Source of the DNA: Cyanophora paradoxa CCMP329 | Lineage: Eukaryota; Plantae; Glaucophyta | Direction of reading: 5' to 3' | Assembly: GCA_004431415.1 (NCBI GenBank) | Contig: QPMI01000545.1 | Span: 62,001-126,000 of the forward strand | DNA length: 64,000 nucleotides | Shown here: positions 1-64,000 of the stretch, one piece after another | Layout: each line of letters starts with the position of its first letter | Position numbering within the stretch: position 1 is the first letter of the stretch | Program-made: the position numbers and the translations under genes | The notes under the pieces: model-generated | Database searches by the model: none | What the model saw: only the letters and a program-made list of their open reading frames with translations | What the model was told of the DNA's origin: nothing

Positions 1-813
1 ACCTTGCCTGCGAAGGGCGAAAAAGATGAGGGGAGGAGAAGGGAGAGAGCGGGGCGGGTCGAGAAGGGTGGGGGGAGGAGGGCGAGGGGTAAGGGACGGG
101 GCGGGGCGGGCGGGATCGAGGGGGGCTACGCACGCCAGTTGGGGACGCCGGCCTGCGGGTCAGATGAGCCGTCAGGTCAGAGGGAGACATGCAGGGCCCA
201 GAGCTCATATGAGAGGCGCGGGCGCGCCTCGTCCTTGGTGCCGAGGACGTCGATGCCCTTGAACATGTCGAGCACGAAGTAGTGGCCCTTGACGCACGCG
301 AGCTCGTTCAGCTCGTGCTGGTCCTGGATCCACACGTGGAAGGGCCGCGCGTCCGCCCCGTTGTGGTTCAGCTGCGCGGCCCCTCCCCGAGGGCCCGGAT
401 CAGAAAGGGGACGGGACGGCCGGCGGCGGCGGCGGGGGCGGCGGGGGGATCCGGGGGCGGCGGACCGCCCGCTTGAACTTGGCCGCGGCGAGAGCGACGA
501 CCTCGACGTCGCGCACGAAGCGCTTCTCGCCCTTCGCCCTGCGCCGCCGGTGCTCCCCGAAGCACGCGGCCAGCGGGCCTGCGGCGAGGGAGCGGGCAGA
601 GCCGGCGTCAAACCGGCGCCGGCGACGAAAAGGACGCAAGGCGCTAGACTGGCGGCCCCAGCCGCGCTTGGACCTACTCACGGCAAGTGAGACAGTCCAG
701 GCCAAGACGGCCGACGGGCGGCGACGGCTAACGCTTTCGAAACGGCGCAGAGAACGGTTTTAAGCCGTGCCGACAGACGCACCGTTCGACCAGCAGCTGA
801 AGAGGCCTGGCAT
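1..813 (-). CDS. Paladin-like (PTP-like phytase / phosphoinositide phosphatase) protein, 5' part; multi-exon, continues off the left edge
   Basis: Spliced exons read ...LACVKGHYFVLDMFKGIDVLGTKDE|AGVPNW|RKV, resembling the paladin N-terminal segment as I recall it (GRYFLVRD..KMDVLGT..GAPNFRQV). The start at ATG 813 (MPGLFSCW) is tentative. Confidence 0.7.
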
Positions 814-899
814 TGTCGGACGAGTTACCTTAAGCAGCGAGGTCCTTAAGTAACCCAGCTCAGAAGCCCTTCGATGTCGGCTCGCACGGCGACTACAGG

Positions 900-3800
900 A
901 TGCAACGCCGGCGACGGTCAGAGCGGGGCGGCCAGCAGGCGTTGAACTCGCTCCCCCCCCCCCCCCCCCCCCCCCCCCTCGAGAATTTGATCCCGTCCCC
1001 CCTCTCTGGCCAAGCGGAAGCCGGCGACATGGAGAGCGACGACCTGCCGCCCGGCGTCGAGCACGCCCAGCATTCGCATGCACCAGCGGGCCCCGCATTC
1101 TTCGCCAGCGCGCCGCTCTTCGCTAGCGCCCCAATCCAGCGCCAACACGACATGGACGCGCCTCCGGGAACGGCGGATTACGTAGATTTGGACGAAGTTG
1201 TCCAGCCTGAGCCGCCATTCGTCGCACCGGAGCCCCCTCCTTACACGCCCGAACCTGCCGCTCTCGCAGCACCGCCTCAGCCGCCATCGAACTTCGCCAC
1301 CCTCCCACATCCGCCTTTCGCGTCCACGCCAGCGTTCCCGCAAGCCTCCTCGCCCCAGCCCCTCGTGCACGTCTCGCCAGCCGTCGCCGTGTCGCCGATC
1401 CCGGCCGCGGCGATCCCGCTCCACCATCCCGTCGAAGCCGCACCGGCGGAGATGCAGCTCGAACAAGCGCCGACCCACGCTCCCGAGCGGCACGCGGAGC
1501 GCAAGAAGACGGCCGAGCAGCGCTGGTCGGGAACCGTAATGGCGCGCCCCGCCCCCGCCCGCGCGCCGCTCGAAGCTGAGCGCCTCCGCAGGTGCACCAC
1601 GCGACTGCGGACCTCGCTGAGGCATGCGCCGCCCCGCCGCGCCGCGGGACGGGCCGCCCCGCCGCGCCCCGGCGCTGACTCCCGGGCAGGTCTGGCGGAC
1701 GGCGTACGCCGCGGACGGCTTCGATGTTGCGGGCGCCGACCGCGCCACCGTCTCCGACTGCCTGTGCGCGCGAGCGCGCGCGCGAGCGGGCGCCCCGCCT
1801 GCCGCCCGGCAGGCGGCGCTGAGGCGCGCCGCGCAGGCCCGAGGAGCTCGAGGGGAACGTGCGCGTGCCGCACCTCTCCGCGCTGCGGACGCTCTCGCGC
1901 TCCGAGCGCTGGACCTGCGCCCTGGCGCTCCTCTTCCGCGGGCCCGAGCGCTCGGGCCCCGACGCCCTCCTCGCCTCCCTCTCCTCCCACGCCCGCGTAC
2001 GCCCCGCCCCGCCCCGCCCCGCCCCAGCCACGTGCGCCGCAGACGCCGACGCCGGCGCAGGCGCTGTACGTTCGGCTGCCGGCGCACCGCCTCTTCGCGT
2101 TCGGCTGGGCGGCGGCGCGCGAGATCTTCCCCTCCCTGGCCGACCTGGCGCCCCCCGGGGGCTACGACCTCCTCCTCCTCGCCGCCGCCCCCACGCCCGA
2201 CCCGGAGGCGCCCGAGGCGGCCCCGCCCGCCCCGCCCGCCCCGGCGCCCCGGCCCGACGCCGACCCGTCCCTGCTGCTCCTCCGCGGGGACGCGGCCGCC
2301 TCGTTCGCCCGCCTCTCCGCCGGCGCCGGCGCCGCCCCCCAGGAGCCCCGGGACCCCCTCGCCTGGCCGGCCCGCCGCCCCCGCCTGCCGTACTCCTCCC
2401 CGCTCCCGCCGGCCTCCAGAGCGGCCCTGCCGCAGGCGCAGGCGGGCGCGCCCCCGCCCGTCGAGGCTGGCCGGGCGCACGTGCTGGCGAGCCACCCGCA
2501 CGCGTTCCTGAACCTGGCGGCGCACGGGTACGCCAAGTCGCCGCAGGACCTCTTCATCCACCCGGAGACCGTCGCCCGCTTCAAGCTCAGGGAGGGCGAT
2601 CACCTCGAGGCGAGTTTCCCGTACCCCCGTGCCTTTGTTTGGGGCTGAGCCCGGTGCAGGGCCCGGTGGGGCCGGCGCGGGGTCGGAAGAAGAACTTCCG
2701 CACGCTGGAGACCATCTACTCGAAGAGCGCGCGGCCGCCCTCGCCCCCGGCCCCGCCCAGCGCCCCCAGCCCGGAGCCGGCCCCCCGCGCCCCCGCCCCC
2801 GTCGCCCCCGTCGCCCCGCCCCCGCCCCCTCGCCGGGTGCGCCCCCCCCTCCTCCGCCCCTCCCTTCCCCCCCCCCCCCTCCTGCGCCCCTTCTGAAGCG
2901 TACCCCTCCGAAAGGCCGCCCACGGTTCCCGAGTGGGTCCTCCCCACCAACCTGGTGACTGTGACCGGGACGGTCCGCCCGCTCCCCGTACCCCCCGGAA
3001 AGCGCACCCCGGCGTGACCGCGTACCCCCCCTCAGGTGAACGTGCGCAAGGGGAACTTCGCGTTCGTGCGGCCGGGGCCCTGCGCCGGACCGCCGCCCCG
3101 CGTGCGCCCCGCCCGGCCCCGCGCGCGTCTCCTCGGGTTCGAATCCGCGCAGGACGGATTCCTCTCGGTCGCGATGGTGCAGCGGTACCGCCTCATCAAC
3201 GGCGACAACGTGGAGGGTGCGTACCCCTCCCGCCTCTCGCTTCCCTTCCACCACCGCGCGGCCGCCGACGCGGATCGGGGGGTACAGGCGAGGCGACGGT
3301 GGTCGGGGACGGGCAGCCGTGCATCGTCGACCTGCGCCTCGTTAACGGCCGCCAGGTCCCGAACCCCATACCCCTCATCCCCCCGACGGTCCGCTCCGCC
3401 CCGTCCCGCCATCCCTCTCCCTCTCCCCCCCCCCCCCCCGCCCCTCACCTTCCCCTCCAGCTCCACCCTGGGCTGGGGTACGCGAACGCGGCGGGGGAGG
3501 TCGCGTGCGCCGGGCTCGTCGCGGAGAACTTCGGCCCGGGGTACGCCGTCCTCTTTTTCCGCTGGCCGCTCCCTCGCCGGCCAACTCGCCGGTGCGCAGG
3601 ACGGGCCACCTCATGATGGCCACGGACGGGTACAAGGTGCACCAGCCGATCCCCCTAGCTGCATAAACGCGTACCCCCGGACCTGTCCCTGACCCCCCCC
3701 GCAGAAGGACCCGACGAGGAGCCCGTTCATCTCGCAGCCGATGATGAAGGCGAGCGAGCGCCAGCCCGCTCACTCCCTGTCGCGTACCCCGGGCGCCGGC

Positions 3801-3921
3801 GCCCTCTGACGCCCCCGCGGCGCAGTCGGAGGGCCTGCGGACGGGTCTCTGGGTGGCCGGCTTCGCGCGGCGCGAGGGCGGCCGCTGGGAGCTCGTTCGC
3901 GTCGTCTCCTGCCGCCCGTAA
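900..3921 (+). CDS. Pro-rich protein with three Rho-RNA-binding-like OB-fold repeats; multi-exon
   Basis: Exons give AFLNLAAHGYAKSPQDLFIHPETVARFKLREGDHLE|GPV, then VRKGNFAFVR|DGFLSVAMVQRYRLINGDNVE|GEA, then PFISQPMMK|SEGLRTGLWVAG...ELVRVVSCRP*. Each resembles Rho [31 protein letters not shown]. Start is ATG 900 or 1029; stop TAA 3919-3921. Confidence 0.7.
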
Positions 3922-4011
3922 CCCCGCCCCCGCCCACGGCCCCTGCAGCTGCCGCCTCTCCGCATAAACTCTGTCGTCGTTTCGTACATTCGATCGCGTG
4001 GATTCGGCGCG

Positions 4012-5706
4012 CTACCGTCCGAAGAGGCGGCCGAAGAGGCCGCCGCCGCCCTCGCCACCGCCCTCGCCCTTGAAGTACGCCTCCAGGTCCCTGCGAGGGC
4101 GCCGAGTACGGCTCAGGCGTCTCTTCGAATCCGGGGCCGAGCCGCTGGTCCAGCGAGCCCCGGGGGCGCACCGGCCCATGGGGCGCGCCTCGAGGCCCGA
4201 GGCGAGCTGCTCGCCGCTCCCGTCCTCCCCCACCCGGAACACCTGAGAGGGGGGGGGGGTATCGGATGAGGGGGGGGGGGCGGGAAGGAGGGGAGGGTAC
4301 GGGCGCGCCTGCCACTTGGCGGCGCTGGTGTACTGCAGGGCGCCCTGCACCGACGACGTGATCCCCGTCTTAATCTGTGTGTGTGTGTGTGTGTGTGGGG
4401 GGGGTATCGTGAGCTGGAGGGGATAAGATGGGAGTGGGGGTACGGCGGGGCGCGCCTGGACGGTGCGGAAGGCGTAGCAGGGGGCGAACTGGCCCACGAA
4501 GGCGCGCGCGTCGCCGCTCCCAAAGCCGAAGTCCTACCCCCCGGGGGAGCTCGGGGGAAGGGGGGGGGGGGGGGCGCGGCGGGCGGGCAAGGGGGTAGGG
4601 GAAAGCGGACCTCGTCGCGCCACATCCTGAAAAGAGAGAAAGGTCGGAGGGGGCGAGGGAGGGCCAAGATGGGGAATGGAGGGGGATACCGGTTGAGGAC
4701 GATGACGGGGCGGTCGGCGCAGTTCTCGTCGACGTATCTGACGCGGGTTGGTGAAGGGGGGGATAAGAGGGGGTACAGGGCCATGGGGGTAAGGATTCAG
4801 GGGTACGCACTGCTTGAACTTCTTTATCGTCTCGCTGCTGGCGAAGCTCACCATGATGCCCTTCTCCCCGTAGTTCCACACGTACACTGTACCCCGGGGC
4901 CGGCGTGAGGCGGGCCCCGCTCGGGGGCGCCCCTCTTCGCGCGTACCCGAGTCCGCCTTGTCCAGGTACCCCTTCTCCTCGGGCTCCCCGTCGGACAGGG
5001 CACTGGCGAGCTGCGGGGCCGCGTCACGCGGGGCCAGCAGGGGAGTCGTAAAGGGGGCGCGCCTGCTTCTGGATCGGGGCGAGGGCGATGAACTGCTGCC
5101 CAATGCCTCCGGGCCTGCGCGGGCGGGCGTCGCGCGCGTAACTCCAAGCCCGGCCGGCCGGCCGGCCGCTCTCACCAGTCATCCAGGTCAGTCTTGCCTG
5201 GGAGCGGCGCCGGGCGGGCGTTAGCTAAACGATGCAGCCGACGCGAGCGGCCCTGCGGCGCGCGTCGGGCGCGTACCGATGAGCGGGAGGGGGACGTCGA
5301 CCAAAAGCCTCGTGGCGCCGGCGTCCAGGTCGGCCCTCAGGGCTTTCTTGGCTGCGGCCGAGATCTAGATTCAAATGCAAGCCCGATCGAAATCTGCCGC
5401 GAAGGAGGCCGCCGCACCTTGTGCGATGGTCTGGTCCAAGGTCGAAGGCATGGGCGGGTCCGCAGCGGCCCGCGGGGCGAGCGGGGCGGCCGGCGACGGG
5501 CCAGCGGCCTCTCGCCTGCGCGTGACGGGCTCGAAGCGCCGGTCCGCGCCTCCGAAGATCAGCGAGGACGCGCTGCCGACGCCCGTGGCCGACGCAGCAC
5601 GCGCCGGCCGAGGCCGAGGCCCAGCCTGCGTGCAGGAAGCGTTCGGCACGGGCGTGCAGGACGTCCTCGACTGCACGCCTACGGGCGCTGGGCTAAGGAA
5701 CGCCAT
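4012..5706 (-). CDS. Plastid-targeted DUF1995 family protein; multi-exon
   Basis: Ser/Ala/Pro-rich presequence MAFLSPAPV..., then PSTLDQTIAQ|AAKKALRADLDAGATRLLVD, DRPVIVLN, DFGFGSGDARAFVGQFAPCYAFR and GALQYTSAAKWQ|VF...EARP, which follow the DUF1995 motif order. Confidence 0.75.
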
Positions 5707-5790
5707 GGCGCGGCTGCCGGGCTGCCGGGTACAGGGTGGATCAAATTCCTTGAGGCCAGCGAAGAGTCAGCTGCAGCCCAGCAGGCCAGC

Positions 5791-7408
5791 ATGGGCGGAA
5801 TCTACTCGCGCCGCGTCGATCCGGCCGCGCGCCTTGACGGGAAGACCGCCATAGTGACAGGCTCTAACTGCGGCATCGGACTAGAAATCGCACGCGAGCT
5901 GTGCAGCCGAGGGGCTCACGTTGTGCTGGGTGCGCTCCTTCGTCTTGCTAAACGCACGTGCAGGCAGACCGCCGATGCGTCGCCGCAGCCTGCCGGAGCA
6001 AGCCGCGCGCGGAGGAGGCGCTGAAGGTCATCGCGAGCGACAAGGCCGCGGCCACAGGCTCCAGTTGGGGCGCCGCGGAGTTCGCGCACCTCGACCTGCA
6101 AAGCCTCGACGTGCGCTTTGCGCGGCCGCGGGGCTTGCGCGCGAGCGTTTCGCTCGGCGCCGACGTCGACTGACGTCGCGCTGCAGAGCGTGCGGAGCTT
6201 CGCCGAGTCGTGGAAGAAGTCGGGACGAAAGCTGGATGTCCTTGTCTGCAACGCGGGCCTCAACACGAAGGAGGAGACGTGTGCACGCGCGATCCGATCC
6301 CATCCGCGCGCCCCTAAGCGCGCCCTTCGCCCTCGCGCGCGCTCACGCATGAGCCGCGCGCGCGCGGCCGCGGCCGCCTCCAGAGTGACGGGGGACGGGT
6401 TCGAGCTGACCTTCCAGGTCAACTACCTCGGGCACTTCCTCCTCAGTCTGCCCCCCCCCTCCCCCTCCCCCCCCCCTCTCTCTTCCGCCCTTCTCTCTCT
6501 TACGGCGGCGCGCCCGCAGCGGCGCTCCTGCTGGACACGCTGAGGAGCAGCGGCACGAAGGAGGACCCCGCGCGCGTCGTGAACCTCTCCTCCTGCATGC
6601 ACCGGTGCCCCCCTCCCCGCCGTCGCGCCGTACCCCGCCCGCCCATGAGCCTCCCCCCCCAGATATGGCCATGCGGACTTCGAGAGCTTCGCGCGGAGGC
6701 CGTACCCCGGGTCGCCCTACGGGAACTCGAAGCTGGCGCAGGTCTGGTCGACGCGCGCGCTGGCGAGGCGCCTCGAGGGCTCCGCGGTCACAGTAAACAG
6801 CTGCCACCCGGGCGCCGTCAACAGGCGCGCGCCCCGCCGGCCCCCCTCTCTTCGCTTCCCGCAGGCGGCCGGCTCTGACCCTCTGCCCCCCAGCGAGATC
6901 TGGCGCTTCTTCAGCAGGTCCCCCCCCCCCCCCCCCCCCTCTCTCCTCCGCCCCCGCCTGAGCCGGCGGGCAGGCCGGCGGCGGCGGTGATCCGGCCCCT
7001 GATGTCCCTATTCTTCATGAGCACGCGGGCCGGGGCCCAGAACCCCGTGTTCGTCGCAGCCTCCCCCTCCCTCGCCCGCACTTCCGGCGCCCACTTCGTG
7101 CGCAAGCGAGGAGGAATGGGGTACCCCCAGGACTCACTCAGGGCGCCGCAGAACCCGACGTGGGGCGGGCCCTACACGGAGCTCGTCGCGTGGCTCTTCC
7201 CCGTGCTGGGGGGGTACCTCGGCTCCTTCGAGACGGCGCCCTGCGCCCTCGCGCGGGACGACGCCCTCTGCGACCGCTTCCTGTACCCCCCTTGCTCCCC
7301 GCGTTTCGGCCTGAGCTTCGTTCGCAATTGAGCTTCGTTCGCAGGGCGCGGAGCCTCGAGTGGGCCGGCCTCGACGCGTCCGTCCTGGAGGGCAAGAAGG
7401 GCCGGTAG
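5791..7408 (+). CDS. Short-chain dehydrogenase/reductase (retinol dehydrogenase / WWOX-like); multi-exon
   Basis: Motifs TGSNCGIG (TGxxxGIG), LDL, NAG, FQVNYLGHFLL, RVVNLSS, catalytic YGNSK (YxxxK) and CHPGAV. N-terminal MG may be myristoylated. Stop TAG 7406-7408. Confidence 0.92.
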
Positions 7409-7452
7409 GGGGCGCGGCGTCAAGGACAGCGCGGCCCGCCGCGAGAATCGAA

Positions 7453-8015
7453 CGCCGCAGTCTTCGTTTCTTGAACCCTATAGCCTCGTAGCATGAAATG
7501 ACTCATTTCGAACTGGCACGATCACGCGGGCGAGCTCACTTACATAACTGCATCGCGTTAAATCATCAACTGGGGCACTTCAGCTTCTGTCCATGGATGA
7601 TATCGATGGATATATAAAGCTAAATTAAAGGGGCGAATCGAACCTAATTGTGAGGCCTCGGGCCTGCCTCCTTGCTCTTGATGCACTCGCGATCGATATC
7701 GATCAGACTAGCTGCGTTTATGCAACTTGTGCAACTCTCACTCACTGAGAGTCAAGCTTTGTGTACGCACGCCGCAGTCTTTGTTGATTGAATCCTATGA
7801 GATGAAATCATGATCACTCAGTTTGAATTGGCACAATCACGTGGGCGAGCTTACAAGCTTACGTACATAACTGCATCGCGTTTGAGTATAAACTGGGGCA
7901 CTACCAGATGATGGATAGAGGAGCAAAGCGAAGGCCAGCGAAAGCCTCCTTCACTTGCTCTTAATGCACTCGATCAGACTGCGTATATGCAACTCTCACT
8001 CAAGCGTTGTATCGT
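7453..8015. repeat. Diverged ~300-bp direct tandem duplication in a convergent intergenic region
   Basis: Shared blocks cgccgcagtctt, ggcac..tcacg.gggcgagct, tacataactgcatcgcgtt, aactggggcact and ttgctctt.atgcactcg occur near 7453-7765 and again near 7770-8015. Confidence 0.75.
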
Positions 8016-8203
8016 ACACTCTGCACGCGCGGCGCGCGCGTGAAGATGAAAGAAGAAAGGGTACCTAAATGAAACTAGGGTTGCTATATATAGCTACGGC
8101 AGCCTCCGGCGAAGCCAGCGACCCGCTGGATCAGCCGGGCCCGCCGGAACCAATGAAACGTCGTCGCCGGCCGCGTGTGTGCGGCCGGCGGCGGCGGCGG
8201 GGG

Positions 8204-10713
8204 CTACGAGGGCGGGGGCGAGCGGGGGCGGGGGGAGTCGCCCTCGTGGGTCGGGGTGGAGGGCATGGCGAGGCTGAGCTCGAGGACGGGGTGGTGGTGG
8301 CGGGGGCCGCCGGGAGGCCCCAAGCTTAAGTCCACGCTGAGCGAGCGCGCAATGCCCGCGGAGGCCTCCGGCGCAGCCGGGGGCGGGGCGGGGGACGGCG
8401 AGTGGAGGGGCAGGGCTGCGGGGGCCGGAGCCGAGCGCGGGGCGAGGGGCTCCAGGCGGGGGGGCCCGTGGACGCCCTGCGGCACTCCGGGCGGGTGTGC
8501 GTGCAGGGGCGCCCCGTCGCTCTGCCGCCGGACGCCGGGCGCCGGCGCCGCCGGCCCCGATCCCGACGTGAGCTTGCCGAGGGAGCGCAGGGAGACCGAG
8601 CCTCCGCCCGGGTACGCGGGCAGCGGGCCGGAGCTGGGCGCGACGAGCGTCCACGAGGCGGCGTCCCCCGCGAAGGAGGAGGCGGAGGAGGCGGGCCCCC
8701 CGAGGGCGCTGCCGGAGAGCAGCGGCAGCGGGCCCGAGCCGTGCGCCGAGGCGTTGGGCGAGCGCTCCGCGAGGGGCAGGGGGGAGGAGGCGGCGGGGGG
8801 TACCGCGACCTCGAGGTCGGGCGAGTCGCGCTCGGCGTGCGTGGCGAGGACGGCGAGGCCGCCCGAGAGGGGCGCGGGGCCCGCCCCCAGGCGCTCGAGC
8901 GAGCGGGAGGGCCGGCGGTGCGGGCCGTGGGAAGCCGGCTCGGGCTTGCCCTGGGCGTGCCGGGCGGCGCCGGCGGCGGAAGGGAGGGAGAGGGAGGTGC
9001 CCGGGCCCTCGCGGGGCGGGGCGGGGAAGGCCGCCGGCTCCGCGGCCGGCGAGTAGGCCGGGGGCGACTCCGGGGGCGACCGCCCGCCCCCCCCGCCCCG
9101 CCCCGTCCTGCGGACCGGGCCGGCGGGTGAGGAGGGCGCGGGACGGGGGGCCGGCGCCCGCGCGCACCGGAGCTCGGACTCCCGTGGGCCCTCCAGGGCC
9201 CGGGGTGTCTTCTTCTTCGACCGGAACCTGCCGGCCCCGCGCCCTCAACAGCGCGCCGAGCCTTTACGAGTGGGGGTACGCGCACCGCCGGGAGAGGGCG
9301 CGCAGGGCGGCGGCCGGCCGCGCGGCGACAACGATGTACGCCAACGCGAAGGCCACGTACCCCTGCAGCCGAAGCGAACGTCAGCGGGCTGGGAGCTGGG
9401 CTCGAGAGGGGGGGCGTAGGTGCGGACGGTGAGGAGGGCGATGGCGAGGCCGGCGAGGGCCGCCTGCTCCACCCCCCGCTTGCTCCTGCGAGCGAAGCCT
9501 CGCGCTACCCCCCCGGGGCCCGGGGGGGGGGGGAAGCGCACGTCTCGCCGGCGACGGCGACGACGATGATGAAGGTGGCGGCCTGCACGATGGCCCCCAC
9601 GATCTCCAGCCGGTTCGCCCGCGCCGAGAGGTACGGCCGGTCCGTCGCCAGCCCCACAGCGCTCCCCATCGTGATTCTGCGCTCCGCGTGAGAGGGGGCC
9701 GCGCGGGGCGGGGCGGGGGGGGGGGGAGGAATGGGGGGTACACACATGGCGAAGACGAGCGCCCGCACGACCGCGTAGGACTGCAGGAGGGCCACTGGGG
9801 GGGTAGGAGTCGGAAGGGGGGGGGAGAAGCTGGCGGGGGGTACGGGACGGCGCGCACGGGAGAGGAAGAGGGCGAGGGAGCGAAGGGAGAGGAGCGCGTT
9901 CCAGAGCTCCTTGCCGGGCCTGAGGATGGGGGAGGGGGTGTGAGGCGCGAATGGGGGTACAGGGAATGAAGGGCGGGGGGTACCTGAAGACGCGCGTCTG
10001 GACGCGCCAGGCGGCGACTAGGGCCGTGGGGAGGGCCCGGATGTACCCCTCCCTGCGCGGACAGCGGCGGTCAGGGCGGGCCGAAGTGCGCCCTCGCTTA
10101 GAGCTCCAGTGCAGCCCGCAAGAGATTCCTCATCGGCGGGGGCGCACTTTGCGAGGGCGGGCATGACGATGAAGAAGAGGGGCAGGCCGGCGGTGTAGAA
10201 GAGGAGGGAGAGGAGCGAGGCGGGAAGGAGGCCGTTCCACGTCGCGCTGCGGCAGAAGACCGAGGGCGCGTCCTGCCACGTCGTCCGCCCGTCCGGCTGC
10301 GGGTAGCACAGGAAGAGCCGGATCGCGTTCGAGCTCAGCGGCACGTACTGCGGAGGCGAGGAAGGGGGGAATGAGCCCGGGGGGGGGGATGGAGCGCGAG
10401 GGGGGTACGCACGAGGGCCTTGACGGTGACGACGACGCCGGAGAGGGCGAGGGAGGCGGGGCGGCGGGCGGTCCTCGCGAGGGGCAGGAGCAGTACCCCC
10501 ACGAAGAAGGGGAGGAAGAAGACGAGCCAGCCTTTCGTCACCAGCGTCATCCCCAGGCACTCCAGCTGGGAGGGGGGGAAGAGTCGGGAGGGGGGGGGGG
10601 AAGGCGCAGGAGGGTAGGGGGGCACCTGGAGGAAGCCGAGGGAGAGGTTCGTGAGGGCGAAGCCGGCGAACGCGACGCGCGCCTCCTCCCCCAGTGCAGC
10701 TGCTCCAGGTCCT

Positions 10714-10745
<32 letters not shown>

Positions 10746-13700
10746 GAAGGGGAGGGCGGAGTTTAGAGGAGGGGTAGGAGGAGGGGTACGGGGCGCGGGG
10801 GATACCTTGGTGAGGGAGAGGATCTGCATGGTGGTGAAGACGGTGACGACGAGGGTGCCGAGCTCCTCGCGGGTGCCGGGGGCGGCGAACAGGCGCCGCG
10901 AGGCCGAGAGCGGCGGCTGGCCCTTCGCGCCGGCCGCGGGGCCGGCGCCGGCCGCGGTTGAGGCGGTGCGCGAGGCCAGCGAGAGGCGGCGCGAGGCGGG
11001 GGCGGGGCCCTCCGAGCCGCTGTTGTTGTTCCCGGCCCCGGGCCCCTCCGACGACAGCGGCAGGCTCACCAGCCCGATCAGCTGCGCGACGGGCGCCGTG
11101 GGACGGGGCGCATAGCGGAGAAAGGAAGGGGGGGGTACCGGGTCCCTCGCGCCCGGGGTCCCCGGCTCCGAGGGCTGCGGGCTGCGGTCAGCGCCAGACA
11201 AGGGCGGGGGCTGGCGGCCGCCAAGGGGGCCGCACCAGCGTGCGGGAGGAGACGAGGGCCGAAGCGTCTACAGGGCCCACGAAGTGCGTGCGGAGGAGGA
11301 ACCAGAACAGCGCCCCCGTGCTGCCGGCCCGGTCGGTTTTGGAAGAGGGGGGGGGAGGAGGCGGGAGGGGGGTACCAGACAAGGACGCAGACGACGACGA
11401 CGGGCGGCCCCGCGTACGCCATCGCGGTGCAGGGCTTGCAGGCGCCGGCGGAGAGATAGTACCCCTCCACGCACTCGCCGCAGAGGGGGCCCCTGTGGTG
11501 CTCGGCGCAGGCGCCGGGGGCCGCCCCGGGGCACATCGCGTACGTGCACTTGTAGAAGGTCAGCGGCGCCTGCGGCTTCCTTAGCACAGCCCCGCCTCGC
11601 CTCGGGCGGAGAAGGGAAGGGGGGCGGACCTCGGGGCCGGACCACCAGCCGACGGCGGCGAGCGGGAGGCGCCCGTCCCCCTCGCAGAGGCCCCCCGCGG
11701 GGCAGGCGAGGCACGTGCTGTTGGCGCCGGGGGGCGCCCCCGGCGGCGAGTAGGAGCCCCGGGAGCACAGGCAGTCCGCCTCGGAGCGGGCGCCGGCGAG
11801 GAGCGTGTGCTGCGAGGGGCCGCAGGGCAGGCACGACGAGGCGCCCCGCGCGGGGGCGAAGGTCCCCGCGGGGCACGGAAGGCACGCCTCGGCGCTGCCC
11901 CGCGCCGGGCTGAAGCTCCCCGGCTCGCACTTCCTGCGACCGGAAGCTCAGCTTAGGAAGCTAAGCTTAGGAAGCTCAGGAGGGCGCGCCTGCAGGCGAG
12001 GACGCGGGCGGAGGTGTCGAGGAACTCGCCGGGGCCGCAGCCGCGGGCGCGGAACATCGCCTCCCACAGGGGGTCGGGCACCACGGGCTTGACCTGCCGG
12101 GCCCCGCCTCTCAGCGGAAGGGGCCGAGAAGGCTCCCCCCCTCTAAGGCTTGAGAGGCCGCCGAGAAGGCCCCCTCCTCTTCTTCTCGTAGCTGTAAAGA
12201 AGGCTCCTTCTTCTTCTTCGTCTCAGGCTCCCTTAAGAGGCAAAGAAGGCTTCCTCCTCTAACGCTCTAAGGCCTCCCCCTCTACCGCCTCGCCTAGAGG
12301 ACCGCCTCACCTCGGCCACGTCGACGGGCAGCACGGCGCGCTGGGCGCCCCCGAGGATCTGCCGCGAGCCGTGAGCCGCGGGCCCTGGTCCCTCCAGCGA
12401 GGGGCGCTCGCCTGGACGACGACAGCGTCCTTGGCGATGTTCTCGCGGAGGACGCCGAAGCGGATCGGCCCGAAGAACGTCTGCACGTTCATCTGCCCGT
12501 GGTGGCGGCGGTCTGCAAGAAGAAGGAGGCCTGGTGGGGGCGGGGCGGCCCGTCGGACCTTGTTGAGGATGGCGCGGACGTCGCCGGGGGCCGCCGAGCG
12601 CCCCGTCCTCACCGCGTGGTACGTCACCTGTGCCGAGCGGGTCTGAGCGCGAGCCGCCCCGCAGCGCAGTCCCCCGTCCGAGCTCGAGCCGCCCCAGCGG
12701 TTCCAGGGGAGGGAGGGGGGCGCGCACCAGAGCCATGGCGGCGCAGGTGGCGCCCATGTAGTTGGGCTCCTCGCCCCAGCGCTCCCGGAAGCTCGCCGTG
12801 TAGGCGGCCGCCGAGGGGAAGTAAAGGCCGGCGCCCTTCGAGCCCGCCGTCCCGCCCGGAGACGTCGCCGTCCACTGAGCCAGCAGAGTGAGAAGAGGAG
12901 GGCGAAGCCGAGCTGAAAGCCGAGTCGAGCCGAGCGAGCGGGCGGGGGCACCTGGGTGGGGCCCATGACGTACTCGCCGGCGGGGCCCAGCGAGGCCCAG
13001 CTCGCCTCCGTAGGCTGCGGGGGCCGCGTCAGAGGGGCGAGCACAAGGCGGGCCCGAGATGAGTGCGGGGGCGAGCTTCTGGCGCACGGCGCCCATGATG
13101 AGGGAGAGGCGGGGGCGGTAGTCCGTGCGGTTGAAGAGCAGCCGCGAGACCGCCAGCGTGTCCGCCACGAAGCTGCGAGGGGCGGGGCGGGGCGGGCCCT
13201 CCGTCGGCGGGCGGGGCGGGGTACGGCGTTCTCTGCGGCGGGGGGGTACCCGCAAGCGAAGACGAGGTCCGAGTTGTTGCCGGCGATGGCGCTGCGGTGG
13301 CCGCTCGAACGGCGGGACGGAGGCGGGGGCGGGGGCGGGGGCGGGGCGGGGGCGGGGCGCACTTGATCTGGCGGGCCATGTCCGGGGTGGATATGGCGGG
13401 GTACTCGCCGTACACGTGCGGCACCAGCCCGATCGAGAGGGCGTAGGCCCGCGCCGCCGCGCACGTCGCCCGCGGCAGCGGCGTCCCCTGCGCGTTCGCC
13501 CGGCGCTCAGCGGGAGGGACCGGGCCGGGCCGGGGCGGGCCGGGGCGGAGCGGGCCGGGGCAGCCGGGGCCGGCTCGCCTGCATGACGAAGGAGACGGTG
13601 CGGAAGCCCTCCAGGAGGGCGGTGCGGAGGAACTGGTCGGCGTAGCGGGTCGAGGGGACCATCACGCCGTAGCTGTTCGGCCTGTCGCGCTCGTGCAACG

Positions 13701-14355
13701 ACTGCAGCGCCGCCTTAATCCAGTACACGCAGCCGTTGGCCTCGCAGGCGTCCATCTCGGCCGGCGCGTTCGCCGGCTCCCCGCCGATCACGGCCAGCGG
13801 GCGCAGCGCCATCGCAGCCGCCACGTTCGCCCGCCACTTCGCAGGCACCTGCGCCCCCGCCCGCCCGCCAGCTCAGCGCTCCGTGCCCCGCGCGTGCGGC
13901 CGGCGCCCGGCTGGGGCGGGCGGGGCGCCGGTGCGGCGCGCACCCCCTCGTCGTCGAACACCGTGACATTCCAGCGGACAGTGCTGTTGTTCGAGAGCTC
14001 GATGGCCGGCTGCGTGCGCGTCCACTCCGAGAAGTGCGCTGCCGGGTGCCCGGCGCGGCGCGGTCAGCGGGCGGGGGGAGGCGGGCCGGAGCGGCCGAGG
14101 CGCGAGCCGAGCCGAGGAGTGCGCACTCAGCGCCTTGCTGCAGGAGGCCGTGAGCGGGGAGCCGGCCGCGTTGACGCCGATGTTCAAGATTGCCGCGAGG
14201 TTCACGTCGGCGACGCTCGCCGCCGCCGCGTGCGCGGCCAGCGCGAGGACGACGAAGAGGGGCAGGATCCGTGTGCGGGCGCGAGGCGGCCGGAGTACGC
14301 AGGGCCGCGCAACGCCGCCCGAGGCCGCTGGAACGCCAGGCCTAGGGCTGGCCAT
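8204..14355 (-). CDS. Membrane receptor/channel-like protein: signal peptide + type I periplasmic-binding (Venus flytrap) domain + ephrin-receptor-like Cys repeats + multipass TM domain + low-complexity tail; many exons
   Basis: Signal ILPLFVVLALAAHAAA. PBP1-like segments VFDDEG, LGPAGEYVMGPTQ|W, FRERWGEEPNY and VQTFFGPIRF. Cys repeats KCEPGSFS..CLPCPAGTFA..CLCSPGSY..CLACPAGGLC and CAEHHRGPLCGECVEGYY. About 9-10 hydrophobic segments, including RPYLSARANRLE. The 3' end is approximate. Confidence 0.8.
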
Positions 14356-15169
14356 TCTATTCGTTCCCGCTGCACGAGGGCTGCCTACCTGCTGCACATG
14401 CCGGCGTTGACCCGGCACGAAGGGCGCGTGCGCCTTTTGCCGCTGGCCTGTTGCTGAGGTTGCAACGCTCGCGGGCCGCGGCCCGGCTGTGGGGCTGCAC
14501 TGGGGCAGTGCAGCGTGGGCTTGGGTGCGATCGACTCGGCGCGCGAAGCCTGCCACGAGCGGCGACTGTCGGACGTCGACCGGCCGACTCGCGGCGAAGC
14601 TGCGGGCCTGCGGCTACTGCTCAGTGCTGCTACTGCTACTGCGGATGCGCTGGAAGCGCGCACTAGCGCTGCGGATGCGCAAGCTGCTGCGGATGCGAGG
14701 GGACGCGAAAGCGCTACCCTATAGGCGGCTAGCTCCAGCAGAGCCTGCTGCAGCTAGAGCCTAGAGGTGCCTAGAGCTAGAGCCTCGTTTGCTGTACCCG
14801 TCTGAAATGGTGCCTGAATTCGAAAAATTATAGCGCCGCATTGATGTTTTTCCAGTCCATTTTGGCTTAATTAATATTCTAATTTAGAATCCCATTATAT
14901 ACAAGCCCACACTCACGTGTGGTAAGCCCTGCCAATGCATGCCTGCTCCCTCAGCCTCCCTGTCTGTCTTAGCGTCAATGAGGCTTAGCGGGCAGCTGCA
15001 GCGCTCGGTAGGCGTAGACCTGGCCCTGCATCGTAGGCTGCACGCTGCTCCGGATCCGCCGCCTCCGTGCCGGGCCTCCTCTGCTCTGCCATGGCTGAGC
15101 CCCCCCGCGAGCTGCCGGCGCCACCCTGCATGCCTCTGCCCCGCCCTGGCTCAGTGAGAGCCTCGCCGC

Positions 15170-15480
15170 CGCCCATGGGGCCTCGGCTCCGTCCACCAAG
15201 CCGCTGAGCCACGCCGCCAGGCCGCTGCGCTCCGAGGCTGCGCCCCACCCGGCGAGCCACGACGCCCGGGGGCTGCCCCGCGCGCCTCCGCTCCGCCCGG
15301 CGAGCCGCGCCGGCGCCCCGGCGCCTCCGCCCCGTCCAACAAGTCACGTCGCCAGGTCGCCGCGCTTCGAGGCTGCGCCCCACCCGGCGAGTCACGGCGC
15401 CCGGCGGCTGCCCCGCACGCCTCCGCTCCGCCCGGCGAGCCCCCGCCCCGTCCACCAAGTCATGCCGCCAGGCCGCCGTG
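15170..15480. repeat. Short degenerate GC-rich tandem repeat (C-rich on + strand)
   Basis: Recurring cccggcgagcc, cgcctccgctccgcccggcgag, gaggctgcgccccacccggcgag and ccgtccaccaag. Confidence 0.6.
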
Positions 15481-15519
15481 CTCCGAGCTAGCGCTCGAGC
15501 TCCTGATGAAGGGGAGGAG

Positions 15520-16372
15520 CGAGGTTCCCGCGGCCAGGCGCATGCACATGCGTAGAGCTTGCGAATCTCTTAGAATGCATATACTATCAATGTGGAGGGC
15601 TGCGGAGGCGAGGGCGCACGGAAATATGTGCAGGCCTGTGCAGGATCGAAAATTTGGCGTCGGCTGGGTTCTTGTGCTCTTTCGCCCCCGGAGAGCTTGC
15701 GCAAAGCTTGGAAAAGCTCTCAAATGAATACTGTACGGATGGGCATGCGTGAGGATGCGAGGGCGCGCGGAAAGATGGGCAGGTTTGTCAAGGATCGAAT
15801 TCTTGGGGTCGGCTGGGTCCTCGCGGCCCGGCGCATCTGCAAAGCGCGCGGAAGGATTTGTCTACATCTCAAATGTTTATACTATTGTTCCGCGCATGCG
15901 CCGCGGCGTGGGCGTGCGGAAAGATGTCCGGGCCTGTGCAGGATCGAATTTTCCGAAGTTCGCCGCCGGGTGCCTTCCTGCACTGTTCCGGCTCCGAAAA
16001 GCGAATCGCTGGAGCGCGCAGGCCGTGCTATGTCTATGCGCGTGAGTACGCATCGATTGCGCCCGTCGCGGGACCGGGCGGGACCGGCTGGGTCAAAGTT
16101 TCCGCCGACTCTTCGCACTGCAGTGTCGGCGGCGCCCGAAATCGAGCTTGCAGCGGTGCGCGCGCCGTCGGCTCTCATTCTGTACCGCTCTGGGGCGTTC
16201 CTGGCGCGCTTTCGTCGCGGGACCGGGCGGGACCGGGTCCCACTTTTTGGAGTTTCGCGATCGAACCGGGGTATAAATACCGGGATTAGTTCGCGAGAGA
16301 AATTCGATTTTCGCGTGACGCCCACGGGAGAGCCGAAATTCGATATTCGCGCGACGGCCATGGGAGAGCGGT
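15520..16372. repeat. ~149-bp tandem repeat block, copy 1
   Basis: Anchor aggatcgaa at 15642, 15791 and 15940; gtcgcgggaccgg at 16065 and 16214 (all 149-bp spacing). Confidence 0.85.
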
Positions 16373-17644
16373 CTCCCTCGAGAAAGCACGATCGGAATTC
16401 CTCGAGACGTCCGGACATGTCGGCGTACAAGTCTGAGATTTGATCCATGAGAGAACTCGATGGAAAATTGCGTGACGTCACTGTCGAGGTGTGTGCGTGA
16501 ATTGATCCACGATGAACACGGGGTACGGACGTAACCTGGAAGTTACAGGAATTTCGATCGCCGACCCGGATTTCCGAAATTGGCAGGGCTAATTACCCCT
16601 AATGTTTTTAATTAGAGTTCCCCAATCAAAATCCGCCAAGTACGTAGACGCGTACGATCGATTTTCCATGAAACTGTTTTATTTTTGGTGGTGGCGCAAA
16701 AATGCGGGGAAAATGAATGCGCAAAATGGTCGAAAATGTGAAGGTTCCGCCCACTCCGAGAGGCTTACCACTGTTACGTATACGGTGTTACCAGCCTAAT
16801 ACCAGGTACAACTTACCACAAAGTTACCAAGGAGGTCACGCGGGGGCCGGGGCCCGGGGCCAGAGTTCCAAAATTTTTTGTAGGCCCAGGAGACCCCCAA
16901 AAAATTTTAAAAATTTTTAAAAATTTTTGAAAAATTTCTCAAAAATTTTTGCCATACAAACGAGAAGGCACGTTCCAGAGGCGCGCAAACGCGCTCTAAA
17001 CGTGCTCTTAAGGTCCTCTTAACATTCTTGTAGCATGGGAAGTGGTCAGAAGTTTTATTTCGAGCCCATTTGGGCGAAGGCACACTCATGAATTTCCTAG
17101 GGCTCGCCAGGGGTACAGTGAGGTCTGAACCTTATCGACGTGCAGAGTGCCCCTATCGCATTGCTTATTGCTTAAACTTCATTATACATGCAAGAGATAC
17201 GTATAGGAAGCTTATTACGACGTGTTCTGCACGAGAAAAGGGCCCCCCGAATATTTTCTCGTGCAAAATTTTTTGAGCGTCCAGCCGAGACCAAAAAACA
17301 AGATCCGTGCTCCTGCGGAGCACTAAGTACGGCGAAGCCTCGCGGAAGCCCTCACTGAGTCACGGCCGCCGGGCTGTCACAGTAGGCGGCCTGCTGCAGC
17401 CCCGCCCATGGCCAGCTGTCCGGGTTTCGCCGGCTTGGCCATGGGCTGGCCTGCTATAGCCAGCTCTAGGGAGACCTGGTTGGCCAGAGAGCAATGTAAT
17501 GAGGAGAGGGAATATATAATTAATTATGGGAGGAGTTGGACCGGTAACGCTTGGTTTTTACTGGTGGAGCAGATTGAGAGGAGATTAATTTAATATAAAT
17601 AATAATGTTGGGGGGGAGGCCGGGGAGGGGCGCGCGAGCCCGAG

Positions 17645-19312
17645 GTCCTCGCAGCCAGGCGCATGAGCAGAGCTTGCGAATCGCTTAAACAGAATCTCGA
17701 ACGCATATAGCACCGATGTGCAGGGCTGCGAAGGCGAGGGCGCGAGGAAAGACGTGCAGGTCCATGCAGGATCGAATTTTCAGGGTCGGTTGGATTCTCG
17801 CGCCCTGTCGCGTCCTCGGGGGTCGTGAAAAGCTTAACAAAGACCTCAAATTACTATTGTAGCGATGCGCACGCGCGAGGACGCGAGGCCTAGGGCGCGC
17901 GGAAAGTTGTTCAGGTCTGAAGAGGATCGAACTTTCGGGGTCGGCTGGGTCCTCGCGGCCTGGCACATCTGTAAAGCGTGCGGAACGCTTGCTCTACATC
18001 TCAGATGCTTATGCTATTGTTCCGCGCATGCGCCGCAGCGTGGGCGCGCGGAAAGATCTCCGGGTCCGTGCAGGATCGAATTTTTGCCGACGGTTGGGTT
18101 CTCGTGCTCTTTCGCGTCTTCGAAGTTTGTGGAAGGCTTTGATAAAATCTCAAATGAATATACCAGCGATGCGGCCTGCGTGAGGACGCGAGGGCGCGTG
18201 GAAAGTTGTTCACGTCTGAAGAGGATCGAATTTTCGGGGTCGGCTGGGTCGTCGCGGCCCGGCGCATACGCAAAGCATGCGGAAGGCTTTGTCTACATCT
18301 CAAATGCTTATGCTATTGTTCCGCGCATGCGCCGCGGCGTGGGCGCGCGGAAAGATGTCCGGGCCCGTGCAGGATCGAATGTTTGATGTCCGGTACCTTC
18401 CTGCACTGATCGGCATCCGAAAAGCAGATTTCGGGCGTGCGCAGGCCCTGCTATGTCTATGCGCGCCAGTACGCATCGATCGCGCGCGTCGCGGGACCGG
18501 CCGGAACCGACGGGATCAAATTTTCGGCCGACTCTTCGCACTGGAGTGTCGAGGGCGCCCGAAATCGAGCTTGCGCACTGCGGTACGCGTTTGTATGGGC
18601 CCATAGTGCTTGAAGAAAGCTCCAACGGAGGTTTAACAATGGCTAAATGGTAAGTCAAAGTTACATACTTGCAGTTTTTTTCGATAAGGTTCTGGACTTG
18701 ACTTTGCGCCGTACCCCCCCATTTTGCCTTAGGTTCTGGAAAAAGCGCCGATCTTGCTCGCTCAAAATTGAACCGATTGGGAGCAAATTGACCCAAACGA
18801 TAGATGACCGGCTAGATAGATCGTAGACGCCGCGGCGGGCGTTTTCTAACTAAAGCGCCCGACTTCCTTCTAAAAAACTTTTGCACTGGCCGTTTGAGCA
18901 AAAAAACTTTTTGAAAGTTGCCCGGTACCCCGGCGTTTTTTGGAACGTGACTCAAGGGCCGACAGAATCCGCAAGCTTAATTCAATGGCTGGTAAAAGCT
19001 CTACATGCTTGCAATCGAGCGTCATAGCAGCGTGCAATGCATGGCTGTGGCGATCGTAGAGCTAGCGGTCGCGATCGTGGAGTTGCTTCCAGGACTATGG
19101 GCCCATACAACGCCGTACCGCAGTGGCGGCGATGCGCTCGCCCTCGCGCGTCATTCTGTATCGTTCTGGGGCGTCCCTGGCGCGATTTCGTCGCGGGACC
19201 GGGCGGGACCGGGTCCCACCTTCTGACTCGGACTGCGTTTGTCGGAGGTTAAGTACCGGAATTGATCCAGAGGGAAATTCGATTTTCGCGCGACGCCCAC
19301 GGGAGAGCGGTC
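17645..19312. repeat. ~149-bp tandem repeat block, copy 2 (interrupted by a CACTG element)
   Basis: Anchor aggatcga at 17768, 17923, 18072, 18222 and 18371. Colinear with 15520-16372 up to gggagagcggtc. Confidence 0.85.
18576..19125. mobile_element. Non-autonomous CACTA (EnSpm/CMC)-type element, 550 bp
   Basis: Termini CACTG...CAGTG with ~40-bp imperfect TIRs (cactgcggtac..gtatgggcccatagt). 3-bp TSD GCG at 18573-75 and 19126-28. The empty site is visible in the paralogous block near 16141-16165. Confidence 0.85.
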
Positions 19313-19375
19313 GTCTTAGGGGAGCCAGGACGCTAAAAATGGATCTAGAGAGGTCTGTGGGGGTTAGGGTGGCCG

Positions 19376-20551
19376 ATGTACCCCCCTGGGGTGCGTGCGC
19401 CTTGTCTTCCGCCTTCCAGCCTCCCCAGCCTCAGCAGCATGTATCCTGTCGTCGTTGTTGGCGCCTCAGCGGCCCGTAGCTCAGGTGGCGGGCCCGTCCG
19501 CGGCCCCTTGTCATCTCGCCCGACTTTCCAGCCTCCCGCGACGGCGCCCTCGTTCTCCCGTAGGTTCCCTAGTACCGTTGGGTCCGAGAAATTCCTGATT
19601 CGGTCGTCGGACGTGTATCTTTACAGCGTGACCTGCAGATATTTCAGCGTTACGGCCCCTCCTGCTCAGTCCGACGCGGCCCGCGCGCTCCGCGATGGCC
19701 CCAGCAAAGCCCAGATTCGCCGAGATATGACTGATTGCTTGTCTGGCCTCGACCCCGCCCCGGTTGTGACCAACTGGGGCAAGCGCGCACTTCTGCTGTC
19801 GGTTGAGGAGGCGCACACAGATGCAGCCCGCAAGCTGCTCCGTAGGTCGGCGTTGCAGCATTTAGCCAGCTTCGACCTCACACAGCTCGGGGCCGACAAG
19901 TTCAATGCCCCGCCGCCGCCTCCGGATTCGCAGCGCGACTCTGGTTATCGCGATCCCTCGGTCAGCTTCGGCCCTTTCCGCACAGTGCCCACCAACACTC
20001 GTGTCTTCTTCGAGTGGCTCGTCCAGCTCGGCTTCGTCCCGGGCAAGGTGCATGTCATCAAGTCAGCAAGCGTCTGGACGAAAGTGTACCTCGACGAGGT
20101 CCCGCCCGTCGCCAGTCAGGCTCGCCTGCCCTTCTCTCATCAGTTCGGCAACGAGATCGTTCAGGTCAGCGGCAGCTGGGCGTTCTGCAATCGGAGGGGC
20201 TGCAACAGCGCGCAGCACTCGGAGCACGCCCCGCATACGCGCAAGGGCGTCACAGTCAACGGCCAGTCGCAGTCCGTCGAGCATTACAGCGGCCCGAACT
20301 GGACCGACCAGACCGGCCCCAGTGCCATCGTGCCCAAGGCGAACGACCCCCTCAACTTCGACATCGTCTTTCCGTGGGCGGAAGACCTGCAGCTCGCTCT
20401 GCAGGTTCGCTTCAGCACTTTTAGCTATAGATGGCCCCCTGGGTCTTTCCGGCCTCATAGGCCGCCACTCGCAATCGATCCGCTTCTCGAGCTCATTCTC
20501 CTCTTTCTCGATCGTGCAGACTGCCGCTGCGTCCACCTCGGGCAGGTGTGA
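19376..20551 (+). CDS. LINE ORF1 (putative nucleic-acid-binding protein)
   Basis: 391-aa intronless ORF immediately upstream of the APE-RT ORF, with Cys/His motif CNRRGCNSAQHSEH. Confidence 0.65.
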   Translation: MYPPGVRAPCLPPSSLPSLSSMYPVVVVGASAARSSGGGPVRGPLSSRPTFQPPATAPSFSRRFPSTVGSEKFLIRSSDVYLYSVTCRYFSVTAPPAQSDAARALRDGPSKAQIRRDMTDCLSGLDPAPVVTNWGKRALLLSVEEAHTDAARKLLRRSALQHLASFDLTQLGADKFNAPPPPPDSQRDSGYRDPSVSFGPFRTVPTNTRVFFEWLVQLGFVPGKVHVIKSASVWTKVYLDEVPPVASQARLPFSHQFGNEIVQVSGSWAFCNRRGCNSAQHSEHAPHTRKGVTVNGQSQSVEHYSGPNWTDQTGPSAIVPKANDPLNFDIVFPWAEDLQLALQVRFSTFSYRWPPGSFRPHRPPLAIDPLLELILLFLDRADCRCVHLGQV

Positions 20552-20684
20552 GGTGCTCCGGGCCCCTGTCGATTCCCGCTGCGTTTCGCGGCGGGGCTCC
20601 TCCTTCGGCCCTCCCTCGTCCCCGACCCTCGTTTTCTCCTCCAGCTCCCGGGCTCGGGCCCTCGAGCTGCACCACCCCCCGTAA

Positions 20685-23600
20685 ATGACGTTTAGATTTC
20701 TTTCTCTCAACGTAGCAGGCAAATTAGATCGAGCTTTTAATGATGTGTTAGGTAAATCTTATCGCTCTTTTCTTTTTGATTGCCTCCGCGACAGCGCGAG
20801 GCATTCGGTTGTGTGCTTGCAGGAGACTCATGTTTCTTCTCCTTCTCTATCTAAACGCCTTGCGCGTGCTTGGGGATCGACCCCTTCGTTTTGGTCTCAT
20901 AACCCTAGCGGTCAAGCTACTCAGGGGGTCGCCACTCTCTTTCCTGGCGATTCCCCTTTTTCGATTCGACTGTTGACTCCGGTTGATAGTCCTCGACTGC
21001 AGCTTTTCTTATTCGAGACCAAATTCGGTCCCATTTATTTGTGCAATGTATATGCTCCTACTGATGATTCCGAGCGTCGCGGCTTCTATGACACTCTTCT
21101 ATATACTCTTGAATCCGTGGTTCCCTTCGATGGCCGTCTCATTTTAGGAGGAGATTTAAATTTCCACGAGCTGCCCTCCGATGCTCCTGGCCCTAGTCGC
21201 GGAACCCTTCCCCTGATGCCTTCGAGTTGATCCGGGCTCGTTATGGCCTTTTTGACGCCGGGCCTCGCGCTAGAGCTTGTTTTAAAACTTGGAGCCGGCC
21301 GCGGCCGGATGGGGGATCGATTGAGTCCCGTCTCGATTATTTTTTCCTCTCGTCCTCCCTCCGCGATTGGGCCGTCTCGCTACGTCCGTGGACGGCTTAT
21401 TCTGCAGTCGGCGAGCCGCGCAATTCTGATCATATTGGCATTTTTCTCACGCTTAAAGCTCCAGGGATTTCGCGCCGCGGCCCCGGTCGCTGGCGCATGA
21501 ACTGGGCGGCGTATGGCAAACGGCCTGAGTATGCTGATCTCATTTCTGCTGTAATTCGTGACTGGCGTGCTGAGTGGCCCTTGGTTACTGATCGCGTCCG
21601 CCGATGGGACGCCCTCAAATCAGAGCTCCAGCGTCGCGTACGGGCCTGGGAGCTTGATGAGAAGCGCAGGCAGAAGGACGCCTACGTCTCTTCTGTTCGA
21701 GCTCTCGAAGCTCTCATCCGTCGCCACGCCGCTGGTTCTATTAACGATATCGCTTTCCGCTCACTGCGCACCTCCATGATGCGTACGTTAAATTCGCTTG
21801 TGTCTGACTATGCCAGACAACATTCGCGCAACGAAATTCGTTTCGCCGCGGCGCAAGATGGTCGATCTAGTAAAGCCTTTTTTGAACACTATTTGCCGGA
21901 TTCGCATGCACGGTTTACCGAAGGGCTTCGGGCCCCGGACTCCGAAGGCCCGGAGGTCGCGTCGGACGACCCCTGTACTTTGCTTGAGATTTCTTCTGCC
22001 TATTACGCTCATCTATATGACGGTGCCGCAGCTCAGGCCGCGGTTGATCAGTCGCTGGCTGAGCGGACTGGCGTTGCCTCTCTCTATTCTCCCCACCGCC
22101 TGCTCCCTACTGAGTCTGCGGATCTTGACTCTGACCTATCGCCTGGAGAGCTGCTTCGCGCTTTTAAGGAGATGTCTGGCGGCGCCAAGTCTCCTGGCGT
22201 CGATGGCCTCCCTGCTGAATTTTACGTTCGCTTTTTTGATGAGATTGGCCCCGACTTCTGTGCTTATCTCAGTGCTATGTATGAGTCCGGTCAGGCTTCT
22301 GAGTCCTTGCGGCACGTCCTTATTACTCCTATAACGAAGCCGTCAACGGACCCTACTTTGATTGCGAATCGCCGCCCAATCTCTCTATCTAATGTTGAGG
22401 AGCGTGCAGTTGAACGCGCCCTTTCCAACCGTTTAACACCACTCATGCCTGGCCTTGTATCCCGCTTTCAATCCGGCTTTATTCATCGTCGCTCCGCAGT
22501 GCACCAGGTCATGCTCGTTTATCTATTAATGCATTACGAGGGCGGTAATCCTGAGCTTGAACAACTTTGCTTCGGATTTCTCGATTTTTCAAAAGCTTAT
22601 GACCGCGTTAACTGGAGCTTCCTTTTTGGTCGCTTGAACAGTTCGGCTTCGGATCTCAGTTTATCAAGTGGGTTCGCTTACTTTACTCTGATCTGCAGGG
22701 TTCTGTTCACATTAACGGCTGGACCTCGGCCCCTTTCCCCATTCGATGCGGAGTGCGTCAGGGTGGCCCCCTGTCTCCCTATTTGTATAATTTGTGCACG
22801 CACCTTTTAGCCCTTTTGATTAATGCTGACGTGCGTATACGTGGTGTCCGCCTTTCTCCTAACTCCCTATGTAAGGTACTCCAGTTCGCGGACGATACTG
22901 TTCCTTTAATCTCTTCTTTTGCCGAGCTACCCTTTTGGAAAGAGTGCTTTGATAAATATTGCCGGCTGTCTGGCGCCCTTATTAATCTCGACAAATCTAA
23001 CCTTCTTCCGCTCCGCGATATTCCTGCGGACGCGTGGCCTAGCGTCGAGGACTGTCCCTGGCGGCGCCTCCAGGTGACGGATCTCCCTCCCGCTGAGAAA
23101 ATCCGCAAGTACCTGGGCTTTCCGCTAGAGCCCGATCTGTCTCGCTTCTGGCGTAAGAAAAATGCTGCTCTTGATATCCGTGTGCAGCAAGCGAAAACCT
23201 ATCACATGCCGATGCGCTCCGGCGTGTTTCTTGCATGGGCAGTCTTTATTGGATCCCTTCATTATGCTCTGTATTTGCTTGACCCCCCTGATGCCCAGTA
23301 TTCTGCGTGGCAAGACAAGCTTCGTTCTTTCGCCGGCGTGAGCGGGCAACTTTCGAAGTATATTTCTCCTCTGCCGTGGCGTCAAGGTGGTCTTAACTGC
23401 CCTGATATTCGTGCTTTTTCTCTGTCGCTAAAAATGAAGTGGGTGGCCTTGTTGGCCGACCCGTCCTGCTCGGCTCCTTGGAAGGAGTACCTCTTGAGCA
23501 AACTGGACGCTCAGCTGGCGCCCTTTTCCTACGGCCCCGCCCTTATCTCGCTTCGTCTCCCACTTGACGGTCTTGACTTGCCTTCTATTTGGAAGCAGGC

Positions 23601-26501
23601 TTTCTCGGAGTGGTCTCAGCGCCAGGGCGTGTGTCAGCCTCATACCTCGCTCGAAGTTTTATCCCAACCTCTTTTCTTTAATCCCCTGTTCGATGCTCCG
23701 GGTGCCAAGGTCGACTGGAGTCGTTGTGCACGGTCTGGCTTGCTGCGAGTCTGCGATATCTGGGATTGTACCACCCGGGGGTTTCGGGCTCCAGCAGCTG
23801 CCTCGTCCGCCCTCCATTCCTTTTTCCCTCGTCTGTGCTCCGCGCTCCCGGCAGCATGGCGCCAGGTCCTTGAGGCCCCTGCCCCGCCACCTCAGCATCT
23901 CTGGTGGTCTGGACCGGACGCCTCGGTTGCTCTCCTTCGGGGCCCGAGCGGTACTTTTGTCGCCTTCCCCGTTCGCGATAACCAGATAATTCCACGGGTG
24001 CTGGATTACGTGCCGCGTGTTCCTTGCCGCCCTGCGGCTTCCCACCCTGTGGGCCTATCCTCTAATTCAATTCTGTCTCGTTTGCTTCCGCTGCACGTTT
24101 GCTTTAGCGCTGTCTTTCTCTCTCTACGTCGCGGAACCCTGCCCGGTCTTTTTATTCTAGGAGCAGGCCCCTCTGCCTTTCTTTCTCTTGATAATCTTGC
24201 GTTCACATTTGCTCGTATGCTCCCTCTCCGCCTCTCATCTGTTCGTCGCTTCTACTGCCTTGAGGTCCAGCGGCTTCGCGATGTGTCCAGCCACGCTCAG
24301 ATGCCCGATGCTAAGTGGGGTTTCCCGGCGCCTTGTCTCCGTCCCGTCTTCCTCATCTTGTCGTCCTTCAGTGTTTCCCGATGCTTTGGATCGATGCTCT
24401 TTACCGTTTGCATTTCAAATTGTATCGTTTGGGCGAGCAACAGTCGCCTCGCCGTCGTTTCTGTCGGGTTTGTAATGACGGATCTGCTCGCTCTCACGCG
24501 CACGTTTTCTCTGAGTGCCCGCTTTCTCGTTCGTTCTGGGATTTCATTCGTGAGCGCCTGAATTTCTGGGCTTCTACTCTTCCACCGGAGGAGCGTGAAG
24601 AGGTCGAAGTGCCTGACCTCTCTCTCTTCCACATCCTCTCGGTTCCGGATTTATCTGGGCCCATTTTGCGCAGTAAAGTTAACCCCGCCTTCTGCCTTCG
24701 CTCACTTGGAGCGATCCTTGCTGGCGTATTTTCCATCCAACAGGTTGCTCGCGCTCGGTGCGATCTTGAGGAGGTTGACATTGATGCACCTTCTTACAAC
24801 CGCGCCGCGCTTGTTGCCGCCTGGGACAGAAATATGTCGTACCTAGAGTTCACTCTTCCGCAGGCTTCGGCCTTGTTGGAGGAGCGGCGCGCTCGCTTGG
24901 CTGTTGCTGACGCTGATGATCAGGATGCCTCGGATGCTGAGTCTGGTGCCGGTTCTCATCGTTCTAGTTCAAGCTCTGATTCTGACTCGCCCGACCCTCC
25001 TTCTTCGGGCGGTGCTGACAACCTCGTCTCTTCGCGTGACATCGATTCTGTCCTCCGGAATCCTGCGGAGTTCGCCGTTCGTGGGAATGTCCCGTTGGGG
25101 ATCCCTGGTGGTCGCCCGCCTCCTGCGCCGTCCCCTCCTGCTCTGGCCCCTGTAGTGACCCTTGGGCCCGTTCCTATTCCTGCTCTCGCTGCCCCTCTCG
25201 ACGCTCCTTTTCCCCCATTCCCTGCGGTCCCGATCCCTGTGCTCCTTGGCCCGCTGGCCCCGCCTCTACCTCCTCCCTCCTTACAACTTGCTGTCACGGG
25301 GCCTCTTCACTTGCCTGTTCCCCGGCAGGTCCCTGGTCATCTTGCAGCTCCGTACCCCTTCTTACCTCTTCCCCTTGCTCCTCCACTTCCGCCCCCGCGT
25401 GGCCCTCTTTCTGACGTCCTCCTGGTTCAGCCCCTCTTCAGCCCATCCTTCTTGCCCCGCTTCTGCAACTGTGACGCCGGGCGGCACTATCTTTTTGCAT
25501 GCTCCTCCCGCCACTACGCCCCGGTCTCTTTGCGTCTGCATCCACTTTCCCGGGTCCGCTTGCAGGCCCCCTCGCCTCCAGAGCTCGCCATCACTTCGGC
25601 CTCCCTCGCCTCCGCTCTCGATTCTCCATACCCTTCGAATAGCCGCCTTCTCTCTCCTCCTCCGCCCTCCCTCCCCCCCTCGAGCTCCGGGTCCTCGGCC
25701 TCTGCCCTGCTTCCGAGTGTTGGCGAGACTGTCCTCTTTTCGGTCTCCCCGTCATTCCGACTCCCTGCTCCCCCTTCGGCGCCTCGGGTCCCATCTGCGG
25801 GTCTTATCCCGCTTCCTGGCGCTCGTGAGATTCGCCGCCGGCGCCCTCGTCGGGCCCTTGCGCCCTCGAGCTCGTCTCTCTCTGCGCCGCCCATGACCCC
25901 CGTGTCATCTGATCCGGCGCCACCTGACCTTTCTCCTGCTTCGCTGCCCTCTCTTCGGCGCCGGCAGCGATCCCCGTCACCTGCTCGCGGCCCTTCCCCT
26001 GCGTCCGGATCCGACCCTTCCTCGGCTCCCTCCTCGCCTCTTCCGCCTCGTAGGCCTCCGCCGCGTTCCCGTCGGCGGATCTCTCGATCGACCCTGGACT
26101 CTCCGCCTGCCACTGTCTGTGGGGTACCTCCGCCGCCGTGTTCGGCGCCGGCTGTCAGTACTTTGCTCGGTAGCTCCCCCATCGTGGCTCCTCGGGGCCT
26201 CTTCGTCGTCGTCGTTCGCTGGGTTCCGGCTCCGGGTCAGATTTCTCGCCGGGCTTACCTTCTCCTGGCTCTGCTCCTGGGCCCTCAGCTCCGGGACCGG
26301 CTTCCCCGATCTCCTCCCGGACTCGTGGTCGTACCCGTCGCCGGCTTGCCGAGCCTACGTCTCCTTCTACTTCCCTCCGGCGGTTTGCCGGGCCGGACCC
26401 TCCGGCCTTTGTTCTTGATACCGGACCGCCGCCTTTGCCTTCGTCTTCTGCTTCGCTGGTCGTATCCCGCCGGCGCCGGCGTACTTCGTCTTATAGTTTA
26501 G
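20685..26501 (+). pseudogene. LINE ORF2 (APE endonuclease - reverse transcriptase - zinc finger - Pro/Ser tail), split by three 1-nt frameshifts
   Basis: APE motifs SLNVAG, LQETH, NVYAP, GGDLN, SRLDYF, SDH. RT motifs KSPGVDGLPAEFY, RPISL, QSGF, LDFSKAYDRV, GVRQGGPLSP, QFADD, KYLG. Finger CRVC..HVFSEC. Frameshifts near 21212, 22633 and 24318. Confidence 0.9.
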
Positions 26502-27866
26502 TTCGGTCTAGTTCGGATTCTGATCGTAGTGTTGATGCTAGAGTTAGTTTCAATACTAGCTATAGTCCTCGTGCTCGACCTGTTGTTCGCCGTCGTTTGC
26601 AGTTCGACTGCCCGTCTCGACCCGGTCGGCTTTAGTGATTCCTTTGACTGTCCTTTTGCCTGCTCTTGATCCGCCTGCTCCGCCTCCTGTGTCCTCCTCG
26701 ACCTTGTGCCGTAGCTCTGCCTTTCGCGTCGTCCTGCTTCGCCTCCGCCTCCGCGTCGTCTTGTTGTTCCTCTTACTTGTCTGCTTCCTGTTATTTATCT
26801 TTCTCAAATTTGTCCTCCGCTTCTTAGTGATGTAATTCCTTCCGATATTGATGGTATCTCTAGCTCTGGCTCTTCTTTGTGTCAGTCATCCTCTGTCCCT
26901 AGATCTGCTCGATTTCTCGTCTCTTCTCGATCTGTCTCGAGCTCTGTGTCTTTTCTTTTTTATTGTCGTTTTTGGCTCTTTGTCTTATCTTTCTTCGTGC
27001 TCTTGTCTTAGTTATTTTGCTTTTTTGTCTTTAGGCCCCCTGGGCAGCCCCCGCAGTGCTGGTGTCTAGAGACTGTGGCCGGTAATTCACCAAAAAAAAA
27101 AATAGGGTAGCAGTGTTATTAGCATCAATCGCCTCCGTGTCGAGGCAGAATTAATAATTCTGCCTCGAGGGAGTGCGACGCGGAAATTATTTAGTAGGGG
27201 GGATCTCGAGTGGAAAAAAAGGTTAAAAAAGGAATTTGGCTCGTTGGTTTTTGGGTTTGAGAAAGAGGCTTCGCCTGATTTGAGAAAGAGGCTTCGCCTG
27301 ATTTTGCAAAAAATTTTACAAAAAATTTTGTTTTATTTTTCGAAAAATTTTTCGGCCGGAACCCTGCCCGGGGCCCGCCGCGGCCCGCGGAGGGCCGCGG
27401 GGGTGACGCGGCTGGGCGGCGCGCCGGCGGCCCGCCGGCCCCACCACCCGGGGCCGGGCACCCCCGCCGCCCGCGGCCCCCGCCCGGCGCCCGGCCGCCC
27501 GCGGCCCGCCTCAGGGCCGCCTGGCAGCGCCTGCGACTGGAGGCTGCGAGGCCTAGGCTTCCCCGCCTAGCCGCGGCCTCCTAGCCTGTGAGAGTCCTAG
27601 GGCAGCGAGGCTGCGCTCGCCGGACTTGAAAAGACTCTGATGAGAGTTCGACTGCCTGTGAGGCTAGGCGGCTGGGACTGGCCTGGCCCAGTGGCGCCGA
27701 CCGCGAGGCAGGCGAAGGCCAGGCCTACGCGCGCGCCGGGGCACGCCCGGCACGGGTGCCCACGGCGCAGCCGCCGATCGCGGTCCGACGCGGGGCTGCA
27801 GCCTGCAGCCTGCAGCCTGCAGCCGCCGACCCGGCCGCGCGGCCGGGCCCGCGCCCGCGGCCGCGC

Positions 27867-30800
27867 TCACGAGTCACGACGACTCGGGATCGCGGGGGAG
27901 GCGCCGGCCGAGCCGCCGGCGGGCGGGGCGGGGAGGTCGCCCCTCCTGCCCGCCGGCCCGGGGACGGCGGGGCGGCGAGGCGGGGGCCGGGGCGGGGCCG
28001 GGAGGGCGACGAGGGGGCGGGGGCGGGGCCGGGGCGCGGGCGGGGGCGCGGGGCCTGGGCGGGGCAGGAGGACGGTGACGCGGGCTCCCTCGATGCTGGC
28101 CGGGCCCCTGCGGCGGCTGCCCCGGGGGGCGGCGGCGGCGCCATCGAGAGCGCGGGGCCGGCGGGGCGCGAGGGGCGCCGGGGCCGCCGGGTTGGGCAGG
28201 GGCGAGGTCCCCGCGTCCGGCCGGATCCGCACGATGATCGCCGGGCCCTTGCTCCTGCGAGGGCGATGGGTCTTGTCCTATCGGGGGTGGGGGGGGGGGA
28301 GAATGCAGGGGGGGTACCGCTGCGCGAAGGCGTCCTCCTCGGAGCCGGAGCCCTCGTCGCCGCCGTCGTCGTTGAGGGAGCGCCCCACGCGCGCGACCGC
28401 ACCGGAGGCTGCGCGCAGGGGAAAAGTTGGGTTCGGAGGTCTGGCTTCCTAGAATTGTCCTTTAGAGCCACTAAAGAAGTTCGAGGCCCATCAGACTCGG
28501 CCTCTGGGTGGCCTCGGTCTAGGCCCGCTCGATGGAGGGCGCGGATGGCGCTCAGAACGTCTTCCGAGCTCCGAGCTCCGAGCTCCGGGGGGCGGGGCGG
28601 GGCGGGGCGGGGCGGGGCGCACGGGCGGGCGGCGGGGCGATGGCCCCGTCCTCGTCCTCGTCGCTCTCCGCCGCGCCGCTCGGGCGCCGCTGCGCCGGCG
28701 GCGGCGGCGGTGCTTGCCACGAGGGGTGCGCCGGCGCCGGCGCCGGCGCGGGACCGAGGCGGCCGGGCGGAGCGGCGCGGCGGGGCGGCCGGCGGTGGCC
28801 TGCGGGGCGGGGGGCGTCTCAGCGCGCGCGGCGGGGTCACGGCGGGCGGGGCGGGGGCGCCTCGGGGGCAGCGAGGGGACGGCGGGCGGAGGCGACGCTA
28901 CAGCCCTGCCGAAGGACTGGGCATCGGCGAGGGCGGGGGCCCGGCTTGGCGGCGCGGCGCACCTCGCAGGGGCCGGCGGCGCCGGCTGCTGCTGCTGCGG
29001 GGGCGGAGGCGCCGCAGCCGCTGGCGGGGCGACGGCGGGGGCGGCCTGCGCACGAGGCTGCGATCAGCGGGCGGGCGGGGGCGGGCCGAGCGGGGTGCGG
29101 CAGCTGCTGCGAACCGGACGGCGGGGGCCGGGGGCGGGGAGGGCACGGGCGACTCGGCCGGCTCCCCGTCGCTCTCCCGGTCGGCCTGCGACGCCGCAGA
29201 GTCGAGCGGGCTCCACTGCCAAAGGAGGCGGGCGGGGCGGGGCGGGCGGGCGGGCCTCGGTGACGAGGTCGAGGGAATCATTGCGGGGCAGGGAGGCCCG
29301 CGGCGTGTGCGAGCCCGTGCGCCGGTGCTGGCCCAGGCCCCCCGGCCGCAGCGACGACCCCGGCGTCCGAGGCTGCGCGCGGAGGTGCGCCTCAGAGGCC
29401 GCTAAAGGGGCGGGGCGGGGCGGGGCGCGCGTCCTCAGAGCGGAAGGAGACGGTGGAGACCGAGTTGGACTCGCTCGACGTCGACTCGGACGACGCCCGC
29501 CGCCCGTCCGCCGGCCCCGGCGCCGGCGCCGGCGGGGAGCCGCGGGGCCGCCCGCCGGACCGCAGACACCGCGGACGCCGCCGCTGCTGGCGCTGCGGAG
29601 GCGGCCGAGGGCAGGGCCGGTTTGGGCGCCGGCGCAGGGGCCGGCGCCGGGACCGAGGCGGCGTGAGCGAGGGGCGCGGGGGCGCCCTTGGGAGGGGACG
29701 CGTGGACCGGGGCGAGGGGGCGGCGGGGAGGGGCCGCTGCGGGGAGGGGGCGGCGGGGCGCGGGGCGGCGATGGGGACGGGGTTGGCGAAGGGGTTGGCG
29801 CCCGTGGCGCGGGGCGGCTGGGGCTGCGGCTCGGGCGCGATGCCGAAGACCTGTTCCGGGGCGGGCGGCCCGGCGGAGGCGGAGGCGAGGCGGGGCACCT
29901 CCTCGAGGGCCTGGCCCCGCCGCGCGAGCAGCGGGGGCGGCGCCTCCTGCGGCCGCGCCCGCGAGGGGTCGACGGGCAGGGACCCGTGGAAGGTCCAGTC
30001 CGCCAGGGCGCACGAGGCGTCTGCGCAAGCCGGCGGGCGGCAGGGTGAGCTGTGGGGGCGGGGGAGGGGCCGGGCCCGGCCGGGCACCCTTCGGGATGGG
30101 GTCGAGCTCGGGGCCACGGCGGGGGCCGCCGCCGCCGGCGCCGACGCGTCCTTGGCGTCTGCGTCGACGCGTCGGGGCGGGGCGGGGCGGGGCGAAGCGA
30201 AGCTACGCTGGGCGGGGCGGGCACGGTGGTGGGCGGGGCCGAGGTGGCGGGCGCGGCGGGCGCGGGCCCCCTCGTGGCCCGGGTCGTCCTCCTCCTCGTC
30301 CGACTCGTCCTCCCCCTCGCCCTGGGCGGCCCCCACGGGCTGCAGGGCCTCCGGGACCGTGCCCAGCAGCACGGCCCCCGCCGCGAGGAGGTCCTTGGGG
30401 GTCCCCGGGCGCCGCAGGAGCGCCCGCAGCGCCTCCGGGCGGTTGTTCGTGTAGAAGATGTGGAAGAGCGGCCACGGGCACCCCGCCGCCTGCGTTCGCG
30501 GCCGCCCTAAGGTAAGAGGGGACGGAGCGGGAGGGGGGTACAGCGCGCCTCGAAGAGCCGCCGGGCGGTCTCGTACTGCCCGTAGCGCCACGCGTCCTCC
30601 CCCGCCGCCTTCATCTGAGGTGGGAGGATGTTGAGCCGTACAGCTTTCGTGATAGGGGGTACGGCTCGCCTGGGCGTGGAAAAGGCTCCCGGGCGGGGCC
30701 GAGCCGACCTTCTCGCGGAGCGGCGCGGGGAGGAGCCCCAGCGCGGCCGAGACGTTGCAGGCCTGAAAAAAAGCTCTCAGAAGAAAGACTTTTCCAGGGG

Positions 30801-33800
30801 GGGAGGAACGGAAGGGGGGTACCAGGGCGCCCCAGCGGAGGGGTGCGAGGTCGCCGCCGCCCGTGTAGTGCGCCACGGCCGCCGCCTGCGGAGGGGGGCG
30901 GCGGCTCAGCACAGAGGACGAGGGAAGCAAACGGAAGGGGGGTACCGGCTCGGCGGCAGCGGCGAGGTAGGCGAGCTCGAGGGCGAGGTTGGGGAACCCG
31001 AGGCGGGCCACGTGCTCCAGCACGGGGCGCGCGTAGAACGCGGCGGGGTACCTGGTTAACAACAACAAGTTAGATTTGGGGGGTAGATAACGTGAAGGAA
31101 AGCTGGAGATTACCAGTGGACGATTCGGTAGGCGGCGGCGGAGCGGACGCGGACGTCGGGGCCTCCCGTGGGCGACGCCGGGCGCGGGAGGGGCGCGGGG
31201 GCGCCGCCGCCCGGCGCCGCGGCGTCCGCGGGCCACGCGCACCAGCCGTGCACGAGGTGCTGCGCCAGCGATAGCGGCCTGGGAAGGAACGCGTGAGTAG
31301 GGCTCCAGCAGGGCAAGGCAAGGGAAGGGAGGTAGGGGGGGTACCGGATTCGGACGTCGGCGAGGTCGCCCGTGGGGGCTACCAGCGCCACGCGGTCCGG
31401 CAGCGCCGCGCCGAGCACTGCGGGGGTACGCGATAAGCGGGGGGGGGGGGAGGGATCGCGGGAGGGGCGCACCGGGGTGCGTGGGGCTCAGCACCCCGAC
31501 CTGCGCGGCGCGCAGCGTCAGGGGCGGACGGGGAAGGGGCGACGGCGGGGGGGTACGCGGGCCTGCTCGAGGGCGCCGTCGGCGGTGGCGACGTAGAGGG
31601 CGGAGCGGGCGGCGAGGAGGAGGGCGGGGCCGGCGAAGAGGGCGGAGAGGAAGGCGCGCCCGGGGAGGGCGGGGGCCCCCGGGGCGAGGGAGAGCGCGGG
31701 GGCCTCGACGGCGCAGAGCGGGGCGAGGGATGGGCCCCGGAAGAGGAGCGCCCGGCGGGGCGTGAGCGCGGCGCCCACCACGTCGGCGTCCGCGTCCCGC
31801 CGCCAGTGCTGGAACTCGACCTGGCAGGGGAGGGTCAGGGCGAGCGGGTGGGGGGTGGGGTGGGGGGGGGATGAGGATGGGGGGTACGCGCGCGCCTGGA
31901 GGACGGGCTCGGCGTGCTGGAGGGCGAGGGCGGCGGGGTACGCGTCCGGAACCTCGTCGGGCGCGTTGGGGTCCGAGGCGGCGCCCGGCGGCTCCGGGGC
32001 GAGGTAGATGAGCTCGTCGCGGGTGGGGAGGAGCGCGAGGAGGCCGGCGCCGGCGCCGAAGGGCGTGGCGAAGATGCGGGAGGCGGGGCAGGCGAGGCGG
32101 TAGAGGGCGGCGGCGGGGGGCGCCGGGGCCGGCAGCGGCCGCACGGAGACCTCCAGGCCGTCCTCGGAGAGCAGCGCGAAGCCGTTCCCGCCGAACACGG
32201 CGTCCCGGCAGGGCGCGGCGAGCAGCGGGGCCGAGGCGGGGCCCCCCGCCGCCTCCGTGAAGGCCACGGCGAGGGCCGGGGCGGCCTCGGCCGGCGACGC
32301 GGCGCTGGCCTGCAGGAGCGCCAGGAAGAGCTTGGGGCTCGCCATGCGCGGCTCGTGGTCGAGCCGCGCCACGCGGGGGTACAGCGGGTGCCGCGGCACC
32401 GGCCGCAGCGCGGCGGCGCGGCGGGTGGCCAGGTCGTACGAGATGAGGTATCCCCGGGAGACGAAGTGGAAGCAGGGCTCCGGGAGGGGCGCGGGGGCCC
32501 GCGAGGCGCCCCCCTCCGGCGCCGTCGTCGGCGAGTGCACCTGCGGGGTACGTCGATTCAAAGAGGGGGGGAAGGGAGGCGTTGGGGGGTACCGAGGTGC
32601 CGCCGAGCCAGGAGTCCATGGGGAGGCGGAGCGGTGCGCAGAGGGGTACGCCGCAGGCGCCGGGGGCCGGGGCGCGGGAGGGGGCCCCCGTCACGCTCAG
32701 CACGGGGCACGCGGCCGCCGACCCGTCCTCAGGGCCCAGCGGAAGGCCCTGGGGGATACATGAATGCAAGTTGGGACGGAGAGGGTCCGAAGAGGTGGGG
32801 GGTACGGCGCACCGGGAGGAGGGCGAGGTCGAGTGCGGGGTGGGCGACGAGGCCGGTGCAGGGGGAGCGGGCGGCCGCCCCGGCCCCGCTGCGCGCTGCC
32901 CGGCCGCGTGAGCCGAAGGGAGCTCGCTGGAAAGGGGTACGGGCGGGGCGGGCGCACAGGCGCGGACGCGCTCGGCGGCTGCGGCGAAAGGGTCCCCGGT
33001 CCGCTCCGCCTCGGAGAGGGCCAGAGCGTCCGCGAGGGGCAGCGAGCCTGCGCGGCGCGAGCTCAGTTCGAGGGGTACGTGGGCAACGGGGGGAGGCCCG
33101 CCCCGCCCCGCACCGGGGTACACGACGCAGTCAGGGGAGTTCCAGTCCTTGAGGTCCTCGTTGAGGAACGTACCCCCCGCCTTGCCGTCCGCGGTGGCGG
33201 CGAGGAGGAACGGCTGCGCCGAACCGAAGGCGATGCCGACCACGGGCGAGGCCGTCGCCGGGTACGGCAGCACGCTGCGGGGCGGGGCGGAGTGAGCGGG
33301 GGCGGCGGGGAGGGGGGGAAGGCGGGGGCCCCGCGGACTTGGCCAGAACGACAGCGTTCTGCACGCTCGCGATGGACACCAGCCGCACTGCGGAGCCGGC
33401 GGTGAGCGCGGCGCGGAGCGCGGGGCAGCCGAAAGCGGAGGCAGCGGCGCGCGCCTCGCCCCGAGGCGCCTCCCAGGGCCAGGACGTCACGGGAGGGGTG
33501 GAAGCAGACGGCGCTGGGCCGCAGCGGGTCGTTCGGGATCTCTGCGTGCCGGTGTGAGAGGGAGGAGGAGGCGGAGGCGGCGGCGGGGCGGGCGGGGGGA
33601 GCGGGCGCGCCGTCCATGGTCCAGCGGACGGAGTTCTTCTCGTTCGCGGGCTCCCATATCCGCACGCGCCCGTCCGCGTGCGCCGTTGCCTGCGGCGGGG
33701 CGTCCCCCGGTGCGGCGCGCGGCGCCGGGCGCGGGGCGCGGGGACGGCGGCGGCGGGGCGCACGGCGTACGGCGCGCGCGGGCTCGCGGCCAGCGCGCGC

Positions 33801-34415
33801 ACGGGCTTGTCGTGCTTGTCGTGACGGATCGTCTGCTTGCACCCGCTCGTGAGGTCCGCGCCTGCGCGGGTCGTCACGCGGCGCGCCGGGGCGCAGCGGC
33901 CTCATGGCCCGGCGCGGCCCCGGACCGTAGAGGATGCCCTTGCCGGGCTTGGCGAAGAAGACGAGGTTCCCGTCGTGCGAGGGCGCGATGTGGGAGACGC
34001 GCTCCTTCTTCTTCTGGCCCGTCGCCGCCTTAAACTTCGCCAGATCCTCGGCCTCCCACTGCAGGAACGTCCCGTCCTGCGCGCCGGGCTCGGTGACCGG
34101 ACCGGGGCGCCCGAGGCCGGCGGACCTCGAGTGCTGCGAAGAGCAGGAACGAGCCCGGCAGGAACGCAAGGCAGTCCGCGTTGGCCTCGAGCGGGACCTG
34201 TTGGAGCGTCTGGCCCGTGTTCGCGTCGTACTCTGCGGTGCACATTCATTCATTCGAGCGTAGCTACGGCGTTTCTCGTATCGAGCGGCGCCGCGCGGGG
34301 CACCAATGAGCCGCTTGTCGTTCGTCGAGACGACCAGCTTCGAGCTCCGCGGGCTGAACGCGGCCGTGACGACCGTGGCCGACGGCCGCGCCGTCAGCAC
34401 GGCGTGCACGTTCAT
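27867..34415 (-). CDS. TSET/TPLATE complex WD40 subunit TTRAY2 / TWD40-2-like; many exons
   Basis: Exons TAAFSP..LI|EYDANTG..AALE|DGT, LVFF, KPVRALAASPRAP..AHADGRVR, RDAVFGGNGFALL, RIFATPF, EPVLQ|VEFQ..ALTPRRAL and SALFAGPALL..LGAALPDRVALVAPT follow recalled plant TWD40-2 motifs in order. The low-complexity 3' end (27867-29500) is uncertain. Confidence 0.8.
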
Positions 34416-34594
34416 CGGGCCAGTCCTCCAGCAAGCGAAACCAGACAGGCTGTACCCGGGGTCGCCCAGACAAAAGAAAGCCAGCGCGGCGGCGAGCGTT
34501 TCTTCACAGCTGGCGCAGCACCGGTGGAATCTGCAGCGCTTTGGTCAGCTTCCTTCCACTATTCGACAGCGCCAGCGAGTCCTCGCCGACTCCT

Positions 34595-34758
34595 CGGCAC
34601 CAGGGCCATCGCGGCACCGCAGGTAGCCCCTGCGTTTTGTTCCTGCGCGCCTCATTGTCTCACGTGCGTGCAGTGACGGCACCAGGGCCATCGCGGCACC
34701 GCAGGTAGCCCCTGCGTTTTGTTCCTGCGCGCCTCATTGTCTCACGTGCGTGCAGTGA
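34595..34758 (+). repeat. Exact 82-bp tandem duplication containing a GT-AG intron-like unit, upstream of UBE2W
   Basis: cggcaccagggccatcg...gcag|gtagccc...gtgcag|tga is present twice (34595-34676 and 34677-34758). Confidence 0.9.
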
Positions 34759-34767
34759 CGACGTACG

Positions 34768-35613
34768 ATGGCGGCGGCGCCCGACAGGAGGAATCGCAGG
34801 CTCACGAAAGAACTCCAGGAGTGCGCCCTCGGGCCTGGAGTCGGCGGATTCGACGCTGATCGCTGAACTCGCAGGCTGCAGAAGCACACCGGGGACGCGA
34901 TCAGCGTCGAATCCGCCGACTCTTTCGCTGAATGTGAGTCTGAACGAGGGCGCCGCGCACGGTCACCTGAGCCGGCGCAGGGGTTCTCCGTGTGCGCTGT
35001 AGTCCTGAGACTATATATGCTGGCGAGATCTACCATCTGCGCTTCCGGTCCGTGCGCCCTGGGCCTCGCGCCGCTGCCGGCGTCAACGCGGCCCGCAGCT
35101 TCTCGGACCGCTACCCGATCGAGAGCCCGGAGGTCGTGTTCTTGGAGCCTTCGCCCGTGCACCCTCACATCTACAGCAACGGCCACAGTGCGTCCCGCGC
35201 CCGCCCTTCCCTCCACGCCCTCCGTGCGGCCGAGCGCCGGCGCCCGAGCGCGCCCCGCAGTATGCCTGAACATCCTGGGCAAGGACTGGAGCCCCGCCCT
35301 CTCCGTCGAGTCCGTCTGCATGTCCATCATCTCGTGCGCCGCGCCGCCCCGCCCCGCCCGCGCGGCCCAGTCCCTCCAAGCGCCGCGGCCGCGGCCGACG
35401 CCGGCGCACGCGCGCGCGCGCGCGCAGGATGCTCTCGTCCTGCCGGAAGAAGGAGCGGCCGAAGGGCGACGCGGACTACTCGCGGCGCTACGCCGGAGTC
35501 TCCCCCAAGCAGGCCTCCTTCCTCTTCCACGGTACCCCCTCTCGGATTCGACCCGCCTGCGCCAGGCCCACCAGGCCCCGCTGACCGCCACCCTACCAGA
35601 CGACGACGTCTAG
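34768..35613 (+). CDS. UBE2W: Ubiquitin-conjugating enzyme E2 W; multi-exon
   Basis: RRLTKEL, YAGEIYHLRF, YPIESPEVVF, HPHIYSNGH|ICLNIL..DWSPALSVESVCMSIIS|MLSS..KERP.GD and C-terminal FLFH|DDDV* are typical of UBE2W / plant UBC15-18. Confidence 0.92.
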
Positions 35614-35932
35614 ATCTGGGCGGCCGTCTCGCCTCCGACCCTTGGGGCGCGGCCCCCTGTAGGCAGTCCCTCTCGATCTCCGTCGGGCGTCCTCGAGCTC
35701 CCACTGTATCATAGCTAGATCGAGACTTTAACCCCACGGCGTCACGTACGCGTGCGCGTAATGTACCGGGTACTGTGCCACTCGTACTTGAACCCTACAT
35801 GCACACGCCGCGCCCCCTCGCTCGCCCGCACGCGCATCCCATGCCACTGGTACTTCCGCACAAGTACATATGTACACGGCGCGCCCCCTGCGCCGGCCCG
35901 CCCCGCCGCCCCGCCTCGGCCTCGGCCTCGGC

Positions 35933-38228
35933 CTAGGCTGCGCGCTCGTCGAACTGTATGGCGACGTCGGGGAGGAGGCCGGCGAGGAAAGCCTTGCCCT
36001 TGCCCTCCTCCGCCCGCAGCGGGTCCACCGCGTCCGGCCCCAGCCGCAGCGCCTGGAGGCCCCGCAGGGACGCCACCGCCAGCATGGAGCCCGGCAGCGG
36101 CAGCGGCGAGCGCGTCCAGAAGGAGCGCAGCTTGGGGAGGTCGGCCCCGACCCGCCCAACGAAGCTGCGCGGCGCCAAGTCGACAAAGAAAGGGATGGGC
36201 GGGGAGGGGGAGAAAGCGGACTCGGGGGGGAGCTCCTCAGGGTTCTGGTCGGCGTCGGAGGCGTCGACGACGAGGGTGCGGAGTGCGCCCCAGGGCCGCA
36301 GCGGGTGCGCGGCGAGGGCGGAGAGGGCCGGCGGGCCCATGTTCATCTCCAGCGCCTCCAGGTTCGTCAGGGCGAGCACCGCCGGCGCGAAGAAGGCCGC
36401 CGGCCCGTCGTCCGAGAGCGTGATCGTCAGGCTCCTGCACGGGCGTCAGGGCCGGGCATTCGGAGCGCGCGGCGGCGCTCTGGCGCGCTTGAGGGTCGGG
36501 GCGAGGGTGGAAAGGGGCCGCCAGGCCGCCTCGGTCGCGGGGGCGTCCACCGTCGCCGTCAGGTGCTGGATCGTCAGGCCCTCCAGGAACGCGAGCGAGG
36601 TCACTGCGCAGGCTTTAAGACGAGGCGGCTCTCGGAGGCGGGCGGGCGGGCGGGGGCGGGGGCGCGGGCACGGTTGAAGTAGAGGACGAGGGAGGTGAGG
36701 GAGGAGAGGCGGGAGAGGGGCCGCAGGTCTCCCCCCCCCGCGTTGAGGTACACGTCGTTCACGATCGGGCGCGCCGCCCCCGCCCCCGCCCCCGCCGCCG
36801 CCTCCGCTTCCGGCTGCACGAACCCGATCCGTAGCCGCTCCAGCTTGGGGGGGGGGGGGGGGGGGAAGGGGGGGGTTAGATAGGGGGGGGGAAGCGGCGG
36901 GGGTGGAGGGGGGGTACCAGGGGCAGCTGGGCGACGGCGCTGCAGACCTCCGCGACGAGGCCGTTCTCCTCCGCGTCTGCGGGGGCCGGCGTCATCGAGG
37001 GGAAGGGGGGGGGAGGGAAAAGGGGGGTACGCACGGTCGTCGGCGATGATGGAGAAGGAGATGTTGCGGAGGGAGTCGGCGAGGGACCCCAGCGCCTTCA
37101 GCTGCAGGCGGCGCTCGAGCGAGCGAGCGAGCGCGGGGCCGACGGGCGCGGGCGGGCGGGAGGACCTGGTCGACGCTGATGGGGAGGAGGGAGAGGATGA
37201 GGGTCTTGAGGCCGCGGACGAGGGCGAGCGGCTCCATCGCGCAGCGGACCCACGGGTCGCACAGCGTCATCGCCGCGCTCCGCGTGTACTGCGCGCAGAT
37301 CAAATCAGGTCGGATCAGATCGGATCGGATAAGATCTGATCTGAGGGACCTGGAGGTGGAGGATCTCGAGGCTCTGGAACTCGGAGATGGCGGGGAGGGC
37401 GGCCTTCGACCGCTCCGTCACCTGCCGGTCCTCCCACCTGCTCGGATCAGATCATGTCAGATCGGACCGAATCAGATGAGGTGCGGCGGCCGCGGAGACG
37501 GGTGCGGACAGGACGGTGAGCTCCTTGAGGGTCCCCTTGAAGCCGCGCCGCAGGTGGTGCACGCCGTCCCGCTCAATCTGCGCCTCCCACAGCGCCAGGC
37601 CGCGGATCGAAGCCTTCAGCGAGTCCGGCAGCGCCGCCAGCGCCGCGCAGTCCGCGTCCGTCGGCCGCTGCGGGCGGGCGGCCCCATCGTCGGCTTCGGA
37701 GGGGCGCCGGCCTGCGGCGGGCGAGCGAGAGAGCGCACCCGCAGCGCGATGCGCTCCCAGAGGGATTGAGAGGAGGCGACCTGCCTGAAGTGTCTGCAGA
37801 CCCGCCGGAGCGCCATGAGCGCCCTGAACTCGGGCTCCGGGTCCGCGTCCTCCGGGTCCAGGAGCGCGTGGGCGCAGATCGGGGGCACGCGGCTCCACTC
37901 CCGCATTGTCGCGCGGAGGAAGATCCGGATCAGCAGCTGAACGGAACGTTCAGGACGGCCGGAGCGCTGCGGGGTTGGGCGAGCATGAGCGCCCGCAAGC
38001 GAACGCGCACCTCGTCGGGCAACTGGAGGATGGCCGAGGGCGCTCTATTTGCTGCCTCCGTCGCTGCACACTCCGTCAGAGTGCGGGAAGCGGCCGCGCG
38101 AGAGCGGTGGCCGCACCTGGCGCAGAATTCGCTGCGCTCTCTGCGGGTTCGCTGACCACCGCGCCCGTGCGCTGCCGCTTCCGCGGTCCAGCTCCAGAGC
38201 TATCGCCGATCCCGTGCGACTTCATCAT
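35933..38228 (-). CDS. F-box / leucine-rich-repeat protein; multi-exon
   Basis: NLS-like PRKRQR; F-box ILQLPDE|LLIRIF...LRRVCRHFRQVASSQSLW; LRR segments LKTLILS, LSRLSSLTSLVL, LTNLEALEM, LPKLRSF and LRGLQALRL. Confidence 0.8.
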
Positions 38229-38485
38229 CCTTTGTCGCGCGAATCGATCGTCTGGTCCCGAGCGATTGACGGTGAGCTCCGAGAGTCCCGCTGCTCGTCC
38301 CGCTGCTTGCGCGAGTTCACCGAACGCGCTTTCCGCTCGTTTCGCGCGGTGCGAGAGCGCTTTCCAACTCGAAGCCAATAACTCGAACGCGTACCCCTAG
38401 AGTCGAGCATCTTCAGCTCAGCGCGCTCCACGTAATCCCCTTGGTCACTCAAACGCCCAAGTCCTTGTCTCTCGAAGGGCTATTG

Positions 38486-40545
38486 ATGCGCGCCAAGGCC
38501 GACGACGCGTTCGACTCGCTTCTGGTTGACGACGACGATCAGCACGCAGCGCCGGCTTCGCCTCTCGCAGCCCAGCCGCGGCCCTCGCAGTACGACGACA
38601 CTCAGAACACAGCGGCGGTAGCTCCGTTAGCAGCACAGCAGCGGCCCGTGCAAGGCAGCCCGATGCACTTGGCGCCGCCGGTCGTTCCGGGCCCGTCGGA
38701 CGCCCGCGGGAGTCCTCACGGCAGCCCCCGTTTCGAATCTTCACGCCTGCAGAACCAAACCATCAACAACCGCTATCAAGTAGGGAGAGAGCTCGGGAGA
38801 GGAGCCTTCGGGGTGCGTCAGACAGAAAGTGGGCTTCAGCTTAGCTATGCGCGTTCGGCGAGGAGTCACGGTCGCGAAGTGCGACGAAGAGAAAGTGGGC
38901 TTTCGCGCTGTGGGTTTAGCTAAGCGCGCCGGCCCGCGGGTCGGGAGTGGAGCGCGCTCTCGGCAGCAGATCTAAACCGGCTCTCCCGTCTAGCCGCTTT
39001 CTGATCGCTCTTCATCCGCGCAGTTCGTCTACCGAGCGCGCGATTTGAGAACCAACACAGATGTCGCGCTGAAGGCATTGCAAAAACATTCCGTGCGCAC
39101 ATTCCAGCCGCGCCGCGGCTCTCCCACCGCCTTCCGACGCGCGCGCAGGTCAATAAAGAGGTGCGGAGGCGCATGCGTGAGCTCGCGAAGCGCTCGCGGC
39201 AGGTGTGGGCCCGCCGCCGAGCTGCGAATTGATCCGCCGCTGTCTTTCTCGCCCTGCCCCCGCAGACGTTGAGGCAGGAGATCGCGATTCTGCACCAGGT
39301 AAGAGACAACGAGAACATCGTTCAGATTCTCGACGGTGGGCCGCCCCCGCCCCCGCCTCCCGCTCCGCTCCGCCCCGCGCTGACCTGCCTGCCCGCCCGC
39401 CCGCCCGCCGCGCAGTGCAGTCGGCGGGCGGCCTGATCTGCATCGGTCCGACCCGTCCCGCTCGCCGCGGGGCCTCTAGCCTTCCGCGCGCTCACCGCGC
39501 GCGGCGCCGGCAGTGACGGAGCTGTGCGAGCTGGGTGACCTCAAGTCGTACATGGGGCGCCGGAGGAGCGACGAGCCGCTGGGCGAACCGTTCGCGCGAA
39601 CGGTCGCCCGCCAGCTCGGCAACGCCCTCGAGGTCCTCTACAAGCGCAACCTCTGCCACAGGCCCGCCGGCGCCCGTTCGCCGCCGCCCAGCCCCCCATC
39701 GAAATCGAAACGGCCCCGCAGGGATTTGAAGCCGCACAACATCCTGCTACAGAACGGACCCGAGGGGCTCATCCTCAAGGCGCGGATGCCGTACCCCTCC
39801 CTCACCCCCGCCCTGACCGGTCTGACCCAGCCCGCAGGTCGCCGACTTCGGATTCGCGCGCTACATCGAGAGGTGCGCGTACCCCCCTCGCCTTCCGCCC
39901 CCTTCCCCTGCCCGACTAAAGAAGCCCGAGAATGCCCTCCTAACCGGCCGCGCGGCAGCTTCGGCACATACACGCCCTGCGGGACGATGCAGTACATGGT
40001 GCCCCCCGGCCCCGCCTCCCTCCCTCGTCCCGCGCCGAACCCGTACCCCCCAGGCGCCAGAGGTGCTGGCCGGCGAGCGATACGACATCCGCGCCGATCT
40101 CTGGTGCCCCGCTTCGAAGGGGGTACGGGATTCCCGGCTCGCGCCGACGGCGTACCCCCCGGGGCCAGGTCGGTGGGTATCCTGCTCTTCGAGATCATAT
40201 TCGGGCGGAGGCCGTGGAAGGGGGACCGCCCCGTCCACCGCGACGCCCGGGTACCGTTCCCTTCGCTCGTGCTTCGCATCCCCCCCCGTCCTGAGCCTTA
40301 GGCGGGCAGCTGCGTATCCCGGGCTTCCCGATGGTCTCCGAGGACTGCGTGGACCTTCTGCAGCGCCTCCTCAAGCCCGCCCCCGCCGACCGCATGACGT
40401 ACCCCCAGTTCCTCGTACGCCTCTACCCCCCAACCCCTCCCCCCTTCTCGATCTGAAGGGCGCGCGGGCGCAGCGGCACCCGTTCGTGCGGGCGGACGGC
40501 CTGCTGGGCTTCCTCTCCGTCCTCCCTTACTACCTCGTCCCCTGA
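38486..40545 (+). CDS. ATG1/ULK-like Ser/Thr protein kinase (kinase domain only); multi-exon
   Basis: LGRGAFG, VALK, EIAIL, ENIV, ELCELGDL, H|RDLKPHNILL, K|VADFGFARY, CGTMQYM|APEVL..YD..ADLW|SVG, DCVDLLQRLL..P.DRMTY.QF.HPF. Stop 40543-40545. Confidence 0.88.
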
Positions 40546-41269
40546 GGCCCGCGCGGCGCTGGCCGCCGCCCGCCGGGCTCCGGATCCGGCCCCGCCGTCT
40601 ATCCATCGTACCCCCACCGCTTCTTTGCCCCCCCCCCTCCCCCCCCGTTTTGGCCCACCACCGCCTCCCGGAGTCCTACCGGTACCGCTTCTTTGAAAGT
40701 TTTAAACAGACCCGGCCGCGCCCAGCTAGGCCCAGGTCAGGCCCGGCCCCGGGGTCCGCGATTGCGAGGGCTTTCATCGCGATTCGCGCTCGGGCTGCTG
40801 CTCTGGAGAGTAACGACGAAAGCTCTTTTGATCATCGGCCGCGGGTCATCGGATCTGACAAGTGCAATTTGCAGCTGCCGCGGCCGGTAGGCAGGTTACG
40901 CGTAAGTTGCGGCGTAACGTCGACGTCACGACTCACGACGTGCTCGCGTCGCCTTGCAAGTTGCGATCGAGCTACGAGCTAGCGCTCAAGCCCCGCGGGC
41001 CGCGGCCGGCGCCGCGCCGCAAAATTAAAGCCTCGAGCTCGCTAGTCGGAACTCGGCGCTGGCGAATCGCGATCATCGGCAGCAAGCAAATCCGAGCTCA
41101 AGCCGCAGAGCTCATCAACTTGGCAAGCTCGCTGTCAAGCTCGGTGAGCTCTAGCTCAAGCTGAAGGCAAAGCCAATCAAGCTCAAGCTTATTGCTCAAG
41201 CCACAACATGTAACGGCTTGCATGCATATGCGCCGAACGTTACCGTAGAACACATAAAAACCCCGCGCC

Positions 41270-41504
41270 CACTTAATTACCGCGGTACCAAATTACCGCG
41301 CCGAGAATTTGTTAAAACGCGGTAATTTGGAACCGCGGCCGCGGTAATTACCTGCTGAGACGTCGCCCCATACAGTACCCCCCCAACATTACCGCCCCAT
41401 ACAAGCCTCAAATTTGTAAAACGCGGTAATTTGGTACCGCGGTATTTTGCTCTATCGCGGGCCGGGTTTCAAAACGCGGTAATTTATGCCGCGGTAATTT
41501 AGTG
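41270..41504. mobile_element. Small CACTA-like TIR element (MITE, ~235 bp) with subterminal repeats
   Basis: Left end cacttaattaccgcgg versus reverse complement of right end cactaaattaccgcgg. Motif cgcggtaatt repeated in both orientations. Flanks gcc/ccc are an imperfect 3-bp TSD. Confidence 0.7.
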
Positions 41505-41830
41505 CCCGACGGTCATGCACTTCGGAACTTGCAGGCGAATTCGAATTTCGAACTTCGAAGTTCGAAGGCCCGCGCAGACTAGTACTGCGGCGCAGTACTA
41601 GTGCAGCCTGGCAGGGCCGCGCACTGCGGCAGGCCCGCGCTGCCGCAGTGCAGCCCTGCGGACCTGCGGCAGCTGCGCCAGCCTGCGCGTGCGGCCGCGG
41701 CTGCGCATGCGGCCGCGCGTATATACGTAGCTGTAGCCTGTAGTTCAACTTTCGCGATCGTGACCAGCTGCAGACCAACTGCAGCTGTAAGTACCGGGTG
41801 ACCAGCTGCAGGCTGCAGCCATCGGTATAT

Positions 41831-42649
41831 ATGCCGGGTCGGCGCCGGATTCTTGCCACCACGCTGTTGCTGTGCGCGTTGCTCCTGGGCCTGCTTCTTG
41901 CATACAGCCAGCGGTCCGAGGCCGACGCCAGCACAGTCCACTTTCGACACATTCAGCTCGCCGACGCTTTTCGAGTAGACCCGCTCGCGTGTAAGAACGC
42001 TCGCCGCTACGGGCTGGATGGAGATGGCGGCTGGACTGTGTGCGTGGATTCCTTCGATGCGACGGACCCCACTCTCTCTGTGCTCTCCATCGGCGTTGGA
42101 TGGGACTGGTCGTTCGACCGGCAGATGGGCGCCGAGGGGGCCGACGTCATCTCCCTGGACCACACCGTAACGCTCCCGGAGGTCATCGCCCCGGGAGTGC
42201 GCTTCTTCCGGATGGGGGCGGCTGCGCGGACAGACCTCTTCCGAAGCAGGCCGATGGTCTCCCTCTGCTTCGTCGCCGAGCAGCTGCGGGCGGTGCGCGG
42301 GAGGAGCCTGCGCGTCGTCAAGATCGACTGCGAGGGCTGCGAGTGGGACGTCCTCACGAGCGCGCTGCGCGAGTGCGGGGCCGCGCTCCTCGCCGGCGTG
42401 CGCTCCCTCTCCATCGAGGTCCACATGACCAGGGAGCTCGGCCTCGCCGCTGAGGCCGACGTGGAGCGCGCCCGCGAGGCCCTTGGCCTCCTCCTCGCCT
42501 CCGGCTTCCGCGTCGCCAGCGTGCGCAAGAACCCGATACGCTACGGGTGGAATAGCCTCCACCCCACCGTCCACGAGGAGCTGCGGAGCCAGCTCGCGCT
42601 CCCCCATGGTGGCGCCTCCTGCTGCCTCGAAGTCACTTACGCGCGCTAG
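41831..42649 (+). CDS. METTL24 / FkbM-like (Methyltransf_22) SAM-dependent methyltransferase, type II membrane anchor, intronless
   Basis: N-terminal RRR + hydrophobic anchor; RYG..GDGGWTVC; VLSIGVGWDWSFD; LDHT; VVKIDCEGCEW; LSIEVH. Single uninterrupted ORF. Confidence 0.85.
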   Translation: MPGRRRILATTLLLCALLLGLLLAYSQRSEADASTVHFRHIQLADAFRVDPLACKNARRYGLDGDGGWTVCVDSFDATDPTLSVLSIGVGWDWSFDRQMGAEGADVISLDHTVTLPEVIAPGVRFFRMGAAARTDLFRSRPMVSLCFVAEQLRAVRGRSLRVVKIDCEGCEWDVLTSALRECGAALLAGVRSLSIEVHMTRELGLAAEADVERAREALGLLLASGFRVASVRKNPIRYGWNSLHPTVHEELRSQLALPHGGASCCLEVTYAR

Positions 42650-42906
42650 CTTATTAAACTCAGCCCATGTGAGATATCGCCAAGTCGATCCGTTAACGGA
42701 TCCGGATCCGGAGCTTGGCGCGAGAGCGCTTGATGCCATGCATCTGATGACCGTCGGACGTTCGTGTTCATACGCATGATCATGATCACAGTTTCAGGTT
42801 TCAAGTTTCCTGAGGCATGCATCCCGACGCCTTAAACCCCGCGCTCGATAACACGAGGCGCGTCATGTAGCGGATCGCCTGGTGCTGGACGTTCTGCGCG
42901 GGCAAG

Positions 42907-44733
42907 TCAGCTTCGGACGGGAGCTTCCTCGGACGTCGCGGCGCTCACCGTGATGCCGGTCTCCGACATCTTCCCCGCGATGTGGAATAGTAAGCGCTCG
43001 CTCTCCCGCACCTCCTTGTCGAGCCTTGCGTGAACGTCGTCCACCAGGTCGACGAGCCATCCGCACTGCTCCGCAAAGTAGTACATCTGCTCCGACGACG
43101 TCAGCCGGTGCGCCGCGCCGCGCCGCGCCGCGCGCGCCGCACCTGATTGTACACCGCCTTCGCTGTCAGCACGCCGCTCTTGACGAGGGGCCCGAGGGCG
43201 ACGTGGATGACGGAATCTGGATACTTGAGGGCCCTCCCCTTGCCGACCAGGTCCGCCTCTTTGCCGGACACGAGCTGCTGATACTGAACGTTGTGCAGGA
43301 CCGGGGCGTACTGAACGTAGAGGGCGTGGAGCTTCCCTTCGAACTCCCGCTTCAACACGTTGAGCCCAGCTTGCCGCATCGCGACGTGCTCCCCTCCGAA
43401 GCCGTCGATGTACGCCGCCGTCTTCACGTCTGCGAGTACGCGGGGTGCGTGGTACTGCGATTCCATCTTCTTGAGCTTGAGCACATTCCGATGCGGAAAG
43501 GCAGGGCCGGCGGCGCCGGCGCCGTCGTCTTCGTCGGCGGCGTCGCCGTCTTCGGCGGCGTCGCCGTCGGCGCCGTCGGGGGCGGCGGTGCCGTCGGGGG
43601 CGGCAGCGGCGGCGGAGGTGGAGGCGGACGCGGCGGCAGCGGGGCGGGGGCGGGGCGGGGCCAACTCGAGGCCCGCGCTCGAAGGGAGGATCAAGACCTC
43701 CTCCGGCTGGCGCTCCGCGGTGCGCACGGCGCTCCGGCTGACAGGAGGCGCAGATGGCGGCGACGGCTGCGCTACGGCTGCGGGACGGGGGAAGAGAGGG
43801 ACGGGGGCTTTGGACGGGCCAGCGCGGGGCTGCTGCCCCGGTGGCAGCTTCGGAGCCGGCGGGAGCGAGCCCGGGAGCAGCAGCGGGGCCGGCGGCAGCG
43901 GGCCGGGCGTCTCGGGCGCCAGCGCCCACCGCGCGTCGGCCAGCGGACGCGGCGAGGAGCTGGACGATGGGCTCGGCGGCAGCGGAGGAGGCAGTTGACG
44001 CGGCGAGGAGCTGGACGACGGGCTCGGCGGCAGCGGAGGAGGGGCGAACAGCGGGCTCGCCGGCGTCGGGCTCGCCGGCAGCGGGCTCGGCGTCAGGCTG
44101 AGCACCGGGCTGGGCGACGACGGCAGCGGGAGCGGGGAGGACGTCGACGGGGAGGGCGGCGTCGGCGGGCACGGCGCGGCCTTGCGGGGAACGGGCACGA
44201 AGCAGGGCGCCACCTTCTTCATCTGTGCGTACTCCGCCTCCGCCCGCTCGGCCCGCGCCTCCGCCTTCCGAGCCTCGTCCCGCAGGGAGGCGACCTCCTT
44301 GGCGAGCCCCTGGATCAGGAGCGGCGCGAGCTCGGCCATCCTCTTGCGGGTCATCAGCTTCCTCGGCTTGTTCACTCTGTTGTACTCCTGCGCAGGTCTC
44401 TGAGCGCGAGCGGGGCCGTAGAGGTGCGCGGGCCCTCACCTCCGTGAGCTTGTCGTAGACCGTGATCACGTGCGCAGGGACCTTCGCGAGCTCCTTGTCC
44501 TTCCCCTTCGCGGGCTCTACCGCTCCCTCGAACACTAGGTGCGCATCGTGCGCTCGCTTCATGAAATCATCCATGACCATCGTATCTAACTGGCCGCTGT
44601 ACAGGTCCCTGGCGGAGCTGTTGTCTACCAGCGGCGGGCGAACGGTCGGGAGGCGCGTCTGGACGAGGCGGGGGCCCGAGGCGGCGTCGGCGGGGCTGCT
44701 CGGCGGCTCGGAGGCGGGGCCCGCGGGGCTGTC

Positions 44734-44770
<37 letters not shown>

Positions 44771-45449
44771 TGGAGCTGCGCGAGCGGCGCGCGGCCGTCC
44801 GGGAGCGCCTTCCGGGCTACGCGCAGCTCGTCTCCCTCGAGCATGCTAGCTCGGCGCCGCCGCTTAGCAGCTGGGCTGCTGCTGTTGGGGCTGTTGTTCT
44901 CTGTATTGGACTCGCCTGCACTTTCAAATCCTGCGCGAGGGTCGCTCCCGGGGCGCGAGAAGCGGTCCGGGAACTCGCCTTGCATAGCCTGATCGGGAAC
45001 TGCGGCGTGGGAGCCGAAAAAAGCGCAGGAACTTGAGTCGTCTCCGCCTGCACGAGAGCGGCGGATCAAATCTCAACTTTCGCCGCGGCGGCGGCGCGAG
45101 GGCCGCCCAGGACGCTAGCTTTCGCTTAGAAACGTTAGCTGCAGTCGCTGCGGCCGCTCGGCGGGCGGCTAGCTGCCCGGGGCTCGAAGTTCCGTTGTGC
45201 AGGGAGAGCGGTCCGAGCCAAACGAGCGATTCCGGCCGGCGCGAACACGCGCACTAGATGCGCATACGAACCTTCTTCGCTTTCGCTCCGGCCGGACTCG
45301 CCGGAATCGCTCTTTCTGGAAGCTGCAGATGCCAGCCAGCCGACCTTGTTCTTTTCGCTTCGCCACTTCGCCTGCTTGCCTCCGCCACGCTTCTTAGGGT
45401 CCTTCTGCGGCTTCTCGCCCGCCTGGGGCGCCGCGCGCTCGCCGGGCAT
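42907..45449 (-). CDS. Hypothetical protein (coiled coil + Pro/Ser linker + globular C-terminal domain); few introns
   Basis: Long exons with natural composition, joined by GT-AG introns at ~44438-44392 and ~43143-43088. Basic NLS-like stretches. Start is ATG 45449 or 44985. Confidence 0.65.
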
Positions 45450-45635
45450 CGTGCTCGCCGCCGCAGCTGTTCTACCCCCCAAGACCCGGGTTCGGTTCCG
45501 GGGAGGCGACTTTCGGCTCATCTGAGCCTGAGCTCATTTTTTCAGGACAAGCTCGTATATACATCCCCTACCTAACTGCAAAGTTTCGGGTCGAAACTCG
45601 CATCCGGCGCAAATCCGATATGTTTTGGCCCCTTA

Positions 45636-46510
45636 CGGCAGGGAGGGGCGGAGACGCGGCGGGCGGCCGCGCAGCTCGACGGACGGGGCGGAGGCGCGGC
45701 GGGCGGCGGCGGCGGCTCTCAGAGAGGGGCGGAGGCGCGGCGGGCGGCGGCGGCGGCTCGCAGGAGGGGCGGAGACGCGGCGGGCGGCGGCGGCGGCTCG
45801 CGGGGCAGCGCGGACGGAGGCGCGGCGGCGGCGGCGGCGGCTCGCAGGGAGGGCAGAGGCGCGGCGGGCGGCGGCGGCGGCTCGCAGGGAGGGGCGGAGA
45901 CGCGGCGGGCGGCCGCGCAGCTCGACGGACGGGGCGGAGGCGCGGCGGGCGGCGGCGGCGGCTCACAGGAAGGGGCGGCGGCGCGGTGGCGGCGGCGGCG
46001 GCTCGACGGGCGGGGCGAAGGCACGGCGGGCGGCGGCGGCGGCTCGCGGGGCAGGCGGACGGAGGCGCGGCGGGCGGCGGCGGCGGCTCGCAGGGAGGGG
46101 CGGAGGCGCGGCGGGCGGCGGCGGCGGCTCGCAGGGAGGGGCGGAGACGCGGCGGGCGGCCGCGCAGCTCGACGGGCGGGGCGAAGGCACGGCGGGCGCG
46201 GCGGCGGCTCGCGGGCAGGGCGGACGGAGGCGCGGCGGGCGGCGGCGGCGGCTCTCAGGAAGGGGCGGAGGCGCGGTGGCGGCGGCGGCGGCTCGACGGG
46301 CGGGGCGAAGGCACGGCGGGCCGCGGCGGCGGCTCGCGGGGCAGGGCGGACGGAGGCGCGGCGGGCGGCGGCGGCGGCTCGCAGGGAGGGGCGGAGGCGC
46401 GGCGGGCGGCGGCGGCGGCTCGCAGGGAGGGGCGGAGACGCGGCGGGCGGCCGCGCAGCTCGACGGCCGCGCAGCTCGAGGGGCGGAGACGCGGCGGGCG
46501 GCCGCGCAGC
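45636..46510. repeat. G-rich ~41-bp minisatellite, array 1
   Basis: Tandem variants of ggcggaggcgcggcgggcggcggcggcggctcgcaggga. Confidence 0.95.
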
Positions 46511-48249
46511 TCCCTTGTGGGGCGAGTTGACGTTTTAGGCCTCATCCTTGGATGTTGTGCTGTGTTGGCTCAGTACCTTTGTCTTAGTGATTATGAACTG
46601 AATAGATTACTGCGTAACATAAAAAAAAACGAGGAACTGAGTAGATCTAGATCTAGATCGAAATCTAGATCTTGAGCACACAGCCGCCAAAAGAGTTTTG
46701 AAACAAGCGAGTCCCTGCGGAGCAGGAGTGGCCTTGGGTCTTGGGGTTTCAAGGCGTGGGGGTGGCCGCTCTTTGTTTTTAAACGGGGGCCCGCATGCAA
46801 CCGCGCGCGGTTACTACGGTTAATCGGGAGGGGGGGAGGAGATCAGCAAGGGTACACACTCAAGTGATCATGAGAGGGTACAGAAGAATTGTGCCGCAAC
46901 TTGGCAAGGGTACAGATATCGATGTGGGGCCCAATCGGCCCCTATAGTACCGAGTACAGGCCCCGAGGGGCCCATTGGTCGTTTCAGCGGAATGAAAACG
47001 AGTTTTCGGCGTTTTTTGGAGGTAGTTAATAATAATCTATGTATCATTCGAATGTAATTCGTAGTAATAAAGCTCTGTCTAAATAGTTTATTTTAATTTG
47101 CTTTCAACTAACGCATCAAACACTTTTAAATCCCACATCGTGGCACACTACGACCTTGTCTCATACAAATTTGCTGGCCGTCTATGTGGCGCTCCGTTAA
47201 TTTGTAAACTATCTTCTAGCGAATGGGGTGCAGGACGTCACGCAACTGTCCGGGTCATCATTGGCCTGAGCTGTTGAGCATGCGGGAAAAAAAGCCCGGA
47301 CATTTTCATGGCCGTGCTCGGAACCTATGCACGATATGCCATGTGCGTGACCGTCCTGCTATGGCGGGCACTTGCCTCGTTCGCTTGGCAGTACTAAAGG
47401 CTGGAGCGACTTGAGCCGAGCCGGGCTGTGGGACCCGGTGGGGGTACAGCCTCACACTTACGGCTGCGCCGAGAAGCTGCGATCCGCAACGGCAAGCCAG
47501 CCCGCATGGCGTTCGCCGTTGCCTCAGTTTGTGCGGCCGCTTCCCCGGCGCTGGTCCACGGGCGCCGCGCGTCGACGTCAGTCGATCGCCTGCGCATCAA
47601 GTTCGTCGCCCGGCAGCCTCGCCAGTTCCGCGGCACCTCAGCAGAGATGGAGCCGTTTGACGTGGGCGTTGATTCTTCCCCGCCCGAGCGCCGTGCGGCT
47701 CAGGATCAAACGCGCCCCGCGACGCGTTGTCGCAGCGACTCGTTTCCGTGGCTTTCGCCCTGCACTTACGCCGGTCCGTTGCCCGACGTGCGGGAATCGG
47801 AGCGCGACGTTTGCCGGAGCAGATCTCGAATGCGCCGGCCGACCTGAACGAGGCCAGGTCCGCCCCTTGCCCTGGCGCCCCACGTGCACGGCGCCGTACG
47901 TGACCCCCTCACACGCCGCGTCGCATGTAGGGGGTCTCGATGGCCGCATCTCGGTCACCCCCGGCCCCCGCCTCAGAGAGCCGACCGGAATGAGGCCAGG
48001 TCCGCCCTACCCCACGCCCGGCGCGCTGCCGCCGTACCCCTCCCTCGGCCCTTGACGCCGTGCCGCAGGTAGCTATAGGGGGTGACGCTGGCCGCATCTC
48101 GGTCACCGTCGGGTGGCGGCGAGCTCGAGGGACGCGGGTACGATCGCGAAAAGTCGGCGTGCTGGATCGTGAGCCGCGGCAGGAGCCTCGCGCCGCCGCA
48201 CCAGCGCTAGCGCCTCGTTGCGGCGCAGGGTTTGTCTTCGATTCGTCCT

Positions 48250-48450
48250 CGTACCCCTCCGCGCGGCGCTGACCGTAATGCAGCCATCGGCGGCCCCTAC
48301 GGGACGGCCTCGGAGGGCGGGGGCGATGGGGCGGGAATGGCTTCATCGCGGTCACCGTACGGAGATCGAATCTCGGCCTCGTACCCCCGCTCACGGCGCT
48401 GACCGTAATGCAGCCATCGGCGGCCCCTACGGGACGGCCTCGGAGGCGAG
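48250..48450. repeat. Local direct repeat (~65 bp, two copies)
   Basis: cggcgctgaccgtaatgcagccatcggcggcccctacgggacggcctcggagg at ~48264 and ~48394. Confidence 0.8.
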
Positions 48451-48532
48451 GGGGGTACCGCGCGGCGCGGCACCGTGCGAGGGACTCGGGCTTGCTTCAT
48501 TCTGCGACGTAACCGCCCCTTACCCCGCCTAT

Positions 48533-48781
48533 ATCGTCACTTTTGGCTCCAGGTACGTTCGGTACAAAATAGGTACAAAATAGGTACGTTGTCGTACCAG
48601 GTTCGTACCGCCCACTGTACCGTGCACCTACGGTACGGCAGCGTACCGACGTGTACCGAACGAGTCCGCCGCGTACTAAACGCACCGACGGTGCAGCGGG
48701 TGTACCGTCGGTACGCGTCGGTTCACGGCACTGTGTCCAAGCTGCACCAGAACGCACCGCCCGGGAGCCAAAAGTGACGAT
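48533..48781. mobile_element. Putative MITE (249 bp) with 18-bp perfect TIR and GTAC-rich interior
   Basis: atcgtcacttttggctcc (48533-50) and ggagccaaaagtgacgat (48764-81). No clear TSD. Confidence 0.55.
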
Positions 48782-51069
48782 CGGAGCCGCGCACCGGACT
48801 AGCGTACCAGTATACGTATATATACGTATATGCGTACGCCGGCGGAGGGCGTCATTCCCCGCCGACTTCTCAGCCCGGCTACTAGAGAGCCATGGCTAGC
48901 CCAGTTCTCGCCCAGCTAGCAGAACTAGAGATCTAGAGCCAGATCGCCACCAAAGATTTGCCAGGCTGGCTCTGGCGTACGCGTTCTAGCTAGAAATATA
49001 TCAAAGCGTGGTATCTGATTCTTTGGGGGATGATCTATCTATCTACCTATCTACAATTCTGACTGTGAATACACCGCTGGTGGGCTCGTCTAGGCTGCAC
49101 ACACTGAAACTGAAACTGAAATTCTCTGCCTGCCGATTCTGACTACGGATACATCTGACTGGTCGATGGCGAACTCAACTAGGCTGTACAAACTGAAACG
49201 GAAACTGAAACTGTATTTCGCTGCCTGCCGCTCCTCCGCATAGCCTAGCGGCGGCTACGCAAAAGTATGCGTGCGGGCCAGCAAGGAAAGGGACCGGGGG
49301 GGACGCGACTAGGGATTCACGTGGGAGGGGAGGGCGTGAAGCGATCCGGCCCGCGCGCGCTGTGGGTCGTGCGGCACCTCGCCGAGCCCGCTGCGCTGTG
49401 CGCATCGGGGTTAGCGAGCGCTCGAATCGAGGCGGGATCGAACGGGCCGCTGTGCACCTCGGCCAGGAGAGGGAGCAGCAGACCGGCTCGAGCTTGCCCC
49501 ACGGCCAGGATTCCCGCGACCGCGACCGCGAGGGCGAGGGCGAGGGCGAGGGCGAAGCGCTCGCTGCGCTCGGAGAGTCAATCGAAAGAAAAGAAGCGTG
49601 CGTGCCGGCAAACGACCGCACCTGCGCCCGAGCGGCCGCAAGCCTGAACTTCGAGAGCGCCAGCAGCCACACGTCCGGCGGAGAGCGGCATGCGCTGCGC
49701 TGCGCACGCCGCCGGCGTTACAACAAGATCAATGGGCAAGCAGCGGAGACAAGAGCGACCACCTGGCCTGCGGAAGAAGTCGCCAAGCGAACTGGGCGGT
49801 GGTCTTCTGCTCGCGGGGACCAGTCACGCCCCCTCCCTGGCCCGCCAGCGGAGTGAGGGATTGAATCAAAGGAGAGGAAACGAAAAGCACCTTGCTTCGC
49901 CTCCGCAGCCACCGCCTACGTGCCGCGCGTGCCTGTCAGCGGCTGAACGCCCATTGGCGACAGCCGCGGGAGGAATGGACGACAAAGGCAACAAGGAGGT
50001 CGACAGCGATGCGTTCGCGAGCGTTCGCAGCCGCAACCGGGAGCCAGCCGCCCTGAAGCAAGGCTCTGCGTGTGAAATCAGGCGGGCGACAGGCGGCGAG
50101 AGGGGCAGAGGATGCAAGAAAGTACCTTCGAGCATCGTTCGCGCTGGAAGCCGACGATGTTCGCTGCGGCGGCAGCAAGTCCGATCGACCTGGTTTGAAA
50201 AGCGGCAACAGAGACGCGGGCAGCGCTGCGAGACCCCGGAGGAGCCAACGAACCGACCCGCTATGAGAGTGAAGCGCGTCCGCGCAGCAGCCTTCCGTCG
50301 AGGCTGCAGCTGATGGCAGCAAGGCACTTGAAGGCACTTCAAGGCACTTGAAGGCAGCAAGTTTGGGGTACACGACTGATGGGGAAAAAAGGCTTGCGAG
50401 GCCCACAGCGGCAGGGCCGCCGCGGCAGCCGCGCCGTAGTACAGCTTGTCGAGGCCATCTGAAGCGAATGCCAGCGGCTCTTGCGGCCCTTGCTCGCAGC
50501 GCCGCCCGCTGCGTCAACTTCGCGTGTGCTCGCAGCACGCGGCGCGCGGCAGCTACGAGCACGCGAGCTTGTAACTACGGGTCCAGCTCCCCCGTGGCGT
50601 CGTCCTTGCGCCGCGCCGATCTACAGCTAGATCGACCCGGCCCGCAACCCCGCGCCGGGCGACTTCGCCGCGCTGGCCGGCTTCTTTGCGTGGCTTTCAG
50701 CTCACTAACGTCCGCAGTATCTCTACTAGACAGCCCCGCGGTCGATTTAGAGGGTTGCGGTGCACGCCGGCCGCGGATGCGGTTCTGGTCGCCGGCGGAG
50801 CTCTCTCGCATGTTTCGGTGCATAGCGCGTCCCTTTGAGATGCTAACACAGTGCCTCTGACTCTGGACTGGCAGGACGTTGCGTGAGCGCGCGGACCGAC
50901 GCAACCTCCCGATCGGCGGTCGCCTCGGGTGCGCCTGCCAAGCACAGCATTGGGCCAGCGACGCGCGAGCACGTGGCTTACGAGGCCCAGACCGCCGGGA
51001 CGGGTGAGCCCGCCTCGGATCGTCGCAGTTTGGGAGCTTCTACTACATCGCCAGCGAGCGGGCGGGGCA

Positions 51070-54000
51070 GCGGGTGGCTGGAGGACGGGGCGGTGGCGGC
51101 GACCATGGGCGCCTTGCCACGCCTCGCCGCCCTCCTCCCGGACTGCCCGTGCGCCCCGCCCCGCGAGCCCAGCTCCGCCCCGCGCCGGCCCGGCGAGCCC
51201 CGCGCAGGGGCGTGGCGGACGAGGCCGGCCTCGCGATCGCCGTGCACGCCGCAAGGCCCACCCGCTCCGCCCCGCCCCGCCCCGCCCGCCCCGCTCCGGG
51301 CCGGGCCTGAGCCGACGGGGCGGGGCGCGCGCAGCCTGGAGCGGCTCGACGTGAGCCGCATGGGCGTCTCGGACCGCACCCTCGCCGCCCTCACCGCCGC
51401 CGCCGTGCGCCCCCCCGCCGCCCCCGCCCCCCGTCCGCGCGGCTCGACGGGCGGGCAGAGGCGAGGCGGGCGGCGGCGGCGGCTCGCGGGCAGGGCGGAG
51501 GCGCGGCGGGCGGCCGCGCGGCTCGACGGGCGGGGCAGAGGCGCGGCGGGCGGCGGCGGCGGCGGCGGCTCGCAGGGAGGGGCGGAGGCGCGGCGGCGGC
51601 CGCGCGGCTCGATGGGCGGGACGGAGGCGCGGCGGGCGGCGGCGGCAGCTCGCGGGGAGGGGCGGAGGCGCGGTGGGCGGCGGCGGCGGCTCGCGGGGCA
51701 GGGCGGACGGAGGCGCGGCGGGCGGCGGCGGCGGCTCTCAGGAAGGGCGGAGGCGCGGCGGGCGGCGGCGGCGGCTCGACGGGCGGGGCGAAGGCACGGC
51801 GGGCCGCGGCGGCGGCTCGCGGGGCAGGGCGGACGGAGGCGCGGCGGGCGGCGGCGGCGGCTCGCAGGGAGGGCGGAGGCGCGGCGGGCGGCGGCGGCGG
51901 CTCGCAGGGAGGGGCGGAGGCGCGGCGGGCGGCGGCGGCGGCTCGCAGGGAGGGGCGGAGACGCGGCGGGCGGCCGCGCAGCTCGACGGGCGGGCGGAGG
52001 CGCGGCGGGCGGCGGCGGCGGCTCACAGGAAGGGGCGGAGGCGCGGTGGGCGGCGGCGGCGGCTCGACGGGCGGGGCGAAGGCACGGCGGGCGGCGGCGG
52101 CGGCTCGCGGGGCAGCGCGGACGGAGGCGCGGCGGGCGGCGGCGGCGGCTCGCGGGGAGGGGCGGAGGCGCGGTGGGCGGCGGCGGCGGCTCGCGGGGCA
52201 GGGCGGACGGAGGCGCGGCGGGCGGCGGCGGCGGCTCTCAGGAAGGGGCGGAGGCGCGGCGGGCGGCGGCGGCGGCTCGACGGGCGGGGCGAAGGCACGG
52301 CGGGCCGCGGCGGCGGCTCGCAGGGAGGGGCGGAGACGCGGCGGGCGGCCGCGCGGCTCGATGGGCGGGACGGAGGCGCGGCGGGCGGCGGCGGCGGCTC
52401 GCAGGGAGGGGCGGAGGCGCGGCGGGCGGCGGCGGCGGCTCGCAGGGAGGGGCGGAGACGCGGCGGGCGGCCGCGCAGCTCGACGGGCGGGGCGGAGGCG
52501 CGGCGGGCGGCGGCGGCGGCTCACAGGAAGGGGCGGAGGCGCGGTGGGCGGCGGCGGCGGCTCGACGGGCGGGGCGAAGGCACGGCGGGCGGCGGCGGCG
52601 GCTCGCGGGGCAGCGCGGACGGAGGCGCGGCGGGCGGCGGCGGCGGCTCGCAGGGAGGGGCGGAGGCGCGGCGGGCGGCGGCGGCGGCTCGCAGGGAGGG
52701 GCGGAGACGCGGCGGGCGGCCGCGCAGCTCGACGGGCGGGGCGGAGGCGCGGCGGGCGGCGGCGGCGGCTCACAGGAAGGGGCGGCGGCGCGGTGGGCGG
52801 CGGCGGCGGCTCGACGGGCGGGGCGAAGGCACGGCGGGCGGCGGCGGCGGCTCGCGGGGCAGGGCGGACGGAGGCGCGGCGGGCGGCGGCGGCGGCTCGC
52901 AGGAGGGGCGGAGGCGCGGCGGGCGGCGGCGGCGGCTCGCAGGGAGGGGCGGAGACGCGGCGGGCGGCCGCGCAGCTCGACGGGCGGGGCGAAGGCACGG
53001 CGGGCGGCGGCGGCGGCTCGCGGGCAGGGCGGACGGAGGCGCGGCGGGCGGCGGCGGCGGCTCACAGGAAGGGGCGGAGGCGCGGTGGGTGGCGGCGGCG
53101 GCTCGACGGGCGGGGCGAAGGCACGGCGGGCGGCGGCGGCGGCTCGCGGGGCAGCGCGGACGGAGGCGCGGCGGGCGGCGGCGGCGGCTCGCAGGGAGGG
53201 ACGGGCGCGGCGGGCGGCGGCGGCGGCTCGCAGGGAGGGGCGGAGACGCGGCGGGCGGCCGCGCAGCTCGACGGACGGGGCGGAGGCGCGGCGGGCGGCG
53301 GCGGCGGCTCACAGGAAGGGGCGGAGGCGCGGTGGGCGGCGGCGGCGGCTCGACGGGCGGGGCGAAGGCACGGCGGGCGGCGGCGGCGGCTCGCGGGCAG
53401 GGCGGACGGAGGCGCGGCGGGCGGCGGCGGCGGCTCGCAGGGAGGGGCGGAGGCGCGGCGGGCGGCGGCGGCGGCTCGCAGGGAGGGGCGGAGACGCGGC
53501 GGGCGGCCGCGCAGCTCGACGGGCGGGACGGAGGCGCGGCGGGCGGCGGCGGCGGCTCACAGGAAGGGGCGGAGGCGCGGTGGGCGGCGGCGGCGGCTCG
53601 ACGGGCGGGGCGAAGGCACGGCGGGCTGCGGCGGCGGCTCGCGGGGCAGGGCGGACGGAGGCGCGGCGGGCGGCGGCGGCGGCTCGCAGGGAGGGACGGG
53701 CGCGGCGGGCGGCGGCGGCGGCTCGCAGGGAGGGGCGGAGACGCGGCGGGCGGCCGCGCAGCTCGACGGACGGGGCGGAGGCGCGGCGGGCGGCGGCGGC
53801 GGCTCACAGGAAGGGGCGGAGGCGCGGTGGGCGGCGGCGGCGGCTCGACGGGCGGGGCGAAGGCACGGCGGGCGGCGGCGGCGGCTCGCGGGGCATGGCG
53901 GACGGAGGCGCGGCGGGCGGCGGCGGCGGCTCGCAGGGAGGGGCGGAGGCGCGGCGGGCGGCGGCGGCGGCTCGCGGGGCGGGGCAGAGGCGCGGCGGGT

Positions 54001-54199
54001 GGCCGCGCGGCTCGCGGGGCGGGGCGGAGTCGAATTCGAATTCCTGACTTGGTTGGGGCGCACGCAGGAGAACGTTGTCGCCTACACGGCCGAGGGCGCC
54101 GCCGCCGCAGACGACGACTCCTTCAACGGCGCATACGGCCTCGAGTCGCGCGGCCCCGGACCCTTGAGCCCCCCCCCTGCCGTCCGCTTCCAGATCTAA
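51070..54199 (+). pseudogene. LRR (FBXL/AMN1-like) gene fragment with a minisatellite-filled intron
   Basis: Exon-like pieces LEDGAVAATMGALPRLAAL, GVADEAGLAIA and SLERLDVSRMGVSDRTLAAL. Donor gtgcgc at 51405; branch point ctgac ~54044 and acceptor at 54067, then ENVVAYTAEG...QI*. 5' end not found. Confidence 0.45.
51435..54027. repeat. G-rich ~41-bp minisatellite, array 2, with ~248-bp higher-order repeat
   Basis: Same monomers as array 1. Marker acaggaag at 52523, 52772, 53064, 53311, 53559 and 53806. Confidence 0.95.
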
Positions 54200-55066
54200 T
54201 CTCAGGCGGCCACGATCGCGCGCGCAGGAAGCGGCGGGGGCGGGCGAGGGGTGCGCGCTTCCAGATCTAATCTCAGGCGGCCACGATTGCGCGCGCAGGA
54301 ACCGGCGAGGAGGCGGGGGCCACCTTGGGCTTCGGCGAGGACGCCGGCGGGGCCCCCGCGGCGTTCGGCCACGAGACAAGGCAGCTGCTCTAGGCCGCGC
54401 AGGCGCCAGCTCGCCACTGGCAGCGATAGCGATAGCGATCCCGGGCCGGGCCCAGGTGCAGAGTTTATAATCAGATCGCGGCTCGACCGATCACGTGACT
54501 TCGGGATACCGCAACTAATACTGTCGACGTCTATCAACACTGTAACGTTAACGTTATTTGATAACTGAATTGGATATCGATACAGTCGCTATTGGTCAGA
54601 CACGGGCCTGGCCGCGGGGCCCGGTATACGGCCTCCCATGGCCAGCTGCACGAGGGACAGACAGGCCTAGGGGCCTGATCATCAGTGATGGGATCTCAGG
54701 ATCCCATAGAGCACCCCCCCCGGAATTTGATACATCATGGCATTCAATAACTTAGTAATTTTTGGCCGCTGCCGCCGCAGTGCAGTACTAGCTATATATA
54801 GGGCAGCATTAGGGCTACGCCTATAGCTATTGTGGACTGCGGCACTGCTAGCCTGGCAGGGCGGCCCGGCGGCACATGATCATGATCATGAATCGCCGAG
54901 TCGCACGTGCACGCGCACCATCCTCAGGGCCTGGCATCTCGCGATGAACCGTTGAACATTAATTGATCGCGATCGACTCACGATCAGTGTGCCACCCACT
55001 GACTCCCAGCTGCAGCTCAGCGGCTTGCCCTAGGCCTGGTTAACGTTGGCGGCTCTAAGCCGGCTT

Positions 55067-56602
55067 CATTGCAAGGGGGGGTACCCCCACCCTTGCTCCC
55101 CTGGTGAGTTGGTGCGGCGTACTTTCTGTGTTAGCAATTTTTGTAAGATGAGATTCTTTGCATGCGCTCTCGTATAGGTGTGATCGCATCGTAGCTGCTG
55201 CGAGCGGCGAAAACAAATGCAAGGGCGGGGCTGCGCAAACATGTCATGGTCGCGCCTCACTTGCTATTGCTATACGCGCCGAACCACGTGCTCCTGATTG
55301 CTCTCGATGCGCTTTACAAACTTTGTCATACATGCCCGGGCTCGAAAAGCGGCGTGCGGCGCGCTAGGCCGCCTCAAGTACCTGTACATGTTGCACCGGG
55401 CGCAGGAAAAAAACGCTCCTGAGAGTTTCGGCCGATATCGTGTTGCGGTACCCACGACTCGAGCAGGGGGGAATGAAGCAGGGGGGAATGGAGCATGCAG
55501 CTCGAGCTCCACGACCGGACGCGTACGTATACGAAGCAGCAAGCGAAGCAGCTGTGCACGAGCTCGCAGCTCTGCTCGCGACGCCGCGTTCCGGTGCGCT
55601 TCCGGCTGCGGCCTCGAGCTCCGGCCGTGGCGTTCCGCCTACGCTCTCGGTTTCTGACGAACTCCGGTTCAATTCGCAAGCAGACTCCAGCTAAGATTGA
55701 GAGATGTCTAGACCCTCAAGCGCAGTCACGACGAGCTGTCATGCCGGTGAGCAATTGCAAGTGCCGTAGGACGGCGCAGCCGCGGGCCAGCTCTTACGCG
55801 TGCGTACACTTGCACGCCTATAGCTAGCCTAGGCCTCAACGCCACGCGCGCGTTTCTTGACCCGCGGCCAGCGCCCCAGCGCCCGCGGCATTCGCTGCAG
55901 CTGGGCCGGGCTATAGCTAGCCGCTGGGCCTCGCCCCCGCGCCGCCGCTCTCCAGAGCGCGCTGGCGCCTCGGCCCTAGGCCTAGGTCTGCAGCTGCGCA
56001 GGCCTAGGCTATGCGCAGTGCCCGGCACCACGTGCCGCTCCGCCCGCTTCCCCGAACGCCGCCCTGCCGGCTGCCTCGGCTTCGTCGATTCGAGGTTCGC
56101 CCCGCGCGCCGCTGCTGCTGCGCATGCGCACCTGGCCTGGCCGCCCCCGCTGGGCCCCGCCCGCGCACAGCCGCTGTCCGGGGCAGGCTTAAGCTGACGC
56201 CTCGGTTCTGCGCATGCGCAGGCTATGCCATGATGCGCAGGGCCCGGCGCGGCGCCACCTGCCGCTCCGGCTTCCCCGCCCGCCGCCGTCCTCGCGATCG
56301 CCTGCCCGCCTGCCTGGAGCCGCCGCCCGCGTCGCCACCCCACCTGCCCGGCCGGCCGCCTTGCCTCTCTGCCCCCCCCCCCCCCCACCCACCCCCCACC
56401 CCCCCCTCCTCCCGCCCCTCCCCCTCCTCCCACCCCCTCCTCCCTCCCCGGCCCCCCCTCCCATGTCCGGCCACACACCCCAACCCTCCTCCCCCATCCC
56501 CATGCAAGTACCCTGCAATGTGTATAAGGACCCCCCCTTGCATGCGCACCTCCGCGCGCGGCCCGCACTTCCCGCACTTGCACAGGACCGGGCGCGGTCT
56601 GC
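55067..56602. mobile_element. Non-coding TIR-type repeat element, copy 1
   Basis: Colinear with 56902-58622 (e.g. ttggtgcggcgtactttctgtgttagcaatttttgtaagatgagattctttgcatgc). Ends tgcaaggggggg...cccccccttgca are inverted. Confidence 0.65.
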
Positions 56603-56749
56603 ATTGCAAGACGAAGGTTAGAACCTTGAGCTTCACTCACAATGGGGCACTAGTCCTCTTCTAAAATGACGCAGAGCCAAAGCAATGGGAAGACCTATGT
56701 TGCTAAAAGTACGCATCCCGATGGAAGCGTTCCCGAGAAGATGATGTCA

Positions 56750-58622
56750 ACACATTGCAGGGTACTTGGGGATGGGGGAGGAGGGTTGGGGTGTGTGGCC
56801 GGACATGGGGAGCTCGAGGGGGGGGCCGGGGAGGGAGGGAGGGGGTGGGAGGAGGGGGGAGGGGGCGGGAGGAGGGGGGGGGGTGGGGGGTGGGGGGGGG
56901 CTGCAAGGGGGGGTACCCCCTCCCTTGCTCCCCTGGTGAATTGGTGCGGCGTACTTTCTGTGTTAGCAATTTTTGTAAGATGAGATTCTTTGCATGCACT
57001 CTCGTATAGGTGTGATCGCACCATAGCCGCTGCGAGCGGCGGAAAAAAATGCAATGGCGGGGCTGCGCAAACATGTCGAAGCCGCTCCTCACCTGCTATT
57101 GCTATATGCGCCAAACCACGTGCTCCTGATTGCTCTCAATGCGCTCTAAAAAATCTGTCATACATGCCCGGGCTCGAAAAGCGGCGTGCGGCGCGCTAGG
57201 CCGCCTCAAGTACCTGTTGTACCGGGCGCCGGAAAAAGTGCTCCTGAGAGTTTCGGCCGATATCGTGTTGCGCAGTACCCGTGACTCGAAGGGGGGAATG
57301 GAGCAGGGGGGAATGGATCGGAGCATGGATATGGGTGGCTGGCGCCAGCGCTCCACCGGTACCTGCAGCTGGACCGGACGAAGCAGCAAGCGAAGCAGCT
57401 GTGCATGAGCTCGCAGCTCCGTTCGCGACGCCGCGTTCCGGTGCGCTTCCGGCTGCAGCTGCGGCCTCGCGCTCGGGCCGCGGCGTTCCGCCTACGCTCT
57501 CGGTTTCTGACGTTCGAGAATTCTGCGTAGGCGGAGCGTCGTGCCGAGCTCGAGGCGGACGAGGGCCGCCGGCACCGTGCGGGCACAGCCGCGCGCGGAT
57601 GCATATGCGCTCCTGGTGGCGAATGCGGGAACAGTCGCCCTGGCCTGGTGGCGGAGAGCGCCCTGGTGGCGGAGAGCGCCCGGGGCCGGAAGATGACGAA
57701 GGACGATGAAGGCGCCCGCGACGCCGCGACGCCGGCTGTACATGTGTGCGCGCCCGCGACCGCGGCGTTTTGCCAACGCTAGCGCTCTCGGTTTCTGACG
57801 GACTCTGATTCATGATCAAGCAGACTCCAGCTTGATGCATATGTTGTCAAGCGCAGTTCAAGCACGGGGCGGGTCGCCACTTGCACGCGGGGCGCCTCGG
57901 CCCCACGTATGCGTGGCTTGAATTCGAACCGCGCGCGGCCGGCGCTCCGTAGCAGAGTGTACATGTGCACGTGGCGGCCGCAGCGTCGCAGCATGCGCAG
58001 CTGCTCCTACAGCTAGTACGTCGCGCCGGACTCCTACAGCTGACGCCTCGCGATCGGCCCTGGGGCGAGCTGACGCCTCGGCCCTGCGCAGGCGATGCGC
58101 AGGGCCCGGCGCCACCTGCCCCTCAGGGCCTCCGCCCGCTTCCCCGCCCGCCGCCCTGCCGGCTGCCTCAGCGCCGTCGACTCCAGGTTCGCTCCGCCGC
58201 TGCTGCCGCGCACCTGCATGCGCTGGCCCGGCCGCCCCCGCTGGGCCCCGCCCCTGCACGGCCGCCGTCCGGGGCGAGCTGACGCCTGTGCAGGCTATGC
58301 GCATGTGCAGGCTATGCGCAGGGCCCGGCGCCACCTGTCTCTCCTCCCGCTTCTCCGCCCGCCGCCGCCTTAAGCTTCGCCTGCCTGCTTGCCAGGCTTG
58401 CCCGGTGCCGCCGCCCGCGACGCCACCCCACCTGCCCGCCTCGCCACCACACCAGCATCGCCCGGCCGCGCCGCCCGCCTCGCCTCTCTGCCCCCTCCCT
58501 CCCCCCCCCCCCCCCCCCCCCCCCCAAGTACCCTGCAATGTACATGTGTACCAGTACCCCCCCTTGCACCTCCGCGCGCGGCCCGCACTTGCCGCTCTTG
58601 CACAGGGCCGGGCGCGGTCTGC
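56750..58622. mobile_element. Non-coding TIR-type repeat element, copy 2, with an extra inverted arm
   Basis: Direct copy of 55067-56602. acattgcagggtacttgggg (56752-71) is the exact reverse complement of 58522-41. Confidence 0.65.
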
Positions 58623-59105
58623 TAGTTGAATTCAAAGACGAGTTACATATAGATACTTCGCACATCGATGCAGGAGAAGCAAGCAATGCACTGCAGCATC
58701 GTAGTCCAGCTTCAAGGGGGCCGCGCCGACCCGAGGACTCCACCAGAACTAGTCGGCAACTAGTCTGACATCGTGAAATCACGATGTCGACGCGAGAAAT
58801 CAATCAAATGAATCATGGGGACACTCATCTAAGGCATTCGCAAAATATACAAACGGGTTTAGAAAGCTGCGCCTAATAATTATAATCTTACAGAATCCCC
58901 AGTACGAAACACACTAGATGAAGATACAGACACAATCAAAATGCTATACGAAGCATATGGCGATATCGATGATGAAAGAGGCGACGAAGGATGGCGAGGT
59001 CCGAAAAAGCAAAGCGAGAGGGGTGGCCGTGGCTGCGGCCGTGGGCGGCCCCCGGGCGGGCCCGGCGCGGGCGCCGGCGGCCTCGCCGGCTGCTGCTGCT
59101 GCTGG

Positions 59106-62100
59106 CTACCCCGGGGCCACCTTGCTCGCCTTGGAGAAGCTGGCGGATCCGGAGCCGCCCGCTCGCGCGAAGCTGCCCTTCCCCGCCGCCCCGCCGTCCC
59201 GCGCCCCGAAACTGCCCTTGCGAGCCGCGCCGCCGTCCCGCGCCGCGAAACTGCCCTTGCGAGCCGCTCCATCCCCCGCGAAACTCGCGTTTCGCAGGGC
59301 GCCGTCCTGCGCCGCGAAGCTGCCCTTGCGCGCCGCCCCGTCGGCCGCAAAGCTGCCCTTGCGCAGGGCGCCGTCCCTCGCGCCAAAGCTGCCCTTGCGC
59401 GCCGCAAAGCTGCCCTTCCTCCCGCCGCCGCCGCCCAGAGCGGCGTCGCCGTCGCCCTCGGGCCCCGGGCCGGAGATGGAGGCGCGCTTGCCGAAGGAGC
59501 TGCCGTGGAGGATGCCGGCGTACGAGGAGGAGGAGGTCGTCCGGTTCCAGCCGGCCTCCTTGGGCGACAGGACGCGCCGGGCGACCCGCGCGAGGTACGC
59601 GTCCCGCGCCGCCGCCGCCGCCACCTCCGCCCCGTTCGCGAGCTCCGCGCGCTCGGCGCCGTGCGGCGTGTGCGCCGCCTGCAGCAGCAGCGCCTGCGCC
59701 ACGTCGTGGGCCTGGCCGCCCCACCGCGCCGCGTTCGTCGCCCGCTCGAAGTGCCGCCGCGCCCCGCGCACGTCCCCGCGCGCCGCCCGGGCCAGCCCCG
59801 CGGCGCAGGAGCGGAGCGGGGCGTAGGCGGGGCCCCCGCGAGGCCGCGCTCGAGGAGGCGGCAGGCGGCGAGGATGCCGGCGCGCATCTCCGCCGGCGTC
59901 GGCTCGTCCCCCTCGTCCTCCTCGCTGGAGGGGCGCCCCAGGAGGCCGTCGCTCGAGGAGGAGGGCGTCGCCTGCGCGCTGCTCAGCGGCTTCGAGTTGC
60001 GCCGCGCCTCCGCCGCCCCCGCCGGGCCCGGCTTCGAGTTGCGCCGCCTCTGCTCAGCAGCGGCCTCGAGCTGCGCGGCCGGCCCCGACGGGCTCGCCGG
60101 CTTCGCGCGCGGCGGCGGCGGGTTCGCCGGCGTCGCGGCGGGGTACAGGGTCGAGGCGGGGAGGAGGAGGGGGTTGGGGACGCCGCGGGGGCCCGTAAGG
60201 GCGGCCCGCAGCAGGTGCAGGTAGAGGACGTACGCGCATGAGAACGCAAAGTCCGAGACCACCGCCGCCTGCAGTCCGAGACCGAGAATCAGATGGGTAG
60301 ATGGATGGGTGGGTGGAAAAAAAGCGGACCCCGAGGGCAGTCATGCGCTTGAGGACGGCGATGGCGTCGAGGGCGACGCGGGCGACGGGGCGGCCGTCCC
60401 ACGCGCGCCCCGCGGGGCCGTAGACGCGGTACAGCGCCTCCGCGTGCGTCGCGCCCACCGCCGCGAGGTACGGCGACGCCAGCCGCACCGCCCCGCTGCG
60501 GCGCGGTGAGAAGGAGCGTAGAAGAAGAGAGGAGGAGGAGGAGAGGGGGGGGGGGGGGGGGGGTACCGGAAGCGTGCGGCGAGGTAGGCCTCGAGGGCGG
60601 CGAGGGCGGCGGGGGCCTCGTCCTGGAAGAGCCGCAGCACCGCCACGCACGTCTCCCCCAGCGACTGCGCGGGGGCGGGGGCGCGTCAGAGGTCAGAGGG
60701 CCGAGGGAAATGCAGGGGCGGGGGCCTTGAGGGAAGGTCTAGGAGTCTCTAGGTGGGAGGCCTGGGGGCTCTGCGCTGGGGGTGGCGGGGTACCAGGTGG
60801 GCCTCGTCGAGGAGGTCCGGGTTGCGCCCCGCGCCCTCGAGCACGGCGCGCAGCTCCTCGACCAGGGCCCCCGCCCCCGCCGGCGCCGCGTGGCGCGCCG
60901 AGGAGCGGAAGGCGAGGGCGACGCGCCACACGGCGGCGTCGACGGCGCCGTTCTTGTTCCGCTGGCGCGCCGAGAGGAGGGCCCAGGCGGCGAGCGACTC
61001 GCCCGCCTCCTCGAAGCGGCGGCAGCGGATGAGGACGTCGGCTAAGGGGTTCATGAGGCCCTCGGCGACCCCCGTGCGGTCCACGCCGTGCGCGATGGAG
61101 CGGGCGAGGGCCGCCCACCGGAGCGCCGCGGGGGGCCGGCCCGCCGCCGCGAAGCACTGCGCGACGCGGGCCACGCCGAGGGCGGAGACGGCGCTCGCGG
61201 TGGGGCGCCGCGCCGCCAGCAGCGCCAGCCGCGCGATGCCGTAGACTGCGGGGCGGGGGCGTCAGTCAGATGGATAGATCCCTCTCAGGTAAGCTTAAAC
61301 TAAGCTCAGCCTAAGCTCTAAGGCCAAGCTAAGGGCGCACGGCGGAGGGTCATGCGGGAGGTGTGGAAGGCCGACGAGATGAGGGTCACGAGGAGGCCCA
61401 TCGCCTCCCTCTCCCGCGCCCGCCCCTGCCCCACCGATCGAAAAGGGCGGAGAGAAGAGGAGGAGGAAGCGGAGGAGTTAGTACCGGCTCCAGCTCCGCC
61501 TCGTCGTCGTCCTCCTCCTCGAGGCCGGCGGCGTCGTCGGCGGGGGGCCGCTTGTGGGAGAAGCGCAGGCGGAAGAGGTGCCAGCGCGCCGCGACGCGCT
61601 GCAGCAGGCCCGAGCGCGGCACCGAGCGCCCGAGGGCGTCCAGCCCGCCCTGGCACAGCGCCACCGCCTCGTGGTGCATCCTGCGGCCAGGCAGTCCCGT
61701 TTAGGCTTAGACTTGGAGGATGCGTAACTGAGGGGCGGGCGGACTCCATGCGCTGGTAGAGGTCGGCGCGGAGGCGGAGCCAGCGGGCCTTCTTGAGGGC
61801 GGGGGCCTTCGGGCTCAGCTTCAGCAGGTCCTCGTACAGCCGCGCCGCCTGCGGCCGACGAGGCGGACGAGAGGTCAGCCCCGAGCCGCCGAGCTCCCTA
61901 GCGACATGGCAGGGGCGGCCTTGACGGGTGGCACCTCGAGGTTGGCGTGGGCGGCGTAGGCGGCGGCGGCGCAGGCCTCGAGGTGCGGGCGGGCGCGCTC
62001 CGGCTGCTCCGCCAGCGCGAAGTGGTGCGCCAGCACCGACGCCGCCTCCGCACGCGCCGCCTGCGCCCGCGCGAGAGAGGGAGGGGCGCCCGTCAGGCGG

Positions 62101-64000
62101 GCCTCGTCGTTTATTTATCGACCGCGGAGCGAGGCGGTCGGGGGCGGGGGCGGACCTGGCCGTCGCCCCTCTCGGCGAGGAGGCCCTCGTGGTAGGTCGC
62201 GAGCTTGAGGTGCAGCGCCCGCCGGTCCGTCACCGGCAGCAGGCTGTACACCACCTCCTGCGCCCCGCGGCAGAGCCGCCTCAGCGGCGGGGCGCGACAA
62301 GAACCCTAGAGACCAACGGGGTGCGGCGCGCCTGCATGAGGGGCTGCTTGAAGCGGAACTCGCGGCGGCGGGGCCGCTGGCGCTCGAGCGCCGGCTCGTA
62401 GCCGGCCTCGCCCTCGTCCGGCGCCGCCTCCACCACGATGTTCAGCTTCGCCAGCGCCGCCAGCTCGCGGGGGACCGCCGCCGGCTGCGCGGGGCCCAGG
62501 GCGTGAGGCGAGCGGGGGGGAGGGAAGCCCCCGCCGGGGGCACCTGGGGGTGGATGGCGAGGAGCTCGAGGTTCGTGAAGGAGACGCCCACCACGGACGC
62601 TGTTTGAGCGGGCCGGTCGGAGGCAGAGGCGGAGGGGGGCGAAGGCGGGGCGGGGCGGGGCGGACCGAGCTTGAGGGTCATGGCCTGGGAGGCGGAGAGC
62701 TTGTCGAGGCGGGAGACGAGGCTGGCGCGGGCGCCGTCCGACGGCTTGAGCCGCCGCAGCGCCTTCTTCAGCAGCACGCTCCCCGCCCCGTCCACCTGCG
62801 CCAGCCTGCTCTAAGGATCTCTCCAGGCCGGGGCCCCCTCTCTTCGGACCTGGATGGAGCCGTCCTCGACGAGGGAGCGGGCGAGGTCGACGACGAGGAA
62901 GGGCAGCGAGTCCGTCTGCGTGCAGATGAAGTCCCGCAGCACCCGCGGCACCCGCGCCGCCCCGATCGACGCTGCGCGGGGCGCGAGTGAGGGGCGGGGC
63001 GGGGGGGGCGGGGGCGGGGGAGGGGCGCACAGCAGATGAGGGCCTCGGCGTCCGCATCGCTCATGGCGCCCAGCGCCGCCCGCTCGCACGCCCCGGCGCC
63101 CCGCAGCAGCGCCGCCGCCGCGCGCCCGATGGGGGCCCCCGGCGCGATGGGCCGGCTCGTGGCGACGACGGCGATGCGGCGCTCGGGCGGGGCGAGGGCG
63201 AGGAGGGCGTCGGCGAGGGCCGCCAGCGCCCGCCAGCTCTGCGAGTCGGCGTGGTGCATGTCTGCCGGGTCGCGCGCCTCAGCCAAAGGCGAGGGTAGGA
63301 CGGGAAAGAGGGGAGGGGGGCGGGCCCTCGAGGATGAGGAGGACGGGCCGGCCCGTCGCGGCGCGCTTCACGAGGAGCCGGACGAGGAGCGCCCGCGTCG
63401 CCTCCGCCGCCGCCTCCGCCGCCTCCGCCTCGTCTGCGCGCCCCGCAAGCTCAGCCGAGCGGCGCGGAGGCGGAGGCGGCGCGGGGCGCACCGGCGCCGC
63501 CGGCGACGGCGCGGGAGGTGCGGCGGCCGCCGCGGGAGCGGCTCGTGGCGGCCCCGTCGGCGTCGCGGCCGTCCTTCGGCCCGCCGCTCTTCAGCGAGGC
63601 GATGAGGGAGGCCCAGCGGTGGCGGATGCCGCGGCCCTGCGCCTGCGCCGGCGCCGCCAGCCTCGAGAGGTTGAGCGGCTTGCCGCCCGCCGCCTCCAGC
63701 TTGCTGATGATGCCCCGCGCCCCTTCGGCCGCCATCCGCTCGCGCAGGATCGCCCAGCCCCGCCCCGCCTGCTTTGGCCCCCCCGCCAGCGCCGCGGGCT
63801 TCGAGGCGGGCGGGGACGGGCGCGGCGGCGGCGCCGGCGGGGCAGACTTCGTCGCGTTCTTGAGCATGCTGACGAGGCCGGCCCAGCGGTGGCGGATGCC
63901 GCGCCCGCGGTACTGCAGAGGCAGCTCCGGCTGCTTCGGGAGGTTGAGCGGCTTGCCGCCCGCCGCCTCCAGCTTGCTGATGATGCCCTGCGCCCCCTCC
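59106..64000 (-). CDS. Soluble adenylyl cyclase (ADCY10)-type STAND ATPase / helical / TPR protein, 3' part; continues off the right edge
   Basis: Walker B PVLLILE|DMHHADSQSW, VVATSRP, LPFLVVDLARSL (GNPF-like), RLDKLS..QAMTLK|TASVVGVSF, FRFKQPLMQ|EVVYSLL..RRALH and LAHHF, then TPR-like helices. The cyclase domains are not in the window. Confidence 0.8.

Follow-up and report, generated by a model that had tools for sequence, protein, structure and literature searches.

Can the RNA-binding barrel of the bacterial termination factor Rho persist in a eukaryotic nuclear gene apart from the Rho motor, and what would it do there? The Rho_RNA_bind domain folds as a cold-shock-like OB barrel and makes up the primary RNA site of bacterial Rho. 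Both Rho and this domain are treated as bacterial, and Rho had not been reported from eukaryotes before a full-length Rho targeted to euglenophyte plastids was described (PMC6242988). The question is raised by a gene in a 64,000-nucleotide stretch of the Cyanophora paradoxa genome (hereafter, the window), in which a sequence-only reading had seen three tandem Rho-like segments in an intron-rich eukaryotic gene.

Gene structure and expression

The set of 14 exons translates exactly to a public protein of 676 aa (P0001, tig00021073_g18019.t1, from the EukProt set EP00741, Cyanophora paradoxa), and the three motif-bearing segments are present, in tandem, in its C-terminal part. The features of the locus are as follows.

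953-978, + strand: C26 homopolymer, just upstream of the observed transcript 5' end
1029-3921, + strand: coding region, 14 exons and 13 introns of 50-97 nt
1029-1541, 1592-1621, 1690-1763, 1837-1996, 2061-2609, + strand: exons 1-5
2660-2836, 2934-2972, 3036-3101, 3153-3216, 3288-3388, + strand: exons 6-10
3461-3540, 3600-3636, 3705-3749, 3826-3921, + strand: exons 11-14, with the stop codon TAA at 3919-3921
2837-2933, + strand: intron 6, 97 nt, GT-AG, C 0.59
1029-1541, + strand: N-terminal low-complexity arm, aa 1-171, Pro 21%, Ala 18%
1592-2459, + strand: middle region, aa 172-392, rich in Ala, Pro and Leu
2460-2743, + strand: Rho-type repeat 1, aa 393-470, HAFLNL...QDLFIHPETVARFKLREGDHLEG
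2744-2836, + strand: Pro-rich linker 1, aa 471-501
2937-3355, + strand: Rho-type repeat 2, aa 503-580, FAFVRP...RDGFLSVAMVQRYRLINGDNVEG
3476-3918, + strand: Rho-type repeat 3, aa 597-676, GTGHLMM...SPFISQPMMKSEGLRTGLWVAG

Ten introns are skipped outright in cDNA-like contigs from runs X1, X2 and X5 (two studies), and length bookkeeping in the same contigs shows the removal of two more, for 12 of the 13 introns in all. Unlike these contigs, those of run X14 are collinear with the genome. Removal of the introns within repeat 2 (2973-3035, 3102-3152 and 3217-3287) is seen in the RNA contigs; the intron that splits repeat 1 (2610-2659) is of the GC-AG type, as are four of the 13 altogether, and the GC3 of the gene is 0.91. 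With its short introns, GC3 and cDNA-like contigs, this is a nuclear, spliceosomally spliced, expressed gene of C. paradoxa, as its intron-rich appearance had suggested.

The splicing assumed in the sequence-only reading is thus observed except at one point. The junction 2836|2934 is absent among the contig junctions, so that intron 6 is the sole intron without observed removal, and this is the junction by which repeat 1 would be joined to repeats 2-3 in a single mRNA. If intron 6 were retained, the frame would end at the TGA at 2894-2896; with retention, or with an alternative acceptor, the main product would end after repeat 1 and repeats 2-3 would not be co-translated, a scenario into which the contigs of X1 and X2, which run 6 and 20 nt, respectively, into the 3' end of the intron, would also fit. 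We consider such a truncated main product improbable. The gene model of a Cyanophora paralog (see below) holds repeats 1-2-3 in one chain, and repeats 2-3, whose 39-nt first exon offers no start codon, are spliced and expressed. The missing junction is explained by contig breaks at Pro-rich low-complexity sequence: Pro makes up 50% of linker 1 (scored over aa 471-502), and the RNA contigs are interrupted there. Hereafter, we follow the reading in which all three repeats belong to one protein.

At the other end of the gene, RNA contigs break on either side of the C26 tract and start at ~1006-1016, that is, ~13-23 nt upstream of ATG 1029, which is therefore the first ATG within the observed part of the transcript. 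No matches were obtained when the window was scanned for Rfam families and tRNAs.

Identity of the three repeats

The Pfam model Rho_RNA_bind (PF07497) matches the whole protein in three stretches with 63 bits (E 2.2e-17; cutoff 27), and exon 2460-2609 by itself reaches 24.7 bits (E 2e-5). The best stretch in repeat 1 spans aa 407-456, and the match in repeat 2 spans aa 510-561. In a phmmer search of the PDB, 11 of the 12 matches were to Rho, the remaining one being insignificant (E 0.89), and aa 406-459 of repeat 1 align to residues 62-115 of E. coli Rho. When each repeat was paired with its counterpart in the paralog and compared, using hhalign, with a bacterial-only profile of 70 Rho_RNA_bind domains, repeats 1, 2 and 3 scored 98.5%, 97.8% and 95.8%, respectively. 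Judged by these profile comparisons, homology to bacterial Rho_RNA_bind domains holds for every one of the three repeats, and the motif shared by the three segments is far beyond chance. Repeat 2 is spread over four exons, one of which is the 39-nt exon 2934-2972. Repeat 3, also encoded in four exons, is the most diverged, with GD replaced by GL; in pairwise comparison with repeats 1 or 2 it is not recognisable (z 1.3-2.2), and it is tied to them via repeat 3 of the paralog (z 11.8). The linker that connects it to repeat 2 is short and conserved.

That the similarity is an artefact has a negligible likelihood, whether the cause is sought in contaminating bacterial DNA, in a motif arising by chance or in ordinary cold-shock or S1 domains taken for Rho-like ones. 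With neither the whole protein nor the exon pieces did Pfam list the cold-shock (PF00313) or the S1 (PF00575) family at E up to 10, a threshold at which HMMER filters may still discard very weak matches. The only families listed at that level are Rho_RNA_bind and S1CSD-TOTE-2 (PF22707), and nothing beyond the borderline cross-match to the latter (27.3 bits against a cutoff of 27) speaks for a mislabelled domain; the same residues score far higher with Rho_RNA_bind. This S1/CSD-like domain 2 belongs to TOTE conflict systems, in which it occurs in the context of TPR, TBP and effector domains (PMC12458937); the Cyanophora protein contains no TPR, TBP or effector domain and thus lacks that context, and its gene is eukaryotic. 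Together with the preponderance of Rho among the PDB matches, the Pfam result rules out generic CSD/S1 domains, upholding the original assignment, and bacterial contamination is ruled out by the 13 spliceosomal introns and the host-like composition.

An AlphaFold2 model of repeat 3, built with the family alignment, consists chiefly of beta-strands (pLDDT 85.4), and its top Foldseek matches in the PDB are all Rho N-terminal domains (TM 0.66-0.70), the top matches in the Atlas likewise being Rho domains; the agreement with Rho is partly circular because the model rests on a Rho-family alignment. On this model, a barrel-like fold is probable for repeat 3. The multi-repeat MAFFT alignments stacked 121 single domains onto repeat 1 and, in the version for repeats 2-3, misplaced the paralog, so the alignment-based model covers repeat 3; a single-sequence model of all three repeats (aa 380-676) was unusable (pLDDT 38.6).

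The motor of Rho is missing, as had been claimed. NCBIfam Rho models (TIGR00767) reach 41.6 bits against a cutoff of 509 and match profile positions 55-111 of 415 only, the ring-forming C-terminal domain of Rho is absent from the protein, and Pfam at E up to 10 shows neither ATP-synt_ab nor the helical subdomain Rho_N (PF07498). Bacterial Rho (PF07497; PDB 1A62, 2A8V) thus shares homology with all three repeats but carries one such domain per subunit rather than three in one chain, whereas the eukaryotic, intron-bearing gene encodes no detected Rho_N, RecA ATPase or hexamer-forming part. Given that there is no RecA-type motor and no detected Rho_N, translocation or termination in the manner of Rho would be impossible for this protein.

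Outside the repeats, the proposed Pro-rich disordered arm corresponds to Pro-rich low-complexity sequence. The N-terminal arm (aa 1-171) has no family match in Pfam or NCBIfam, and neither does the middle region (aa 172-392), for which an exhaustive protein search found no relative. Feature searches of the Atlas gave no usable match for aa 150-350 of the middle region and, for the repeats, only sub-threshold bacterial Rho_RNA_bind clusters.

Relatives and bacterial origin

In an exhaustive search of 1.84 billion proteins, the single eukaryotic relative was a paralog from C. paradoxa itself (P0003, tig00021720_g23185.t1, 989 aa), whose gene model contains three repeats in one chain in the same order. 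Each repeat scores highest against the repeat in the same position of the paralog, by a small margin for repeat 1 (78 vs 75), and the two proteins share the GRW motif of repeat 3. They differ in the N-terminus and in the linkers, which are Pro-rich in P0001 and rich in Gly, Gln, Arg and Tyr, RGG/YGG-like, in the paralog (GGYGGGERRRYGG); linkers of the latter kind are typical of eukaryotic RNA-binding proteins. After the repeats, the paralog continues with a complete acireductone synthase, possibly through a merged gene model, that is absent from P0001. The triplication that had been inferred is supported and is not unique to this gene: as the paralog shares all three repeats and their order, the triplication most likely preceded the duplication that yielded at least two Cyanophora paralogs. 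A tblastn search with the six repeats of both proteins found no additional copy within the 64 kb. In a word-index search with aa 395-676, Pro-rich words filled the 8000 candidates and the query was the sole match.

As far as could be seen, the family is lineage-restricted. No other eukaryote yielded a triple Rho_RNA_bind protein without a motor in these searches, and neither such a protein nor the family is described in the literature covered (Rho_RNA_bind in eukaryotes; Cyanophora with Rho). The predicted barrel alone constitutes an intron-bearing, expressed nuclear family in a glaucophyte, with the triplicated domains set among eukaryote-style low-complexity linkers.

The best bacterial matches are not full-length Rho but an ECF-sigma fusion with two domains (P0002) and a 101-aa protein with one (P0004). 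Many short database matches are Rho genes cut off by the end of a contig, P0004 perhaps among them, but short one-domain proteins are also encoded on long contigs (P0012, P0093). Like the Cyanophora protein, these bacterial proteins carry the domain without the motor, in tandem in the case of P0002; unlike it, they have one or two copies and no low-complexity linkers, and the partner regions of P0002, sigma-70 regions 2 and 4, have no counterpart in P0001. The motor-less bacterial proteins, the sigma-factor fusion included, are apparently unstudied. In a tree of the domains (79 sequences, 81 columns), the Cyanophora repeats sit outside a bacterial clade on saturated branches of length up to 10, with only the pair of repeats 2 joined (SH-aLRT 85); with such saturation, the donor lineage cannot be named. 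Bacteria are the most likely source of the domain, and the donor may have been a Rho_RNA_bind gene without a motor. Of the two sources initially entertained, a bacterial one is plausible, but an endosymbiont is unlikely given that cyanobacteria lack Rho (PMC6242988).

The location of the protein also has to be considered. It might be an RNA factor of an organelle, the muroplast or the mitochondrion, with a function comparable to that of RHON1 in plants or of plastid Rho in euglenophytes. Arabidopsis RHON1 has a distinct module of Rho, the Rho-N domain (PF07498), which is not matched in P0001. An early phenylalanine is typical of glaucophyte transit peptides; the N-terminus of P0001 is acidic (MESDD...; MESDDLPPGVEH...) and lacks one, in line with the initial impression of no obvious transit peptide. 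In favor of an organelle, the known eukaryotic Rho-related proteins are plastid proteins (PMC6242988, PMC3458557). RHON1 is a eukaryotic RNA-binding protein without an ATPase, named after the N-terminal module of Rho, and a chloroplast protein reported to be specific to vascular plants (PMC3458557). The euglenophyte protein, presumed to terminate plastid transcription, is Rho-derived and encoded in the nucleus, with a bacterial origin, as is probable for the Cyanophora gene, but it is complete, with motor and targeting presequence (PMC6242988), whereas Cyanophora has the predicted RNA-binding barrel only, three times. Against an organelle stand, besides the N-terminus, the short distance between the start of the RNA contigs and the ATG (~13-23 nt) and the lack of Rho in cyanobacteria, and therefore in the plastid ancestor (PMC6242988). 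We give an organellar role little credence and prefer a protein of the nucleus or cytosol.

Putative RNA site and function

In E. coli Rho, crystal structures assign cytosine reading to the pair R66 and D78 and a pocket role to E108 and Y110. The core residues of the primary site include F64 and Y80 (PMC10491184), and the Y80C substitution makes Rut recognition defective (PMC12360218). The equivalents of F64 and Y80 are F408 and F424 in repeat 1, F524 and F539 in repeat 2, and H621 and F638 in repeat 3, where the stacking pair is thus kept in part; aromatic residues are retained at five of the six positions in P0001 and likewise in the paralog. The positions of R66 and D78 are occupied by N and D in repeat 1, R526 and D537 in repeat 2, and M and S in repeat 3, so that D78 is retained in two repeats and the pair in repeat 2 only, and E108 and Y110 are conserved in none. 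Because the pair survives jointly only in repeat 2 and the pocket residues are lost throughout, specificity for C is doubtful. The suggestion in the sequence-only reading that three barrels mimic half of the primary site of the Rho hexamer finds no support, given the flexible Pro-rich linkers, the undetected Rho_N and a cytosine-reading pair that survives in repeat 2 only.

Most repeats have lost R66, E108 and Y110, and repeat 3 has lost GD as well; together with the long branches and a composition unlike that of the bacterial family, this might indicate that the barrels have degenerated into scaffold or protein-interaction modules that no longer bind nucleic acids. The retained stacking aromatics in both paralogs and the RGG/YGG-like linker of P0003 argue otherwise, and we deem such degeneration highly unlikely.

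Our preferred reading, with a probability of about 0.6, is that the nuclear gene encodes a motor-less, three-barrel, multivalent binder of single-stranded pyrimidine-rich RNA, derived from bacteria and located in the nucleus or cytosol. Under this scenario, a bacterial domain would have been gained and triplicated, followed by duplication of the gene into the Cyanophora paralogs. In every barrel, a short piece of single-stranded, pyrimidine-rich nucleic acid would stack on the conserved aromatic pair, and the three barrels with their flexible linkers would provide avidity for long, unstructured RNA. The result would be a motor-less RNA-binding or chaperone-like factor, with a role perhaps analogous to that of eukaryotic multi-cold-shock-domain or poly(C)-binding proteins. 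In UNR/CSDE1, PCBP and hnRNP K, small single-strand-binding modules on flexible linkers achieve avidity for unstructured pyrimidine-rich RNA. The layout is similar, by functional analogy, but the domain families are others, and Pfam lists no CSD or KH match in P0001. Such a protein would add a new class of RNA-binding domains to the eukaryotic repertoire and would be a clean example of a bacterial domain co-opted without its enzyme.

The ligand could instead be single-stranded DNA, namely, C-rich strands or homopolymer C/G tracts, with a role in transcription or replication comparable to that of Y-box proteins or of hnRNP K at C-rich promoter elements. The Rho N-terminal domain binds single-stranded DNA, too (title of PDB 1PV4), and the window contains 19 C-runs and 24 G-runs of at least 8 nt, with C26 adjoining the 5' end of the gene. 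The sequence does not discriminate DNA from RNA, there is no DNA-binding or transcription-factor domain among the Pfam and NCBIfam matches, and we view a DNA ligand as possible, if unlikely.

A narrower version of the preferred RNA-binding reading holds that the bacterial reader of rut sites was recruited in Cyanophora as a small set of nuclear RNA-binding proteins with Pro-rich and RGG-like linkers, which would read unusually C-rich, very short introns or C-rich 3' regions of pre-mRNAs and function in splicing or 3'-end formation, as KH-type poly(C)-binding proteins do elsewhere. We rate this as rather improbable. The connection with C-rich introns, pre-mRNA handling or termination drawn at the outset is speculation. 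C exceeds G in the exons, too, and the literature yielded no usable description of intron composition in Cyanophora. The C-richness of the introns, initially described as strong, is real but moderate: C accounts for 0.51 and G for 0.28 of the intron sequence, compared with 0.43 and 0.32, respectively, of the coding sequence.

Gene model, splicing and expression

The window is highly GC-rich, with values of 0.70-0.85 around the gene. By script comparison, one set of 14 exons gives a conceptual translation identical to P0001, a public Cyanophora paradoxa protein of 676 aa (EukProt EP00741, model tig00021073_g18019.t1) that was retrieved by word matching with exon 2460-2609 as the seed. All 13 introns are very short, between 50 and 97 nt with a median of 68. 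GT-AG borders occur in nine of them and GC-AG borders in the other four, an unusually high share given that GC-AG introns account for about 1% of the introns in most eukaryotes. For each of these four (1542-1591, 1622-1689, 2610-2659 and 3750-3825), the joints in the RNA contigs agree with its removal to within a small offset.

Seven cDNA-like sequencing runs (three samples, two studies) contain roughly half of the words sampled from 700-4100, as fits exons without introns. Four runs were aligned to the gene, namely, the cDNA-like X1, X2 and X5, and X14 (2012). The X1, X2 and X5 contigs contain ten joints, each excising an annotated intron, with small offsets caused by letters common to both sides of the joints.

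The gene and its introns with observed joints
1029 (ATG) to 3919-3921 (TAA), plus strand: gene, as the exon set translating to P0001
1542-1591, 1622-1689, 1764-1836, 2610-2659, 2973-3035, plus strand: introns with a joint seen in X1, X2 and X5 contigs
3102-3152, 3217-3287, 3541-3599, 3637-3704, 3750-3825, plus strand: further introns with a joint seen in the same contigs

Removal of introns 1997-2060 and 3389-3460 was deduced from contig-length bookkeeping, and X14 matches the genome continuously, introns included, and thus represents DNA. Removal of the remaining intron, 2837-2933, was not seen in the X1, X2 and X5 contigs, none of which holds repeat 1 together with repeats 2-3. This intron sits behind a Pro-rich low-complexity stretch where the RNA contigs break, the X1 and X2 contigs with repeats 2-3 include the last 6 and 20 nt of the intron, and its retention would put an in-frame stop at 2894-2896. 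The gene is spliced and expressed, and the intron-rich eukaryotic gene proposed in the sequence-only reading is borne out by the RNA, with 10 introns skipped outright and two by length.

Three Rho-type domains without a motor

Domain searches were run with the exons singly and with the whole of P0001. At E up to 10, Pfam places Rho_RNA_bind on P0001 in three stretches (63 bits, E 2.2e-17), followed by the related S1CSD-TOTE-2 family (27.3 bits), with no entry for CSD, S1, Rho_N or an ATPase. The NCBIfam Rho models match at profile positions 55-111 of 415 only (41.6 bits vs a cutoff of 509). In a phmmer search of the PDB, 11 of the 12 matches are Rho, the twelfth being insignificant (E 0.89), and aa 406-459 align with residues 62-115 of E. 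coli Rho. According to a small HMM, the three repeats span approximately aa 395-464, 507-570 and 604-672. Each repeat, paired with its counterpart in the Cyanophora paralog P0003, was then compared by hhalign with a profile built from 70 bacterial domains and free of Cyanophora sequences, yielding 98.5% (E 2e-15) for repeat 1, 97.8% (E 9e-13) for repeat 2 and 95.8% (E 7e-9) for repeat 3. Pairwise comparison does not link repeat 3 to repeats 1 or 2 (z 1.3-2.2); its match to repeat 3 of P0003 is strong (z 11.8), and the latter repeat also matches repeat 1 of both proteins. The protein carries three Rho-type domains without the motor, as had been noticed from the sequence.

The single-sequence AlphaFold2 model of aa 380-676 was poor (pLDDT 38.6), and repeat 3 (aa 590-676), modelled with a 79-row family alignment, reached a pLDDT of 85.4, with mostly beta-strands and one short helix. 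The best Foldseek hits of this model among PDB structures are Rho N-terminal domains without exception down to about rank 49 (TM 0.66-0.70, rmsd about 2.3 A), and the closest ESM Atlas models all belong to bacterial Rho_RNA_bind clusters. Because the modelling alignment is itself of the Rho family, this result indicates compatibility with the fold rather than an independent test.

In E. coli Rho, F64 and Y80 are the RNA contacts of the core primary site (PMC10491184). Mutation Y80C impairs Rut recognition, and 5'-YC dinucleotides are bound in the clefts of Rho (PMC12360218).

Equivalents of Rho residues in the repeats, by alignment to E. coli Rho
Repeat 1: F64 is F408, Y80 is F424, R66 is N, D78 is D
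Repeat 2: F64 is F524, Y80 is F539, R66 is R, D78 is D
Repeat 3: F64 is H621, Y80 is F638, R66 is M, D78 is S

With equivalents of F64 and Y80 largely kept, P0001 retains a predicted aromatic stacking platform for single-stranded nucleic acid. In the crystal structures of Rho, R66 and D78 are the cytosine-reading residues; the E108 and Y110 positions are conserved in none of the three repeats in this alignment. Strict cytosine specificity of the repeats is doubtful, perhaps with the exception of repeat 2.

Relatives and origin of the domain

An exhaustive phmmer search with P0001 against 1.84 billion representative proteins returned, at E up to 0.001, only three other proteins (P0003, P0002 and P0004) and no full-length Rho. 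The Cyanophora paralog P0003 (989 aa, tig00021720_g23185.t1) matches Rho_RNA_bind in three stretches (81.9 bits), ordered as in P0001, and has a Gly/Gln/RGG-like linker. Its repeats are followed at aa 627-866 by a full-length acireductone synthase (enolase-phosphatase E1, TIGR01691, 189.7 bits); the model may reflect a true, if odd, fusion to this enzyme of methionine salvage or two genes that the predictor joined. P0002, from a 17 kb ENA metagenome contig with bacterial-looking neighbouring genes, joins an ECF-type sigma factor (regions 2 and 4) to a downstream tandem of two Rho_RNA_bind domains. This architecture is not known to have been described; it would couple a module that reads RNA to a factor of transcription initiation. 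P0004 is a single domain of 101 aa in a read-derived record and so is possibly truncated.

A further word search by profile, restricted to short proteins, gave 2148 matches, and PF07497 is present in all 120 among the matches listed. Many of these are Rho genes cut off where a contig ends; in several cases a short protein is encoded on a long contig (e.g., 84 aa on a 282-kb contig and 131 aa on a 1.3-Mb contig), indicating that motor-less copies exist in bacteria.

For every repeat of P0001, the top-scoring P0003 repeat is the one in the same position, with a small margin for repeat 1 (78 vs 75), so the triplication most likely predates the split of the two paralogs. The domain tree points to no particular donor lineage. 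Rho had been unreported from eukaryotes before the plastid-targeted, full-length Rho of euglenophytes (Záhonová et al., PMC6242988). The endosymbiont-derived module suggested earlier is unlikely, given that cyanobacteria lack Rho (PMC6242988), and by default the domain is taken to have come from another bacterium by horizontal transfer. The domain itself is already known, and bacteria have motor-less and tandem copies of it; no description of a triplicated, intron-bearing, expressed eukaryotic Rho_RNA_bind family was found in the literature searched. On the whole, the observation in the sequence-only reading is confirmed, and its interpretation is partly supported.

Proposed role and surrounding sequence

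The linkers are of low complexity, with 50% Pro in the linker between repeats 1 and 2, and the N-terminal arm contains 21% Pro and 18% Ala. Such a protein would bind single-stranded, pyrimidine-rich RNA multivalently and would act without translocation or termination activity. It probably functions in the nucleus or cytosol because its N-terminus is acidic and the RNA contigs start just upstream of its ATG. The proposed connection of the protein with C-rich introns is weak: the C bias is real (C 0.51, G 0.28 and 0.32 YC dinucleotides per nt in introns vs C 0.43, G 0.32 and 0.24 in the CDS) but not limited to introns.

A C26 homopolymer (953-978) lies between the first RNA contig of the gene (from about 1006) and a separate contig ending at 941. 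Across the 64 kb, there are 19 C-runs and 24 G-runs of at least 8 nt, several within introns (e.g., 2867-2879 and 3425-3439). At 3824-4091 and beyond, the RNA contig with repeats 2-3 runs on for about 880 nt past 4091 into a minus-strand neighbour, whose coding sequence ends near 4015 and whose introns are G-rich on the plus strand; this reflects either overlapping 3' ends of the two convergent genes or their transcripts having been merged by the assembler. Within an apparent intron of this neighbour, a G-run follows a (TG)n microsatellite (4376-4398). Against a background GC of 0.65-0.78, the 16000-28000 region shows a much lower GC (0.54-0.63) and a strongly negative AT skew, and a 2-kb stretch at 52000-54000 has a GC of 0.88 and a GC skew of +0.36.
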